Shown in pieces: positions 1 through 64,000 of a DNA stretch of 64,000 bases. Origin of the DNA: Candidatus Latescibacterota bacterium (GTDB lineage Bacteria; Latescibacterota; UBA2968; UBA8231). Under the pieces are notes generated by a model. It was not told the DNA's origin. It saw only the letters and a list, made by a program, of their open reading frames with translations, and made no database searches. Location of the stretch: the NCBI GenBank assembly GCA_965215195.1, contig CBDCDC010000002.1:1-64000 (forward strand), written 5' to 3'. Positions within the stretch are counted from its first letter, which is position 1; every line of letters begins with the position of its first letter. Position numbers and translations under genes: made by a program.

Positions 1-2
1 AG

Positions 3-374
3 ATCAACGAGGTCATGTCGCTGATCAACGAGGCCACCGGCTCGGATGCCGAGATCATCTTCGGCACTGTAATCGACGACAGCTTGGCCGAGAACATCCG
101 CGTGACGGTCATAGCCACGGGCTTTAGCCTGAACAAGGATGGCGAAGCCGAGCCGCCGGCCCGCGCACAAGAGGAGCCCGTGCAGGAGGTGGAGTTGGAT
201 CCGATGACTACCGGCAGCCCGGTCCTCGTCGGCAAGGCGGGCACCTCCTTGGACGTGCCCACGTATCTGCGCAACGGCCATAGCACGCCTCAGGAGCAGC
301 AGGAACCCGTGCGCCCGGCGGTTGGCGACTTGGATATTCCCACCTTCCTGCGGCGCAAGATGAACGCTTCTTAG
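3..374 (+). CDS. ftsZ: Cell division protein FtsZ, C-terminal part (5' end outside window)
   Basis: [11 protein letters not shown]...VTVIATGF core end and conserved C-terminal peptide [10 protein letters not shown]; frame open from window start. Confidence 0.95.
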
Positions 375-448
375 GGCGGTTGTCGCGCCCGGGCGATTTG
401 GCTTATTTTATACCTGTGCGCGATAGTATTCGCAGGGAGGGCATTCAC

Positions 449-904
449 ATGGCAGATATTCGCGTTGGCGTAATCATGGGCAGCACCTCGGATGAGGACA
501 TCATGCGCAAGGGGGCGGCGGTGCTCGAAGAGCTGGGCCTCGGCTACGAAATGGTCGTATCTTCGGCCCACCGCAACCCCGAGCGCACCGCTACTTGGGC
601 CAGCGCGGCGGCCGGCCGCGGCCTCAGGGTAATCATCGCCGGTGCCGGCTTAGCGGCGGCCTTGCCCGGAGTGGTGGCGGCGCATACGACTCTGCCGGTC
701 ATCGGGGTTCCCATTGCCTCGGGTGCGCTCGGTGGAGTTGATTCGCTCTACTCCATCGTGCAGATGCCCCCGGGAATCCCGGTGGCGACCGTCGGCATTG
801 ACAACGCCCGCAATGCGGCCCTGCTGGCGGCCCAAATCATCGCCCTGTCCGACGAGGCCGTCGCCCGGGCCATTGAAACCTATCGCGCACAGTGGAATCC
901 CTAA
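449..904 (+). CDS. purE: N5-CAIR mutase
   Basis: [35 protein letters not shown] motifs; GGAGG RBS at 436-440. Confidence 0.95.
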
Positions 905-957
905 GACCGCGCCGGCCTTCGCGCCGGCGAGCTAATGCTGAAAGGACGCGAGGATCA

Positions 958-1581
958 GTGGCCAATACAAGTCGCATTTCCAAATTGCTTTCGCTGATGC
1001 TCAGGCATCGGCCCGACGAATTTGGACTGGAGATCGATGCTTACGGCTACGCGCCGTTGGCTCAGGTGGTACAAGGAGTACAAGAACGCTACGCAGAGGT
1101 GCCCGAAGCCGAAATCGTGGCCCTCGTCAAGGACCCGGAGCAGTATCGCTTTGAACTGAACGAGTTCGGCATCCGCGCACTGTACGGACACAGTTTTTTC
1201 GTGGATATGGATGGCGAGCCTATGGACCCGCCGCCCGAGCGGCTCTACATGGGCACGACCCGCAGCGCGGCCCAGTGCTTTGCCCGCGAGGGCATTTCTC
1301 CGGGCGATCGCTACTACGTGCATCTGTCGCTGACGCGCGCGGCGGCCGAGTCGCACAGCCACCAACGCGACACCCCCTGCGTGGTGGAAATTCTCGCGGC
1401 CAAGGCCCACGAGGAGGGCTGCCGCTTTTTTGCCCGCGGCGCGGTCGTGCTGACCGAAGAGCTCCCGGCCAGTTGCATCGGCCCGATTCACGGCAGCCAG
1501 CAAAAGGCCCTCGACGTCGCCCAGATGCCGGCGGCCAGCGGCATAAGCTACGGCCGCAAGCCCCGCTTTTCGCCTCGTTGA
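958..1581 (+). CDS. kptA: RNA 2'-phosphotransferase (Tpt1/KptA family)
   Basis: SKLLSLMLRH, YRF, IRALYGHS, R..VHLS motifs; GTG start inferred. Confidence 0.85.
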   Translation: MANTSRISKLLSLMLRHRPDEFGLEIDAYGYAPLAQVVQGVQERYAEVPEAEIVALVKDPEQYRFELNEFGIRALYGHSFFVDMDGEPMDPPPERLYMGTTRSAAQCFAREGISPGDRYYVHLSLTRAAAESHSHQRDTPCVVEILAAKAHEEGCRFFARGAVVLTEELPASCIGPIHGSQQKALDVAQMPAASGISYGRKPRFSPR

Positions 1582-1591
1582 AAGGGCTGCC

Positions 1592-1930
1592 GTGAAAAAC
1601 ATCGTGGCCTTTATCAAGCCCTTCAAACTCGACGAGGTCAAAAGCTCGTTGGCCGCGATCGGCCTCGTCGGGATGTCCGTCAGCGAGGTGCGCGGCTGCG
1701 GTCGCCAGCGCGGCCACAGCGAAATCTACCGCGGTGCCGAGTACCAGCTCGACTTCATGCCCAAAATCCGCATTGAATTGGCCGTTGGCGATGGCCTACT
1801 CGACGAAGCAGTGGAGGCCATTATGCAGTCGGCTGCCACCGGCGAGGTCGGCGACGGCAAGATCTTCGTCTCCGACTTGGTCGAGGCCATCCGCATCCGC
1901 ACCGGCGAAACCGGCGAAAACGCCCTCTGA
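1592..1930 (+). CDS. glnB: P-II nitrogen regulatory protein (GlnB/GlnK)
   Basis: 112 aa; IKPFKLDEVK, T-loop EIYRGAEY, GDGKIFV, IRIRTGE. Confidence 0.93.
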   Translation: MKNIVAFIKPFKLDEVKSSLAAIGLVGMSVSEVRGCGRQRGHSEIYRGAEYQLDFMPKIRIELAVGDGLLDEAVEAIMQSAATGEVGDGKIFVSDLVEAIRIRTGETGENAL

Positions 1931-1940
1931 AGCCCCGGCA

Positions 1941-4900
1941 GTGCCCACCGCGTTGGAACTGGCCCGTCGCGCCCTCGCCGCCGACGCGGCCAAAGCCCTG
2001 AATTCACTGGAGCAATTGGGTTTTGCCCATTCGGTCCAAGCCCTAGAGACCTTGGACCGAATGGGCGGCCCGCCGCAAGCCGCGCCCCTGCCGGCCCTCG
2101 CGTTGGCCGAGGTGGCCGCAACGGGCCGGCCGGACGAGGGACTGCGGCAGTTGGTGCGCTTGGCTATGGTGTACGGCAGTCCCCGGGGGCTTTTCTCTTA
2201 CTTGGAGGCCGATCCCATTCTGTGCCAGCGCCTAGTGCAGATCGTGAGTCACAGCACCTTTCTCGCCGACATCTTGGTGCGCAACCCCGAATTTCTGCTG
2301 TGGCTGTTGGCCGAGACCCCGCACTTAGTCGAGCCGCTGGAGCGGAGCGTCCTACGGCAAATTTTGTGCGCCGATCTCGGTCATGCCTCCGAGTCTGAAG
2401 AGCGTTTGGAGGTGCTGCGGCGGGCGCACCGGCGCGAGGTGCTGCGCATTGGCGCGGCCGAGCTCCTCGGCACCAAGCCGGTCGCGCAAATAGGGAGAGA
2501 GCTAGCCGACCTAGCCGACGTGGTGGTCGAGTTGACCCTCGAAATATGCCAGCGCGACTTGTGGCAGGAGCACGGCCGCCCGCTGGACGAGCGCGGCCGC
2601 CCGGCGCGCTTCCTCGTCGTGGGCTTGGGCAAGTACGGCGGGCAGGAATTAAACTACAGCTCGGACATCGACCTAATTTTCGCGTGGGACGGCGAGGGCG
2701 AGACCCAACCCGAGCAGGGGGGGACGCGGCTGGAGAACGGCGAGTTTTTCCGCCGCTTGAGCCAGCGCCTAGTCCAAGTGCTGACCGCGGCGACCAAGGA
2801 GGGATTTTTCTACCGAGTCGATATGCGGCTGCGCCCCGAGGGCACCAGCGGCACCTTGACCCACTCATTGCGTGCGAGCTGGGCTTACTACGAGACGCGC
2901 GGGGAACTGTGGGAGCGGCAGATGCTCATCAAGGCCCGGCGCGTGGCGGGATCGCAGACGCTGGGGGAGCAATACGCGGCCATGCTCCGGCCTTTTATCT
3001 ACCCGGCCCACTTCCACTCGCCACCGCACGAGGAAATCCGCCGCATCAAGGAGCGGATTGAGGCGAGCATCCGCGAGCGCCCCCGCGGCGAGAACAACAT
3101 CAAGCTGCAAGCGGGTGGGATCCGCGACATCGAATTCATCGTCCAGTGCCTACAGCTACTCTACGGGGGCATCCATCCCCAAGTGCGCATCCACAACACG
3201 CTGGCCGCCATTGACCGCTTGGCCGCGGTGGTCGCGCCCCAAGGCGCGGTGAAGGCGGCCTTGACTGCGGCAGAGGCTAGGGCCCTAAAGAGCGCGTACG
3301 AGTTTTTTCGCCGCGTTGAAAACCTGCTGCAAATCGCCTCGGGCCGGCCCGACTACGCCATCCCGGAAGATGCGCGGGCTGTGCGGGCCTTGGCCTTGAG
3401 CATGGGCTATGGAGATGCGCGGGCCTTTACCGGTGCGCTGGCCGGGCACCGGCTGCGGGTGCGCCGGCTGTTTGCCGCGCTGTTTTACAGCGACGCGACA
3501 GCCCCACGTGCGCCGACGTGGCTTTTGGAAGTCGAAAGCGGCAGCGAGGCCGCGCAAGCCGACTTGGCGGTGCGGGGCTTTGTCGATGGGGCGGCCGCGC
3601 ACCGCCGCTTGCAGCGGTTGGCGGGCATGGGCCTGTTGTTGAGCGGAGGCCGCGCCCACTTTGAGGCCCTGTTGCCGGAATTGCTGAATTCGCTGGCCGC
3701 AGCCCCGGACCCGGACCAAGGGCTGTTGCGCTTCACCCAGCTAGTTGAGGCCTATGGTGCGCCGGGCGCTTTGTATACCTTGTTACAAGAGTACGCCGGC
3801 TTCCGCACCTTGCTCATTGCCATCTGTGGCTCGAGCCGTTTTCTCGCCGATCTTTTGCGCCGCGACCCCGCCCTGCTCGACAGCCTAGTGGACCAAGCCG
3901 GCCGGGATTTGGCACTTGGCCCGGCGCGCGGCGATTTGAACGCCATCGCACGGATGCAAAACCAAGCCCTCCTGCGGATTGGGGCCGACGACCTGATGGG
4001 GTTGGCGACCGAGGAGGAGACCTTCCTGCGGTTGACCGAGTTGGGCGAAGAGGTGTTACAAGCGGTCTATCGGCTGGCTTGGCGTCCGTTGGTGCGGCGG
4101 TGGGGCAAGCCGCGCAACCGGCGGGGCCGCGACGTGCGGTTCGCCGTATTGGCCGCCGGCAAGTTTGGGGGCCGCGAGGTGGATTTCGGCTCGGATTTGG
4201 ATTTGTTTTTCGTGTACGAAAGCGACGGCAAGACGCGCCGCGGCGTACCCAATAGCGTGTTTTTTATCGAGTTTAGCCAGCGCCTGATCGCCCTGTTGGC
4301 CGAGCGGGGGCTGTATTCGGTGGATGCGCGGCTGCGGCCCGAAGGGGCCGGTGCCCCCATGGCCATCTCGCTGGTCGGCTACCGCCGCTACTTGGCGCAG
4401 CGGGCGGCCACTTGGGAGCGGATGGCGCTGAGTCGCGCCCGCCAAGTGGCCGGCGATGCCGCATTCGGCGCGCGGGTTTTGCGGGCCATTGAGCGCTTCG
4501 CATATAGCCGAGAAGCGGACGCGGCCTTGGCTGTGCAAATGCAGGAGATGCGCCAGCGGATGGAGCCGCAGGGCCAGCGCCGCACGCGCATCGACATCAA
4601 GCGCGGCCCGGGCGGCATCGTGGATATCGAATTTGTGGCGCAGGTACTGGTGCTCAAGTGGGGCTATCGAGATCGGCGCCTACGAGTGGGTAGCACGAGA
4701 CACGCGCTGCAGTTGCTCGTCGAGCAGGGCTGTTTAGACCCGGAGCGGGGCCACTTTCTCCTCGACGCGTACGAGTACCTGCGGGCCGTGGAAAAGGGCA
4801 TGCGGCTCGCCAGCGACAAGGCCAGCGACGCCCTGCCGACCGGCCGGGAGCTGGAGGTATTGAGCCGCGCCCTCGGCCGCGCAGACGTAGCGGCCTTCCA

Positions 4901-4973
4901 AGACGAGGTGGAAGCGCGCATGCAGCAGACGCGGCGCACGTTCTCGGCCGTATTCGCCGAATTGACCCATTGA
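1941..4973 (+). CDS. glnE: Bifunctional glutamine synthetase adenylyltransferase/deadenylase
   Basis: Two nucleotidyltransferase domains (GKYGGQELNYSSDIDL; GKFGGREVDFGSDLDL), VD.RLRPEG twice, GGI.DIEF twice; GTG start inferred after glnB. Confidence 0.92.
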   Translation: MPTALELARRALAADAAKALNSLEQLGFAHSVQALETLDRMGGPPQAAPLPALALAEVAATGRPDEGLRQLVRLAMVYGSPRGLFSYLEADPILCQRLVQIVSHSTFLADILVRNPEFLLWLLAETPHLVEPLERSVLRQILCADLGHASESEERLEVLRRAHRREVLRIGAAELLGTKPVAQIGRELADLADVVVELTLEICQRDLWQEHGRPLDERGRPARFLVVGLGKYGGQELNYSSDIDLIFAWDGEGETQPEQGGTRLENGEFFRRLSQRLVQVLTAATKEGFFYRVDMRLRPEGTSGTLTHSLRASWAYYETRGELWERQMLIKARRVAGSQTLGEQYAAMLRPFIYPAHFHSPPHEEIRRIKERIEASIRERPRGENNIKLQAGGIRDIEFIVQCLQLLYGGIHPQVRIHNTLAAIDRLAAVVAPQGAVKAALTAAEARALKSAYEFFRRVENLLQIASGRPDYAIPEDARAVRALALSMGYGDARAFTGALAGHRLRVRRLFAALFYSDATAPRAPTWLLEVESGSEAAQADLAVRGFVDGAAAHRRLQRLAGMGLLLSGGRAHFEALLPELLNSLAAAPDPDQGLLRFTQLVEAYGAPGALYTLLQEYAGFRTLLIAICGSSRFLADLLRRDPALLDSLVDQAGRDLALGPARGDLNAIARMQNQALLRIGADDLMGLATEEETFLRLTELGEEVLQAVYRLAWRPLVRRWGKPRNRRGRDVRFAVLAAGKFGGREVDFGSDLDLFFVYESDGKTRRGVPNSVFFIEFSQRLIALLAERGLYSVDARLRPEGAGAPMAISLVGYRRYLAQRAATWERMALSRARQVAGDAAFGARVLRAIERFAYSREADAALAVQMQEMRQRMEPQGQRRTRIDIKRGPGGIVDIEFVAQVLVLKWGYRDRRLRVGSTRHALQLLVEQGCLDPERGHFLLDAYEYLRAVEKGMRLASDKASDALPTGRELEVLSRALGRADVAAFQDEVEARMQQTRRTFSAVFAELTH

Positions 4974-4984
4974 GGAGTGCTTTT

Positions 4985-5971
4985 ATGGACGGTATAAGCA
5001 AGGCCGCGCGCGTCGGCCAGATGATTATCGGAGTCGTGTATCTCGTGGCTGGAGCGATGAAGGTATGGGAGCCGGTGCTTTTTTATTGGGAGGCCATTCC
5101 CTACGCGCAGTTGCTTGGGATCGTGGAATGGGAGCCTGCGTCGGCCGTCGCCAAGGCGGCCATCGCGTTGGGGCCGATTGAATTCGCCCTCGGCTGGGCC
5201 CTGCTGCTCAACTGGTGTCCGCGGCTGTGCTTGCCGGTGGCGACGGTGCTGATGGCTGCTTTTACCGCGCTGACGGCCAAGGCTTGGCACATGGGGGCCT
5301 CGATAGACTGCGGCTGCTTTGGTGCTCTCGTCGAGCGCGGGCCAGGGGAAGCGGCCATAGAAGATGGCGCGATGCTGGCGGTGCTGCTGTTTGCGTGGTG
5401 GGGGATGCGCCGCAGTGCAAAGGCCGCGCCCGTGGCTGGTCGGCCCAATTGGTGGGGTATGGCCGCTGTGCCCGTCTGGCCGCTGGCGAATCGGCTGGTG
5501 TTAGGTGCGTTCGTCGTCGGACTGGCGGTGGGCGGGGTGCGGTTTTTTCCCGCGCTAGAGCGCATCGCGCAGTCGGACCTCAAAAGCGGTGTGCGGCTCT
5601 CCGGCTTGGCACTTAAAGGCGTGGATGCGGATTTGATGCAGGGCGAATACCTGCTCGAATTGTTCAGCCCCACGTGCGTCCACTGCCAAAACGCAGTGCC
5701 CAAGATGAACGCCTTGGCCCAAGACCCACAGTTGCCACAGCTCATCGCCCTGACGAGTTTCGCGCAGGATGCACCGCAAATGATCGACTTCAAGAAGCGG
5801 CTGCAACCGCGCTTTGATATTGCCACCATATCGATGACGGATTTTCGTCGTTTGACCTTTGGCCACGGCTATCCGCGCTTGGCCTACATTGCCGACGGGG
5901 TGGTGCAGCAGGTGTGGGAAAGCAACTACATGCCGACACAAGCTCGGCTGCGAAAAATTGCGGGTTCTTAG
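4985..5971 (+). CDS. MauE/DoxX-type membrane protein fused to thioredoxin-like domain
   Basis: TM helices with CGCFG motif; C-terminal FSPTCVHC CxxC; GAGGAG RBS. Confidence 0.8.
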   Translation: MDGISKAARVGQMIIGVVYLVAGAMKVWEPVLFYWEAIPYAQLLGIVEWEPASAVAKAAIALGPIEFALGWALLLNWCPRLCLPVATVLMAAFTALTAKAWHMGASIDCGCFGALVERGPGEAAIEDGAMLAVLLFAWWGMRRSAKAAPVAGRPNWWGMAAVPVWPLANRLVLGAFVVGLAVGGVRFFPALERIAQSDLKSGVRLSGLALKGVDADLMQGEYLLELFSPTCVHCQNAVPKMNALAQDPQLPQLIALTSFAQDAPQMIDFKKRLQPRFDIATISMTDFRRLTFGHGYPRLAYIADGVVQQVWESNYMPTQARLRKIAGS

Positions 5972-5997
5972 TACGCGGAAGGAGCGGACTTAATAGG

Positions 5998-7272
5998 ATG
6001 GCGATGAGCAAGTTGGCCTTCTTGGGCGGTCCCAAGGCCGTCACCGCCGACGAAGGCGATATTTTCCGCTGGCCGATTATCACCGCCGAGGACGAAGCAG
6101 CCGTGCTGGATGTGCTGCGTCGCGGGGCGATGTCGGGCTGGGACCTAACCTTGGCCTTTGAAGAGGACCTGAAGGCTTACTTTGGCTTGCAGCACGCCCT
6201 CTGTCACAACACGGGCACGGCCGCGATCCACGCCGCGCTGTGGGCTTGCGGCGTTGGCGTCGGCGACGAGGTCATCGCGCAGAGCATGACCTTTTGGGGC
6301 ACGTCGCTGCAAGTGTTCTCGCTGGGGGGGACGGTGGTATTTTCCGAAATTGACCCCCAGACTCTGACGATGGATCCCAACGACATTGAGCATCGCATTA
6401 CCGAGCGCACCAAGGCCATTGTGCCCGTGCATTACTGCGCCTATCCAGCCGATATGGACCCGATCGTGGAGATTGCCGAGCGGCACGGGCTGAAGGTGAT
6501 TGAAGACGTCTCGCACGCCCAGGGTGGCCGCTACAAGGGGCGGCTGCTGGGCACCATCGGCCACATCGGGGCCATGTCGATTATGTCGGGCAAGTCGCTG
6601 GCTTGTGGTGAGGGGGGCTTTTTGGTCACCGACGACCAAGCCCTGTACGAGCGCGCTGCGGCCTTTGGGCACTATGAGCGCACCCGCTTCGTAGGAGATC
6701 CCGCGCTGAAGCCGTTTGCCGGGATGCCGCTGGGGGGATACAAATACCGGATGCATCAGCTATCTTCAGCCGTAGGCCGCACCCAACTGCGCCACTACGA
6801 CGAGCGGGTACAGGAGATCCAGCGGGCGATGAACTACTTCTGGGACCTGCTCGAAGGCGTCCCGGGGATTGAGGCGCATCGCCCCCCGGCTGACAGTGGC
6901 TCGACGATGGGTGGCTGGTACGCGGCCAAGGGGCTATACGCGCCCGAGGCGCTAGGTGGCCTGCCGGTGGAGCGCTTCTGCGCGGCGGTCACGGCCGAGA
7001 CCGGGGCGTACAAGATCGTGCCGGGTGCCAATGAGCTGATGCACCTGCACCCGGTGCTCAACGAGGCCGATGTGTACGGCCACGGCCAACCCACGCGCAT
7101 TGCCCACGCCAACCGCGACTTGCGGCAGGGGCCGGGCAGTCTGCCGGTGACCGAGCGCATGACCGGCCGCATCTATTCGATTCCGTGGTTTAAGCACTAC
7201 GACGCCCCAATCATCGAGCAATACGCCACGGCCTTCCGCAAGGTGGCTGAGTGTGCCGACGAGTTACTGTGA
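5998..7272 (+). CDS. DegT/DnrJ/EryC1/StrS family PLP aminotransferase
   Basis: TKAIVPVH, VIEDVSHA, SGKSLACGEGG. Confidence 0.9.
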   Translation: MAMSKLAFLGGPKAVTADEGDIFRWPIITAEDEAAVLDVLRRGAMSGWDLTLAFEEDLKAYFGLQHALCHNTGTAAIHAALWACGVGVGDEVIAQSMTFWGTSLQVFSLGGTVVFSEIDPQTLTMDPNDIEHRITERTKAIVPVHYCAYPADMDPIVEIAERHGLKVIEDVSHAQGGRYKGRLLGTIGHIGAMSIMSGKSLACGEGGFLVTDDQALYERAAAFGHYERTRFVGDPALKPFAGMPLGGYKYRMHQLSSAVGRTQLRHYDERVQEIQRAMNYFWDLLEGVPGIEAHRPPADSGSTMGGWYAAKGLYAPEALGGLPVERFCAAVTAETGAYKIVPGANELMHLHPVLNEADVYGHGQPTRIAHANRDLRQGPGSLPVTERMTGRIYSIPWFKHYDAPIIEQYATAFRKVAECADELL

Positions 7273-7280
7273 TTTATGGG

Positions 7281-8078
7281 ATGGACGAGATGGGTGATCC
7301 GTTGAGCGCGCGGCTGTTTGGGTACGGGGTGCCTTATCGGGTGGAGGTGGATGCAGCGGGGGCGGTTGCGCCGCGGCCTACGGATGCGGTGGGCGAAGCT
7401 GAGCGCCTTTGCCGCGCCTTGCGCCAGTTGTGCGGGGAGGGCGAGGATGCGACTGAGGGCGACTGGGTGTATTCGCTGCCCTTTGGGCGCTGCGGGATAC
7501 AAGGGCGGCCGCGCGAGCATATCATCGCCTATTTCTGCGCTGAGGCGTATATAGATGTGCTCTCTAAAGGTGGGGTGAAAACGCAGCCGCTCGCCGCCGG
7601 GGAGATCGTCGATATTGAGCCGGCCACCGTCGTCCGGTTGCGCGCTCGTCCCTTGGAGCACCATTGCGTACTCGTGGCCTTCCAGACCGAGGATCGCACG
7701 CCGCTGTTGGGCCACGCCGCGCCCTTCACCCTCGATGGCGAGGTGCCCGACGACTGGTGCGAGCGCTTGGTGAAGTGCCATGCCGCTTTTGACGCGGCAG
7801 CTGCACGGGCGTCTGAGGGCGGGCATCGGCCGCTGCTGGAACGCTTCTTGGGAACTATGGCGGAAAAACTGGCCGGCGACCCTGAAATCACCGCCGCACA
7901 AGAGCAGGCGTGGTGCGCGGGTTCGTACGCGGTTGAAGATGAACAAGCCCTTTTCGAGCGCCAGCGAGCCTTGCTCAACGAAGCAGTCCTCGCCCGCATC
8001 GGAAACCAAGACGAGGCTGTCTTTCGCTTTCCGGGCATGTTCGGCGGGGTCGCGCCGCTTTTTGCCCTAGTGGACTGA
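7281..8078 (+). CDS. Hypothetical protein
   Basis: Long ORF directly after aminotransferase, host-like codon usage; no family recognised. Confidence 0.6.
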   Translation: MDEMGDPLSARLFGYGVPYRVEVDAAGAVAPRPTDAVGEAERLCRALRQLCGEGEDATEGDWVYSLPFGRCGIQGRPREHIIAYFCAEAYIDVLSKGGVKTQPLAAGEIVDIEPATVVRLRARPLEHHCVLVAFQTEDRTPLLGHAAPFTLDGEVPDDWCERLVKCHAAFDAAAARASEGGHRPLLERFLGTMAEKLAGDPEITAAQEQAWCAGSYAVEDEQALFERQRALLNEAVLARIGNQDEAVFRFPGMFGGVAPLFALVD

Positions 8079-8218
8079 GGACGGGTGCTACCGCCGCTTT
8101 TCGCTCGCGCTCGGGGCACACTAGAAGCCATCTCACACATGCTACTGATCCCATAGAAACCAGCCCCCACGCTGGTCCAAATCGCCCCTACATAAATGAC
8201 GCATTTAGGGTTTATGAG

Positions 8219-9133
8219 ATGACTTCTACTCAAACCAAACTCAGATACGACAAGCAAGGGCCTAATTATGAACAACCGCAAGAAAATCCCCTGCCTTTGC
8301 TGGTCATGGAGAGTTCTGAATACTCACCGAACCAATGCGTATTCTGCAATAATGAATTCGGCATCTGGCTATATCGGGCTAATTGTCTTGAGTTTTTGGA
8401 TATGCTCATCGGCAAATACCCGGAGGGCAAATTCGATATGATATTTGCAGACCCTCCATATTTCCTTTCAAATGGAGGGATTACCTGCCACGCTGGAAAA
8501 ATGGTGAAGGTCGATAAGGGAAAGTGGGACAAGTCCAACGGTCCAGAAATAAATCACGAGTTCAATACCGCTTGGCTATCGAGGTGTCAAAAAGCATTGA
8601 AATCCGACGGAACGCTCTGGGTCTCTGGGACCCAACATGTGATTCACTCCGTGGGGTATGCGATGCAACAGATGGGCATGAAGATTCTCAACGATATTAC
8701 ATGGGAAAAGCCCAATCCTCCTCCGAACTTGTCTTGTCGCTATTTTACTCATGCAACGGAAACTATCATCTGGGCCGCTAAAAATGAAAAATCAAAACAC
8801 TGTTTTAACTATGCCAAAATGCGAGAATTGAATCACGGCAAACAGATGAAATCAGTATGGTCGTTTAAGCCTCCTAATAAAGAAGAAAAGAAATTTGGCA
8901 AACATCCTACGCAAAAGCCTCTTGCGCTTATAGAGAGGATAGTTATGGCATCAACAAGCGCGGGAGACTTGATCCTCGATCCTTTTTCCGGTAGTTCAAC
9001 CACCGGTGTAGCCGCTGTGAACCTCGGACGAAGATTCGTAGGAACCGAACTCGAACCTGAGTTTATCAATCTATCCATAGAACGCTTGAGGGACTCGATA
9101 AATAACCGGCAATCGTCCCTGAATTTTGCGTAA
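8219..9133 (+). CDS. Beta-class amino-DNA methyltransferase, DpnA-like (predicted GATC)
   Basis: FADPPYFLSNGG...VDKGKWD, HPTQKP, DPFSGS in beta order; AT-richer than flanks; start uncertain. Confidence 0.88.
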   Translation: MTSTQTKLRYDKQGPNYEQPQENPLPLLVMESSEYSPNQCVFCNNEFGIWLYRANCLEFLDMLIGKYPEGKFDMIFADPPYFLSNGGITCHAGKMVKVDKGKWDKSNGPEINHEFNTAWLSRCQKALKSDGTLWVSGTQHVIHSVGYAMQQMGMKILNDITWEKPNPPPNLSCRYFTHATETIIWAAKNEKSKHCFNYAKMRELNHGKQMKSVWSFKPPNKEEKKFGKHPTQKPLALIERIVMASTSAGDLILDPFSGSSTTGVAAVNLGRRFVGTELEPEFINLSIERLRDSINNRQSSLNFA

Positions 9134-9144
9134 GGGGCTATTCA

Positions 9145-9753
9145 ATGGAACGAGAAACTGCGATCAGCAAGCTGAAATTGCTGAAGGGAAAAGATTTAGT
9201 TACACTTGCCGCTCAATATGAAGTGACTATTTGGAAAGGAGGCAAGAAGAACAAAGGATGGGCAGGCCATCTGCTTGAAAGGTACTTGGGGCTTCCCATC
9301 AATTCGGCGCAGTCACCTAACTTTGGATCGTGGGAGCTGAAAATCGTTCCATTGAAAAGACTTGCTAGTGGCAGGATCGCGGTTAAGGAAACTATGGCTA
9401 TTACGATGATCGACCCTGTCAACGTCAAAATTACCCTCTTTGAACAAAGCCATTTGCTCACAAAATTGAAAAAAGCAGTGATTTGCGCCAGATTATTTGA
9501 GTCTCAAGACGAGAACCGATCTATTCTGATGAACGTATCGGCTTTTGATCTCAATAACAAAGCGGATTACGAGCAAGTAAAGAAAGATTACGAAGAGGTG
9601 AGAAGCTGCATTGCAACCAAGGGGTTTGAACATCTAACCGGCAAAATGGGGGTACTAGTTCAGCCGAGAACCAAGGGCTCCGGGTACGGTAGCACGAGCC
9701 GGGCTTTCTATGCACGAACCCAATTCGTCGCAAAGATGCTTGGAATCGGTTAG
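9145..9753 (+). CDS. MutH/Sau3AI-fold endonuclease-like protein
   Basis: NKGWAGHLLE..LG, PNFGSWELK, QPRTKG, RAFY motifs matching MutH layout. Confidence 0.75.
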   Translation: MERETAISKLKLLKGKDLVTLAAQYEVTIWKGGKKNKGWAGHLLERYLGLPINSAQSPNFGSWELKIVPLKRLASGRIAVKETMAITMIDPVNVKITLFEQSHLLTKLKKAVICARLFESQDENRSILMNVSAFDLNNKADYEQVKKDYEEVRSCIATKGFEHLTGKMGVLVQPRTKGSGYGSTSRAFYARTQFVAKMLGIG

Positions 9754-9780
9754 GGCTGATAAATTCGCAGGAGAAACGCA

Positions 9781-10746
9781 ATGGCAAAAAGGAAAATTCG
9801 CGTCGGCCTGATCGGCTGTGGCGGCAACATGCGCGGTGCCCACATCCCTCGGCTAAAAGCCGACGGCCGCGTAGAGGTAGTGGCGGTCGCCGACCCGGAG
9901 GAGGCATCGGCGCGGCAATTGCTAGAAGTGTGGGGCACTGAGGCCGCATATTACGCCGACTACCGGCAGATGATTGGCGCAAACGCGCTCGATGGGGTGC
10001 TGATCTCTTCGCCGCATTCGACCCACTACGCGCAGGCGCACTACGCGCTGGAGCGAGATCTGCACGTTTTGGTCGAGAAACCCCTGACGACAAAGACGCG
10101 CCACGCCCAAGCCCTAATCGATCTGGCCGCCGAGCGCGAGCGCGTGTTGGTCGTCAGCTATCAGCGCAATTTTTACCCGGCGTATGCGTATGCGCGGGAG
10201 CTGGTGCAGGAGGGGGCTCTCGGAAAGCTCAAGGGAATTGTCGCCTACGTGACGCAAAATTGGGGCGGCAAGGGATGGCGGATGGTGCCCGAGCTGGCCG
10301 GAGGTGGGATGTTCATGGACACCGGTAGTCACTTGGTGGCTGCGGTGCTGTGGATTACCGGCTTGACGCCCGTAAAGGTCGCGGCCTTCATGGACAAGCG
10401 GGGCAAGCGGGTGGATATGGATGCCGTGGTCAATGCGCGGTTTCGCGGCGGTGTGCTGGGGTCGCTGAGCTTTATCGGCAGCGCGAGCCGGCACGACGAG
10501 CGGCTGACCATCCACGGCGACGAGGGAACGTTGGTCTTTCACCTGCACCAGTGGCGGGTGCGGGAGGTGTTGCTGAATGGGGAGCCATTGGAGGTGCCCA
10601 AGCGGGTGCGGGAGGACACGCCGGACGCGGCCTTTTTGCGCTGGATTCGCAACGGCGGCAAGGGCTATGAGCGGCCGGATTTTGCCGTGGCAGTAGCCAA
10701 ATTCACCGAGGCTGCGTATCGGTCGCTAGAGCAGAAGCGGCGATGA
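9781..10746 (+). CDS. Gfo/Idh/MocA family oxidoreductase
   Basis: VGLIGCG, HVLVEKP, GGGMFMDTGSH. Confidence 0.92.
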   Translation: MAKRKIRVGLIGCGGNMRGAHIPRLKADGRVEVVAVADPEEASARQLLEVWGTEAAYYADYRQMIGANALDGVLISSPHSTHYAQAHYALERDLHVLVEKPLTTKTRHAQALIDLAAERERVLVVSYQRNFYPAYAYARELVQEGALGKLKGIVAYVTQNWGGKGWRMVPELAGGGMFMDTGSHLVAAVLWITGLTPVKVAAFMDKRGKRVDMDAVVNARFRGGVLGSLSFIGSASRHDERLTIHGDEGTLVFHLHQWRVREVLLNGEPLEVPKRVREDTPDAAFLRWIRNGGKGYERPDFAVAVAKFTEAAYRSLEQKRR

Positions 10747-12419
10747 TTGCGTACGCACCGCTCGTCGGCGAGCTCGATCAGCAGGTCGCGGGTGTGCTGA
10801 CGCGCCAAGTGCTGGACGCGGAAAGCCCCTATTGCGGTGGCTTTGTCGATCGAGACCGGCTGGCCGGTTCCAGCGGCATCAGCGCGGTCGCGCCGCTTGG
10901 CTACGCCTATCTCCTGCCCGAGTCGCGCCACTACCGCAGCGCGGTCCTCTTGCGGCGGATCCGCCTCGCCGCCGAGTTTGCCCGCCGACACCGGAATCCA
11001 TCGGGTTGTTTCGACCTGTTGAGCACTAACTTCGACTCGGCCCCGGACACAGGCTTTGTGGTGCAGGCCATCGCACCGGTCGTCTGGGCGGCGCGGCAAC
11101 AGGCTACAAACGACGAAGGGGCCGCCGAGATCGCGGCCGCCTTGGGCGAGCTCATACAGAAGGCGGCCCCGGGCATGGTCGCTGGCGGCTTCCACACGCC
11201 CAACCACCGCTGGGTGCTGGTCGCCGCACTGGCCCAAGCCCAAGCCCTCTATCCAGAGTTGGAGGTGAGCGCGACTGTAGATGCGTACCTCGGCGAAAGC
11301 ATTGACGTCAACGCCGACGGCGAGTACAGCGAGCGGAGCACGGGCGTGTACAATGCCGTGGTCAACCGCGCCTTAATCCGCGCCGCGCACGTGCTCGCCC
11401 GGCCCGACCTGCTCGCGCCTGTGCGGCGCAACTTGGATTTGTCCTACCATCTCCTCCACGCCGACGCCACCGCGGTGACGAGCATTTCCAAGCGGCAGGA
11501 CCGCGACACGCGGGCCGTGCCGACCGGTTTGGCCGATGGCTATCACGCCTTGGCCCATTTAGACGACAATGGCTTGTACGCGGCCGTGGCCGACCTGTTG
11601 GTCGCGTGTGGCCGCAGCGGTTTGGTCTGCCTGCCGAACTACGTCCTGCATCCCGAGTGGCGAACGGCTCGTCTCAAGCGGACGCCCTTGCCCGAGCAGT
11701 ATAGTCGCGTCTATCCGGCGTCCGGCCTGTGGCGGGTGCGCCGAGGCGCGGTGAGCGCTACGGCCGCGGCCGGCTTGACCGCGCCTTTTAGCGTGGTCTG
11801 CGGGCAGGCCGAATTGGCGGTGAAGATATCATCGACCTATTTCGCCACCGGGCAGTTTGTGGGCGAAGCGTTTGCCGCGGCCGGCAATGGGGTGCGGATG
11901 GAGCACAAGGGCCGCAACCGCATCTATCCAGAAAGGGATTACGTGGGGGGGATTTACTGGCTGCCGGTTGCCGAGCAAGTCAATGCCCAAAACTGGCAAG
12001 AGGTGCGGGGTCGGCGGGCGACGTATGAGTTGCCGCCGCTAAAAGTTGAGTTGCACGTCGAGGAGGTGGCCGGTGGTTTCGACCTCCACATCCGCACCTC
12101 GGGGGGGGTTGATGGGGTGCCCTTGCAGATTGAGGGAGTCTTCGCCCCGGGCGGAACCTTGGAGATGGATAGCGCACTCGTCGAGGGCCGCGCCGGGCAC
12201 ACAGTCTTTCTCAAAGCAGGCTACGCGCTCTACCGGGTGGGCGACGACGCCATCCGCATTGGCCCGGGGTCCATGGAGCACGCCATGTGGCGGATGCGCA
12301 ATAGCGAGATCGACGAGGAGCGTTTGCGGGTGCTCATCGCCCTGCGGACGCCGGTAGCGCGGACCTTGGAAATCCGCTGTGGGCAGTGGTCGGACGCGCA
12401 GGGTGGGTTTTTACGTTGA
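10743..12419 (+). CDS. Conserved hypothetical protein (alpha-helical N-domain, beta-rich C-domain; possibly carbohydrate-active)
   Basis: 558-aa ORF with ATGA overlap to upstream gene; HTPNHRW and DGEYSERS motifs. Confidence 0.7.
   Translation: MIAYAPLVGELDQQVAGVLTRQVLDAESPYCGGFVDRDRLAGSSGISAVAPLGYAYLLPESRHYRSAVLLRRIRLAAEFARRHRNPSGCFDLLSTNFDSAPDTGFVVQAIAPVVWAARQQATNDEGAAEIAAALGELIQKAAPGMVAGGFHTPNHRWVLVAALAQAQALYPELEVSATVDAYLGESIDVNADGEYSERSTGVYNAVVNRALIRAAHVLARPDLLAPVRRNLDLSYHLLHADATAVTSISKRQDRDTRAVPTGLADGYHALAHLDDNGLYAAVADLLVACGRSGLVCLPNYVLHPEWRTARLKRTPLPEQYSRVYPASGLWRVRRGAVSATAAAGLTAPFSVVCGQAELAVKISSTYFATGQFVGEAFAAAGNGVRMEHKGRNRIYPERDYVGGIYWLPVAEQVNAQNWQEVRGRRATYELPPLKVELHVEEVAGGFDLHIRTSGGVDGVPLQIEGVFAPGGTLEMDSALVEGRAGHTVFLKAGYALYRVGDDAIRIGPGSMEHAMWRMRNSEIDEERLRVLIALRTPVARTLEIRCGQWSDAQGGFLR
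12320..12413 (+). repeat. 94-bp direct repeat, copy 1 (3' end of the 10743-12419 gene)
   Basis: 90/94 identical to 15561-15654. Confidence 0.95.
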
Positions 12420-12461
12420 GGTACTCAACTACGCCTAGGAAATTACGCGAAGTGCAGCAGG

Positions 12462-13589
12462 ATGTCTAAAGAAATGAATCCCATATTTGGATTTCCACCA
12501 ATCCACAAGGCCCATCTTACGTCTCCAGATAATATCGCTGCTCGTTTGCAAAGCCTAATCGGTACGCCATTTAAATTGACGGGAAAGACTAGGACAGATG
12601 GCTCGAATGTGAGAAAGCTTGTTGCACAGGCTTTCACAGAATTCTTATTACCTAAACCATGCCCCCAGTCATCTCATTCTATTATTCCACCTAAAGGAAA
12701 AGGATTGCCAAGGATACTTTTAGAATATGTGGATACCTATATCGTAACTACAGGTAATACGTACAATCTCCAAGTTTGGAATCGAAATCCAGCATCCGAC
12801 TCTATCCAAGTCGAGTACAATTCCGGCGAGACTCTATCGTCAAAGGATGTCCGATTCGTCTTCCTACGTGTTGACCCACAGAATCAGACGATAAGCTCAA
12901 TCCTCGTCCTAACTCCAGATTATATCGAGAGTAAATTCGGACGCTTTGGCAAGCCGACGATTAAACACCAAATCATAATTTCGCCAAGAATTAGAGATAA
13001 GGCTTTAGCTCAAAATCCGCCGGGCATTTTCTGTTCGGATACATCTGCTATTTCTCGACACGTAACGGAGAAATATGCTATTCCGACCTCTTCGATGAGT
13101 GACAAACCTGTTTTGGGCCAGCTATTTTCTTTGAAATTGCTGCGAGAAATGCTAGTAGAAGGGCTAATTGGTGAACCATTGGATCAAATGGCTACAAAAA
13201 ACAGGGGGCAAGCGTTAGAGCGCTTGGTTGCTCTTCTTTTAGGGTACAAAATTAGGGACGCAGAGCTTTTAGAGGGAAATTTTCCCGATATTCCCAATCA
13301 AGCCTTGGAGGTCAAAGTGCAGGATTCACCAACCGTAGATCTAGGAAAATTTAGTCCTCAGTTTAAAGAGTGTATCCCGTCCTGCCCTAGCGTAACGACG
13401 TTAGATGTCCGCTACTTGATAGCCTTGACTGATGCAAGGACGAGCATCAGTCAGGGGATAATTTTATGTCCCGGCGAGAAGTTAGGTGAGCATTTCTCAT
13501 ACGTAAGCGACACTAACTTCAAGTGCCAAAGATCAATCCCTATGTCCTTTTTTGACATGTACCAAGGCCAAGCCCTTTACAATCCCTGA
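12462..13589 (+). CDS. Putative type II restriction endonuclease
   Basis: AT-rich ORF convergent with a methylase; NRGQALE...FPDIPNQALEVK PD-(D/E)xK motif. Confidence 0.75.
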   Translation: MSKEMNPIFGFPPIHKAHLTSPDNIAARLQSLIGTPFKLTGKTRTDGSNVRKLVAQAFTEFLLPKPCPQSSHSIIPPKGKGLPRILLEYVDTYIVTTGNTYNLQVWNRNPASDSIQVEYNSGETLSSKDVRFVFLRVDPQNQTISSILVLTPDYIESKFGRFGKPTIKHQIIISPRIRDKALAQNPPGIFCSDTSAISRHVTEKYAIPTSSMSDKPVLGQLFSLKLLREMLVEGLIGEPLDQMATKNRGQALERLVALLLGYKIRDAELLEGNFPDIPNQALEVKVQDSPTVDLGKFSPQFKECIPSCPSVTTLDVRYLIALTDARTSISQGIILCPGEKLGEHFSYVSDTNFKCQRSIPMSFFDMYQGQALYNP

Positions 13590-15334
13590 AACGAAAGTAG
13601 CGGCTCGACACCAAAGGCTTCCGCTACAGCAACCTCTAAGTCAGTTTCATATTTTTCGATCATGTTGTCGCCTACATCAGCCGACACTAATTTTTTAACC
13701 AAATCTACTATCCTCCTAGAATGTGCAGAATGCCTATCTGGCATTGGATATTTTTCTACGTATTGAGTTAAATAGCGCCGGCGGCCAGCGTACAGTTTGT
13801 TATTAAATACCAATTCGTGATAACGAGTCATCAGATTTGAATTGGCTATCCCTTGGATTAGGAAGAGCATATCCGTGTTCTCTTCTTCTGATACAATCCA
13901 GTAACAGTTGCCATCAACCATCAATCCTTCACTGTCGTAAAAGAACATCGGGCTAGGGCTGATATCGGGAAAGATGAGCTTGGGACGCCCCAAAGCTAAA
14001 GGGTCTTGAGGAACCCAAATCTCATACCATTTTCTATTGGCCTTAATTATGTATTTCCGTTTTTCTAATCTCTCTCGATATTGCCTAAGATATGCTGCCG
14101 CACATGGGTACTGTTCTATGTCAATTGCTTCTCGTTTCGCGTTCCTGATTTCATGAGTATATAGTATCTTTTTTAGCGATTCATTTCTTGTGCTAGAGCG
14201 CCAGCGGCTAGCATCGTCGTGTGAGAATATGAGACGTAGTAAACAGTCTTCCGGTCTCCTACCTTCAGGCATATCGTTCCAGTCTGAGCGAATAAAAACT
14301 TGATCGGCCGTTGTCTTAATGCCAACCCTTACCTTTACAACGTCTCCAATTCGATACTTTGCCGCCGATTCTATTTTATCAATCCACTTTTTCTCGGTCG
14401 CAGTTACCATCTGCCAAGGTTCAGAGGACAACTTAGAAAAGGAAAAAGTCCCCAGCGAAAATTTGAACCGGGTTTTAGACACCAAATATTCACCGTCAGA
14501 ATTTTGTCTGAGAATGTCGTACACTGAATTAACATGGACTAGCTTTTCCCGATCATCGCGATTACTTATCCTATTCTCGTAAATTCTGATGAATCTATTT
14601 GACGGCCTCTGGTTCGTAGAGGAACGCGATGTAGAGGGTAATTTTCTAGCGATTAAGATAGCTGGCAGAACGGCAGCCTTGAAAAGCTTTGTGTCGCCGA
14701 GGTCAATCAATTCGATTACCTTGTAATTTTCTGCAATGAACGCTCTGGTGGAGGCTCCACTTTTTGTAGAAATAAAACGATTGGACGTGATGACACCTAT
14801 AATGCCCCTGTCTTTTAAGCACTGGGTCATAGCTACTAGAAATGCTTGATATAAATCGATTCTGCCTTTTAGGCGAAAGGATTTTGCTAACTCCTGTGAT
14901 TTCCGGGCCCCGAGGACCTGTGTTCGGACGTAAGGAGGGTTGGCGATTATAATATCTACAGGAGGAATAGTCCTGTTCGTTGGAGGTCTGTTGTTAAATA
15001 ACCCTATCTGTGCTTCTGAGTCGGTGTACAGTTCAAGGAAATCCATCCTCTTAAAAAAATTCGCTTTTGAGCCAAACGCTTCTAATCGCTCTTGAGCATT
15101 CCCGAGGGATAAATCCTCAAGCTCTATCCCTGTAATGACGGTATTTCTTAGTGTATTATCTGGCAGTGAGTTAGCTAAGGCGACCAGTAGTTCTCCATCG
15201 CCACAGGCTGGATCCAAAACTCTTGGTTCAGGGAGTTGACGGAAATCCGTTTCGGCGACCAGTCTCTCTGCGAGGAAACGAGCAAGTTCAGGAGGCGTGT
15301 AATGCGAACCAGTAGCTTTTTGCTTAGGCGGCAT
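13577..15334 (-). CDS. Gamma-class N6-adenine DNA methyltransferase, BseCI/BanIII/ClaI-like (predicted ATCGAT)
   Basis: QKATGSHYTP, VLDPACGDGELL, IIANPPYVRTQ, GRIDLYQAFLVAM resemble M.BseCI as recalled; specificity is inference. Confidence 0.88.
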   Translation of the reverse strand: MPPKQKATGSHYTPPELARFLAERLVAETDFRQLPEPRVLDPACGDGELLVALANSLPDNTLRNTVITGIELEDLSLGNAQERLEAFGSKANFFKRMDFLELYTDSEAQIGLFNNRPPTNRTIPPVDIIIANPPYVRTQVLGARKSQELAKSFRLKGRIDLYQAFLVAMTQCLKDRGIIGVITSNRFISTKSGASTRAFIAENYKVIELIDLGDTKLFKAAVLPAILIARKLPSTSRSSTNQRPSNRFIRIYENRISNRDDREKLVHVNSVYDILRQNSDGEYLVSKTRFKFSLGTFSFSKLSSEPWQMVTATEKKWIDKIESAAKYRIGDVVKVRVGIKTTADQVFIRSDWNDMPEGRRPEDCLLRLIFSHDDASRWRSSTRNESLKKILYTHEIRNAKREAIDIEQYPCAAAYLRQYRERLEKRKYIIKANRKWYEIWVPQDPLALGRPKLIFPDISPSPMFFYDSEGLMVDGNCYWIVSEEENTDMLFLIQGIANSNLMTRYHELVFNNKLYAGRRRYLTQYVEKYPMPDRHSAHSRRIVDLVKKLVSADVGDNMIEKYETDLEVAVAEAFGVEPLLSFQGL

Positions 15335-15560
15335 CTGAGTATAGCCCTTTGTCTTCAGTATTAAGGCTATAAGAATCAAATATCAATAAACCGATGTCAA
15401 CGGTTGTACCTACCGGACAAAGCCGCATGAGTTCCGGTGAGGAATAGATATGATCGGCGATACCGACGGCCATCGCCGGACTGCTCTGTTGCCATCGACC
15501 TTTTTGCGTCCGCTCAGAAGGAGGGTCTTGAACAGGGGCGTACGAGTACCTTTTGCCGGG

Positions 15561-15654
15561 GCGTCTGCGGGTGCTCATCGCGCTGCGGACGCCGGTGGCG
15601 CGGACCTTGGAAATCCGCTGTGGGCAGTGGTCGGATGCGCAGGGTGGGTTTTTA
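15561..15654 (+). repeat. 94-bp direct repeat, copy 2 (displaced gene 3' end)
   Basis: Encodes the same peptide RLRVLIALRTPVARTLEIRCGQWSDAQGGFL as copy 1. Confidence 0.95.
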
Positions 15655-16299
15655 TACCCGTCCCCCGGCCCACCGCACTCCTTGCGCCAGCATCTGCTGC
15701 ATACCTAGACGTGCAAATGTGCCCGGGCCATGTCCCAACGCCGTGTAAAACACCCGCCCTGCGCCGTACGGCTTGACCCACGCGAGGGGATGCTGCTGGC
15801 CGCTCCACTCGGCGGTGGCCAAAATGCGGATGGCCGGGTCCCACGCCGACATGTAAATCTCGTCTTCCACGTCAAAGTCGGGCACGTCTTGCGTAACCGG
15901 GTGATCGCCATCGACAATGTTGACAGTAAAGGTCGATCCCGGGGGATGCCAATTGGCGTGCCCGCCGAGCAGCTCTACGGCTTTGCCGCCAATCCGCCAC
16001 CCCGTGCCGTGGAGGCCGACCAGCCCTTTGCCACCGGCGACAAAATTGAATAGCCCCTCTTCCTGCGCGGGCGTCAGCTCGGGCACGTGCTGCACGGTGC
16101 CGTCTTCCCGCCGCTCAACTCGCGTGAAGCCAGTGCCGTGGACCAGCACAGCGAAGTCGCGCAGACCATCCGACGCCAACACGTCCTTGTCGTCTGTCAG
16201 CGCAACGGACAAATCGTCGTACGCGCTCAAAAACTCGTGGATGACGGAGGCACTGGCCGCAAACTGATGATTCGGGCCGGATAAAATTAGGACGTTCAT
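15652..16299 (-). CDS. ThuA-like domain protein
   Basis: GGKGLVGLH, HPP, DEIY, PLAWVKPYGAGRVFYTALGH. Confidence 0.88.
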   Translation of the reverse strand: MNVLILSGPNHQFAASASVIHEFLSAYDDLSVALTDDKDVLASDGLRDFAVLVHGTGFTRVERREDGTVQHVPELTPAQEEGLFNFVAGGKGLVGLHGTGWRIGGKAVELLGGHANWHPPGSTFTVNIVDGDHPVTQDVPDFDVEDEIYMSAWDPAIRILATAEWSGQQHPLAWVKPYGAGRVFYTALGHGPGTFARLGMQQMLAQGVRWAGGRV

Positions 16300-16419
16300 A
16301 AGAGACTCCTTTGAAACCTGCTTGACGTGGTTGCACTTCTCCCAAGCGGCGGGATGGCTCAATCCGGGTAAAACGTTTTCTCGCCGACCGCTTCATCGTG
16401 CCCGAAAGGATGAGTGGGA

Positions 16420-17547
16420 TTACACGGCATAGGACACCGAGCCGTCGGTGCGCAGCGGGGTGGAGGCGTTGTTGATGGGCTGGTAGGGCGTTTTGTCGAT
16501 TAAGTTCTCATCCAACTCTACGCCGAGGCCCGGGGCTTGGGGAATCGGGAGGTACCCGCCCTCGCGCTTATACGCGCATTGATAGACCGCGTTGTGCGGG
16601 GCTTCGTCGCCTTTGGTGTATTCTTGGGTGATGAAGTTGGGAATTGAGGCGTCAAGGTGCAGGGAGGCGGCCGTGGTCAGCGGCCCCAAGAAGTTGTGAG
16701 TCACTACCGCGCAGTGATAGGCTTCGCCGATGGCGGCGATTTTTTTGCAATGCGAGATGCCGCCGGCCAAGGCCACATCCGGCCGCAAATACTGGGGCCC
16801 CCCCTGCTCCAACAACTCGCGGAACTCCCATATAGACACGAAGCGCTCGCCATTGCCAAAGGGCACGGTGGATTTCTGCGCGATGTGGGCTTGGGCCGAG
16901 ATGCTGTCGATCTGGATCGGGTCTTCGAGGAAGAAGACGTGAAAGGGCTTGAGGGCCTCGGCGAGGGCGAGAGAGACCATGGGCGTCAGCTTGCGGTGCA
17001 GCTCGATAATCAGGTCCAAATCCGGGCCGCCGGCTTCGCGTGCGGCCGCGGTCAGCTCGACAGCGGTTTGGATCATCCGCGCTTGGCCCTTGTCGTGGCA
17101 GTCCGTGGTAATGGGGTCGAACTTGACGGCGGTGAAGCCCTCGGCAACAGCGGCTTGCGCGGCCTTGAAGTTGGCCTCCGGCGTGGCCCCACCCGACAGC
17201 AGGTGCAGGCGGATCTTGTCGCGGACATTGCCGCCCAACAGCTCCCACACCGGGACCTCGAAGTGCTTGCCCTTGATGTCCCACAGCGCGATGTCAATGG
17301 CTGAGACGGCCCCCATGACGACCGTGCCCCTGAAGGGCGCCATGCGGTAGAGGTGCTGCCAGTGGTGTTCGATGCGGAGGGGATTTTGGCCGATGAGGTA
17401 GTCTTTGCAGACCTCGACGATGCTCTGCACGGCCGTGGGGTAGCCCCAGCAGGCGGTTTGGCCAATGCCGGTTAGGCCGGTGTCCGTGGTGATGCGGACG
17501 ACGTAGCCGTTGCCGAGCAGGAGGGAGTCGATCTGTTCGATTTTCAT
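16420..17547 (-). CDS. Enolase-superfamily dehydratase (galactonate dehydratase-like)
   Basis: SAIDIALWDIKGK, ELH, FLEDP, NGER, PGLGVELDE. Confidence 0.88.
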   Translation of the reverse strand: MKIEQIDSLLLGNGYVVRITTDTGLTGIGQTACWGYPTAVQSIVEVCKDYLIGQNPLRIEHHWQHLYRMAPFRGTVVMGAVSAIDIALWDIKGKHFEVPVWELLGGNVRDKIRLHLLSGGATPEANFKAAQAAVAEGFTAVKFDPITTDCHDKGQARMIQTAVELTAAAREAGGPDLDLIIELHRKLTPMVSLALAEALKPFHVFFLEDPIQIDSISAQAHIAQKSTVPFGNGERFVSIWEFRELLEQGGPQYLRPDVALAGGISHCKKIAAIGEAYHCAVVTHNFLGPLTTAASLHLDASIPNFITQEYTKGDEAPHNAVYQCAYKREGGYLPIPQAPGLGVELDENLIDKTPYQPINNASTPLRTDGSVSYAV

Positions 17548-17652
17548 TTTGTGCGCTCCATATATAATGTAAAGGGCAGGGTTGTTTATCAGTGGGCAAT
17601 GGGTAGCTTATTTATTGAAAACTGCGCGTCTGCGCAAGCAAGGGAGGCTAGT

Positions 17653-18408
17653 ATGGCACATTTGCGATTTGCAGCACCTGTGGAACAGCGGGTAGCCCTA
17701 ATTACGGGTGGGGCGCGCGGCATAGGGGGTGCGGCGGCACTGCGCTTGGCCGAGGCCGGGCGGCACATTGCCCTTGTCGATGTGCTGGCCGAGCCGGCGC
17801 GGGAGCGGGTGCGGGCGATCGAGGCCATGGGGCAGCGGGTGCTTTTTGTCGAGGCGGACGTGACCGACGAGGGCCAGGTCCACGAGGCAGTGGCCCAAGC
17901 GGTGGCGACTTTTGGGCGGCTGGATATCTTGGTGTGCAGTGCCGGTGTCTTGGGGTGGGAGAAGCCGTTTTTCGAGCAGACGGCCGCGCAGTTTGCCAAG
18001 GTCATGCAGATCAATGTCCACGGGGTGTACTACGCGCATCAGGCGGCGATTCCGCACATGCTGGAGCGGGGGTGGGGCCGCTGCGTGACGATTTCTTCGA
18101 GTGCGCGCCACGGCAGTCCCAATCAGGTGCCGTACTCGGTGTCCAAGGGGGCGGTGTGGTCGTTTATTCAGGCGCTGGGCGACGCTTGGCCGCGGCAGGG
18201 CGTGTTCGTCAACGGCGTTGAGCCGGGTCGGGCACTGACCGACATGGTCGTGCCGCGCTTTGACGAGGCGCACCTGCGCGATCCGGGCAACCCGATTGGG
18301 CGCTATTCAGACGCGGCCGAGGTGGCCGAGGTGATTGAATTTTTGTGTTCGGAGCGGAATACGTACACTACGGGGTCGGTGTGGAGTGTGAAGGGGGGGA
18401 AGGGGTGA
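17653..18408 (+). CDS. SDR family oxidoreductase
   Basis: TGGARGIG and YSVSK catalytic motif. Confidence 0.92.
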   Translation: MAHLRFAAPVEQRVALITGGARGIGGAAALRLAEAGRHIALVDVLAEPARERVRAIEAMGQRVLFVEADVTDEGQVHEAVAQAVATFGRLDILVCSAGVLGWEKPFFEQTAAQFAKVMQINVHGVYYAHQAAIPHMLERGWGRCVTISSSARHGSPNQVPYSVSKGAVWSFIQALGDAWPRQGVFVNGVEPGRALTDMVVPRFDEAHLRDPGNPIGRYSDAAEVAEVIEFLCSERNTYTTGSVWSVKGGKG

Positions 18409-18445
18409 GGTGGAAGGCAACAGCAATGGAAAAAAAGGAAGAATT

Positions 18446-19039
18446 ATGAACGCGGTCCATGCAATAGAAGACTTGAGACAGCGCGCTAATGAAGGCGATC
18501 CGGAAGCACAGTATAAACTTGGCTGGCGGTATTCCGCTGGTCGTGATGTGACGCAAAATAATAAAGAAGCGGTGAAGTGGCTCCGCGAGGCCGCCGACCG
18601 AGGATTTGCCAAAAGCCAGAACATCTTGGGTACGATGTATTCCATTGGTCATGGTGTGCCGCAAGACCATGTGGAGGCGGCAAAGTGGTTCCGCAAGGCC
18701 GCCGAGCAAGGGCTTGCTCAATCTCAGCATAACCTTGGCGCGATGTATGCCCTTGGTCATGGGGTGCCGCAAGACTATGCGGAGGCGACAAAGTGGCTCC
18801 GCGAGGCCGCCGAGCGAGGACTTGCGCAAGCCCAGCACGATCTTGGCGTCATGTATGCAAATGGCCAAGGCGTACCGCAAGACTATGTGGAAGCCCATAT
18901 ATGGTGGAACCTCGCCGCGGCACAAGGCAACGAGGAAGCACGCGGAAAACGCGATATAGTTGCCAAAATGTTACCCCCTGCTCAAGTTGCCGCTGCCCAG
19001 CGCCGGGCACGAAAAAAGATGGAAGAGGTTCACGCATGA
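18446..19039 (+). CDS. Sel1-repeat protein
   Basis: Four ~36-aa repeats of AQ..LG.MY..G.GVPQD..EA.KW...AA; no signal peptide visible. Confidence 0.92.
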   Translation: MNAVHAIEDLRQRANEGDPEAQYKLGWRYSAGRDVTQNNKEAVKWLREAADRGFAKSQNILGTMYSIGHGVPQDHVEAAKWFRKAAEQGLAQSQHNLGAMYALGHGVPQDYAEATKWLREAAERGLAQAQHDLGVMYANGQGVPQDYVEAHIWWNLAAAQGNEEARGKRDIVAKMLPPAQVAAAQRRARKKMEEVHA

Positions 19040-19425
19040 ATGAAAGCGAAATATCTGAGGAGACACTCCAGCAGAAACTCTACCAAACAAATACAATACA
19101 CTGGAATCTGGAGCAGGTTGTTATTGTTACCACCGAGGATAAGCTCAGGATCTGTCTGCGAAATACTATTGATCGTCTCGACACCAAACGGAAGTGGTGG
19201 ACACCATTAGCTACCGTACTGACACTCGTTCTTGCACTAACCACGACTGAATTCAAAGACCAATTCACTATTCCCGCCGCAACTTGGCAGGCGATTTTCT
19301 TAATTTTGACAGGAGGCTCAATAATCTGGGCTGTTGTGGCTATATGTAAAGCGATCAGAGTCAAAGTTTCTATTGAATCAATCGTATCCAAATTCCCACA
19401 GGAAAAAAGCAATGCTCGCGATTGA
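19036..19425 (+). CDS. Small two-TM hypothetical membrane protein
   Basis: ATGA overlap with Sel1 gene; two hydrophobic segments; AT-rich. Confidence 0.65.
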   Translation: MNESEISEETLQQKLYQTNTIHWNLEQVVIVTTEDKLRICLRNTIDRLDTKRKWWTPLATVLTLVLALTTTEFKDQFTIPAATWQAIFLILTGGSIIWAVVAICKAIRVKVSIESIVSKFPQEKSNARD

Positions 19426-21340
19426 AGCAACCCTGCCGCTAGTACAGCCCTCGGCTTGGGCCGCGTTGGAGCGGCAGCTTTTCCACGTCATGGAGGACGC
19501 CGTCCATCCATTCTTGGAAAAGTACACCCATCCCGATGGCCGCTTGATTTGGCGCGACGGCCTGCGCCACACCCGCGACGGGGCCGACGACTTCTACGAG
19601 AGCTTCTACAACTGGCCGCTGCTGTACTTGCTCGGCGGCGGCGACCATTTGCTCGCCTTGGGTCAGCGGCAGTGGGAGGCGACCACCGAGTTGATGACAG
19701 AGTACGGCCACGTGTACAAGGAATACGAGATCGGCTATGACCAGTTCCACCAGAGCGAGAGCTACATCTACTTCTACCTGCTGTGCATGGCCGACCCAAC
19801 CCACGCCGAGAATGCGGCGCGGGCGCGGCGCTTTGCCGGTTTCTATCTCAACGAAGACCGAGAGGCCCGCAACTACGACCCAGAGCACAAGATCATCAAG
19901 TGCGCCCACAACGGGAGCAAGGGGCCGCGCTGGCTGTACGCAGAGGACGAGGAGCCGTCGTATGGGTACAGCCCGGGGATGGCGCGCTATGGCCTGCCCT
20001 ACGAGGACTTAGCGGGGATTGACGAGCCGGCCGACCTCGAGGATCCGGCCAAGGCGCGGCGCATGGGGCAGGCCATGAAGGAGCGCATGGCTCGGGGCGA
20101 TTGCGCCACCAACCTGCACGTCACCTCCCTGATCGCCAACGCATTTTACCTAACTGGCGACGACAAATACCGCGCTTGGCTGCTCGAATACGTGGATGCG
20201 TGGGTCGAACGGGCCAAGGCCAATGGGGGCCTGTTGCCCGACAACGTGGGGCTGAGCGGGCAGGTCGGAGAATACATGGACGGACGCTGGTATGGGAGCA
20301 TGTATGGCTGGACGTGGCCGCACGGGTTGTACAACATCGCCATGGCCGCCATTTTGGCCGGGACCCATTGCTATGTGCTGACCGGCGAGGAAAAGTATCT
20401 CGAACTGCCCCGCACCCAGCTCAGAAAGGTGCTAGAGCAGGGGAAAATGGCCGACTTGGGCCAAATCGAGATGAGCTTGGGCGAGCACTGGATCGGCCAG
20501 CTAACCGCGCTCGGCGACGACAAGGTCAGCTTTGTGGTGCCCTATTGCTACGGGGCCAAGGGGTGGTCGGACTTCCAGCCGTTAGCGGCCATGTATCCGG
20601 CCGCGCTGTGGAACGCGAGCGGGGCGGCCGTCGACTGGGAGATGCTCGAAGCGCTGCGCGCCAAAGAGCGCTACGACTGGTGCGCGGTCGTGCCGTTCCA
20701 CAACAAAGAGGACGCTTACCACGAGCCGCCGTGGTTTTGCTATCTCAAGGGCGAAAACCCCGACTACCCGGTGCAGATCCTCCAGGCCGCCTTAGCCCAA
20801 GTCTATCGCCGGCTAGAACTTATCCGCCGCGACAAAACCGACCCCCGCGACAACCACATCCACTGGTGGCAGCAGCTAAACCCGGTGACGACCGAGGCAC
20901 TCATTCAGCTAACCTTGGGTGCGCCGCAGCTCCTGTACAACGGCGGCATCTTAATGGCCCCGCTGCGCTACTTTGACGCCGAGCGCAAGCGCCCGGGCCT
21001 GCCAGCGGATGTGGCCGCGCTCGTCGAGACTGTAGAGCGGGATCGCCTCGTGGTCCACTTGGTGAACTTGAGTGCAATGGACGCCCGCAAGGTGCTGCTG
21101 CAAGCCGGCACCTTGGCCGAGCATCGGTTTGCAGAGGTCGCGTACAACACCTTGCAAAGCGCGTACCCGGGCACGGTGGGAAGCTATGCTGCGCCGCCCG
21201 TGGAGCAGGCGAGCAAGCGCGTTGCCGTACATGACGCGCACTTTGCAGTGGCCTTGCCACCGGGGACTGAAATCCGCCTCGAAATCGGCTTGCAGCGGCA
21301 CGTGAACGGGCCGACATACGACTTGCCGGCGACTTGGTAA
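19412..21340 (+). CDS. Conserved hypothetical protein (probable alpha/alpha toroid enzyme)
   Basis: 642-aa ORF with host codon usage; DGADDFYESF, aromatic-rich helices. Confidence 0.7.
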   Translation: MLAIEATLPLVQPSAWAALERQLFHVMEDAVHPFLEKYTHPDGRLIWRDGLRHTRDGADDFYESFYNWPLLYLLGGGDHLLALGQRQWEATTELMTEYGHVYKEYEIGYDQFHQSESYIYFYLLCMADPTHAENAARARRFAGFYLNEDREARNYDPEHKIIKCAHNGSKGPRWLYAEDEEPSYGYSPGMARYGLPYEDLAGIDEPADLEDPAKARRMGQAMKERMARGDCATNLHVTSLIANAFYLTGDDKYRAWLLEYVDAWVERAKANGGLLPDNVGLSGQVGEYMDGRWYGSMYGWTWPHGLYNIAMAAILAGTHCYVLTGEEKYLELPRTQLRKVLEQGKMADLGQIEMSLGEHWIGQLTALGDDKVSFVVPYCYGAKGWSDFQPLAAMYPAALWNASGAAVDWEMLEALRAKERYDWCAVVPFHNKEDAYHEPPWFCYLKGENPDYPVQILQAALAQVYRRLELIRRDKTDPRDNHIHWWQQLNPVTTEALIQLTLGAPQLLYNGGILMAPLRYFDAERKRPGLPADVAALVETVERDRLVVHLVNLSAMDARKVLLQAGTLAEHRFAEVAYNTLQSAYPGTVGSYAAPPVEQASKRVAVHDAHFAVALPPGTEIRLEIGLQRHVNGPTYDLPATW

Positions 21341-21397
21341 GGACGCGGGCGATAATTGCCGGCTGTACGAGTATCATTAATTGAATTAGGAGAAAAC

Positions 21398-22366
21398 ATG
21401 GATTACGTGCGATTGGGACGGGCCGGGGTCAAGGTTTCGCGGCTGTGTTTGGGCACGGCCTTCCGGGGATATTGGCACGGGCACACGGACGCGGCGACCG
21501 CCGTGCGCACGGTCGAGACCGCCCTCGACTTGGGGTGCAATTTCCTCGATTGCGCCAACTACTACTTTCAGGGCCGCTGCGAGGAGTTGTTGGGCAAGGC
21601 CATCAAGGGCAAGCGCGACGATTTGGTAATCACGACCAAGGTCTGGAGCCAAATAGGCGACGGCCCCAACGACCGCGGCCTGTCGCGCTTTGCCATCATG
21701 CGCGAGATCGAGCGGTCGCTGAAGCGACTGGCCACGGATTACGTGGACCTTTACTTGCTGCACAACTGGGATGCAGACACCGAACTCGACGAGACCCTGC
21801 GGGCGTTTGACGACTTGGTGCGGCAGGGCAAGGTGCGCTATGTGGGGGCCTGCAACTTTACCGCCGCCCAAGTGGTAGAGGCGCTGTGGGCGGCCGATCG
21901 CGGGGGATTCGACCCGCTGTTCACCCTGCAAAATCAGTACAACCTATTGCAGCGCTGGGAAGTGGAGCCGGAGCTGTTGCCTTTGTGCCGGCGGCACGGC
22001 CTCGGTATGATGACCTATAGTCCGCTGGCCGTCGGCCTGTTGAGCGGCCGCTTTAGGCGCGGGCAAAAGCCGCCGGCCGACAGCCCTTGGCAGGACGATG
22101 CGCGGTTTGCCGCGGCCATGAGCGAAAAAGCCGAGCGAATCGTGCAGAAGCTGATCGAGATCGGTCGGGCCCAGGGCAAGACCCCAGCACAGGTGGCCAT
22201 CGCTTGGATATTGGCCAACGAGGATGTTACTGCGCCGATCATCGGCCCAGACCGCCCCGAGCACGTGGCGGAGGTCTTTGGGGCGCTGGAGGTGGAGTTG
22301 GGGGAGGAGGAATTGGCGGCTCTAGATGCGCTCTCGCGCTGGACGCCGCTGGGGCGGACGCATTAG
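21398..22366 (+). CDS. Aldo/keto reductase
   Basis: VSRLCLGT, DCANYY, SLKRLATDYVDLY, GKVRYVG, YSPLA.G. Confidence 0.93.
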   Translation: MDYVRLGRAGVKVSRLCLGTAFRGYWHGHTDAATAVRTVETALDLGCNFLDCANYYFQGRCEELLGKAIKGKRDDLVITTKVWSQIGDGPNDRGLSRFAIMREIERSLKRLATDYVDLYLLHNWDADTELDETLRAFDDLVRQGKVRYVGACNFTAAQVVEALWAADRGGFDPLFTLQNQYNLLQRWEVEPELLPLCRRHGLGMMTYSPLAVGLLSGRFRRGQKPPADSPWQDDARFAAAMSEKAERIVQKLIEIGRAQGKTPAQVAIAWILANEDVTAPIIGPDRPEHVAEVFGALEVELGEEELAALDALSRWTPLGRTH

Positions 22367-22474
22367 CTGCTGCGGCCAGCTCAGTCCGCCGTGAGCTCGC
22401 GCACGGCAGACCTCTAAAAACGCAAAAAAGGGGTTCAACGACCCGAAGCTGTCGAACGGCGGTGCTGTGCCGCG

Positions 22475-23398
22475 CTACAGTTTGCGCAGGCGGATGGACC
22501 CGCCCGAGGTGCGCAGGGTCATCAAGGGACCACCGCCGTTGATCGCGGCCTTGAGGCTGTTTTTGTCCAGCGTGCCTACTACCGGGAAGTCGGTGGAGAC
22601 GCGCCCACCCGACGTGCGGGCGTCCACCTGCAAACCGATGTCCGAAGCGAGGGAGACCTCTACGTTGCCGCCCGAAGTCTTGAGGTGGCAGGGACCGTGA
22701 GGCTGCTGCGAGAGTTGGGCGCGAATGGACCCACCCGACGTCCGAGCCTCGATAGGCCCGAGCACTTCATCCACTTTGATAGAGCCGCCCGAGGTCTTGG
22801 CCTGCACCGAGCCTTGGGCTCGGCTAATGTGGATGGACCCGCCCGAGGTCTTAGCTCGCACCTCCCCTTCTACCTCTCCAATGCGGATGGAGCCCCCCGA
22901 AGTGGACACCGACGCCGTACCGGAGCAGCCTTTTAGCGAGATGGACCCACCCGAAGTTTTGCCCTCGAGCGGCCCTTCGATGTGGCCAAAGCTCAGATTG
23001 CCGCCCGAAGTTTGGGCCGAGACGCGGCCCTGAAGATCGTCTATCTCAATGCCACCGCCGGAGGTGCTCAGTTCCAAGTCGTGCCGGCGCGGCACTGTGA
23101 GGCGGAACAGGGGGGCGCGTCCTGTCGCAAGCCCGAAGAAGTCGGACAGGCCGGTATCTTTTTTGCGGCCCCGGATGGTCGTGGTCCCCGCCTCTTGGTC
23201 GTATGCTAGATCGAGTTTATCGGCTCGTTCCACGACCAACTCCACCTCGGGGCGATCCCAAGTATGGACCTCAATGGCACTCCATTCGGTGTCCACTATT
23301 AGGCGGTCGCCCGGCACCACGTCAAAGGACTGGTGCGCGGTGTCGGCGTGGGCGGCTATTGTGGCGAAGAGCGCCGACGATAAGAGCAGATATTTCAT
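22475..23398 (-). CDS. DUF4097-like beta-strand repeat protein (secreted)
   Basis: Signal peptide; many repeated TSGG.I motifs. Confidence 0.85.
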   Translation of the reverse strand: MKYLLLSSALFATIAAHADTAHQSFDVVPGDRLIVDTEWSAIEVHTWDRPEVELVVERADKLDLAYDQEAGTTTIRGRKKDTGLSDFFGLATGRAPLFRLTVPRRHDLELSTSGGGIEIDDLQGRVSAQTSGGNLSFGHIEGPLEGKTSGGSISLKGCSGTASVSTSGGSIRIGEVEGEVRAKTSGGSIHISRAQGSVQAKTSGGSIKVDEVLGPIEARTSGGSIRAQLSQQPHGPCHLKTSGGNVEVSLASDIGLQVDARTSGGRVSTDFPVVGTLDKNSLKAAINGGGPLMTLRTSGGSIRLRKL

Positions 23399-23668
23399 TG
23401 TGAGCCTCCTTGCAGCATGGAAAGGGTTTTGGGGTATTAAATAGCTTGTCTCGCTCCTGTGCAAATTGTTGCTTTTTCTTCGCTTGGAAAATCGGCGCTG
23501 CGCGCATCGCCCAACTTGAGCAGTACGCCAGAGACGGCGCGTGGTCCTTGCTCGGCGATTGTCCTCTCGGACCGCCCATACTTCCGATTGGGAACAAGTC
23601 CGTCATTTCTATATTTTAATGGCATACCGCTCGGCAATTTCAACCCAATATCACCGGAAGGCTTTTTC

Positions 23669-23968
23669 ATGTCCGCAGTGCAAGACATTCTAGTATTTTT
23701 TCAGACCACGCCCGCGCTCGACGCCCAAGTTGTAGCTTGGGCACGCTACGAAGCCTCCAAGGGCACGGGCCTAGGCGACTTGGTCGAGGAGAGCGATCCT
23801 CCCTACCCAAACGCCGTGGCGGCCATGCGCGACGGCTGGCAAGTCATCCAGATGTCGGAACTCAAACATCGCCCGCCCAAAGAAGGCTATGAACTGGGGC
23901 CGCTGCCCTACCAGATCGTGCTGTCAAAATTCAACGAGCTGCAAAAAGAGGAAGGAGCCATATCGTGA
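23669..23968 (+). CDS. Small hypothetical protein coupled to PhyH gene
   Basis: 99 aa, GTGA overlap with downstream gene; PPYP...AMRDGWQVIQ. Confidence 0.65.
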   Translation: MSAVQDILVFFQTTPALDAQVVAWARYEASKGTGLGDLVEESDPPYPNAVAAMRDGWQVIQMSELKHRPPKEGYELGPLPYQIVLSKFNELQKEEGAIS

Positions 23969-24774
23969 AAGAGCATCTTTTGAACTCCAAGCAGATGGCG
24001 CAATTCGTGGCCTCGGGGTATTTGAAGTTCCAAGAAATGGTGCCCAAAGATTTGTGCCGAGCCTGCCTTGAGGAAATGCACCACAACAAGGGCTATCTCG
24101 CCGTGGGGACCCCCTTTGAGGCGACTTGGCCCAAAGGCACGGCTTTGGGCGATGCGTTCCGCCTGCCGCAGGTGCAGGGACTCATCCACTCCTTGGTCGG
24201 CCCCGATCCCCTGTACGACCACCACGCCGCGCACTTGACCAAGGCCGAACAAACCAAGGGCCCCAATATGCACCAAGACTCGGTCATCGACTTCCGCGAC
24301 CATTACTTCGACATCCAGCTATCGCTGTTCCCCGCGAATACGACAGACGAGATGGGCGGTACTTTCTTGGTGCCGGGAACGCAATTCCGCAATGTGCGCA
24401 CCGGGGAAATCTCCATTTACCACCACATGCGCGGCAAGGTCTGGGCGACCTGCCCGGCGGGGACCATGTACGTGTGGAACACCCGCGTCTGGCACGGGGC
24501 GCGCAGCAACTACACGGCTCGGGATCGCTTCATGTACAAGTTGCGGCTCAACCCGACGCAGCCGCAGGTCTGCAACTTTGACACCGCGGATCTGGACGAC
24601 CCTGAGATCGGTCGCATCCTATCGACCAACCACGGCTGGGAGGGCAACGAGCATCGCTACGAACTGATGCAGCGCGTGCGCTTGTGGCGCTTTGTCTCCG
24701 ACCAGCCAAACTACGATGTGGGCGAGCGCTTCATGCGGCGCATTGAGTACCAGCCCGGCGCGGCCGCAGGCTAA
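23965..24774 (+). CDS. Phytanoyl-CoA dioxygenase (PhyH) family protein
   Basis: F..SGYL, HQD...WHGA Fe(II)/2OG triad. Confidence 0.85.
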   Translation: MKEHLLNSKQMAQFVASGYLKFQEMVPKDLCRACLEEMHHNKGYLAVGTPFEATWPKGTALGDAFRLPQVQGLIHSLVGPDPLYDHHAAHLTKAEQTKGPNMHQDSVIDFRDHYFDIQLSLFPANTTDEMGGTFLVPGTQFRNVRTGEISIYHHMRGKVWATCPAGTMYVWNTRVWHGARSNYTARDRFMYKLRLNPTQPQVCNFDTADLDDPEIGRILSTNHGWEGNEHRYELMQRVRLWRFVSDQPNYDVGERFMRRIEYQPGAAAG

Positions 24775-26513
24775 TGATTGTAGAAAGTCCAGTGCTGCTG
24801 TCGTCTTATACCCGCTGCGGGCAGGAGCGTTCCTTTGCGTTTGCCCATCCGGTGGGCGAGGTGGTGGCTACAGCCGCAGACGAGGTGCGTCCGGCCCTCA
24901 GCGCGGTGGAGCGAGCAGTGGAGCAAGGGCAGCACGCCGCGGGCTTTGTCTGCTACGAGGCCGCGGCCGGTTTGGACCCGGCCTTTGCCACCCACCCCGC
25001 TGGTGCGCTCCCCTTGGCTTACTTTGGCCTCTTTGCGGAGCGGACGCTGGCAGCCGCGCCTAGCGCTGGCTTGGGCACCTACGAATTGGACGAGTGGCGG
25101 CCATCGGTGTCGCGAGCGGAATACGAGGCCGCCATCGAGCGCATCCGCACCTATATTGCGGCCGGCGACACGTACCAAGTCAACTACACCTTGCGCTTGC
25201 ACAGCCGCTTTCGGGGCGATCCGCAGGCCCTGTACCGCGACATGGGGCAGGTGCAGGAATCGGCGTTGTGCGCGTATTTCGACTTGGGCCGGCACGTGCT
25301 GATCTCGGCGTCGCCCGAGCTGTTCTTCCGCCTGCGCGACGGGCGTTGCACGGTGCGGCCCATGAAGGGAACCCGGCCGCGGGGCCGCTTTGCCGCCGAG
25401 GATCAGCAGCGGGCCGACGAGCTGCAAAAGTCCGCCAAGGACCGCGCCGAGAACCTGATGGTCGCGGATATGTTGCGCAACGACTTGGGGCGCATCTCGC
25501 AAGTCGGCAGCGTGGCGGTGCCGGCCCTGTGGTCGGTCGAGCGCTATCCCACGGTGTGGCAGCTAACTTCCACCGTGGAAAGCCAACTCACAGCCGGCGC
25601 GAGCTTGCCCGACATCTTTGCCGCGCTCTTTCCCTGCGGCTCGGTGACTGGCGCACCCAAGGTGCGGACCATGGAAATCATCGCCGAGCTGGAGCGCGCC
25701 CCGCGCGGCATGTACACCGGCTGCATGGGCTATGTGTCGCCCGGACCGGAGGCGTGTTTCAACGTGGCGATTCGCACGGCGCATCTCGATCGGGAGCAGG
25801 GGCGGCTCGAATTTGGCGTGGGCGGCGGGATCGTCTGGGCATCGTCGGCGGCCGAAGAATACGCCGAATGCCTCATCAAGGCCGAGGTCTTGCGCACCCG
25901 GCCGCACCCCTCGTTTGAATTGTTGGAGACGCTGCTGTACGAAGAGGAGGAATACTTCCTGTTAGAGCGGCATTTAGAGCGATTGTCGCAGTCGGCAGCG
26001 CACTGGGGGTTTTGCTACGCGGACGACCGCGTGCGGGCGCAGTTGCAAGACGCAGCTAAGGCTATGGAGGGCCAGTGTAGGGTGCGCTTGCGGCTGGCGC
26101 GCAACGGCGCGGTGCGCTTGCAGCACGAGACGCTGGCACGGCCGCGGCCGTTGCGGGTGGCTCTGGCGGCCGAGCCGGTCGATAGCACGGACCCCTTGCT
26201 GTACCACAAGACGACTCACCGGGCCCTGTACGACCAGCACTTGGCGGCCCGCCCGGATTGCGACGACGTGGTGCTGTACAACGAGCGCGGCGAGCTGACC
26301 GAGTGCTGCATTGGCAACTTGGTGCTGGAGTGCGATGGCGTCCGCTACACGCCCCCGGTCGAATCCGGGCTGTTGGCCGGCACGTTCCGCGCCGAGCTAT
26401 TGGCGCAGGGTCAACTCCGCGAACGCCCATTGCCCTTCGGCGAATTGGCGCGGGCCGACGCCCTTTACCTTATTAATTCGGTGCGGCGCTGGGTCAAACT
26501 GGAACTCGTCTAA
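24774..26513 (+). CDS. pabB: Aminodeoxychorismate synthase component I fused to class IV aminotransferase (PabB-PabC)
   Basis: YQVNYT, SPELF, PMKGT, AENLM..D.LRNDL, PCGSVTGAPK; C-terminal YHKTT, GLLAGTFR. Confidence 0.9.
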   Translation: MIVESPVLLSSYTRCGQERSFAFAHPVGEVVATAADEVRPALSAVERAVEQGQHAAGFVCYEAAAGLDPAFATHPAGALPLAYFGLFAERTLAAAPSAGLGTYELDEWRPSVSRAEYEAAIERIRTYIAAGDTYQVNYTLRLHSRFRGDPQALYRDMGQVQESALCAYFDLGRHVLISASPELFFRLRDGRCTVRPMKGTRPRGRFAAEDQQRADELQKSAKDRAENLMVADMLRNDLGRISQVGSVAVPALWSVERYPTVWQLTSTVESQLTAGASLPDIFAALFPCGSVTGAPKVRTMEIIAELERAPRGMYTGCMGYVSPGPEACFNVAIRTAHLDREQGRLEFGVGGGIVWASSAAEEYAECLIKAEVLRTRPHPSFELLETLLYEEEEYFLLERHLERLSQSAAHWGFCYADDRVRAQLQDAAKAMEGQCRVRLRLARNGAVRLQHETLARPRPLRVALAAEPVDSTDPLLYHKTTHRALYDQHLAARPDCDDVVLYNERGELTECCIGNLVLECDGVRYTPPVESGLLAGTFRAELLAQGQLRERPLPFGELARADALYLINSVRRWVKLELV

Positions 26514-26525
26514 AGGAGCGCATTC

Positions 26526-27695
26526 ATGTATCGCATTGGCCAAGCAGAAATCAAGCAGCTACAGCGGCTATTCGACAGCGGCGCGATCTTCCGCTATGGA
26601 GCGGGGGGGGAGTGCGACCGCTTTGAGAGGAACTGGGCGCGCTACGTGGGCGTAGAGCACTGTCGGATGACTCGCTCGGGAACTTCGGCCCTGTACGCAG
26701 CACTGGTGGGATTGGGCGTGGGGCCGGGGGATCAGGTGATTGTGCCCGCCTATACCTACATGGCGACCGCCTTGGCGGTGCTGGGGGCCGGGGCCATTCC
26801 GGTAATCGCGGATGTAGATACGTCTTTAACACTGTGCCCCAAGGATTTAAGGCGCCGCATTACCAAGCACACCAAGGCGATTATTCCGGTCCACATGGTC
26901 GGCCTGCCCTGCGATATGAAGCGAATTGCCAAGATCGCCCACAAACGCAACTTGCTCGTTCTCGAAGACGCCTGTCAGGCCGTGGGCGGCGGGTACGAGG
27001 GCCGGATGCTGGGCAGTTGGGGCCACGCCGGCGCGTTTAGTTTCAACTTCTTCAAGAACATGACCTGCGGCGAGGGCGGGGCTTTTGTAACCAATGCCGA
27101 GGCCGTGCATCAGCGCGGCTCGGTGGCAGTGGATTGCTGCTCCTTTTACTGGAACCCCGACGAAGAGCGCGAAGAGCTGCAATTTGCCGGCCCTAACTTC
27201 CGGGCCTCTGAGGTTGAGGGGGCCATACTCAACGTGCAATTGCGGCGGATCCGGGGGATGCTCAAGACCATGCGCGCCCACAAGCAGGAATTGCTACAGG
27301 TCGGGCTGGAGGCCGGGTTGGAGTCGATAAAAAACAACAGCTTGGACTACGAGTGCGGCACCCACTTGGGCTTTTTGTTTGCCACCGAGGACGAGGCGCG
27401 TTCCTTTTGCAACCGATTGGCCGCAAAAGACGTGCGCTCCTTTTTGCCCATGGATACCGGCCGCCACGTCTATACGCGCTGGGAGCCTATTTTGCGCTAC
27501 CAAGGCGCGCACCATCCAGCGCTCAATCCCTTTAAGCTGCCGGCCAACCGCAAGGCGCGGGTCAAATACAAGCTAAATACGTGTCAGGACTCGCTCGCCA
27601 TTTTGGTACGCGCCGTCTTGGTGCCCATGCACCCGAACAACACCAAGGCCAAGGTGCGGAAGATGGGCGAAGCACTCCGAGCGGCCGCGGGCTGA
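26526..27695 (+). CDS. DegT/DnrJ/EryC1/StrS family PLP aminotransferase
   Basis: SGTSAL, TKAIIPVH, EDACQA, SFNFFKNMTCGEGG. Confidence 0.92.
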   Translation: MYRIGQAEIKQLQRLFDSGAIFRYGAGGECDRFERNWARYVGVEHCRMTRSGTSALYAALVGLGVGPGDQVIVPAYTYMATALAVLGAGAIPVIADVDTSLTLCPKDLRRRITKHTKAIIPVHMVGLPCDMKRIAKIAHKRNLLVLEDACQAVGGGYEGRMLGSWGHAGAFSFNFFKNMTCGEGGAFVTNAEAVHQRGSVAVDCCSFYWNPDEEREELQFAGPNFRASEVEGAILNVQLRRIRGMLKTMRAHKQELLQVGLEAGLESIKNNSLDYECGTHLGFLFATEDEARSFCNRLAAKDVRSFLPMDTGRHVYTRWEPILRYQGAHHPALNPFKLPANRKARVKYKLNTCQDSLAILVRAVLVPMHPNNTKAKVRKMGEALRAAAG

Positions 27696-27711
27696 GACCA
27701 GCGATTCCCCT

Positions 27712-27799
27712 CGGAACGAGGTCGTCTCGCCCTCGCAAGACGCGTACCGCGAAGGCGGAACGAGGGCGTCTTGCCCTCGCAAAACGTGTGCCGCGAAGG
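27712..27799. repeat. Two tandem 44-bp units each with a REP-like hairpin
   Basis: CGGAACGAGG.CGTCT.GCCCTCGCAA..CG.G..CCGCGAAGG at 27712-27755 and 27756-27799. Confidence 0.85.
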
Positions 27800-27911
27800 A
27801 CACTCGACAACGCCGCGCTTCACCGCGCCTTTAGGCGCGACAAGCCTCGTCGGCCCCGATCAGGCCGGCCGCGGCCATCCGTCTAGGCGCCGAGGCGGCT
27901 AACTGCGTAAC

Positions 27912-28063
27912 CTTAGTACACGACCCCTAAAGTAGGCGACCCTTACTTTGAGTACGCCTTTTCTGCTGTTTCCGCTGGGTGCGGGATCGAGGGCGTCCCG
28001 CCCTCGCCGAGGGCAAGATGCCCTCGATCCTTGGCCGGCTGAGGGCTGGTGTCGTGTAGTAAG
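27912..28063. mobile_element. 152-bp MITE (family A)
   Basis: TIR CTTA(G/C)TACACGAC(C/A)CC; 9-bp TSD CTGCGTAAC at 27903-27911 and 28064-28072; near-identical inverted copy at 50409-50560. Confidence 0.92.
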
Positions 28064-28099
28064 CTGCGTAACATACACTAATGCCTTCACACCGGACCG

Positions 28100-29044
28100 A
28101 TGATCATGCTATGGAAAAGAGTCCTGCAGCGCAGCTGCATCAAGTATGGGATCCTGTTTCTCTTGGCCGCTTGCGGCGGTAGCAGTACCACGGGCGATGG
28201 CGGCGCTTCGGGAAGTGGTAACGGCGGTGCTTGCGCCGCGCCGACTGTTGCTGTGAGCCAGACGCTTGCGGAAATCGCGGTGGATGGGGTTCGGAGGCAA
28301 TACCGGCTATCGGTCCCTCAGGCCGACGCCGGGGTGGCCTTGCCAGTGCTCATGGCCTTTCACGGTGGCGATGGCCGCGACTATCCGTTTCCACAGCAGC
28401 AGGAATTTGAAGAGTTGGTGGAGGCGGAGGGGGTGATCGCGGTCTATCCATTGTCCGAACTCGTGCCAGCCAACGAGGGCGAGTGGCAACTCAACACCAG
28501 CGAAAGTTCCACGCAAGACATCGACTTCGTCGAGGCGTTGATCGACGACCTCTCCGCGCGCTACTGCGTGGATGCAAATCGCATCTACGCAACCGGCTAC
28601 TCACTCGGTTCGATGTTCACCTACGAGTTGGCCTGTCATTTGAACTCCCGTTTCGCGGCCATCGCCTCTTTCGCTGGCACCATGCCGGTGGAACCCAATT
28701 CCTGTGTGCTCGAGGACAACGTGCCCATCCTGCACATTCACGGTCGAGATGACTCGATCATCTCGTACGACAGTGCATGGGATTGGAAGGCATGGGATTC
28801 CGTCGGAACGATGATGGACATTCCCAGTCTCATCCAATTTTGGAGTGAGCAATACAACTGCCAGAATGAGAGCGAAACGCAGTCGGGCTCGGTGCTGCAC
28901 ATCGTCCATGACGCTTGCGATGCGGGAGTGCGCGTGGAGCACTATCGGCTGACTGGGGTGGGGCACGGATGGCCCGACACCATTAGCGGTGGGTCCACCC
29001 ACGAGGTGATTTGGAACTTTGTGAGTGAATTCACCAAGCCTTAG
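28100..29044 (+). CDS. PHB-depolymerase/LpqP-like esterase lipoprotein
   Basis: Lipobox LAAC; FHGG, GYSLG nucleophile elbow, HG.DD, GHGWP. Confidence 0.85.
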   Translation: MIMLWKRVLQRSCIKYGILFLLAACGGSSTTGDGGASGSGNGGACAAPTVAVSQTLAEIAVDGVRRQYRLSVPQADAGVALPVLMAFHGGDGRDYPFPQQQEFEELVEAEGVIAVYPLSELVPANEGEWQLNTSESSTQDIDFVEALIDDLSARYCVDANRIYATGYSLGSMFTYELACHLNSRFAAIASFAGTMPVEPNSCVLEDNVPILHIHGRDDSIISYDSAWDWKAWDSVGTMMDIPSLIQFWSEQYNCQNESETQSGSVLHIVHDACDAGVRVEHYRLTGVGHGWPDTISGGSTHEVIWNFVSEFTKP

Positions 29045-29106
29045 GTTGACTCAATACACCAGATGAGCAGTTGGAAAGCTGGAGAGCAATTGTGACCATT
29101 AGAGAA

Positions 29107-29484
29107 ATGACTGCCCAAGAGCACACTCAGACCGCCTTGGATTTTCTGGAGGCCTCTGATCGGGAATTTGCCGCTGGCGAGCGCTTACAGGCTTCGGAGA
29201 AGCTCTATGGGGCTGCCACGCACATCGCAACCGCCATTGCCCAACAGCGGGATTGGCAGTACCGCAGCCACCGCGCTATGAAAAACGCCATTTTCCGGCT
29301 GGAGCAGGAATATGGCGACCCTCTCATTCTCGCTGGATTTTTGGCGGCGGAAGACTTCCACAACGATATGGAAGAATACGAGATTGAACAGGAACGCCCG
29401 CTAGTCCATCGCTTCATCTCCCGGATGCTGGCCCTGCTCAACGAGACCCCCAGCACCGATCCCGACCGCGCTGCTCAGCGATAG
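29107..29484 (+). CDS. PaREP1/HEPN-like protein (possibly internally deleted)
   Basis: A..FL..SD.EF..G..LQASEKL.GA and SHR motifs. Confidence 0.7.
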   Translation: MTAQEHTQTALDFLEASDREFAAGERLQASEKLYGAATHIATAIAQQRDWQYRSHRAMKNAIFRLEQEYGDPLILAGFLAAEDFHNDMEEYEIEQERPLVHRFISRMLALLNETPSTDPDRAAQR

Positions 29485-29509
29485 ACGGAGACGAGGGATA
29501 GTGCTCGGC

Positions 29510-30652
29510 TCATCCCTTCGCCCCAGTGACTTGGGCCAACAAATCGAAGTAACTGCGCTTGCGATCCGTGTTGATGCCCCAGTTGACCGGGATGTTCTGA
29601 TATCCATCGCGGTAATCGCCAAAGGTTGACGAACCGCCAGCCGCATCTCCGGGATCGAAGTATCCCCACGACGCATAGGCCGACAACGCAGAAAGGAAGT
29701 TGTTGTCGGGCTTATCGAACGCGAAGTGATCGTCCTCTGTGAAGAGAATCGGTTTTGCAGTGTAACTCGGCAAAGCACGGGTTTGCGCAACCATCTCAGC
29801 GATGCGCGATGGTTCGGCAACGCCGTTGCCGTGCAGCATGATGTAGTCCGATGTCGCCACCACATCATCGTCCGGCACCCGGCCGCCACTATACGAAGTG
29901 CCCACCACCAACCGCCGCCCAGCCAATTTGTGGGAATGCGCCCGTTCGATTAATTCAGCCACGCGATGCGGTTGCAGTATCTCATGCTCGTACCGAGGAA
30001 CATTCGTCTCGTTATTGATTTCGATCAACACATTGTGGTAACCCGATTCCAAAACCCACTTCGTCGCCTCATCCACCGCACGGCACACCGCCTCCTCGTC
30101 CGTTAAACGCTCATCCTGCCCGAAGTAGAAATACCCGAGGATCACCACCATCCCCAACTTGTCACACGCCGATGCGATCTGTGCAGTCCGTCTCATATAG
30201 GCAGGTTTTAGCGAACCATCGGGCGCAAAAGCCGAGTTGTGCCAAGGTTGCGAAGCCGGACTCGGCAGACCGGCCCACGCCACATCGTCGCTGGCATCCA
30301 TGCGTCGTGCGGCCATCACTTTTCGGAAACCCGCCTCGCGGTAATACCCCGTAGGGCTTCCGCCCTGCAGATTGACCGTCACCGCCAACAATCCGTGCGC
30401 CCGATACGTTGGTAGCTGAGCGATGAACTCATCCGCGTTTCGTTCAGCGTCCCATGCGCCCGTGCTTGGATACGCCCAAAGTTGCCGCGTCACCGGGTTT
30501 TCGTCGTCGAACACCGCATTCGTCATGCGACTATTCATCAACAAACCTTCAACATCCCAACCGCGGTACTGCCGCCCGTTATACGTGATTTGGCCGTTGA
30601 TTAGCCAATGTTCGCCATGGGCGGCGATCTGAGTTCGAGCTGCTGTTGTCAT
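29510..30652 (-). CDS. Hypothetical protein, glycoside hydrolase-like TIM barrel
   Basis: 380-aa ORF; NVLIEINNE putative acid/base motif, PILFTED. Confidence 0.65.
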   Translation of the reverse strand: MTTAARTQIAAHGEHWLINGQITYNGRQYRGWDVEGLLMNSRMTNAVFDDENPVTRQLWAYPSTGAWDAERNADEFIAQLPTYRAHGLLAVTVNLQGGSPTGYYREAGFRKVMAARRMDASDDVAWAGLPSPASQPWHNSAFAPDGSLKPAYMRRTAQIASACDKLGMVVILGYFYFGQDERLTDEEAVCRAVDEATKWVLESGYHNVLIEINNETNVPRYEHEILQPHRVAELIERAHSHKLAGRRLVVGTSYSGGRVPDDDVVATSDYIMLHGNGVAEPSRIAEMVAQTRALPSYTAKPILFTEDDHFAFDKPDNNFLSALSAYASWGYFDPGDAAGGSSTFGDYRDGYQNIPVNWGINTDRKRSYFDLLAQVTGAKG

Positions 30653-30670
30653 GTTGGGGTCGGTCCGTGC

Positions 30671-31618
30671 TCAGCGATAGACGGCTTGGATCATGGCGCG
30701 GATGAAACCAGTGGCGTAGGCGTGGCCCTGACGCCCGCCTTGGTCGCCGGGAATGGACGGGGTGTGATCCATCATAAACGGCCCGTTAAAGCCCACCTCC
30801 TTGTAGGTCTGCATCGCCCGGTACATATCGACGTCGCCCTCGTCGATGAAAACTTCCCTGAAATCCTTGGGCGTACCGCGCACGTTGCGGAAGTGGACGT
30901 AGGCGATTTTGCCTTGGCGGCCCATGCGGCGGATGGCCTCGTACACGTCAATGCCCATTTCGGTGACGCAGCCTTGGCAAAAGAGCATGGCGTTTTGGGG
31001 GCTGGGGTTGAGGGCGAAGATGCGCTCGTATTGGTCTAGGGTGGAGACGATGCGCGCCGCGCCGCCCATTGGCTCGGGCAGCGGGGGATCGTCCGGGTGT
31101 AGGGCCAAGGTAACGCCAGCTTCTTCGGCGACCGGGACGATGCGCTGGTGGAAATAGGCGATATTGGCCCACATTCCGTCCTCGTCGATGTGCTTTTCTC
31201 GATAGTCGTGGTTCTCTTTTTCGTATTCTGCGTAGGTGAAGGTGCTGTAGTGGGCACGGCCGCGGCCGGTGTCCGAGGGGGTGCGGAAGTTGCCCACGGG
31301 TTTGAAATTGTAGCCGAGGGTGGGTACGCCAGCGGTGCCCATGGCCCGCAGCCAGTTGCACCACTCCTCGATTTTGGCGTCGCGGTTTTGTTGCGCGAGG
31401 GTGATTTCGTCCGGGCCGCTCAGGGCGGCGTTGTACAAGCGGAGGCCATTTTTTTCGGCGCGGGTGCGGACTTCTCGCAGGTACTCGGCCATCTCGGGAT
31501 AGGTGTGCAGGTTGAGGGGGAGGGAGTTGATGGTCAGGTAATCGACGCCAATGGCTTTGTAGTAGCTCAGGTTGTCGTCGGTAATGCGATCGTGGGGGAG
31601 TTGGTCTTGGATGTACAT
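30671..31618 (-). CDS. Mannonate dehydratase (UxuA) family protein
   Basis: PVAEEAGVTLALHPDDPP, FCQGC, VHFRNV, DEGDVDM, DHTP. Confidence 0.88.
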   Translation of the reverse strand: MYIQDQLPHDRITDDNLSYYKAIGVDYLTINSLPLNLHTYPEMAEYLREVRTRAEKNGLRLYNAALSGPDEITLAQQNRDAKIEEWCNWLRAMGTAGVPTLGYNFKPVGNFRTPSDTGRGRAHYSTFTYAEYEKENHDYREKHIDEDGMWANIAYFHQRIVPVAEEAGVTLALHPDDPPLPEPMGGAARIVSTLDQYERIFALNPSPQNAMLFCQGCVTEMGIDVYEAIRRMGRQGKIAYVHFRNVRGTPKDFREVFIDEGDVDMYRAMQTYKEVGFNGPFMMDHTPSIPGDQGGRQGHAYATGFIRAMIQAVYR

Positions 31619-31633
31619 GGCGTCTCCTTTGGG

Positions 31634-31880
31634 TTAGGTGGCTACCCCTACGGCACATGGCTCAATCGCCTCTAATGCCCGAGCTTCAGACCGGGTGGTG
31701 CGATACAGATCCCAGCGCAGTTGGAGATTCAGCCAAAACGCGGGCGACACATCGAAGTATTTTGCTAGGCGTAGGGCTGTGCTCGGAGTACTGCCACGTC
31801 GCCCGTTCACCAATTCGTTAACCCGCTGATAAGGAACGTGAATGGCGGCAGCTAATTCGCGCTGCGTTACCCCTAAAGGA
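31634..31880 (-). pseudogene. higA: HigA-type antitoxin lacking its N-terminus
   Basis: PLGVTQRELA...RVNELVNGRRG.TPSTALRLAKYF...FWLNLQ; HPGE motif absent; the ORF-track ATG lies inside the -10 box. Confidence 0.8.
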
Positions 31881-31886
31881 GATAGC

Positions 31887-31915
31887 ATTGTAACATGGAA
31901 TCCATGCTACGTCAA
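31887..31915 (-). promoter_or_regulatory. Sigma70 promoter with palindromic operator in spacer
   Basis: TTGACG-17bp-TACAAT on minus strand; TAACATGGA-A-TCCATGCTA palindrome at 31891-31909. Confidence 0.8.
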
Positions 31916-31989
31916 TATACCAGACAGCGAGTCTTGTGTCGGCCGCCAGATTGCGTTTGATTGCTCGCCGAAAGAGGATAGAGCAATCA

Positions 31990-33118
31990 TGCCAAAACGA
32001 CTGCCCCGCGCCGGGGTTCATCGACTATGCGACGGCCCAATTCAACTACGAGTGGGCCAGACTCATGATTTCCTATCCGACGAATTATCTCTTTGCCAAC
32101 GGCGAGGATAACAGCGACCTCCCCCCGAAGTACTACGACTTCCTGCAGGAAATTCCCCTAGTTGATGAGAAGGCTATCGGCACGATGGACTATCACACGT
32201 TTCTGGTGCGGACCTTGGATTCGGAGCCGCGAGAAAAATCCGCACCATTCAGGCGGCCAAGTGGAGTTATTGGCCGGTCGCCTAATGCTCGCGGGGAGTT
32301 AGACAAGATGCGCAGCCTCTTTCGGCGGCCCAAGCTGTCCGAGATATACGATCTAGCGGATTTGAAGTTGTCGGAGGAGATCGTGGCCCAACTCGACTCG
32401 ATGGACGAAGCGAACAGACGACCGAACCTGTCGCAGATGGTCAATTTGTCGGCGGTTGGTTTGTTGTTGGCTGCTCAGGCTCGGCTCGACTCAATGTACA
32501 AAATAAAGAGACGTCCCAAGCTGTCCCAGAGTTTTGATTTGTCGGTGTTTGGTCTGTCGGAGGCAGATCAAGCCCGAATCGACTCCTTATATGAAAAGTC
32601 CAAATCCTATAGCTTCTTCACTTCAAATAATGTAGAGGAGGCTAGCGTGAATACGACGGATGGAGCGTTGACGTTCTACTTGCCACTCGCAATAAAGAAG
32701 GATTCTCTGGCCAAAGAGCCTCCTAAGCTATCCGAAAAACTTGACCTATCGTGGCTGTCAGAACCGGCCCGTGCCCAACTTGATTCGATGTACGAACACC
32801 GTCAGCCGCTCAGGCTGTCCGAGCAGATTGATCTATCCGGCTTGGGTCTATCGGAAGCGGTGCAGGCCCAGCTCGATTCGATAATTACGAGAACTGGAAC
32901 CCATACACTGAGGACGTGGAGTAGTTCTTCGGCAAGGTACGATCTGGCCAAGGAAAAACTGGAGGGACGAGTGCTCTACTGGTTTTTGGCTGGCGAGCTG
33001 ATCAAGGGCTTCAAGCGCGGCAGCGACGCCTTTGCGTTAACCCAACGCAAGTGGGAAGAGTTCCAAGAGATCAATCCGCACCCGGAATACACCGAGGCCG
33101 TCAAGGCAGTTCTATATA
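31990..33118 (+). pseudogene. TlpA/ResA-like disulfide reductase, N-terminal part (5' truncated, IS-interrupted)
   Basis: Removing the IS joins ...KAVLY in frame to KALKLQAGQPAP...; left boundary approximate. Confidence 0.8.
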
Positions 33119-33199
33119 ACCAATGGTGCTAGTGAGTTGACCGTGGTCGAGGTAGTTCCTACGCTGAGGGTGTCCCCCCTTCCAGCGAAGGAGCGTCCC

Positions 33200-33985
33200 A
33201 TGACCACGGCCGAGTTTATAATAGCCCTCTTCTATCGGATCGACAACCAGATGGGCGATGTGCCCAAACACCCCCAAGCCGCCTTATATCCCAGCGAAAC
33301 GGTGACCCTGGCGGTTCTATATGCGCTCAAAGGGGACGGCAAACGGGCGTTTTATCGCTGGGTAGTGCGCGATTGGCGCGCCTTTTTCCCGCGCCTGCCC
33401 GAACGCACCCGCTTGTTCCGCCTGTTTGTCGCCCATGCGGACTGGACCGATCGCTTTCGAGCGGACCCCACCCCCTTAGGCGTGATCGATAGCTATGGCA
33501 TCGAGTTGATCCATCCAGTACGCGAAGGCCGCTCCGCTCACCCTATCGGCCAGAAAGGGTTGTCCAATCACCGCTGGATCGTCGGCGGCAAGCTGGGCTT
33601 GATCGTCAACCAGTGGGGCTTGATCGTCGATTGGGATTGTAACACGGCCAATGTCCACGATTCGGTCTTTCACCCGATGATTGGTCGCTACGAAGAGCAG
33701 ATGATCCTCCTCAGCGACCAAGGCTTTCATGCCAAAGAAGGTGATCCGGCTAATCTGAAAGTGTGTCCCCGCAAAACCTGGGGCGACCGGATGGTCATCG
33801 AGACCGTCTTTTCGATGCTGACCCGCATCGGCCGGTTCAAGCGACAGACCCATCGAGCTTGGGCCTACTTTAGAGCGCATCTGAGCGCGGCCATGGCCGC
33901 CTTTAACCTGCTGGCACAGTGGCATGGATTGCAACCGGATGAAAATGGATTCGTCCCGTTGTCCATCGCGGAATTTAGCTTGTAG
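33200..33985 (+). CDS. DDE transposase (IS982-like)
   Basis: FP.LPERTRL.R, IDS, GGKL.LIVNQWG, SDQGF, R..IETVFS; family assignment is inference. Confidence 0.85.
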   Translation: MTTAEFIIALFYRIDNQMGDVPKHPQAALYPSETVTLAVLYALKGDGKRAFYRWVVRDWRAFFPRLPERTRLFRLFVAHADWTDRFRADPTPLGVIDSYGIELIHPVREGRSAHPIGQKGLSNHRWIVGGKLGLIVNQWGLIVDWDCNTANVHDSVFHPMIGRYEEQMILLSDQGFHAKEGDPANLKVCPRKTWGDRMVIETVFSMLTRIGRFKRQTHRAWAYFRAHLSAAMAAFNLLAQWHGLQPDENGFVPLSIAEFSL

Positions 33986-34006
33986 CCCACTAGTATCTAT
34001 TGACAC

Positions 34007-34693
34007 TTAAAATTTTGGGTAAAGCCGTTTCAGTTTAATGCGCGCATCATCGGTGGTAAACCGCCAGTCCACGGCTTTCTGGTTTTCGTTGCGTGCCTGT
34101 TCCCAAGCGTGGGTTTCCGCCTTCAAGGTCTCTTCATCGGGTATGCGCGCATTTAGACATTGCTGGGACAAAATGCGCAACTCAATTTCAGCGATATTGA
34201 GCCAACTGCCATGTTTGGGGGTGTAATGCAACTCAAGTCGTCTAACTAACCGGCGCGCTTGGGCCGGTTCAAACGCTTCATACAAAGCGGCAATCGTGTG
34301 CGTGTTGAGATTATCACACACCACCAAGACCACTTCAGCATCTGGATAATCCACCTCCAATAGCTCTTTGATTTCAAAAGCCCAGTCCACAGCGGTCTTG
34401 CGTGAGCGCACATTGACCTTGCGCCAACCGGCCAAGGGGTCTGTAAACAGAAAATTGACCGCTGTGCCATTGTGCGCGTATTCGTAATCATACCGTTGGG
34501 GGTGTCCAGGCCGTGCGGGCAGCGGGATACGGGTTTCTCCAATCAACTGGATGGGCTGCTCATCCATGCACACCCAAGGCCTTTTCGGATCGTAGGGCCG
34601 ATGATACAGATCCAGAACATCTTCCATGCAGGCTACAAAGGCTGCATTTTGTTCAGGTGGAATCACCCAACAGGTACGCAGATGCGGCTTCAA
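34007..34693 (-). CDS. IS630 transposase, DDE part
   Basis: CMDE, DNLNTH, TPKHGSWLNIAEIE. Confidence 0.92.
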   Translation of the reverse strand: MKPHLRTCWVIPPEQNAAFVACMEDVLDLYHRPYDPKRPWVCMDEQPIQLIGETRIPLPARPGHPQRYDYEYAHNGTAVNFLFTDPLAGWRKVNVRSRKTAVDWAFEIKELLEVDYPDAEVVLVVCDNLNTHTIAALYEAFEPAQARRLVRRLELHYTPKHGSWLNIAEIELRILSQQCLNARIPDEETLKAETHAWEQARNENQKAVDWRFTTDDARIKLKRLYPKF

Positions 34694-35130
34694 TTCGTTT
34701 TTTTTAGCGTCCGTCCCACCGTGCGATACGAAATGGAGTCCACCACGTTGAGTTCGACCAACGTGTCGGCCAGTAACTCCAATGTCCAGCGGTTGCGTCC
34801 TTCGGGGGGATGGCTACAAGCCAGCGCGATCAAACGGGCTTCACCGGCTCCATCCAGAATCTTCTCGCGGGGCGGCTGTACGCGCTTTTTACGTTCTAAG
34901 GCCGCCTGCATCCCGTGCTCTACAAAACGTTTCCGAACGTTTTCGACGGTGACTCTATGGCAGGCGAATGCTTCCGCAATAGCCCTATCTGTCCAGCAGG
35001 GCCCTGCTGCATCGGCTTTCAAAAGTATATTCGCGTGTTTGATCTTGTAGGCTGGGGCGTGACCTGTGCTGACCAGAGCTTCTAACTGCTGACGCGCTTC
35101 GTCGGGGAGACGCACGATATATTTCTTCAT
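34690..35130 (-). CDS. IS630 transposase, HTH part; joined to DDE part by frameshift
   Basis: MKKYIVRL, PPEGRNRWTLELLA; A8 slippery run at 34698-34705. Confidence 0.9.
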   Translation of the reverse strand: MKKYIVRLPDEARQQLEALVSTGHAPAYKIKHANILLKADAAGPCWTDRAIAEAFACHRVTVENVRKRFVEHGMQAALERKKRVQPPREKILDGAGEARLIALACSHPPEGRNRWTLELLADTLVELNVVDSISYRTVGRTLKKTN

Positions 35131-35223
35131 ATCTAGACTCCTCAGGTATCAGTTCGCGCTGGAGATTCGACATGAATATCGCATCCATAACTTTAGTTGT
35201 CAAAAGACACTAGCACCATTGGT

Positions 35224-35663
35224 TATATAAGGCCCTGAAGCTGCAAGCCGGGCAACCCGCGCCCGCTTTCGCTCTCCACGACCTCGACGGTCAGCCCGTA
35301 TCGCTGAGCCAGTTCAAGGGGCAGGTGGTGCTGCTCGATTTCTGGGCGAGTTGGTGTGGGCCGTGTATCATCGACCTGCCCGATCTCCGCGCAATCAAGG
35401 AAGAGATGGCGGACCAGCCGGTCGTCTTTCTCAACATATCGTTAGACACGGACGAGGCTGCTTGGCGTGAGGCGATTGATAAACACGGAATCGAAGGCGT
35501 CCACGTGCGGGCGGATGGCTGGGGTGCGGACGTGGCCAAGGCCTACCAAGTGAACTCGTTGCCTTCGTATTACTTGGTGGACTCTCAAGGATTAATCGTG
35601 GAGCGTCTGTCTGGCGTAAGGGATACAGACGAGCTTGTCGCAAGGATCGAGAAGAGCTTGTGA
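35224..35663 (+). pseudogene. TlpA/ResA-like disulfide reductase, C-terminal thioredoxin domain
   Basis: GQPAPAFAL.DLDG..VSLSQFKGQVVLLDFWASWCGPC; separated from its N-terminus by the IS. Confidence 0.88.
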
Positions 35664-35817
35664 GCAAGCTGAGCCTAACCTGAATGTCGAAAAGGGCTGG
35701 CTGATTCGTTCAAACGCAATTAAGCCTGTGCTGTCTGCTGCGATGCTCCTGACGCAAATAAGCAAACATCAAGCACGAACGTACCCACAGGCGGGGTCGG
35801 GTACTTAGGGGCCAGCA

Positions 35818-35937
35818 CTAACTACACGACACCAATAACTTGTCGTTGATGGGCGGTGAGTCCGGGATCGAGGGCGTCCCGCCCTCGACGAGGGCAAGAT
35901 GCCCTCGCCCTCAAGCTCTCTGGGGTCGTGGAGAACG
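35818..35937. mobile_element. Degenerate MITE family A variant (120 bp)
   Basis: Ends CTAACTACACGACACC and GGGGTCGTGGAGAACG; same internal GAGGGCGTCCCGCCCTCG / GAGGGCAAGATGCCCTC hairpins; no TSD seen. Confidence 0.7.
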
Positions 35938-35940
35938 GCA

Positions 35941-36021
35941 CGAGGGTTTGTCGCGCCTCTTCACCGCTACCTTTAGGTGTGCTTCACCGCGCCTAAAGGC
36001 GTGAACAAGGCGCGGTGGAGC
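35941..36021. repeat. Mosaic of CGCGCCTAAAGGCG-type palindromic repeats
   Basis: Related in reverse orientation to 27817-27849. Confidence 0.65.
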
Positions 36022-36119
36022 AGACAGCTTCTAAATTCAAAAAGCCGATTCTCCCGCGTGTTGCAGGGCCAGACCAGCGTGGTTAGGTTGCGGATGGTAG
36101 TACACAAGGAGAAAAGGCT

Positions 36120-36530
36120 ATGAAAGCGCTCATCGTGCTCGTCGCGTTGGTCTGGACGGGAATCTCGTGCTCCGGTCCAACTACGAGCACGGATATGGTA
36201 TTCGACTCTGCCGCCGAAGGGCCGGCGACCTTTGCGCAGGTGCAAACGACGATATTCGACGTTTCCTGCGCCTTGAGCGGCTGCCACGGCAACAGCGCTT
36301 GGCCCAACCTGTCGGCCGGGCAAGCATACGACAATATCGTCCGTGTGGAGAGCAGCCGCGGCATAGCGCTGGTTGAGCCGGGCGATCCCGACAACAGCTA
36401 CCTGTATCGCAAGCTCTTGGCAGACGCCGATATCGATGGAGCTCGCATGCCCCCGGGCGGGCCGTACCTAACACCAGACGCGCTCGAAACGGTGCGCGCT
36501 TGGATAGAAAAGGGGGCCCCCAACGACTAA
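36120..36530 (+). CDS. Cytochrome c-like lipoprotein (planctomycete cytochrome C type)
   Basis: Lipobox-like GISC; CALSGCH; PGDPDNSYL, RMPP, WIEKGA. Confidence 0.75.
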   Translation: MKALIVLVALVWTGISCSGPTTSTDMVFDSAAEGPATFAQVQTTIFDVSCALSGCHGNSAWPNLSAGQAYDNIVRVESSRGIALVEPGDPDNSYLYRKLLADADIDGARMPPGGPYLTPDALETVRAWIEKGAPND

Positions 36531-36558
36531 TTCGCCTCTAAACTGTCGGGCAACGTGT

Positions 36559-37131
36559 ATGCGCTGGCTCATCCCGTTCCTCATCTGCTCGCCGCTGGCC
36601 GTCCAAGGCGGCGAATGGCACGTCGATAAAAAGGCCGAGGGCAACCAAGTCGCGTTTACTTCCAAAGTGGTGGCCTTCACTTTTACCGGCACGACCGATA
36701 AAATCGACGGCTTTATCTATTGGGAAGGCGAGTCGCTTTTTGCGGCCAAGGACCAACTGCATTTTGAAGTGGAGCTGGCCAGCTTTGATACGGGCATTGG
36801 CAAACGCGACCGCGACATGCGCCAAGTGCTGGACGCGGACCAATGGCCCAAAGCCGTGTACAAAGGGGAGATCGCCGAACACGCGGCCGTCGATTCCACT
36901 GTGGTTGCCTATCGCGTCAAGACCAAGGGGATCTTGTCGCTACACGGGGTGGAGCGCGCCGTAGAAGTGCCCGGGATCGTAGTGGTGGAAGAAAATCGCT
37001 CCAAGGTCGAGGCGGCTTTTACTATTAAACTGGCCGACTACGACATTGAGGCACCCTCGCTGGCGGCCTTTGTCAAGGTAAGTCAAGAGATTGCCGTCGA
37101 GGTCTCGTTCTACTTAAAACACGTACAATAG
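36559..37131 (+). CDS. YceI family protein
   Basis: Signal peptide; SFDTGIGKRDRDM, G.LSLHGV, LADYDI. Confidence 0.88.
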   Translation: MRWLIPFLICSPLAVQGGEWHVDKKAEGNQVAFTSKVVAFTFTGTTDKIDGFIYWEGESLFAAKDQLHFEVELASFDTGIGKRDRDMRQVLDADQWPKAVYKGEIAEHAAVDSTVVAYRVKTKGILSLHGVERAVEVPGIVVVEENRSKVEAAFTIKLADYDIEAPSLAAFVKVSQEIAVEVSFYLKHVQ

Positions 37132-37148
37132 AGCAGGAGGGATGGACC

Positions 37149-38009
37149 GTGAACATTCGCGTCTTGTGGTTGGGAGTGCTGTTGCCGGCCTGGGCCGGTG
37201 CTCAGCCGTCGTGGCAGGCGAGTGTGCCGCTCGAGACCCGGCTGGAGCTGTTCAGCGCGATTAGGACGGCCAATTACCCCACCGCGGAAACCCTGTTCCA
37301 AGGCGATTTCCACTACGAGATTTCGCACCGCTTTTCCCCGCCGATTGACGAGGGGTACAAGGCCAATTTCGGTTTTGATGGGCCGGCCAATATCCGCACC
37401 TCGCTCAGTTACGGCCTCAGCGACCGGCTGATGGCGACCTTGGGGCGGAGCAATGTGCTGGACAATTTGGATCTGCAGTTGCAGTACCATTGGCTGCAAT
37501 TTTCCCACCAGCACTGGCCGGCGGTCTTGGCCCTAAACGTCGGCATAGCTTGGAATACGGAGATGCCGGCGGCTGTCGAGCGAAATGCTGCTGCGGCCGA
37601 CAATTTTCAGTACTATGGGCAATTGATCTTCAATGCGCTGCTGGACGAAAGGTTGGGCCTAGGGTTGGTGCCTTCCTATCTGTACAACAGCGCCATTTTC
37701 AGCGTTGAGACGCAGTACACCTTTACGCTGGGAACCTACGTCCAGTATTACTTCGACGATACGTGGGGCGCGTGGTTGGAGTACAGTCCGACTTTGGCCG
37801 GATACCAAGGCATTTTGTTCTTAGGCGAAGCGGGCCGCTCGCACAATTCGCTGGCATGGGGTCTGTCCATAGATACCGGGGGGCATACTTTCTACCTATT
37901 CGCCACCAACAATACGCGCCTGAGTCCAGCCCAGTACTTGGTGGGAGCCCCCTACGACGCGGCCCTTGACAACTGGCGCATGGGCTTTGGAATTACGCGC
38001 TTCTTGTGA
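37149..38009 (+). CDS. DUF5777-like outer-membrane beta-barrel protein
   Basis: ISHRF, FGFDG.ANIR..L.YG, IDTGGH.F.LFATN, GFGITR.L. Confidence 0.8.
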   Translation: MNIRVLWLGVLLPAWAGAQPSWQASVPLETRLELFSAIRTANYPTAETLFQGDFHYEISHRFSPPIDEGYKANFGFDGPANIRTSLSYGLSDRLMATLGRSNVLDNLDLQLQYHWLQFSHQHWPAVLALNVGIAWNTEMPAAVERNAAAADNFQYYGQLIFNALLDERLGLGLVPSYLYNSAIFSVETQYTFTLGTYVQYYFDDTWGAWLEYSPTLAGYQGILFLGEAGRSHNSLAWGLSIDTGGHTFYLFATNNTRLSPAQYLVGAPYDAALDNWRMGFGITRFL

Positions 38010-39250
38010 ATCCCAGCCGCATCGTGCTCGACGCCCGCTTCATCCGCCCCCGCTATAACGGTCACTGTTTTGCCGACTTGCCGGCCACCATCAAATGGCT
38101 CCTGACAGGCCGAGGATCGCCCAGTCTCGACCCGGCGCTACAAGGCCCTTGCGACGCGGTGGTGCTCTTTTTTGTCGATGCCTTTGGCTGGCACTTTTTC
38201 GAGCGCTGCCAAGACCGCTACCCCTTCTTAGGCGATATTGGTCGCCGGGGATCGGCAGCCCGTCTCACCGCGCAGTTCCCATCCACTACCGCCGCCCACG
38301 TCACTTGCATTCACACGGGCCAGCCGGTCGGGCGCAGCGGCGTTTTTGAATGGCAGTACTACGAGCCGACGCTTGACGCCATTATCACCCCGCTGCCCTT
38401 TGCCCGAGCCGACAGCGACCAGCCGGATTCGCTGCCCCGGGAAGCGGCCCGGAGCGTCTTTCCCCAAGGTACATTGTACCAAGAGTTGGGGCAGTTAGGG
38501 GTCGAGAGCTGGGTTTTGCAAAGCCGCGCCTTTACCCCCTCAACCTGTTCTGACGCGTACTTGCAAGGGGCTCAAGTCCAGCCCTTCCGCACCCTTTCCG
38601 AGGCCCTGACCAATCTGGCCGCTCTGCTGCAAAAACCGCGTTCAGGGCCGGCTTATTTCCTGTTTTACTTCGACCAGATCGACGTCATCGGCCATCGCTA
38701 CGGCCCGGACTCGCCGCAGTTCGAGGCTGAAATCGACACCTTTCTGACTGCGGTCGAGCGGCTCTTTTGGCGTCCGCTGGCTGGCCGTTTGCAGCGCACC
38801 TTGTTCGCCCTCATTGCCGATCACGGTCTAGCGCCGATCAACCCGCAAACCACCGTGTACCTCAATGACGAGACTCGTTTTCCCGGCTTGATTTCCATGC
38901 TGCGCACCGACCGCCGCGGCCATCCCCTAGTGCCAGCCGGCGCGTGCCGCGATTTCTTTTTCTACGTCGAGGACGACCGGCTCGACGAAGCCCACGCCCT
39001 GTTGACCGGCCCACTCGCCGGCCGCGCCCAAGTCTGCCGCACCGCGGATCTGATCGAAGCTGGCCTCTTTGGCCCCCTGCCGCTGTCTCCGCGCTTTCTC
39101 GACCGGGTGGGCAACTTGGTCGTCCTGCCCTTTGCCGGCGAGTCGGTCTGGTGGTACGAAAAGGACAAATTCGAGATCAAATCGCACGGTGCCCACGGGG
39201 GCCTGACCCCGGCCGAGGTAGAAATCCCCCTGCTGCTGTTCTATTTCTGA
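38006..39250 (+). CDS. Alkaline phosphatase superfamily / nucleotide pyrophosphatase-like protein
   Basis: VDAFG, FPSTT, D..GH.YG, ADHG, HGGLT..E. Confidence 0.85.
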   Translation: MNPSRIVLDARFIRPRYNGHCFADLPATIKWLLTGRGSPSLDPALQGPCDAVVLFFVDAFGWHFFERCQDRYPFLGDIGRRGSAARLTAQFPSTTAAHVTCIHTGQPVGRSGVFEWQYYEPTLDAIITPLPFARADSDQPDSLPREAARSVFPQGTLYQELGQLGVESWVLQSRAFTPSTCSDAYLQGAQVQPFRTLSEALTNLAALLQKPRSGPAYFLFYFDQIDVIGHRYGPDSPQFEAEIDTFLTAVERLFWRPLAGRLQRTLFALIADHGLAPINPQTTVYLNDETRFPGLISMLRTDRRGHPLVPAGACRDFFFYVEDDRLDEAHALLTGPLAGRAQVCRTADLIEAGLFGPLPLSPRFLDRVGNLVVLPFAGESVWWYEKDKFEIKSHGAHGGLTPAEVEIPLLLFYF

Positions 39251-39297
39251 CCCTTTGTTAGGACAATAGTTCAGACCTGTGGACAGAGACTCGGGCC

Positions 39298-40410
39298 TCA
39301 AACTTCACTGGCGAGGATGCGGTCGATCACGGCCTTGGCGTCGCCGCACCAGCGCAGGACAATGACCAGCTCGCGCGCCGGCTCGACAAAGACGATGTTG
39401 CCGCCAGCTCCGCGCGCCGCGAAGCTGGCGAAACAGGCCAAATCGGACATGGCGTGCTGGTGGTTGAGCCACCACAGGAAGCCGTATTCTGGCTTGATGG
39501 GGCAGGGGGTGAGGGAGTAGTCAATCCACTGTTCGGAGAGGATTTGCCGGCCGTTCCAGCGCCCTCGCCGCTCGAAGAGCAAGCCAAAGCGGGCGTGGTC
39601 ATAGGAGGTGATCCACAGGCCGCCGCCCCAGTGCGTACCGCCGGAGACGGATTGGACCTTTTGGCCGCTTTCTTCGACCCAGGAGGTTTCGTACCCGTGC
39701 CATTCCCAAGTAGAAGAGGCCCCAATGGGGTCCATGATGCTTTCTTTGAGCACTGGAGGTAAGGGGCTGCGGAAAAGGCGCAACAGGCTGAGGGCCGTGC
39801 GGTTGACGCGCACGTCGTTGTATTCCCAAAAGGTGCCGGGCGGTTCGAGAGAGCGGTAATGGTCGGCGCTGGAGGCCGTGCCGCCCACCGTGGCTTCGGC
39901 GGCTCCTTGACCCAGTTCGCGGCCGCGGTCAATCCAGTCGGGGAGGCCGAAGAGTTCGCCTTCCCATTCGCTGGTTTGTTGCAGCAAATGACGCCAGGTG
40001 ATGGACTTATTTTGCGGCGCGTCAAAGCCGCCGTCGGCGACCGTGCGGCCGACGGGTTCGTCGAGATCGCGGATCAGCCCTTGGTCAAAGGCCACCCCGG
40101 CCAGCGCCGAGATATAGCTCTTGGCGCAACTGAACGCGACTGCGACGCTAGCGACCGGCCCGAAGGTGGCGACCAGATACCCTTGCCGCACGATCAGGCC
40201 GGCTGTGGGACCGCGTTTTTTGAGCGGGCCTAAAGGACGGTCGTTGGGATGGCGGTCGCCTTTGGGCAGCATGGCGGCCAAATTGGTGGAGGCTTGGATC
40301 TCCTCGGTCTGAGCGAAGGCCAAGGCCGCGGCCAGTTGGTCGGTGTCGAAGCCGGCTTGGGCAGGGCTACGGCGCTGCCAGTCGTGGGGAGCGGGGCAGT
40401 AGTTGGTCAT
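39298..40410 (-). CDS. Serine hydrolase (beta-lactamase class C-like)
   Basis: SCAK SxxK, YND, ARGAGG. Confidence 0.88.
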   Translation of the reverse strand: MTNYCPAPHDWQRRSPAQAGFDTDQLAAALAFAQTEEIQASTNLAAMLPKGDRHPNDRPLGPLKKRGPTAGLIVRQGYLVATFGPVASVAVAFSCAKSYISALAGVAFDQGLIRDLDEPVGRTVADGGFDAPQNKSITWRHLLQQTSEWEGELFGLPDWIDRGRELGQGAAEATVGGTASSADHYRSLEPPGTFWEYNDVRVNRTALSLLRLFRSPLPPVLKESIMDPIGASSTWEWHGYETSWVEESGQKVQSVSGGTHWGGGLWITSYDHARFGLLFERRGRWNGRQILSEQWIDYSLTPCPIKPEYGFLWWLNHQHAMSDLACFASFAARGAGGNIVFVEPARELVIVLRWCGDAKAVIDRILASEV

Positions 40411-40592
40411 TGAGTCCACCTGCAAATGCAGCTTCTGGGATATACTGGAAATTTGGCTTTGTGGCTCCGAGTTGGTCGTGTGCGACTGATTGCACTCGTC
40501 CGCGATTCAATCCGAGGGCGCAAACGAAGAAGCGAATCATAGTCAGTATTTGCAAGTTTGAATAAGTAGAATCTAATGTTTATTTTCGAAGC

Positions 40593-41105
40593 ATGAAGAA
40601 GCAAACAGCCGTTTTGGATACCTCGTTTTGGGTTTTGGGCCATCGAGCCGATGTGCTCGCCTATCTGTTTCGCTTTTTTGCGGTCGTTGTCCCATCGGCT
40701 GTCCAGACTGAAATACAAGCCCGCGATCCGCGTTATCCACAGCGGGTATATGGGTATCAAGAACTGTTTGGCCTGATGAAACAGCAGGGAGTATTGGCCA
40801 TCCGCGATCCTGTTCAGCCGTTGGACCAGTTCCACGCGGGGGAAGCAGCTGCTTTGGGGTTGGCTCTCGACGAGAATCTGTGGCTGTTGGTGAATGAACA
40901 GCGTGCTTTGCGCTTTGCTCGGCAGTACGGCCTCAAGGCCCTGACCGTTCCAGAGTTCACCGTATATCTCTACGAAATAGAAGTGCTGTCTTGGCGCAGT
41001 GTCCACGATAAACTGGATAGAATCGCCGCCAACACTGGAAAGGCTTTGATGGATGCAGCCCGCCAAGCGGTGTGGAGCTCGGCCGAATCCCGAGGAGATC
41101 CCTAA
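40593..41105 (+). CDS. PIN-domain protein (DUF3368-like toxin)
   Basis: AVLDTS, VPSAV..E, HAGEAAAL.LA. Confidence 0.75.
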   Translation: MKKQTAVLDTSFWVLGHRADVLAYLFRFFAVVVPSAVQTEIQARDPRYPQRVYGYQELFGLMKQQGVLAIRDPVQPLDQFHAGEAAALGLALDENLWLLVNEQRALRFARQYGLKALTVPEFTVYLYEIEVLSWRSVHDKLDRIAANTGKALMDAARQAVWSSAESRGDP

Positions 41106-41106
41106 A

Positions 41107-41457
41107 ATGAACCAGAGTACTACCAAGAAAACGCCCAACCGGGTGACCAAATCCATTCGTCTGCGGCCGGAAGAAGCCGACGAACTCGCGCATCTGGTGG
41201 CAAATACCGCCTACTCAGAGGCGGCCCTCATGCGTCAATGGGTGCTGGTTGGTATGGAGCAATTCCGCGTGTCCGAGGCCATCCGCGCCTACCAAGAAGC
41301 CGAGGTTGATCTGCGAGGGGCGGCCGAACGGGCCGGGTTGCCCGTGGCCGTATTATTGGAGGAAATGGCGGCTCGCAAAGTCGCCGTGCTTGATGAGCTG
41401 GATGACTTTGGGCCTGGTCTGGCGGCCTTGCGCCGGGCTTGGCCAAAGGATGAGTAG
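41107..41457 (+). CDS. Putative antitoxin (RHH plus UPF0175-like HTH)
   Basis: SIRL N-terminus; A.RAYQ...V.L..AAE.AGL. Confidence 0.7.
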   Translation: MNQSTTKKTPNRVTKSIRLRPEEADELAHLVANTAYSEAALMRQWVLVGMEQFRVSEAIRAYQEAEVDLRGAAERAGLPVAVLLEEMAARKVAVLDELDDFGPGLAALRRAWPKDE

Positions 41458-41502
41458 TGGTATGGGCTGGACGGCGCGACGCCGGTTGTGTTGGCGGCCT
41501 TT

Positions 41503-41529
41503 GGATCGAGGGCGTCCCGCCCTCGATCC
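41503..41529. repeat. Solo REP-like hairpin
   Basis: GGATCGAGGGCG-TCC-CGCCCTCGATCC perfect 12-bp stem; same motif as inside MITE A. Confidence 0.85.
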
Positions 41530-41569
41530 TAACATATCGTCCTTGACGCGCTCCATTGCTTCCGCCTCG

Positions 41570-42002
41570 ACCGGTTTTTGCCTCCGAGCGCAAGTAATCG
41601 AACGGCATGGGTGTACCCGACATGATACAGAGAAAAGGGCTACCGCTTCCACCTGATTTGGTGCCCGGCATGGTCGGCGCAGGTCCGCCGCCAGCTCTTG
41701 CGAATCTCGTCGCGGGCTTGCTGCAACACCTTCTCGTTGGTGGTGTTCTCCCACTGCACCAATTCCTCGATAAGGCGAAACAGCCGCTCGCGCTCTCTGT
41801 CTTGGTCGGCCTCCGTGCGGAACAGATCCGGGCTGGCCGACGGATCATCGACCATCTGCGCGAAAATTACCGCCCGCCGCGCCCGCCACAGATGCAGGGT
41901 ACTCGGATGCCCGTGCCGAATCGACTTCTCCCGCGCCGCCGCGGCGTTGATAGCGTCAAGTGGCAGGGCGACTTCGATGAGTTTCTTGCGCGGAGATGTC
42001 AT
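41570..42002 (-). pseudogene. DUF1156 adenine methyltransferase relic
   Basis: [31 protein letters not shown], then an out-of-frame internal piece GTKSGG...CIMSGTPMPFDYLRSE; rest missing. Confidence 0.85.
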
Positions 42003-42466
42003 GCGCCAAGCGCCTTAGTCAATTGATCGCCGCATTTGATCACCGCTATACCCTTTCGTTGTCCACGCAATTGTAGCTTCTTAGCGCGAAGTGTTTTGAG
42101 ATCGTTTCGATGGATTTTTTTGCCATGAGCAAGGACTGGAGCAAATTGTAAGGTAACACCTTGGGGGAGCCACCTATTTGCCATTTGGGTGCCTCCTGCA
42201 AGCTGCTCCAATACCGCACTGACACTGAGTCTGCCGCTCTTCAGCTCAATGGGAGCAACCCAAGTCTCGTTGTGATCTTCGCCGACGAACAGATAGTCGC
42301 ACCGTTTCCAATTATTCGGAATTGACAGCACGTCGCAGTCCATATCGACAATGACCCGTACTGGCGGAGCCTCGGCCAAATCAACCCGGCATTTGTCTTT
42401 GTCGCAGTGAGTGGTACGGCAGCTATTGGGTATTATGCGGGCAATCTCCGCGACTGTACCACTCAT
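41999..42466 (-). CDS. Small PD-(D/E)xK-like nuclease-fold protein
   Basis: RCDYLF...IELKSG; ATGA overlaps with both neighbours. Confidence 0.65.
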
Positions 42467-43986
42467 TCGGTATTGTTGCCCTGTAGGCGATTGAAAATAT
42501 CCACGCTGTCGTTGTACAGTGCCAAACTGACATCATCGTAGTCGGTGGGATAGAGGCCGGTTTCCTCATCCAGCTTTATTTCCTTCACTACCGATCCCTT
42601 CGGGCGGCACTTCGGCTTGAACAGCCATGCACCCACTTGGTTGGAACGTAGCGCGAAATCACCTTGGGGGATCTTCTTTCGGCGAGCCTCGGGCAATTCG
42701 GAGCACCGCACGATGTTGCCGAGTTCCTCTAGCACCCACTCACTGTGCGTCGTGACGATTACTCTGACACCGGCGTGAATGAGTGCGGCGATTTGGCGGG
42801 TGAATTCGACCTGCATGGCCGGATGGAGGTGTGCTTCCGGCTCTTCGATGATCAGGGTCTCGCCGGGTTGAACGACATGGCGCAGATACAAGACCACTGG
42901 CGCGAGTTCCGACACCATGGACGAGGCGTTCATCAGGGGCAGGGAATTTTTCCATCCGGCGGGTTTATAGAAAAACTGCGGGTAGCCCATTGCCGATGTT
43001 TTGATTTGAACCAAGCCTGTGAGGAGCTCTTGCTCAAGGTGCTTGGCTAGAGCGTCCGCTCCGTTGCGCCGACGTTCCGAGAGATCGCCCAACTCGATGA
43101 GCTGCTCCAGAAAATCGATGACAACGCCGGAAAGATCTCTGCGAAGCCGAGGTTGAGAGGCGCGGTTGAGCAAGGAACTGACGAGTACGCGATGAGCGTG
43201 CATCACGCCCGTGCGGTCGGCGGGGAGATAATGAGCGGGGCGAATCATCGGGCCGAGGATGAAGGAAAGGACGGAGTTGGCAAGGTGCTCCGACACTACT
43301 CCCACGCCCTCTCCTCTGTTGTCTATATCATCGCGCCAGCGAAGGAGTCTCGAAGAGTAACCATACCTTCTCGGCGGTTTTTCGACCCGCAAAGGTGCTT
43401 CTTCGGGTATCGCAGTGATGAGCTGAGGTCCCGTCCGCGTCAGCGAAAGTGCGTATTTGAACGGTGCCGTATTGCCATCTTCTCCCAATCCGCTGCTTTG
43501 CAGGACCACCTCGGCATTATTGCTGCCCGGATGGCGAATCAAATCCTTTGTGCCATCTACACCGAAACACCTCGTGATTTCCTCAGCGAGTACTTCCTTA
43601 AAAAGACCATCGACGTTCCGGAGCAGCGGAAGCACCAAGTCTGTGACCGGAGCCGACAGAGCCACATTGTGCTCGTGGTTTTCTACTTCCCATGCTCGTA
43701 ACGCTTGTAGGATGCGCTCAAATTCGTTGTCGGGCAGGCGGTTAAATTCGTTGTCGGGCAGATCGAAATCATCAAGTGAGCCGTTTGTAATCGGCTGCAT
43801 TATAGGGTAAGGACCTGCCCTGAAAAACCGATGCAGCGCATAGATCAGGATCGCTAGATAGGATTTCCCCGTGTTGCTCGGCCCGACGAATACGGTCAGC
43901 GGACGCAGATCGATCTTGGCCTTGACGATCGGCCCGAAATTGGCCACTTCGAGTTCAAGTGCGTCTTGTGTGGTTAAGTCGTCCAT
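42463..43986 (-). CDS. AAA_21/AbiEii-type ABC-like ATPase
   Basis: NFGPI, GPSNTGKS Walker A, ASSMVSE signature, IIEEPEAHLHP, TTHS. Confidence 0.88.
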   Translation of the reverse strand: MDDLTTQDALELEVANFGPIVKAKIDLRPLTVFVGPSNTGKSYLAILIYALHRFFRAGPYPIMQPITNGSLDDFDLPDNEFNRLPDNEFERILQALRAWEVENHEHNVALSAPVTDLVLPLLRNVDGLFKEVLAEEITRCFGVDGTKDLIRHPGSNNAEVVLQSSGLGEDGNTAPFKYALSLTRTGPQLITAIPEEAPLRVEKPPRRYGYSSRLLRWRDDIDNRGEGVGVVSEHLANSVLSFILGPMIRPAHYLPADRTGVMHAHRVLVSSLLNRASQPRLRRDLSGVVIDFLEQLIELGDLSERRRNGADALAKHLEQELLTGLVQIKTSAMGYPQFFYKPAGWKNSLPLMNASSMVSELAPVVLYLRHVVQPGETLIIEEPEAHLHPAMQVEFTRQIAALIHAGVRVIVTTHSEWVLEELGNIVRCSELPEARRKKIPQGDFALRSNQVGAWLFKPKCRPKGSVVKEIKLDEETGLYPTDYDDVSLALYNDSVDIFNRLQGNNTE

Positions 43987-44039
43987 ATCTTCACTCTCCG
44001 TTCCCGCACTAGCTCGGCTCGCCTGCACCCAGCTGCGCC

Positions 44040-44834
44040 TCAAACCCTTCCGGGAAAAGACCGTCCCCGCACCTGCTTAAAGGGCGGCATCTTGGGCGCG
44101 TCAGTGACCGCTGCGTCGCGCCAAGAAGTCGCACGCATGTAGTGTACGGCATAGCCCCTGCGCCGTGTGCCGGTGCGATTGGCATTGCTCTGATGCAGCG
44201 TCAGGCTGTGGTGGAAGCTGATGCTGCCGGGGCCGAGGGGAGCGGGCCGGATGGGCCACCCGCCGCTTGCCAGATCCGCGACAAAAGGGGCCAAGCGCTC
44301 GCCCCGCAACATGCCCCAGCGGTGGGTGCCCGGGGCAAAGTTGAGGCAGCCGTTGTCGAGGGTGGCCGCGTCAATGGCGGTCCAGGCGGTGACCAAGTCC
44401 ATGGGGAAAATATCGCGCCAAGAGGCCGAATCTTGATGCCAGCCCTGCGCCGTGCCGGTGCGCGGAGCTTTCATAAAGAGCTGGTCGCCGTACATTTTGA
44501 TGTCGTCGGTGCCGAGCAAATCGGCGGCGATGGCGGCGATTTTGGGGTGGGTGACGTGGGCCCACATCACGTCGTCGTACACCGCTACGTTGTACAATTT
44601 GCGCACGGCCAGCACTTGGTCGGTGACGGCTTTTTCGCCGCGGCGGAAGACGGGTTCGAGCTGGATGCTAGTATCGGGAATGTGATCTAGCGCACCGGTG
44701 GCGATGCGGTCGGTGTGGGCCGCTAAAACGGCGACCTCGTCCGGGGTCAGCACATCTTCGACAGTCAGGCAACCGTCGAGGTGGAAGCGCTCGACTTGGG
44801 CGGGGGTGAGGTGGCGCAGGTTTTGCCGGGTCAC
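44040..44834 (-). CDS. PhyH family dioxygenase
   Basis: WHQD, W.AID.AT.DNGCL, LHQS. Confidence 0.9.
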   Translation of the reverse strand: MTRQNLRHLTPAQVERFHLDGCLTVEDVLTPDEVAVLAAHTDRIATGALDHIPDTSIQLEPVFRRGEKAVTDQVLAVRKLYNVAVYDDVMWAHVTHPKIAAIAADLLGTDDIKMYGDQLFMKAPRTGTAQGWHQDSASWRDIFPMDLVTAWTAIDAATLDNGCLNFAPGTHRWGMLRGERLAPFVADLASGGWPIRPAPLGPGSISFHHSLTLHQSNANRTGTRRRGYAVHYMRATSWRDAAVTDAPKMPPFKQVRGRSFPGRV

Positions 44835-44907
44835 GGGACGGTCTCCTCCTTCAATGATTAGTGGTCAGTCCCTTGGGGCTGGCGGTGCGGGGGCAGACCA
44901 CCGGCCA

Positions 44908-45786
44908 CTAGTAATTCTCCGCCCACGCTTTGAGCGGGATGTCCTCGTCTTTGGGCCGCCAATAGCGCGACACCGGCAGCACCAAGGGGTCGTCGCCCGC
45001 ATAAGCCGTGCTGCCGGTGCCCAACTCGCCCAAAAGCTGACGCCGCACTGGGTCGCATCCTTGCAAAACTTCCGGGGCTTGGTGCTCGTAATCCGAGGGG
45101 CGGATCCAGCGGTGCTGATAGCCGTAGTACAGGCATTTGCGCGGCTGGTCGGACAGATTGGGGGTCAAGCAGTGGTACAAGGCCGTGCGCCATACCAGCG
45201 CAGTGCCGGGGACGACGTTGACTTCGACCATGCGCGCGGGATCGACGCGGCGCGTACCATGCTCGTCAATCCAAGGCGACTGGCGATGGCTGCCGCGCAC
45301 GACGCAAATGGCCCCGCTCAAAGGTTGGGTCAGGTCGGTCAAATAATAGCCGACTTTCATCTCCATAAACGGCAGCACCCCATTGACGGCAGGCCAGCCG
45401 TAGTCGGGGCCGTCGGCGTGCCAAGGGAAAAAACTGTCCGGGGCACCCAACTCGTGCTCCCCGTCGGCTGGATCCTGCGGCGGGCGCACATCGAGGTGCG
45501 ACGTGCGGAGCTGGATATTGTAGCCCATTAGGTCCACGACCAGCGGCAAAATGGGCGGATAGTCGATCAATTCCTTAAAGAGGGAGTCGGCCGCGATATT
45601 GCGCATTTGAAAGGCTTGGCCGGGACCGAGATTGCGCTCTCGGCAGTAGCGGTCGTACAACTCGTCGAGCCGTTGCAACAGGGCGGCGATGCGGTCCGGC
45701 GGCAGGGCGTCTTCGACGAGGAAAAAGCCGTCTTCGTCGAACTGCCGCTGTTGTTCGGGGGTGATTTTTAAGGGGGTTTTGCTCAT
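44908..45786 (-). CDS. PhyH family dioxygenase
   Basis: FDEDGF, WHAD, GSH, LYH. Confidence 0.88.
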   Translation of the reverse strand: MSKTPLKITPEQQRQFDEDGFFLVEDALPPDRIAALLQRLDELYDRYCRERNLGPGQAFQMRNIAADSLFKELIDYPPILPLVVDLMGYNIQLRTSHLDVRPPQDPADGEHELGAPDSFFPWHADGPDYGWPAVNGVLPFMEMKVGYYLTDLTQPLSGAICVVRGSHRQSPWIDEHGTRRVDPARMVEVNVVPGTALVWRTALYHCLTPNLSDQPRKCLYYGYQHRWIRPSDYEHQAPEVLQGCDPVRRQLLGELGTGSTAYAGDDPLVLPVSRYWRPKDEDIPLKAWAENY

Positions 45787-45791
45787 TGACG

Positions 45792-45914
45792 CTACTTCCA
45801 CAGGCAAAAGCCGCCATCGACCACCAGATTGTGTCCGGTGATATAGTCGGCCGCGGGCGAGGCCAAAATCACCACGGCAACTTGGCCGCTCAAGTCGAAA
45901 AGTTCTGTGCTCAT
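45792..45914 (-). pseudogene. 40-aa SDR relic (N- and C-termini fused by an in-frame deletion)
   Basis: MSTELFDLSGQVAVV|ILASPAADYITGHNLVVDGGFCLWK; not in the ORF track. Confidence 0.88.
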
Positions 45915-45961
45915 GGGGATGCTCCTAACGCCGGGCAATATAGGCGTCTAAAGGGGGAGAA

Positions 45962-47389
45962 TCAATTAGACGGAGGCTCCCAGCGGCATTGGTCGGGCGC
46001 GTTGGTCTGCTCGGCCCAGGCGCGGATCAAATCGATATCCGCTTGCTGCGCCTGTAGCCGCGCTGCGACCCGGGCCGGATCCCAGCCGTCCAAGACCAGT
46101 TCGGTCAACTCGGCCACCAACGCCCGGCATTCTGGCGCGGCGGCCCGGTCCACTCGCTCGTGGGGATCGTCTGCTAGGTTGAACAACTGGGGCCGCTCCC
46201 GCCAGTGGTAGATCAGCTTCCACGGCCCGCGCCGCACCATGCGCTGCACTGGGCCCTCGCGCAGGGCGTATTCCGAAAAGGCCGTATCCGACCAATCGCC
46301 TCGGCCCGTGCGCAGCAATTCCAACGCCGACCGGCCCGGTGAATTGGGTAGGGGTGGGGCCCCCAAGGCTTGGAGCATGGTGGCGTTGAGGTCCAAGGCG
46401 CTCATGACCCGGGCGCATTGCGTCCCAGCCGGCAAGACGCCGGGCCAGCAGACAATGGCCGGCACTTTGACCGACTCTTCGTAAAAAGTCCGCTTCATCC
46501 ACAAGTCGTGCTCGCCGACCAAATCGCCGTGATCCGAGCTGTACACCACCAGCGTATTGTCGGCCAAGTCATTTTCCCGCAGGGCCGTTAAAATGCGGCC
46601 GATCATGCCGTCCATTGCGGCGACCAAGGCCCAATAGGCGGCCCGGGCGTTGAGCACCCATTCCTCGGGCACCGCCTGCAAATCGCCGTGGGCCCGCCAC
46701 CAGCGGATCGCCGGATGGAGGTGCTCGCCAAAAGGCTCGCGCACGGCCGGCGGTCGAATTTTCGCTCGGTAGTAATCGTACAGGGGTCGCCGCGCCAAAT
46801 AGGGAGAATGCGGCAGCATAAAGCCGATGCTGAGGCTGAAGGGGCCTGCGGCTCGACCGGCGCGCTGTTGCACTCCGAGTCGATTTAGAAAGTACACGGC
46901 TGCTGCCGCAACGTCCTCGTCGTGTACTTGATATGCGCTCTGTCCCGGCCCGGCCTGCTCCAGATTCCCGCGGCCAATGGCCGGGGCCAGCCCCGAGCCG
47001 GGCCAATTGGAGCCGTGGTCGCCCACCGGCCTTTCGACATAGCCGTGCAATTGGTCGGGGCCGATTGAGTGCATGCGGCCGATCAGCACGGGCCGGTATC
47101 CGGCTGCGCCCATGGCGTGGGCCATGGTCGGCACCCCGGAATCGAGGATCTGACTGTTGGTCCACACCTCGATGTCGCTGGGGTAGCGCCCGGCGAGCAT
47201 GGCCATGCGCGAGGCCACGCACACCGGCGACGGGCAGTACACTTGGGTGCATTGTACGCCCTCGGCGGCGAGGCGGTCCAAATGCGGGGTCTCGACTATT
47301 GGATCGCCGGCGCAGCCTAGGACGTAGGGATTGTGCTGGTCGGAGTGGATGTAGAGTAGGTTGGGGCGCGGGTCGGGCGATTGCTGCAT
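45962..47389 (-). CDS. Sulfatase (choline-sulfatase-like)
   Basis: PNLL.I.SDQH, CVASR formylglycine motif, SDHG, QLFNL..DP.E. Confidence 0.92.
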   Translation of the reverse strand: MQQSPDPRPNLLYIHSDQHNPYVLGCAGDPIVETPHLDRLAAEGVQCTQVYCPSPVCVASRMAMLAGRYPSDIEVWTNSQILDSGVPTMAHAMGAAGYRPVLIGRMHSIGPDQLHGYVERPVGDHGSNWPGSGLAPAIGRGNLEQAGPGQSAYQVHDEDVAAAAVYFLNRLGVQQRAGRAAGPFSLSIGFMLPHSPYLARRPLYDYYRAKIRPPAVREPFGEHLHPAIRWWRAHGDLQAVPEEWVLNARAAYWALVAAMDGMIGRILTALRENDLADNTLVVYSSDHGDLVGEHDLWMKRTFYEESVKVPAIVCWPGVLPAGTQCARVMSALDLNATMLQALGAPPLPNSPGRSALELLRTGRGDWSDTAFSEYALREGPVQRMVRRGPWKLIYHWRERPQLFNLADDPHERVDRAAAPECRALVAELTELVLDGWDPARVAARLQAQQADIDLIRAWAEQTNAPDQCRWEPPSN

Positions 47390-47436
47390 GGGGCGTTCTC
47401 CTGTTGACAGTTCGGGCGGAGTCTCCAGTCCTTTGG

Positions 47437-47703
47437 CTATCCTTTCGTCGCCTGCTGAATTTCAGCCAGAGTTGGCTCATCCCCAGGCTGCGTTTTTTTT
47501 AGAAAAGCTCCGAATTTAGCAGTCGCGAGATCGGGATTTTTTTCACTCAGACGACTTTTCATCCACTCGATAGTTTCATCCTGTTGGACAGCCGCTTGCA
47601 GCCAATAGTTTACCAAACTGTTAAAAGACATGTTTTTCTTTTTAGCCAGCCGCATCGCTTTGTCCTTTAGCTCATCTGGCAATCGCACAGAAATCGCGCT
47701 CAT
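47437..47703 (-). CDS. Ribbon-helix-helix antitoxin
   Basis: ISVRLPDEL...A..LA....MS.N.L; AT-rich; ATGA overlap with PIN gene. Confidence 0.78.
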   Translation of the reverse strand: MSAISVRLPDELKDKAMRLAKKKNMSFNSLVNYWLQAAVQQDETIEWMKSRLSEKNPDLATAKFGAFLKKTQPGDEPTLAEIQQATKG

Positions 47704-47945
47704 GGTCTTTCTCCATCGGCTATAGATACAGATCGCAGAACTGTTGAGGGGTCAAAAATTAATTTGAGAATGCTTCTTCTTGTTAAGACCGATTCATATT
47801 CAAGATACAGTTTTTGTGTTAAAGCCAAGGGAATGGTTGCCTGTTGGATGTTCTGAAGCATTTTGAAACTAGGAGAGTCTGCGCGGCGACATAGCCCGGC
47901 GACAAGCACATTTGTATCGAGAACGACTAGCGGCAGCGTTGCCAA
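47700..47945 (-). pseudogene. PIN toxin, shortened (81 aa)
   Basis: VVLDTNVLVAGL...LYLEYE.VL.R present; later acidic PIN motifs absent; TTG start after AAGGA. Confidence 0.7.
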
Positions 47946-47956
47946 ATTGTCATTCC

Positions 47957-49093
47957 TTAAGCGATGGTCTGAAGAGACAGCCGCGCCCAGCGCACTTCCA
48001 TGCAGGCGTCGTCGCCGGCGTAATAGACGACCACGACGTCGCCGTTGGGCAGGGCTGCTGAAAAGGGCAAGCCAAAACTCCACAGGCCCATTTCGGCCAG
48101 CAGGTCGCCGGTGTCCCCTTGGCCGGCAGCCGTTTGCGGGGATTCGGCGGTTTGGCGGTACAGTTCTACTTGGGTAGCCGCGGCAAAGGGGGCGTCTGCG
48201 GCCGGGGCTAGGCGGGCGCGGATCGAGCGCGATTGAAAGCGATCGACATAGGCCAAGACCACGCGGCCGTCGGGCAAAATGGCCGGATGCGCGGCTTGGT
48301 CGGCAAAACCGAGATCATCGGGGGCAGACCAAGCCGCGCCTTCGTCCGCGCTGAGATGCCGCTGGATATTGAGGTACTGGGTCGTCTGCCGGTCGTAGGT
48401 CCAAGTGAAGGTGACCACGCGGCCGTCGGGGCAGACGCCGGCGCGCTGGTCCCAGTTGAAGATGCGGCCGGTGGGGTCTTGGCAGGTGGTGACGGGATCG
48501 CCCCAGGTCTGGCCCTAATCTTCGGAGTACAAGTACACCACCCGTTGCCGCCACTGGCCCCGGTCTTCATAGGTTTTATTGGTCTCGATGCTCAAGGCCA
48601 GCCGGCCGCTGGGCAGGACGAGTACCGGGTTGGTCAGGCTGGGCGGGCCAACGTCCGGGGGGACGGGCACGACGCGCCAGTCGGACCAAGTGCGCCCTAG
48701 GTCGTGAGAATCGGCCAAGACGATCTCCATGGGCAGGCATCCCTCGGTCTCGTCGTTGAAAAGGGGTTGGCCCGGATAGGTCTGGCGGTCCACCCACAGA
48801 GCGGCCAGCACCAAGTGGCCGCTGCCCAAGTCGGTGATATAGCCCACCCGGAGCGAGCCGTTCAGCCCGTTCAAGGTGGTGGCAAAAGGGGATTCGGGGG
48901 CGGTCCACGATTGCCCGCCATCGTCCGAGCGCTTGAGTTCGAGGGTGCCGTCCACCGAATCCTTGCTGCTGCCGACGCGGTAGCTGGCCAGCAGCGAGCC
49001 GTCGGCCAGCGGGGCGAGCGCGGGAAAGGTCGAAAAGGCCCGTCGCGTGTTTGGCTGGCCGCGGTTGATGATGCCTTGATCGCTAATTTTCAT
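47957..49093 (-). pseudogene. BNR/Asp-box sialidase-like protein with in-frame TAG
   Basis: Asp-boxes SDDGGQSW, SHDLGRTW, SED*GQTW, SADEGAAW; TAG at 48515-48517, frame continues to 47957. Confidence 0.85.
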
Positions 49094-49182
49094 TTTGACG
49101 CTCCAAGGTAGTCGCTTCTCATTGTTGGGTATAATAGCGATACTTGGGCTGTCGGGAAAACGCCTTGCAGAGGAGAACGGCC

Positions 49183-50367
49183 ATGCAGCAACCCCATTAC
49201 AATAAAGACCTAGACGTCCGCCAGATAGGGCCGGAGGATTTACCCCGTGCTCGCTTGGTGGCCGGACGCGCCTTTATGGAACACACCGAAGATTGGTACG
49301 GAGAGGATGAGACGACGCTGGCCGGCTTTGATCGGGCGGGGACTTTGGTGTGCGCCTTGGCCTATCAGCGCGAATCCCTGTGGTGGGGCGCGGCGCAGAT
49401 TCCGGCCGGGGCCATCGGCGCGGTGGCCACGGATCCCGAGCACAAGCGGCGCGGTCACGCTGGTGGACTCATAGTGCGGGCCATTCACCTACTGCGGGAA
49501 CGCGGTTGCTGTATCACGCCGCTGTGGCCTTTTTCCTTTAAGTGGTACGGCAAATTCGGTTGGGCTTGTCCGGCGCCGAGGTTGGAACTGCAAGTATGGC
49601 CGGATCTGGTGCGCCAAGCTACGGCCGAGGCCGGGACAGTGCGGCGGGCGACTGCGGACGATGCGACCGCCGTGCATCGGCTGTACAGCGAGGGGGCGCA
49701 ATTGCGCAATGGGCAGTCGGTGCGCTCGGAAGCGTTCTGGCAAAAAGAGGAGATGCAGCGCGAGCTTTGGGTGCTGGAGGGGGACGGTGAGAGCGTGGAC
49801 TGCTCCGCCCTAGTCATACTAGGGGATATGGGACGCGCCGAGGGCAAACGCATTACTGTGCGGGAGCTGCACGGGGCTTCTTTCGCCGCCCAATTGAAAT
49901 TCGTGCGGTCCTTGGCCGATATGGATGGGGTAGCCGCCCTGAGACTTGAGTTGCCGCCTGACAGCTTGTTGCTCCACGCTTTTCCAGAGCGCTTTGATGG
50001 TTCCGTTGAGCACGACTTGGCGCTGCGGGTCTTGGACGTGGCCCAGGCCTTAGCGCATCTCAAGCCGCCTGAAAATTTGCGGGCGACGGTTGCGTTTGAA
50101 GTGGCCGATTGGGTGGTGAATGCCGACGAGCCGCTGGCCGTAAAAGTGCAGGCCGAAGGGGGGCAGGTGCAGGTCGCGGCCAAGGCCGACAAAGACGCGC
50201 TGCGCTGCGACATTAACACCTTTACGCAATTGTTTGCCGGCGGCTTGACCGTGGCTCAAGCGCGGGCCATGGGGCGTTTGAGCGGCGGCAATCCAGCGGT
50301 GGGGACAGCCTGCGCTGCACTGCTGCACGGGCGCGTACCCTACCGCTCGGATGTCGAAGTGGGGTAG
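49183..50367 (+). CDS. Eis-like GNAT acetyltransferase with SCP2-like C-terminus
   Basis: IGAVATDPEHKRRGHA, LWPF...YGKFGW, RVLDV..AL. Confidence 0.85.
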   Translation: MQQPHYNKDLDVRQIGPEDLPRARLVAGRAFMEHTEDWYGEDETTLAGFDRAGTLVCALAYQRESLWWGAAQIPAGAIGAVATDPEHKRRGHAGGLIVRAIHLLRERGCCITPLWPFSFKWYGKFGWACPAPRLELQVWPDLVRQATAEAGTVRRATADDATAVHRLYSEGAQLRNGQSVRSEAFWQKEEMQRELWVLEGDGESVDCSALVILGDMGRAEGKRITVRELHGASFAAQLKFVRSLADMDGVAALRLELPPDSLLLHAFPERFDGSVEHDLALRVLDVAQALAHLKPPENLRATVAFEVADWVVNADEPLAVKVQAEGGQVQVAAKADKDALRCDINTFTQLFAGGLTVAQARAMGRLSGGNPAVGTACAALLHGRVPYRSDVEVG

Positions 50368-50397
50368 GGCTGGACGCATAGCGCGGGAGGAGAAATT

Positions 50398-50735
50398 ATG
50401 GCAGCGACCGTACTACACGACCCCAGCCCTCAGCCGGCCAAGGATCGAGGGCATCTTGCCCGCGGCGAGGGCGGGACGCCCTCGATCCCGCACCCAGCGG
50501 AAACCGCAGAAAAGGCGTACTCAAAGTAAGGGGCGCCTACTTTAGGGGTCGTGTACTAAGGGCAGCGACAGAGAACCACCTGCGGCAATACCGCGAAGAA
50601 GGCTATGGCCTAGTCAAAGAATTGATCCCGGCCGCTCGCCAGCGCACCATGGAAATAGCCGGGGCCATACCCGACTGGTCGGCAAGGCATTTGACGCGGC
50701 GGGCATTTTTCCCCGCATCAGACCGCTATAGCTGA
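50398..50735 (+). pseudogene. PhyH-like N-terminal fragment disrupted by MITE A
   Basis: GGAGG RBS; removing MITE and one TSD gives MAATENHLRQYREEGYGLVKELIP; right boundary approximate. Confidence 0.7.
50409..50560. mobile_element. 152-bp MITE (family A), inverted copy
   Basis: Reverse complement of 27912-28063 with about 5 mismatches; 9-bp TSD GGCAGCGAC at 50400-50408 and 50561-50569. Confidence 0.92.
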
Positions 50736-50829
50736 GTGTTCATCCTTCAATCCAACGGCCTAGCAGTTCGCTTGACAGACAGGCGTTAAGTAATAGTTTG
50801 GAACTAATAATTCCAAAAAAGAAGAAAAA

Positions 50830-51993
50830 ATGGAAATTAAGAGGCGATTTTTCGAGGCATCGGAAACCAGCTTCTTCCTTTTCGGTCCGCGCGGCACAGG
50901 TAAATCGACTTGGCTGCATGCTCATTTGCAGGACGCCTTGCTGGTGGATCTGCTCGCGCCAGAGACGTATCGGCTCTATGCGGCCCGTCCCGAACGGCTG
51001 CGCGAGCTCATCGCCGGCCATCCCGCCAAGGACACCGTCATCATCGACGAGGTGCAAAAGCTCCCCGCGTTGCTGGACGTGGTCCACCAGCTCATTGAGC
51101 AGCACCGGTCGCTCAGGTTTGTCCTCACCGGCTCCAGTGCGAGAAAACTCAAGCGCACCGGGATTGACCTACTGGCTGGCCGAGCCGTGCTCAAGACCAT
51201 GCACCCCTTTCTGGCTGCTGAATTAGGAGCTGCTTTTGACCTAGAGTGCGCCCTGCGCTTTGGGCTTGTGCCCTTGGTCGTGGATTCTGCATCTGCCGCA
51301 GAGGTGCTCGGAGCGTATGCCGCTCTTTACTTGCGAGAAGAAGTCCAGATGGAGGGCTTGGTGCGCAACGTCGGCAATTTCTCGCGCTTTTTGGAAGCCA
51401 TCAGCTTTTCGCATGGATCGGTGCTGAGTGTTTCCGCGGTCGCGAGGGAGTGCCAGGTTGAGCGGAAAACTGTCGAGGGGTACATCGACATTTTGGAGGA
51501 TCTGTTGTTGTGCTTTCGGGTGCCGGTGTTTGCCAAGCGGGCCAAAAGGCACCTGATCGCCCATCCCAAGTTCTACTTTTTCGATGCCGGCGTCTTCAGA
51601 TCGCTGCGGCCGTCCGGCCCGCTCGATCGCCCGGAAGAAATCCACGGCAGCGCCCTAGAGGGACTGGTGGCCCAGCATCTGCGGGCTTGGAACGCGTACG
51701 GCGGCGAGCACTACGCCCTGTACTTTTGGCGCACCAAGTCCGGGAGAGAAGTCGACTTTGTCCTCTATGGGCCGGAAGGGTTCTGGGCCCTAGAAGTCAA
51801 AAACACCCGCACCATCCGCCCGAGCGATCTCAGCAGCCTGCGCGCTTTCAAACAAGACTATCCCGAAGCCGAGGCGTGTTTGCTGTATAGGGGAGACGAA
51901 CGGGTCGAGATACAGGAAATACGCTGCCTGCCCTGCGGCGAATTTTTGCAAGGGCTGGTGCCGGGGCGACCGTTGCTAGCCCACACTTATTGA
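50830..51993 (+). CDS. AAA_14 + DUF4143 ATP-binding protein
   Basis: GPRGTGKST, IIDEVQK, LTGSS, PKFYFFD.G, EVDFV...EVK. Confidence 0.9.
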   Translation: MEIKRRFFEASETSFFLFGPRGTGKSTWLHAHLQDALLVDLLAPETYRLYAARPERLRELIAGHPAKDTVIIDEVQKLPALLDVVHQLIEQHRSLRFVLTGSSARKLKRTGIDLLAGRAVLKTMHPFLAAELGAAFDLECALRFGLVPLVVDSASAAEVLGAYAALYLREEVQMEGLVRNVGNFSRFLEAISFSHGSVLSVSAVARECQVERKTVEGYIDILEDLLLCFRVPVFAKRAKRHLIAHPKFYFFDAGVFRSLRPSGPLDRPEEIHGSALEGLVAQHLRAWNAYGGEHYALYFWRTKSGREVDFVLYGPEGFWALEVKNTRTIRPSDLSSLRAFKQDYPEAEACLLYRGDERVEIQEIRCLPCGEFLQGLVPGRPLLAHTY

Positions 51994-52016
51994 CCTTTCA
52001 CACAGGAGCCTGCACC

Positions 52017-52910
52017 ATGGCCGATTCTACCTACCGCATCGCCCCGCCCGGCTTTACTGACGACGAGTGGGAAGCCTTCGACCGCGAGGGGATTCTTTTC
52101 TTTGCAGACGCCCTCGACCAAGAGGCCATTGGCGAACTCACGGCCGCTGTCGATCGCGTTTGCCAATCCAGCCCCAACTACCGGGCGGGGCAAACCTTCG
52201 GCTGCGAAAATATCGTCGAGCGCGATCCCGCCTTTGCCGCGCTCATTGACCACCCCCGCCACATTGGCTACGCCTACGACCTCTTCGGCGAATTGCTCAA
52301 GCTGCATCAGAGCCAGTTTTTTATTCGTCCGCCCGGCGGTGACCGCTACAATATCTGGCACCCAGACGGTGCCCGCGCCGTGCCGTACGGCACCTTCTCG
52401 CCCGATTTGCCGTTGCAAATCAAGATCGGCTTTTGGCTGACCGACCTGCCGCAGGCAAAAATGGGCAACCTAGTGGTCCTGCCCGGCAGCCACCGCGAGC
52501 AATACGTCGATGAGTACGACAGCCACGAGCCGATCGCCGGCGAGAAGGTGATCGGCCTGCGCAAGGGCACCATGACCGTCATGCACTCGAGCATCTGGCA
52601 CCGCGTCGAGCCCAACGAGAGCGACGTGGTGCGCAAGAATATCTTCTACGCCTACTGCCCGGCTTGGGTCACCCCAGCCGACCGCCTCCAGTCCGATCCC
52701 GCTTGGCTTGAGACCCTCAATCGCGAACAGCGCATCATCATGCGCTCCTACACCCACGCTTACCACAACGCCAAACCCCCGGCCTCCGACTTCCCGCTCT
52801 TCCTCGAGCGCGAGACCGGCTTGGACCGCGACCCGGACGCCTACCGCGACGATGTTGCGCTGCACCGCCGCAAACGCCGCACTTGGGCCGAGCGCAAGCG
52901 ATCCGCTTAG
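52017..52910 (+). CDS. PhyH family dioxygenase
   Basis: FDREG, WHPD, LPGSH, IWH. Confidence 0.88.
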   Translation: MADSTYRIAPPGFTDDEWEAFDREGILFFADALDQEAIGELTAAVDRVCQSSPNYRAGQTFGCENIVERDPAFAALIDHPRHIGYAYDLFGELLKLHQSQFFIRPPGGDRYNIWHPDGARAVPYGTFSPDLPLQIKIGFWLTDLPQAKMGNLVVLPGSHREQYVDEYDSHEPIAGEKVIGLRKGTMTVMHSSIWHRVEPNESDVVRKNIFYAYCPAWVTPADRLQSDPAWLETLNREQRIIMRSYTHAYHNAKPPASDFPLFLERETGLDRDPDAYRDDVALHRRKRRTWAERKRSA

Positions 52911-53707
52911 GCTTCGGCCCGCTTCTCAAACAGCCACATCCCGATTCCCATGGACGCCAGCCCGACGAGGATAGAGTACGCGACGAACATGAAATTGACC
53001 TCGAGGGAGTCCGGATCTACTTCTACCGGCTTGGTAGGACCGTCGTAGTCGCTCCAGATCGTAACTTCGTACGCACCGAGGACCTCAGGCAAGTTGAGCA
53101 CCTCGGGCAGGGTGCTAAAGTAGAAGTACAACACGCCTAAGACGAAGGCGGTAGAAGCGAGGCCGGTAAAGCGCCGCACCACTAGTTTCAGACCGGCAGC
53201 ACCGCCGGCAATGCCCATCATTACCGCCATCGCCGATAGGTAGAACATCCCGCTGATAACTAGGATGTCCACCCAGAGGTCGCTAAACGGGGGAATGAAA
53301 TGTAGTGCCTGCGATGCTGTTTTGTTCGTCTCGAGTGCGAGTGTGTGCAATTCGCCGAGGACGGTGATGAGACCGGCGCTACTCAACGCGAACAAGACGA
53401 GGCCGAGCGTCGCCACCGCCGCCGCCTTGGCTGCGAAAACTTTCGTGCGCGATACCGGCAGGGAGAGGAGCAGATAATGGGTCTGTCCTTTCACTTCTTG
53501 GGCGAACGAGTGGCTGAGCACAAAGGGCAGGACTAGCAAGAACGCATAGGGCACCAAGCTCCACAGGAAGTGGGGGGACGGAGTATGCGCGTCGTCGAAA
53601 GACAGCACCGCAACGAGCTCTAAGAAGACCGTCAGCAACGGCAGCAAGATGAACAGGGTGCGGTTGTCTTTTATTTCCTTTATGTACAGGGTTTTCCAAG
53701 TATTCAC
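52907..53707 (-). CDS. ABC-2 type transporter permease
   Basis: KE.K N-terminus, multiple TM helices, LLSLPVSR..V..AK. Confidence 0.85.
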   Translation of the reverse strand: MNTWKTLYIKEIKDNRTLFILLPLLTVFLELVAVLSFDDAHTPSPHFLWSLVPYAFLLVLPFVLSHSFAQEVKGQTHYLLLSLPVSRTKVFAAKAAAVATLGLVLFALSSAGLITVLGELHTLALETNKTASQALHFIPPFSDLWVDILVISGMFYLSAMAVMMGIAGGAAGLKLVVRRFTGLASTAFVLGVLYFYFSTLPEVLNLPEVLGAYEVTIWSDYDGPTKPVEVDPDSLEVNFMFVAYSILVGLASMGIGMWLFEKRAEA

Positions 53708-54393
53708 GCTACCACCTCCTCGAAAATGTCGCTGAGCGACCGGCCGCGATTTTGCCTCAACTCTTCGATGTTGCCGCTGACCGCGATCTCGCCGTGGCGC
53801 AGAAACACCACCTCTTCGATCAGCTCTTCTACCTCGCTGACGAGATGGGTCGATATCAGAATCGTCTGCTCCCCGGCGCGAAACTCGCTCAGCAAGGTCT
53901 CTAGGATGCGTCGGCGCGATGGCGGGTCGATCCGTCCCAGCGGCTCGTCCATGAGCACCAACTCGCTCGGCCGCGAAAAGGCGGCTACCACCTTCAGCCG
54001 CGCCCGCTGACCATCGGACAGGGTGCCGATTTTCCGCTGGCTATCGACGTTCATCAGGCCGAGCAACTCGTGGGATTTGCCCATGTCCCACCCCGGGAAG
54101 AACGCGGCGAGAAATTCGAGCTGCTCGCCGACGCCCATCCAGTCGTAGAAAGGACTGACCTCGGGCAGGTACGAAGTGATGCGGCGCGTTTGCACGCCGA
54201 CTGGCTGGCCCGAGATACTCGCGCTGCCTTCGCTGGCGTGGGCGACGCCGGCGAGGATTTTGAAGAGCGTGCTCTTGCCGCTTCCATTTTCCCCGAGAAT
54301 GCCCATCACCTGACCCCTTGCGACGGTTAGGGAGATGCCCCCCAAGGCCGTCACACCGGGGTATCGCTTCCACAGGTTCTTTACTTCGATCAT
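53704..54393 (-). CDS. ABC transporter ATP-binding protein
   Basis: GENGSGKST, LSDGQ, LMDEP, ISTH. Confidence 0.93.
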   Translation of the reverse strand: MIEVKNLWKRYPGVTALGGISLTVARGQVMGILGENGSGKSTLFKILAGVAHASEGSASISGQPVGVQTRRITSYLPEVSPFYDWMGVGEQLEFLAAFFPGWDMGKSHELLGLMNVDSQRKIGTLSDGQRARLKVVAAFSRPSELVLMDEPLGRIDPPSRRRILETLLSEFRAGEQTILISTHLVSEVEELIEEVVFLRHGEIAVSGNIEELRQNRGRSLSDIFEEVVA

Positions 54394-54761
54394 AACGTCA
54401 CCTCCTCTAAAATTTCGCGCAGCAGGTCGTCGATTTGGTCGCGTGCGAGCGCCAAGTCGCGGATCTCGGCGACAAAGCGGTTGCGCGCAGCCCCGGCTAG
54501 GGCGCGGCGCTCGCGGTCGATGCGTTTGGTGCTCTTGGTTATCGACGATCCCTCGCCGCGTCGCGTGGTTATGAATCCTTCGCGCTCCAGTTCCATGTAG
54601 GATCTGGACATGGTATTGGGATTCACGCCCATCTCCTTGGCCATTTCCCGCACCGACGGCAAAGAGCCTCCGGCCTGATAGATCCCTTGAACGGTGCGCT
54701 TTTTCACCGCCTCAATGATCTGCAAATAGATGGGGCGGGTGGGATCAAAATCGAGCGGCAT
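54390..54761 (-). CDS. GntR family regulator (YtrA subfamily)
   Basis: PIYLQI, LPSVRE.A....VNPNT..R.Y.ELE.EG; upstream of ABC genes. Confidence 0.92.
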   Translation of the reverse strand: MPLDFDPTRPIYLQIIEAVKKRTVQGIYQAGGSLPSVREMAKEMGVNPNTMSRSYMELEREGFITTRRGEGSSITKSTKRIDRERRALAGAARNRFVAEIRDLALARDQIDDLLREILEEVTL

Positions 54762-54814
54762 CTTCTTTCTCCTTTCTAATCGTGGGGTTCACTTTTTGTT
54801 CCATTACCATAGTT

Positions 54815-54853
54815 TACTATTTGAATAGTACACTATTTATACAGATAAGTCAA
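54815..54853 (-). promoter_or_regulatory. Sigma70 promoter with YtrA-type operator
   Basis: TTGACT-17bp-TACTAT on minus strand; palindrome TACTATT-TG-AATAGTA at 54815-54830 overlapping the -10 box. Confidence 0.82.
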
Positions 54854-54911
54854 GGATTTTTTTAAGGGCGGCTTCCCGCGCTCGGAGGGGGATTTTATAG
54901 ATGGGAAAACC

Positions 54912-56489
54912 CTAGACGCGATAGGCAAACAGCTTGGCACCGAGCATGCGCACCCGAATACCGACCGCCTCGCCGGCCGCGGAGATATCGGAACGGCCTT
55001 GCCAGGTCACCACCCGGTCTTCGCAATCACCCGTCAGGCGGTCGCATTCATCAAAGCTAAACCCCGGCAGCGGGTCGGCATCCGGGAGCATCAACGACGG
55101 CAGCTTCTCCAGCAGTTCAACCTGAATCCAGCCGCCCGGCTCGCAGCGATAGTTGAGGCGCAGCTCGTCGTGGGCGCGGAACAGGGAGGGCAGGGAGAAG
55201 CTGCCCTCGGCGCTGGCGCGCACCCCGCAGAACCGGTGTGGACGCCAGCGCGCCCAGCGAATCTGCTGCGGCTGCCGCGCAGGAAAGAGCTCGGCCACCT
55301 TGTCGGCGGGGCAATCGTGAATGACCGAGAAGGCTGCGTATGGACAGGCCCAGTGCCCATCGGGCAGCTCGACGAGGCCGCTGCGCCAGAAGTGGGCCAT
55401 GCACTCGTCGCCATCTCCCTCGGCGCCCAGCGGCAGGATGGGCCGGCGCTCGGGACGGGACCAGTAGAGGCCGTCGCGGCTGAAGGCGATCTGCCCGTCG
55501 ATGGTGCTGGCGATCTGGTGGTACACCGGGATGAGCATGCCGTGCAGGTCGTCGCGGCCCGGGTAGGGAAAGTAGTTCGCGCCGTAAAAGCTGATGTCGG
55601 GCGGGTCCTCGGTATCGGGGTGATGGACCAGCTTGGGAGCGGGCCAACTGGCAAAGTCGGAGGTGCGCGAAAAGCCGATTGTGCGGATCTGCATGCCCTG
55701 TTCGAGCCGGTTGACACCAATGCCTTCGAGCAGTTCGGCCGGGTAGCCCATTAGCTGGATGTAGGCAAAGTAGGTGCCGCGGTGTTCGTCGTAGCGGGCC
55801 GATATGCCGCCGTTGACCGGCCGGTGCGCCAGCGGCTCGGCGACGGGAGCCCAGTGGAGGCCGTCGGCGGACGTCCAGGCAAACATCTGGCCCGTGATTT
55901 CGGCTCTGGGACCGGTGTAATTCTCTTGCTCCTGCTCGGCTTGGATGCGCCGGGATGGCTCGTCGCCAGACAGCTCTTCACCGCTGTCCGGATCCCACCA
56001 GTACATGCGGCCGCCCATCGCCTTGAAGTGCTCCTCGGGCGGTGCGTTGGGGTCTGCAAAGACTCCGGTAGCCCCTTTGCATGAGTTGGCGATCAGGTTG
56101 TTGTTGGACGAGCCGTTGAATTCGACCTCGTTCAGGACGGGCCGCGTCCAGCTATACGCATCGTCGCTGACCGCGTAACACTGGCCGCCCTCGCTGTCGT
56201 AGAGCAAGTGATAGCGCCCGTCCCGCTGCCAGATGTAGAGCGGCGAGACGTGGGTGCCTTCCCACTCCATTGCCGCTTGCAGGATCGGCGCGGACTTGGC
56301 GGCCTCCTCGATCTCAAAGCGGATGCCAAGCGGGGCGTCATAGAGCTCCAGCTCACCGTGCCGACTGGTGCCACGGTGTCCCGGAAAGACGTCGATCATA
56401 TCGACGAGAGGACTCCAAGCGCCTGTGTTTAGGCGAATTCGGGGCGGGCGGCGGCTGGGTGCTTTCCTTTTATTGCTGTGGTCGGTCAT
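54912..56489 (-). CDS. Hypothetical protein, probable beta-propeller (glycoside hydrolase-like)
   Basis: Asp-box-like SDDAYSW, SADGLHW, TSDFASW, SRDGLYW repeats. Confidence 0.7.
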   Translation of the reverse strand: MTDHSNKRKAPSRRPPRIRLNTGAWSPLVDMIDVFPGHRGTSRHGELELYDAPLGIRFEIEEAAKSAPILQAAMEWEGTHVSPLYIWQRDGRYHLLYDSEGGQCYAVSDDAYSWTRPVLNEVEFNGSSNNNLIANSCKGATGVFADPNAPPEEHFKAMGGRMYWWDPDSGEELSGDEPSRRIQAEQEQENYTGPRAEITGQMFAWTSADGLHWAPVAEPLAHRPVNGGISARYDEHRGTYFAYIQLMGYPAELLEGIGVNRLEQGMQIRTIGFSRTSDFASWPAPKLVHHPDTEDPPDISFYGANYFPYPGRDDLHGMLIPVYHQIASTIDGQIAFSRDGLYWSRPERRPILPLGAEGDGDECMAHFWRSGLVELPDGHWACPYAAFSVIHDCPADKVAELFPARQPQQIRWARWRPHRFCGVRASAEGSFSLPSLFRAHDELRLNYRCEPGGWIQVELLEKLPSLMLPDADPLPGFSFDECDRLTGDCEDRVVTWQGRSDISAAGEAVGIRVRMLGAKLFAYRV

Positions 56490-56570
56490 TGAGGCAGCCT
56501 CCTCGGGGGGGTGACAGTGTAGTGGACTCTAAAGACTGGATTGCTGGTTACGGCGAAACTATCTTACGAG

Positions 56571-56700
56571 CTGATGTTACGCGCCATTCAGGCGTTGGTG
56601 CTCCTTGCGCGTCTGTCCGAATGACACCCGACCGGCGGCCGCAAGCAGCAGACGCGGCATAAGAGCCTGCCCCTGCCAAGGCTGGGATGCGGAACATCAG
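56571..56700. mobile_element. 130-bp MITE (family B)
   Basis: TIR CTGATGTT(A/C)CGC; 7-bp TSD TTACGAG at 56564-56570 and 56701-56707. Confidence 0.82.
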
Positions 56701-56802
56701 TTACGAGGGAAAATATGGTTCCACTTCCATGTTCGTAAAATATATAGGTCTCAACAACACACTCGATCTTGTGCAGATACCCTACTCTGAAAGGAAAATC
56801 CC

Positions 56803-58077
56803 ATGAAAGTCACCCATATTGAACGCATTATCGTGGATGTCCCGTTCACGCCCAGACAGCAGGAGATAACCCGCCAGTCGGTTTACAACTGGTCCATCCT
56901 CGAGTTGTGTAAGGTAGAAACCGACACGGGTCACGTGGGCTGGGGAGAGACCGTCATTCACTACACCTACGGCCGGGTGACCGATGATGCGGTTGCGCGC
57001 ACAATCGGTCAAAGCCCGGCCGAACTGATGCACGACGACAGCTTGGGTGCTGGTTTGCAAATGGCGCTGTTCGACGTGGTCGGCAAGATCCTCGAAGTCC
57101 CGCTGCATCGGCTGCTGGGCACCAAAGTGCGCGACTGGACGCCGATCTCTTGGTGGTGTAGTCACTCCTCGCCAGAAAACTGGGCGGCCGAAGCGGCCGA
57201 GGCCGTGGCGCAAGGGTACACCAATCTCAAGAACAAACCGAGGCCCTGGCACGACATTGTCGCGCAGGTCAATGCCGTATCCAAGGTGGTGCCCCCCCAT
57301 TTCCATCTCGATCTCGACCCCAACGGCTCTTGGGAGAACGCGGCCAACGCCATTCCGCTCATAAAAAAGCTCGAGCGCTACGAAAACGTGGCCATGTTCG
57401 AAACGCCCATCCCGCAGGAGGACATTCTCGGCAATCGCCAGATCCGCCGGGCCGTGAACAGGCCGGTGGCCATGCACTTTGGTTCGCCGCCGTTTCTCAC
57501 GGCGGTGCGCGAAGAAGTTTGCGACGGCTTTGTGATTGGGGGCGGCAAATCATTGACCATGCGCCAGGGGCAATGTGCCGCGGAAGTTTCCATGCCGTTC
57601 TGGTTGCAGATCGTCGGCAATGGGTTGACGACCACGTGGGACGCCCATCTCGGCTCGGTGCTAACGCACGCCCGGTGGCCGGCGATCAGTTGTATCAATA
57701 TGTACAGCCACCATCTGCTGACCGATCCCGTTCAGGTGATCAACGGGCACCAGCGGGTCCCCGACGGGCCGGGCCTCGGCGTTGAGGTGGATGAAGCGGC
57801 GGTTGAGCAATACCGCGTTCCGCAGGAGACGCTCGAGGAACATGCGCGTCAGGGGCAACTCTACACCCACCCGAAACCGCGGCTGATCAGCACCATCGTT
57901 TACCCTGACGGCACCTGCATACACATGGAGTACCCCAGCGTGCCGGGAACCTATGTGGAGGGTGTGCGCACCGAAATCTGGGAGGACGATGGCTCGCAAG
58001 AATGGCAGGGCCTGTACCAGCGGGTGCAAAAGGAGAAGCAGGTGGTCAGTCGGTGGGAGGGGCCGTTCAACGATTAG
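56803..58077 (+). CDS. Mandelate racemase/muconate lactonizing enzyme family protein
   Basis: G.VGWGE, MALFD..GK, K.K, DPN, ETP, PGLGVEVDE. Confidence 0.88.
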   Translation: MKVTHIERIIVDVPFTPRQQEITRQSVYNWSILELCKVETDTGHVGWGETVIHYTYGRVTDDAVARTIGQSPAELMHDDSLGAGLQMALFDVVGKILEVPLHRLLGTKVRDWTPISWWCSHSSPENWAAEAAEAVAQGYTNLKNKPRPWHDIVAQVNAVSKVVPPHFHLDLDPNGSWENAANAIPLIKKLERYENVAMFETPIPQEDILGNRQIRRAVNRPVAMHFGSPPFLTAVREEVCDGFVIGGGKSLTMRQGQCAAEVSMPFWLQIVGNGLTTTWDAHLGSVLTHARWPAISCINMYSHHLLTDPVQVINGHQRVPDGPGLGVEVDEAAVEQYRVPQETLEEHARQGQLYTHPKPRLISTIVYPDGTCIHMEYPSVPGTYVEGVRTEIWEDDGSQEWQGLYQRVQKEKQVVSRWEGPFND

Positions 58078-59744
58078 CTGGTCACCGCCCCTTGGGCTGC
58101 CGACGACACCGAGCGGGCGTATTTGGCCATCACGCCGGAGGTGTAGCGCGGCGGCGGGGCCTCCCAAGAAGCTAGGCGGGATTGGAGCTCGGCTTCGTCT
58201 AGTGCTGCGTCCAAACGGCCGGTCGTGGTGTCGATGGTGATGCTATCGCCGTCGTGCAGGACGGCCAAGGGGCCGCCCACCGCAGCTTCGGGCGCGGCGT
58301 GGCCGATCATGAGGCCGCGGGTAGCGCCCGAGAAGCGGCCATCGGTGACCAAGGCCACAGAATCCCCCAAACCCGCCCCCACAATGGCACCGGTGACGGC
58401 TAGCATCTCGCGCATGCCCGGTCCGCCGCGGGGGCCTTCGTAGCGGATGACCACCACGTCGCCGGGCTGGATGTGGCCCTGCTCAATGGCCGGCATGACC
58501 GCGTCCTCGCTGTCGAAGACGCGGGCCGGGCCTTGGTGCTGGGTGCGTTCGTGCCCGGCCAATTTCACCACCGCGCCTTCGGGGGCGAGATTGCCCTTGA
58601 GCACGACTAGGCCCCCTGATTTTTTGAGGGGTTTATCGACTGGGACCACGACCTGCTGGCCGGGGGTTTCCACGGCGCGGTCGGCCTCTTGGCCAATGGT
58701 GCGGCCCGATACCGTGAGGGCGTCCTCGTGCAGCAGGCCGGCTTCCTTGAGGCGGTGGGCCACCAAGGCGATGCCGCCGGCTTGGTCCAAGTCGGGGGCG
58801 ACAAAGCGGCCGCCGGGCTTGAGATCGACCAAGAGTGGGGTGGAACTGCTCAAGGTCTGGAAATCCTCTATGTCCAGTTCCAATCCGGCCTCCCGGGCAA
58901 TGGCCAAAAAATGCAGTACGCCGTTGGTCGAACCGCCGGTGGTGGCAATGGAGCGGATGGCGTTGTCGAGGGCGGGGCGGGTGATGATCTGCGAGGGTTT
59001 GCGATTGCGCCGCACCAACTCAACGGCTAGACCCCCGACTTGGGCCCCGACGGCTTCCTTGCGCGGGTCCGTGGCCGGCACCGAGCCCGAGCCCATGAGG
59101 GCCACGCCGAGGAGCTCGGCCGCGGTGGCCATGGTATTGGCGGTGAACTGACCGCCGCAGGAGCCGGCTCCGGGGCAAGCACTCTCTTCGAGGAGGCGCA
59201 ATTGGTCGTCGTCAATGCGGCCGGTGGCGTGGGCACCGATGGCTTCGTACACGTCTTGGATGGTGATGTCAGCTTGGTCGTGGTGGCCGGGCATAATTGA
59301 GCCGCCGTAGAGCAGCACTGAGGGGATGTCCAAGCGGCACATGGCCATAATGGCCCCTGGGGTGGTCTTGTCGCAGCCAGTGAGGGCGACAAAGCCGTCG
59401 AGCATGTGCCCGCGCACCACTAGTTCCATGGAGTCGGCGATGACTTCGCGCGAAACGAGCGAGGTCTTCATGCCTTCGGTGCCCATGGTGATGCCGTCGG
59501 AGATCACCACCGTATTGAATTCGAGAGGGGTGCCGCCGGCCCGGCGGACGCCGGCCTTGACGTGCTCGGCTAGGCCGCGCAGGCCAAAATTGCAGGGGCC
59601 CAGCTCGGTCCAGGTATTGGCGATGCCGATGAGGGGTTTGCGCAGGGCCTCGGCGTCGAAGCCGGCGGCCCGGTACATGGCGCGGGCACCGGCCCGGGAC
59701 GGGCCTTGGGTGATGTGCTTGCTGATGGGGGTGGAGTCGGTCAT
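58074..59744 (-). CDS. ilvD: Dihydroxy-acid dehydratase
   Basis: PCN, SDGI.MG, CDKT.PG, CGGQFTANTM, GGSTN, YEGP.GGPGM.EM, TDGRFSG. Confidence 0.95.
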   Translation of the reverse strand: MTDSTPISKHITQGPSRAGARAMYRAAGFDAEALRKPLIGIANTWTELGPCNFGLRGLAEHVKAGVRRAGGTPLEFNTVVISDGITMGTEGMKTSLVSREVIADSMELVVRGHMLDGFVALTGCDKTTPGAIMAMCRLDIPSVLLYGGSIMPGHHDQADITIQDVYEAIGAHATGRIDDDQLRLLEESACPGAGSCGGQFTANTMATAAELLGVALMGSGSVPATDPRKEAVGAQVGGLAVELVRRNRKPSQIITRPALDNAIRSIATTGGSTNGVLHFLAIAREAGLELDIEDFQTLSSSTPLLVDLKPGGRFVAPDLDQAGGIALVAHRLKEAGLLHEDALTVSGRTIGQEADRAVETPGQQVVVPVDKPLKKSGGLVVLKGNLAPEGAVVKLAGHERTQHQGPARVFDSEDAVMPAIEQGHIQPGDVVVIRYEGPRGGPGMREMLAVTGAIVGAGLGDSVALVTDGRFSGATRGLMIGHAAPEAAVGGPLAVLHDGDSITIDTTTGRLDAALDEAELQSRLASWEAPPPRYTSGVMAKYARSVSSAAQGAVTS

Positions 59745-59966
59745 GGCGCGGGCTTTCTATGGCAGGTTGAGGATAAATTGCGGTTCGTCAAAATCTATGT
59801 GGGCTGCCAAGTCGGTAGACGTGGGGATTCTGGTTGCTGAGGGGAAGTAAAACGAAAGACGGATAGTAGCGTCTGAGTTTTGCCCTGTCAACTTGTTGCC
59901 AATGCTGTCCCGACATACTTTTGTCGCGCTTGTAGCCTTACTCTTTACCCTATAAAGGAGGTCGTC

Positions 59967-60623
59967 ATGCGCCCCTTACTATCGTCTATCGCGTTCCTCT
60001 GCCTGCTCGTCTGGCCGCTCGCCGCCCAAGACGAGGCCCTCCTCGGCACTTGGGAGGGGACCTATGTCGGTGAGGAAAGCAGCGAGATTACCATGCGTCT
60101 GACCTTTGAGGCGGATGGCACCTTTGCGCTCGCCCAAGATGTCGCGGTAGGAGAAGGCGATGTCGAATTGCCCCTAGAGATATTCTCTGTTCAGTTCAGC
60201 GGGACCTATCAAGTCTCGGGCGACAGCCTCTGGGTTTATATAGCCGAATTATATTATCTCATCGACGGTGAGAAGATGAACTCCGTTGAGTTAGTCGAGC
60301 TGGTGAAGGAATTTTACAGCGGCTTCGCCCGTGGTTTAGCCCCTTTAGCCGCGGATCTAGAGGGAGTCTCCGACGAGGATTACCCGGCGTATGAACAGGC
60401 GTTCGTCGATGAGTTCCTCGCTGAATTCGATGAGGACGAGTTCCTTGCTGGGTTAGGATTCGGTGAATTCGAGAAGATAAATGGCACCTATGCCATTGAG
60501 GGGGATACTTTGTTGATCACTACTGCGGAGGATGGGGTCGAAACCTTGGCATTCCAGCGCATGGATGTCGCCAGCGCGGTCGCCCCAACTAGCTGGGGCC
60601 GCCTAAAAGCGGCTGGGCGTTAG
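59967..60623 (+). CDS. Secreted acidic hypothetical protein with C-terminal SWGxLK motif
   Basis: AAGGAGG RBS; signal peptide; ends ASAVAPTSWGRLKAAGR. Confidence 0.75.
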   Translation: MRPLLSSIAFLCLLVWPLAAQDEALLGTWEGTYVGEESSEITMRLTFEADGTFALAQDVAVGEGDVELPLEIFSVQFSGTYQVSGDSLWVYIAELYYLIDGEKMNSVELVELVKEFYSGFARGLAPLAADLEGVSDEDYPAYEQAFVDEFLAEFDEDEFLAGLGFGEFEKINGTYAIEGDTLLITTAEDGVETLAFQRMDVASAVAPTSWGRLKAAGR

Positions 60624-60721
60624 CCGTTTCCAAAGGGATTTTTCGCTGAAGGCGACGAATGTAGCTCAGTGTTCCCAACGCTCGGCGCAAAAAATAGCGG
60701 TCCTTAAAGGGAGAAAAACAG

Positions 60722-61750
60722 ATGAAATTCATCTACTTTACCGACATCCACCTCGACACCGGGATAGACGCCCGCCGGGGATTTGAGCTGTGCGTGGAGT
60801 CCATGTTGGCGCATCAGCCCGCAGCCTTGGTCAACGGCGGCGATTTGGGCGTCACGGATACAGCGCTAACCCAGTACGCCCAAATCATGGAGAGTGTATC
60901 CGTACCGGTGCTGTTGAGCCACGGCAACCACGAGATGTGCAGCGGCTACTTGCCCCGGGACCAAGGGGGAACAATGCACGCCAGCGCCGATATGGGCGGC
61001 GTCCACTTTGTGCTGCTGGACGTGGTGCATTATTTCGAGCCGACCGAGGATCATCCGGCCAACTGGCACGTCTTGGCCGACGAGGGTTTGTTGGAGTGGC
61101 TGGCTGCGGATTTGGCGGGGCTGGACCGGGCCACGCCGCTGGTCGTGGTCAGCCACGTGCCCATATCGACGACCTTTCCCCAGCGCACCGGTCAGGTGCC
61201 GGACATGGCTTTCCCCACCAACGAGATGGCCGGGGCGCAGCGCTTGCTGACGCTATTGCAGCCGTTTGCACAGGTGATCACCTTGCACGGCCACGAGCAC
61301 GAAAACTGCCGCCACTTCGTCGGCTCTATGGAGATCATGACCACCGCGGCCGTGGCGGGCAATTGGTGGCGCAGCGGGCTGGAAAGCCGCGGCCCGCAAG
61401 GACGCGAACCCCAAGGGTATCGGGTGGTCGAGGTCGATGCGGAAGGGGGTTTCAGGAGCCAGTACCACGCCTTTCAGCCGCACCAAGACGAGGCGGTGGA
61501 ACTGTGTCGGCAGCCCGATTCGGGTCGCCGCTTTGTCAATGTGTTCGATGGTTCGCCGCGCACGCGGGTTGAGGTGCGGGACTTGGGGCCGCTGGTCCCA
61601 ATCGATCCGCTGGCCGAATCGTCGCACGGTTTGGCGACGCACCTGTGGGAATTGCCGGCCGACTTTGACCGGCAACAGGTGGAGGTGCGGGTGGTTTTTG
61701 AGGACGGGCGGGAATGCGCAGGGGTGCTGGAGGCGCGGGTGTGGGAGTGA
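60722..61750 (+). CDS. Calcineurin-like metallophosphoesterase
   Basis: DIH, GGD, GNHE, SH.P, GHEH. Confidence 0.9.
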   Translation: MKFIYFTDIHLDTGIDARRGFELCVESMLAHQPAALVNGGDLGVTDTALTQYAQIMESVSVPVLLSHGNHEMCSGYLPRDQGGTMHASADMGGVHFVLLDVVHYFEPTEDHPANWHVLADEGLLEWLAADLAGLDRATPLVVVSHVPISTTFPQRTGQVPDMAFPTNEMAGAQRLLTLLQPFAQVITLHGHEHENCRHFVGSMEIMTTAAVAGNWWRSGLESRGPQGREPQGYRVVEVDAEGGFRSQYHAFQPHQDEAVELCRQPDSGRRFVNVFDGSPRTRVEVRDLGPLVPIDPLAESSHGLATHLWELPADFDRQQVEVRVVFEDGRECAGVLEARVWE

Positions 61751-61793
61751 TGTCTATGCTGTTCAGCGGTTTTGGTGGACGGAATATCGCGGC

Positions 61794-62015
61794 TCAGGAA
61801 GCGGCCCTGTTTTTCTCTTCCATTAAGGCGATGAGTTGACGCACGACCGGGGCTAGTTCGAGAGGCACCTGCATCACAGTATAGCCCTGTTCAAAGGCGG
61901 CTTCATCTTCGGCGATAGCCTCTTCTTCGCTCTGGTTTTCGTAGTGTTCAATGACCCTCTGGACGCGCTCCTGATTCCATCCCTCGGGGTATTTATTTCT
62001 ATCTATTTTATTCAT
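61794..62015 (-). CDS. Small putative antitoxin
   Basis: YPEGWNQERVQRVIEHYENQ.EEEA.AEDEAA; AT-rich; follows toxin-like ORF. Confidence 0.65.
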   Translation of the reverse strand: MNKIDRNKYPEGWNQERVQRVIEHYENQSEEEAIAEDEAAFEQGYTVMQVPLELAPVVRQLIALMEEKNRAAS

Positions 62016-62025
62016 AGAAGTCACC

Positions 62026-62225
62026 TTATCCTCTCCTGCGTTGGCGGCGGCGAAGACTCCTCAATTCATTACCGCGCATATCGAAAGCGGTAATAATGAA
62101 AAAGCTATCGGGCTTGTAGATGACGCGCAGATACCGACCGCCCCGCGTCTGCCCCAGAGCTAAACGAGCACCGTCGCGACCGGGGCGATGTTCCAGCGCG
62201 TTGAACATTACGTCTTCCTCATCGC
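62026..62225 (-). pseudogene. BrnT/DUF4258-like toxin fragment
   Basis: ALGQTRGGRYLRVIY...IITAFD motif; no convincing N-terminus. Confidence 0.6.
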
Positions 62226-62279
62226 AACATCGTTTCTGCGATTCACCCCTGCGGACGCGGGGGCAAGACAAGGTTCTAT

Positions 62280-63746
62280 ATGAAACGCATCCTCTTGGCC
62301 AAGTTCAATCACGAAGTCGGCAGCTTTAACCCCCAACGCACCTATTACGACGACTTCGCGATCCACCGGGGGGCAGACCTTATAGCCGCCGCCCGCTCGT
62401 CCAATTCCACGCTGGCCGGCAATATCGACGTTCTCCAAGCCCGTCCCGACGTCGAACTGGTCCCCGCGTACGGGGCTTGGTGCCCTACCACCGGCGGCTT
62501 GGTTGCCGATCGCGACATGGAGCGCCTCATCGGCGAATTGTTGGCCGCCATTGAGGCCCACGCCCCGGCCGACGCGGTCTGTCTTTCCCTGCACGGGGCC
62601 ATGGCCGGCGAAACCGAAGTCGATCCCGAAGGCCGCGTCGCGTCCGGCATCCGGCAAATCGTCGGGGACGTGCCCATGGTCGCGGCCATGGATTTGCACG
62701 CGGTCGTCTCGCAACGGCTGGTTGATGCAGCCGACGCCTTGGTCTTTCTCCACACCTATCCGCACACGGATATGCGCGACACCGGCCAGCGCGCGGCCCG
62801 CCTGCTGTTGCGCCAATTGGACGGGCACGTCAAGCCCACCACCGCCCGCGTCCCCATCCCGTTACTGGCTCGCGGCGACGAACTCATCACCGCCCGCGGC
62901 CGCTTTGGCCAAGCCATCCGCCGCTGCCGAGAAATTGAGGCGTCTTTAGGGGGTCTGGCGGCCGGCGTCGTCATTGGCAACCCCTTTACCGACGTGCCCG
63001 ATTTGCAGTCCAACGCACTGGTCACCACCGACGACGACCCAGCCCGCGCCCAAGAGCTGGCGCTCGAACTAGCCCGCTTCATGTGGGAAAACCGCCCCCA
63101 CTGGATCCCCAAACTGACCCCGCTCGAACAAGCCGTGCGTCTAGCCGCAGAGACCGAGGGCCTCACGGTGTTCTCGGACGCCGCGGATTCCACGGCCTCG
63201 GGTGCCACCGGCGACAGCAACGCCATTCTCAAGGGCCTGCTCCAATACAACTACAGCAAGTGCGCCCTCATTCCCATAGTGGATGCGCCCGCGGTGGAAG
63301 CCGCCTACCGGACTGGAGTCGGGGGCCGGTTTACTTGGCCGCTGGGCGGCACCCTCGACCCGCAGCGCTTTGCGCCGGTGGAATTGCCCTTGTACGTCAA
63401 AAGCCTGTCCGACGGGGCCTTCACCACTGAAGATGGGTATGTAGTGCCGCCTAGCCGCAGCGCCATTTTGACCAGCGGCAAACTCACGCTACTGGTGACC
63501 CAAGCAGCCACCCCCATCGTCGGCCGCAAGGTGTACCAAAGCGAGGGCCACGATCCGGCCGACTACGATTTGGTCGTGTGCAAATCGCCCAACGGCTTCC
63601 GCACCCACTACGAGGCCATAGCCGCCCGCATTGTCGCGGTGGACGTGCCCGGGTCCACCAGTGCCAACCTCAAAACCTTGCCCTACCAGCACTGTGTGCG
63701 CCCCATTTTCCCGCTGGACGACGGGGTGGTGCCGCCTTTTGCGTAG
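62280..63746 (+). CDS. M81 family metallopeptidase (MlrC-like)
   Basis: HE..SF, LSLHGAM, D.EG, MDLHA, TYPH.D, D.AD....G..GD. Confidence 0.9.
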   Translation: MKRILLAKFNHEVGSFNPQRTYYDDFAIHRGADLIAAARSSNSTLAGNIDVLQARPDVELVPAYGAWCPTTGGLVADRDMERLIGELLAAIEAHAPADAVCLSLHGAMAGETEVDPEGRVASGIRQIVGDVPMVAAMDLHAVVSQRLVDAADALVFLHTYPHTDMRDTGQRAARLLLRQLDGHVKPTTARVPIPLLARGDELITARGRFGQAIRRCREIEASLGGLAAGVVIGNPFTDVPDLQSNALVTTDDDPARAQELALELARFMWENRPHWIPKLTPLEQAVRLAAETEGLTVFSDAADSTASGATGDSNAILKGLLQYNYSKCALIPIVDAPAVEAAYRTGVGGRFTWPLGGTLDPQRFAPVELPLYVKSLSDGAFTTEDGYVVPPSRSAILTSGKLTLLVTQAATPIVGRKVYQSEGHDPADYDLVVCKSPNGFRTHYEAIAARIVAVDVPGSTSANLKTLPYQHCVRPIFPLDDGVVPPFA

Positions 63747-63776
63747 GGGCCGGTTGTGAAACCAGCCCGATCCCCC

Positions 63777-64000
63777 ATGCACATTGAGGCTCTCTTCACA
63801 CCGGCGCAACAAGCCCTCGTCGCCGACCTGCACAGCCGCGATCAGCAGGAGCGCCAGGCTGGCTCTACGGACCCGTTGCGCCTCAAGGCCGTCAGCCCCC
63901 AAGTGGCCCATTACCTCTGTCTGACCGCCATCCACCAACAGGCCCAGACCTTGGTCGAATTCGGCACTTCGCACGGCTATTCTACTCTGCACCTAGCGGC
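63777..64000 (+). CDS. Class I SAM-dependent O-methyltransferase (partial, runs off window)
   Basis: LVEFGTSHGYSTL motif I. Confidence 0.8.
   Translation, partial: MHIEALFTPAQQALVADLHSRDQQERQAGSTDPLRLKAVSPQVAHYLCLTAIHQQAQTLVEFGTSHGYSTLHLA

Follow-up and report, generated by a model that had tools for sequence, protein, structure and literature searches.

A restriction-modification cassette at a recurrent, integrase-free entry point between two convergent host genes of Latescibacterota

The 3' ends of genes are known to receive foreign DNA: CIME elements are found at the 3' end of fda in streptococci, and some islands replace the 3' end of their target gene. Insertion of restriction-modification (RM) genes accompanied by long duplication of the target has a precedent, as an earlier reading of this DNA from the sequence alone had stated for Helicobacter, in the material of Furuta 2010 (PMC2853133) that we draw on, where a second class consists of RM genes flanked by inverted repeats. 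Variable defence cargo also characterises the cDHS of Pseudomonas aeruginosa, for which the authors, in the account used here, suggest transfer by homologous recombination through the conserved flanks (PMC10250203).

Here we analyse a stretch of 64,000 nucleotides from a Candidatus Latescibacterota bacterium (hereafter the window), in which an RM cassette separates two convergent host genes, g558 and thuA, and is flanked by a duplicated piece of the former (Table 1). The site is a recurrent, integrase-free entry point, with at least three unrelated cargos inserted at one nucleotide. Our account of the locus as a whole, which we hold to be probable, is that an RM cassette occupies this site, that it has been spread by the homologous recombination of the host, and that the two copies of its repeat differ by alleles.

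The cassette and its empty site

The insert measures 3,144 nt, or 3,241 nt if one repeat is counted with it. Its GC content is 0.40-0.48 over 12450-15300, compared with 0.63-0.68 in the flanks, and it holds only two genes, which are convergent and overlap by 13 nt. The product of the first, R2, matches REase_II of PADLOC (E 2.5e-16) and has a PD-x6-E-x-K motif in which D276, E283 and K285 are invariant across 41 homologues. Sequence searches of R2 gave no match in Pfam, NCBIfam or PDB, and its AlphaFold model (pLDDT 88.2) had its best PDB fold match at E 0.25, with none at E <= 0.001; the top fold matches, Sau3AI, SfiI and EcoRV, are not significant. We regard R2 as a candidate PD-(D/E)XK endonuclease. 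In favour of circulation within the clade, relatives of R2 at 82-89% identity are found on other contigs, one of them on a contig of 1,776,113 bp, and a contig of this same size carries a g558 orthologue with the native end.

The product of the second gene, M2, aligns with the structure of M.BseCI (PDB 7qw5; E 2e-168, residues 18-594) and matches Eco57I, N6_Mtase and TaqI_C in Pfam and MTase_II in PADLOC (E 5e-201). Together, R2 and M2 are a BseCI-like type II RM pair, with an activity that is predicted from their sequences. The recognition site of BseCI is ATCGAT, which occurs 9 times in the host part of the window when 21.7 occurrences are expected, a moderate depletion. One promoter-like site for M2 lies at 15386-15357 on the minus strand, in a scan whose site counts were not above those of shuffles (4 sites vs 5.2 expected). 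The hairpin of the left leader folds no better than shuffles, and the fold energies computed for a structure in the junction RNA or for a terminator between R2 and M2 were within those of shuffles (z -0.75 to +0.79).

Table 1. Coordinates of the main features of the locus within the window.
Feature	Positions	Strand	Remarks
Second integrase-less low-GC RM cassette	8079..9780	+	same operon; between the 7251-8078 gene and a GFO/IDH/MocA gene
M1	8219-9133		N6_N4 methylase, CcrM-like
R1	9145-9753		MutH/Sau3AI-like endonuclease
g558, host gene	10743..12419	+	558 aa; intact; one residue (R) longer than its 557-aa orthologues
Repeat copy 1	12317..12413	+	last 32 sense codons of g558, through TTA (L557); cargo starts at the next base
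Left leader of the insert	12414..12461	+	gives CGT TGA (extra R, new stop); hairpin GTTGAG-GTA-CTCAAC, 6-bp stem
R2, type II restriction endonuclease candidate	12462..13589	+	375 aa; database form starts 4 codons later
M2, N6-adenine DNA methyltransferase	13577..15334	-	585 aa from the ATG at 15334; NPPY motif
Right spacer of the insert	15335..15557	.	AT-rich part, then about 147 nt of ~60% GC
Repeat copy 2	15558..15654	+	non-coding, displaced 3' end of g558; joined to thuA as at empty sites
thuA, host gene	15652..16362	-	Pfam ThuA; intact; convergent with g558
TAC, lost displaced stop	15655..15657	+	g558 stop (TAG, TAA or TGA) here in 13/13 empty-site relatives
IS630-like transposase	34007-35130		

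The host gene g558 has no family in Pfam or NCBIfam. Language-model features hint, as a lead only, that its product may be heparinase II/III-like or ulvan-lyase-like. Both flanking host genes are sugar-metabolism genes.

The empty site was found in 13 of the 16 close Latescibacterota relatives (L001, L002, L004-L010 and L013-L016), which are other species at about 88-92% DNA identity to the window; there, the repeat is single-copy and both flanks are adjacent. Of the remaining three, L003 is devoid of thuA, and L012 and L022 hold other cargo. At the empty sites, g558 and thuA share their last 6 nt in a tail-to-tail overlap (TTA TAG or TTA TAA), so that an insertion leaves both genes whole only if TTA, as a minimum, is repeated, and duplication is obligatory. 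Both genes are indeed intact at the occupied site of the window, where copy 2 restores the stop codon of thuA and the cassette gives g558 one codon and a stop.

Much of what the sequence-only reading had claimed is borne out by these data. It had described an integrase-less cassette, and Pfam finds neither integrase nor transposase inside; an AT-rich interval with nothing but a convergent endonuclease and methylase, and the two genes form a type II RM pair by their domains and homologues; flanks made by duplication of the 3' end of a host gene, and this piece is single-copy in 13/16 relatives; an insertion that spared its target, and both host genes are whole; and a second copy that ends exactly at the stop codon of thuA, and the final three nucleotides of copy 2, TTA at 15652-15654, are the complement of its TAA. 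The comparison with sister genomes that it had proposed gave the empty site. The possibility that copy 2 is the remnant of a tandem paralogue is refuted: g558 and thuA abut directly in 13/16 relatives.

Reuse of one nucleotide by unrelated cargo

The relatives L012 and L022 carry unrelated cargo after exactly the same nucleotide as the window, right behind TTA, in line with the earlier suggestion that other cargo might be sought at this site. One of the two cargos is a PD-Lambda-5 defence pair and the other an unknown ORF; the repeats that go with the two insertions measure 26 and 8 nt. The repeats of 97, 26 and 8 nt have in common only the 8-nt sequence GGTTTTTA. In L012, this sequence doubles as the T-tract of the cargo's terminator. 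The proteins extend the series, as 50 of 56 close g558 orthologues end in ...FL and the other six have tails directly after L557 (R; SIC twice; EAI twice; GSGVF), which suggests two further cargo types. Searches with the flank pieces of the window cassette (12414-12470 and 15380-15557) by blastn and tblastx, against 80 loci and the window, gave only self-matches or matches at chance level, and the leaders and tails of L022 and L012 behaved likewise.

The 10-mer at the junction is among the 4 most AT-rich of 5278 in the operon of L004, and among the 12 most AT-rich of 7387 in that of L010. We rejected AT-rich microhomology as a general rule: the junction of the other hot spot of the operon is only 6/10 AT. 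The second RM cassette of the operon has no long flanking repeat in the window. Cassettes have accreted in tandem in the neighbouring slot in L008 and L003. In L015, the other RM cassette occupies a different slot and bears 37 nt from the upstream gene's 3' end; this piece is identical to the allele of L016 and has 2 silent differences from L015's own copy.

How do these cargos move? No recombinase or transposase domain was found in the examined cargo ORFs of the window, L022, L012, L009 and L003. Pfam searches over selected ORFs of the window (sets of 10 and 47) gave a sole mobility match, that of the IS630-like transposase some 18 kb away from copy 2. The g558/thuA site holds no large element in any of the 16 close loci. 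ARAGORN found no tRNA that could serve as a target, and there are no Rfam families in 7000-18000. This matters for the idea that the repeats are attL and attR sites on which a site-specific recombinase from elsewhere acts, and that the cassette is an integrase-less, cis-mobilisable remnant, similar to CIME elements or to the islands that replace a gene's 3' end. The layout does mimic integration at the 3' end of a gene, with an identity block that ends at the gene end and element DNA on one side; three cargos have the same boundary and the same 8 nt; and accretion in the neighbouring slot would fit as well. However, the absence of a recombinase from every cargo and from the scanned ORFs of the window, the lack of a large element or of a tRNA-like target, and repeat lengths (8, 26 and 97 nt) that hardly resemble one att site make this improbable.

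We give still less credit to the idea that the cassette is transposon-like and non-autonomous, with short inverted repeats at its termini on which a transposase acts in trans, as would match the second class of Furuta 2010. An imperfect inverted repeat does lie 5-6 nt from each end of the non-duplicated insert (12419-12435; 15535-15551 on the minus strand), and only 45 of 2000 random pairs score as high, position not counted. The motif was, however, chosen after seeing the data, and its overlap with a near-palindrome inflates the score. L012 has TAGTGGG 2-3 nt from both ends, whereas L022 has no such inverted repeat, so that weak repeats are present in two of three cargos. The window does encode the IS630-like transposase, but neither inverted repeats nor a motif in common with the cassette were found at that element, and a DDE transposase would not be expected to leave duplications of 97, 26 and 8 nt. 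A very unlikely mechanism, in our opinion.

Alleles in the two repeat copies

The two copies form a direct repeat of 97 nt with 92/97 identical positions (95%) and a start-to-start distance of 3241; the next-longest family found by the same search in 10000-18000 is of 29 nt at 72%. The copies differ at five positions (copy 1/copy 2): 12319 A/G, 12324 T/C, 12341 C/G, 12356 A/G and 12395 C/T. The duplication had been read as 94 bp with only synonymous differences. Within those limits, both copies translate to RLRVLIALRTPVARTLEIRCGQWSDAQGGFL and there are exactly four differences, all silent in the frame of g558, but the repeat extends 3 nt further leftward and thereby takes in a fifth one, an E/G polymorphism at codon 526 (GAG in copy 1, GGG in copy 2). 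Among 16 orthologues, position 12319 is G in 10 and A in 6.

Several observations favour the hypothesis that these differences are allelic. First, the nucleotides at all five positions also segregate among the 16 orthologues, and a random substitution would match an allele by chance with a probability of 0.18 (0.18^5 = 2e-4 for five). Second, the 4/4 silent differences in the window alone have P 0.006-0.011 if all changes occurred in the dead copy and 0.045 under a mixed model, which is modest evidence. Third, over three independent repeat pairs (window, L022 and L015), silent changes make up 7 of the 8 differences, the remaining one being a natural allele; here P = 0.001 if all changes occurred in the dead copy and 0.02 under the mixed model. 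Fourth, at 3 positions copy 2 does not have the majority nucleotide of the orthologues; these three changes are all silent, and each is a segregating allele (P about 0.02-0.03 for 3/3 silent). The 97 non-coding nucleotides of copy 2 are free of indels and of nonsense changes. The pattern over the three pairs argues for allelic exchange by homologous recombination and not for decay. The view that both copies evolved as coding sequence is partly supported, in that the differences are allele-like and that the silent pattern recurs in L022 and L015.

The same figures weigh on the simplest reading of the class of Furuta 2010, whose repeats, in the cases drawn on here, range from 44/46 to 417/423 identity (PMC2853133). 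By this reading, the repeat was duplicated in place at insertion, as a classical long target duplication, and then changed by point mutation, the silent pattern resulting from chance and from purifying selection on copy 1. Some mutation has indeed followed the insertion, as shown by the stop turned into TAC next to copy 2. The three departures of copy 2, 3/3 silent and allelic, the 7/8 silent differences over three pairs and the lack of indels or nonsense changes in copy 2 stand against it, and we think it unlikely.

Further evidence comes from the sister protein P0001, which is identical to that of g558 at 548/558 positions (98%) and has the same +R tail, together with G526 as in copy 2. To judge by this one-residue tail alone, P0001 would carry the same insertion, and its G526 indicates that this difference, at the least, is probably a post-insertion change in copy 1. 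The tail, found again in an independent contig of 57 kb, also bears on the suspicion that an assembly artefact joined two strains, which is raised by the source being a metagenome-assembled genome and by copies that differ only by allele-like changes. But L022, an independent assembly, has the same architecture with other cargo, the R2 protein of the window is recorded on a contig of 4,862,218 bp, and both junctions are required to place the cassette at all. We find such an artefact hardly credible.

It had been proposed to see which copy matches the orthologues, and this gave no polarity. The nearest genome has a DNA identity of 91.8% on the left and 90.4% on the right, L010 being the nearest overall on both sides. 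Copy 1 has its fewest mismatches with L014 (2) and L004 (3), and copy 2 with L010 (3). Since the nearest genome is only ~91% identical and the mismatch counts of the copies differ by just 1-3, neither copy is polarised to donor or recipient.

This affects the claim that an allelic 3' end came in with the cassette. The vehicle could have been a circle or a fragment with a donor-strain version of the host gene's terminal ~97 nt on it, which entered through one homologous crossover of the Campbell type, or through a homologous join and an illegitimate one, the copies then being allelic from arrival. Such an entry is compatible with differences that are allelic and silent, with the nearest relatives of copy 1 (L014/L004) on the one hand and of copy 2, the gene body and thuA (L010) on the other, and with the cycle of invasion, amplification through repeats and release proposed in the part of Furuta 2010 drawn on here (PMC2853133). 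The cassette of L015 physically bears a foreign-allele piece of the 3' end of a former target, on the same side. On the other hand, the mismatch differences are too small for significance, G526 of P0001 points to one or more changes in copy 1 later than the insertion, and an earlier insertion at the same site in the donor is presupposed, which leaves the origin unaccounted for. Of this claim, the allelic differences look sound, and arrival with them is possible, short of likely.

The account that we prefer, spread by host recombination with allelic copy differences, would run as follows. The cassette would have spread and been maintained in this clade of Latescibacterota by homologous recombination of the host through the flanking genes and the repeat, and the five differences between the copies would be allelic variants that such recombination brought along. 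In the likeliest course, an empty-site allele converted copy 1 once the cassette was in place; a copy difference dating from arrival seems less likely, and neutral decay of copy 2 is not favoured. Homologous recombination accounts for the spread, and neither for the origin nor for the common entry base of unrelated cargos. Our best guess for the origin of the duplication would be that the AT-rich tail-to-tail junction repeatedly suffers a break or a template switch and that re-entry follows at a variable distance upstream; the survivors would then be only those outcomes that keep both genes. As for the idea that the cassette could excise through its repeats, this may be possible in principle, but the longest block identical between the copies is 38 nt and the native gene would not be restored, since with the displaced stop now TAC the product of excision would have a 20-aa extension.

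One may go further and propose that, in this clade, small defence cassettes travel together with a copied 3' end from the gene behind which they last sat, and that they enter by host recombination at one preferred break point, the tail-to-tail overlap of the stop codons of two convergent genes. We are doubtful of this generalisation. If it is true that elements bring their own 3' end, the "long target duplication", unexplained since 2000, would be imported rather than made at the target. In the same way, the ends of operon genes would be integrase-free landing pads for a series of defence systems.

Relation to known systems

The locus is a natural series that narrows the options for entry: one nucleotide, at least three unrelated cargos, repeats of 8, 26 and 97 nt, and allele-like differences. 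It also shows that defence hotspots free of integrases can exist on the scale of one gene junction within a metabolic operon, here in an uncultured phylum, and if the series holds in more genomes, the entry of cassettes becomes a testable question.

The methylase of the cassette recalls BseCI (ClaI type): M2 aligns nearly full-length to M.BseCI, belongs to the gamma class of N6-adenine methylases and has NPPY and a TaqI-like specificity domain, whereas R2 is without a named relative. With integrase-less cis-mobilisable elements, the locus has in common an identity block that ends at the gene end, an intact target, cargo without a recombinase of its own and accretion in the next slot; it differs in that no recombinase was found in our data and that the repeat length varies twelve-fold between cargos. 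The cDHS of P. aeruginosa resemble it in that variable defence cargo lies between core genes that are conserved, without an evident mobile element, but they extend over 1-224 kb (median 26 kb) in the account drawn on here (PMC10250203), whereas we find single in-operon cassettes of 1-3 kb with base-precise junctions and flanking duplications.

The closest likeness is to the class of RM insertions in Furuta 2010 (PMC2853133), as far as the material used here describes it: an R and M pair of <20 kb with no mobility gene, direct repeats of >30 bp that are single-copy at the empty site, a deviant GC content of the insert, and a repeat that reaches into a gene's 3' end, which the H. influenzae cases show too. 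All of this applies to the present locus, where R and M lie inside an insert of <20 kb, with a duplication of >30 bp, an empty site in 13/16 relatives, and, apart from the distant IS630-like transposase, no mobile element among the scanned ORFs and no tRNA from which the repeats could derive. The differences are 1) the scale of comparison, which in the part of the paper drawn on is between strains of one species and here between other species at about 88-92% DNA identity; 2) the phylum, new for the class (Latescibacterota MAGs); 3) the reuse of the same nucleotide by unrelated cargo, with repeats of 8, 26 and 97 nt; 4) the silent, allelic differences between the repeats; and 5) the target, a 6-nt tail-to-tail overlap. 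The layout of an RM pair with a duplication is already described in other bacteria; the different defence genes at the same base in relatives go beyond what had been read from this sequence before.

The repeat and its native junction

The cassette is bracketed by one 97-nt direct repeat (12317-12413, copy 1, and 15558-15654, copy 2), identical at 92 of 97 positions, the second-longest direct repeat family that the same search found within 10000-18000 being 29 nt long at 72%. The repeat is genuine and far above chance level. The sequence-only reading had described 94 of these nucleotides, with four differences that are all silent in the frame of the host gene g558 (12324 T/C, 12341 C/G, 12356 A/G and 12395 C/T), and this holds, except that the homology reaches 3 nt further left, where a fifth difference separates GAG (E526) in copy 1 from GGG in copy 2. 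The interval is AT-rich, as it had been read (GC 0.40-0.48 over 12450-15300 vs 0.63-0.68 in the flanks), and copy 2 does end at the stop of the convergent gene thuA: its final TTA, which forms the last three bases of both copies, complements the thuA stop codon.

Relatives came from one scan of species-representative genomes, which gave 80 loci, the close ones being MAGs labelled Latescibacterota or Gemmatimonadota; the 3' end of g558 was compared in 16 loci with 87-91% protein identity. The site is empty in 13 of them (L001, L002, L004-L010, L013-L016), while L003 is without thuA and L012 and L022 have other DNA there. In the empty sites g558 ends in ...GGG TTT TTA, directly followed by TAG, TAA or TGA, and the TTA complements the thuA stop, the two genes overlapping tail to tail by 6 nt. 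These 13 sites identify copy 2 and thuA as the native right side, and the gene body and copy 1 as the native left. They also refute the idea that copy 2 is the remnant of a tandem paralogue, because g558 directly abuts thuA.

Since g558 and thuA overlap, no insertion can spare both genes without a duplication of the TTA or more; from the cassette, g558 gains a single codon and then a new stop (CGT TGA). At 15655-15657, where the g558 stop (TAG, TAA or TGA) lies in all 13 empty sites, the window has TAC. The excision through the repeats proposed earlier would therefore yield a g558 extended by 20 aa and not its native end, and the differences between copies (offsets 2, 7, 24, 39 and 78) leave 38 nt as the longest identical block. 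The TAC also alters the last residues of thuA, which are RV in the window vs SL or similar in relatives.

The content of the junction behind g558 has varied over a long time. In more distant relatives (L017-L020, L024), in the 1.4-1.5 kb or so after g558, a minus-strand gene of 469-497 aa stands in place of thuA between g558 and the enolase-superfamily gene, and in L021 and L023 that slot measures only 193 and 68 nt. The thuA deletion of L003 (11674-11690) has its left boundary 6-7 nt past the same TTA/TTG codon, and almost nothing then separates g558 from the end of the enolase-superfamily gene.

Genes of the host operon and the two RM cassettes (window coordinates), and PDC-M07 cargo regions in relatives
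Feature	Position	Strand	Description
Gene without family	7251-8078		Host operon
M1	8219-9133		CcrM-like N6_N4 methylase
R1	9145-9753		MutH/Sau3AI-like endonuclease
GFO/IDH/MocA oxidoreductase gene			Host operon
g558	10743-12419	+	Host operon, 558 aa
R2	12462-13589	+	Type II endonuclease candidate
M2	13577-15334	-	585 aa from ATG at 15334, NPPY motif
thuA (convergent)	15652-16362	-	Host operon
Enolase-superfamily gene			Host operon
SDR			Host operon
PDC-M07 cargo, L009	7204-8987
PDC-M07 cargo, L008	7141-9026
PDC-M07 cargo, L003	4497-8862

Allele-like differences between the copies

The differences between repeat copies look like alleles shaped under coding constraint and joined by recombination, because of their silent and segregating pattern over several pairs. 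First, the silent share of random substitutions in the repeat codons is about 0.28-0.32, and four silent differences out of four have a probability of 0.006-0.011 under simple decay of copy 2 and of about 0.045 under a mixed model that lets both copies change while copy 1 is under selection. Second, at each of the five positions that differ, the nucleotides present are ones also segregating in the 16 orthologues, for which the chance is 0.18 per random substitution and about 2e-4 for all five. Third, seven of the eight differences in three independent repeat pairs (window, L022 and L015) are silent (P 0.001-0.02), the eighth being a natural E/G polymorphism.

The earlier proposal, in which both copies evolved as coding sequence and the cassette brought an allelic 3' end on arrival, thus agrees with the allele-like silent differences; its second half is less secure. 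The sister protein P0001 matches the window's g558 product at 548 of 558 residues, with the +R tail in both, and has G526, like copy 2, which suggests that the change in the window's copy 1 postdates the insertion; conversion of copy 1 by an empty-site allele could extend as far as the cargo boundary. The alternative, arrival of the cassette with a donor allele, draws on which relatives are nearest to each part, L014 and L004 for copy 1 and L010 for copy 2, the gene body and thuA, but the mismatch counts differ by only 1-3 and the closest genome compared is about 91% identical.

A shared entry point and a neighbouring hot spot

Other cargo has entered at the same codon boundary. The 2.9-kb cargo of L022, a PD-Lambda-5 pair (D12-class methylase and 474-aa partner), starts directly after the same TTTTTA; behind it, 26 nt of the g558 end are repeated, with one silent difference (GGT/GGA). 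That of L012 (1.1 kb, with a 317-aa ORF without known family) also starts right after TTTTTA and ends in a strong hairpin, then ...CCGGTTTTTA; the "repeat" here measures 8 nt and also serves as the T-tract of the cargo's terminator. Among 56 close orthologues, 50 proteins end in ...FL and six are extended right after L557, by R (P0001), SIC (two), EAI (two) and GSGVF (L012-like); the L022 tail, FIG, was read from the junction sequence. There are five junction types at one codon boundary, SIC and EAI being known from protein tails alone. Junctions further right, within the 3' end of thuA, or by a few codons to the left would spare the genes equally well, and selection for intact genes would allow them; the shared position therefore speaks for a mechanistic preference. 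One candidate explanation is that incoming AT-rich DNA pairs there by microhomology: few 10-mers of the operon are as AT-rich as the one at the junction, whose AT count is reached by 4 of 5278 windows in L004 and 12 of 7387 in L010. The idea fails at the neighbouring hot spot, whose junction is only 6/10 AT.

This hot spot, a spacer of 13 nt that separates the 7251-8078 gene from the GFO gene, is empty in L001, L002, L004, L006, L007, L011, L012, L015, L016 and L029. In the window the slot is occupied by another RM cassette of low GC (0.42-0.47) and without integrase (M1/R1, 8079-9780), around which no long flanking repeat is left. In L005, L009, L013 and L014, and as a variant in L010, it holds PDC-M07, a two-gene candidate defence system (AAA_21 ATPase and 173-aa partner), to the right of which the end of the upstream gene is present a second time over about 17-25 nt; the direct tests for PDC-M07 concern L009 and L003, and at other loci it is deduced from matching ORF sizes and junction sequences. 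L008 and L003 have the RM cassette and PDC-M07 in tandem. L003 has further RM fragments (a DpnII/MboI-fold nuclease and a methylase fragment), which looks like accretion of cassettes. The right end of the L010 cargo, some 60 nt upstream of where GFO starts (9039), has a 25-nt unit (GGTGCAATTAACCTAGTGGACTGAG) twice in tandem; the unit includes the stop region of the upstream gene, and the doubling may be the scar of repeated insertion.

L015 gives direct evidence of a cassette able to take its right-hand repeat copy along when it moves. Its M1/R1 cassette lies in another slot, the one that separates GFO from g558, and directly after the R1 stop come 37 nt from the 3' end of the upstream gene. 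This piece has two differences from L015's own copy (the two stand at 7402-7438 and 9946-9982), both GGG/GGA and silent, is identical to the L016 allele, and appears to have come from another lineage.

Cassette genes, mobility functions and known systems

The host genes form an operon of sugar or uronate type; g558 matches no Pfam or NCBIfam family, and language-model features give only a lead, towards a heparinase II/III-like or ulvan-lyase-like protein. Between the repeat copies the insert encodes R2 and M2, its two genes. M2 aligns with M.BseCI across nearly its full length (PDB 7qw5, E 2e-168). R2 has no sequence match in Pfam, NCBIfam or PDB and matches the PADLOC type II endonuclease model (E 2.5e-16); its motif D276...E283-x-K285 is invariant in an alignment of 41 homologues, and its confident structural model (pLDDT 88.2) has no significant structural match, the top non-significant ones being Sau3AI, SfiI and EcoRV. 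BseCI recognises ATCGAT, a site with moderate depletion in the window's host part (9 observed vs 21.7 expected). Many 6-nt palindromes are strongly avoided in this 59-kb host part (observed vs expected: AAGCTT 0 vs 8.3, GTGCAC 0 vs 11.1, GTCGAC 2 vs 26.8, CAGCTG 4 vs 21.1), which fits a long history of restriction pressure. In the 223-nt spacer at 15335-15557, the right 147 nt have about 60% GC and no match in the window or the 80 loci.

The description of the cassette as integrase-less was borne out: no recombinase or transposase domain occurs in any cargo ORF examined, namely R2, M2, an 84-aa ORF at 15324-15578, M1 and R1 in the window, and three ORFs in L022, one in L012, two in L009 and six in L003. 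The only mobility gene among selected window ORFs is an IS630-like transposase (34007-35130, minus strand; two ORFs, HTH_32 and DDE_3), for which no terminal inverted repeats were found at the settings used. The window contains no tRNA, and 7000-18000 is free of Rfam families. A weak imperfect inverted repeat of doubtful significance (AGGTACTC..TACGCC; 12419-12435 and, on the minus strand, 15535-15551) sits 5-6 nt from either end of the non-duplicated insert, and an identical 14-nt stretch recurs within the GlnE gene (4764-4780, minus strand). Elsewhere, an AAA_15/AAA_21 ATPase gene (42463-44043, minus strand) in a lower-GC stretch (0.54-0.55) and an AAA_14/DUF4143 ATPase gene (50830-51993, plus strand) may be further defence-type genes.

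The precedent invoked by the sequence-only reading exists. The criteria set out by Furuta, Abe and Kobayashi (PMC2853133) for the insertion of RM genes with long target duplication are that R and M both lie inside the insert, that the insert is below 20 kb and the repeat above 30 bp, and that no other mobile element is present. Their account describes such insertions in several phyla, with repeats of 46 to >400 bp, of high but imperfect identity, some overlapping a gene's 3' end; the repeat lengths are called "long and variable" and the mechanism is stated as unknown. The window cassette agrees with this class in every feature tested, and belongs to it, newly in a phylum, Latescibacterota, that is absent from the list in that paper. 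Core defence hotspots without mobile-element markers, as presented in PMC10250203, are a looser analogue of this site.
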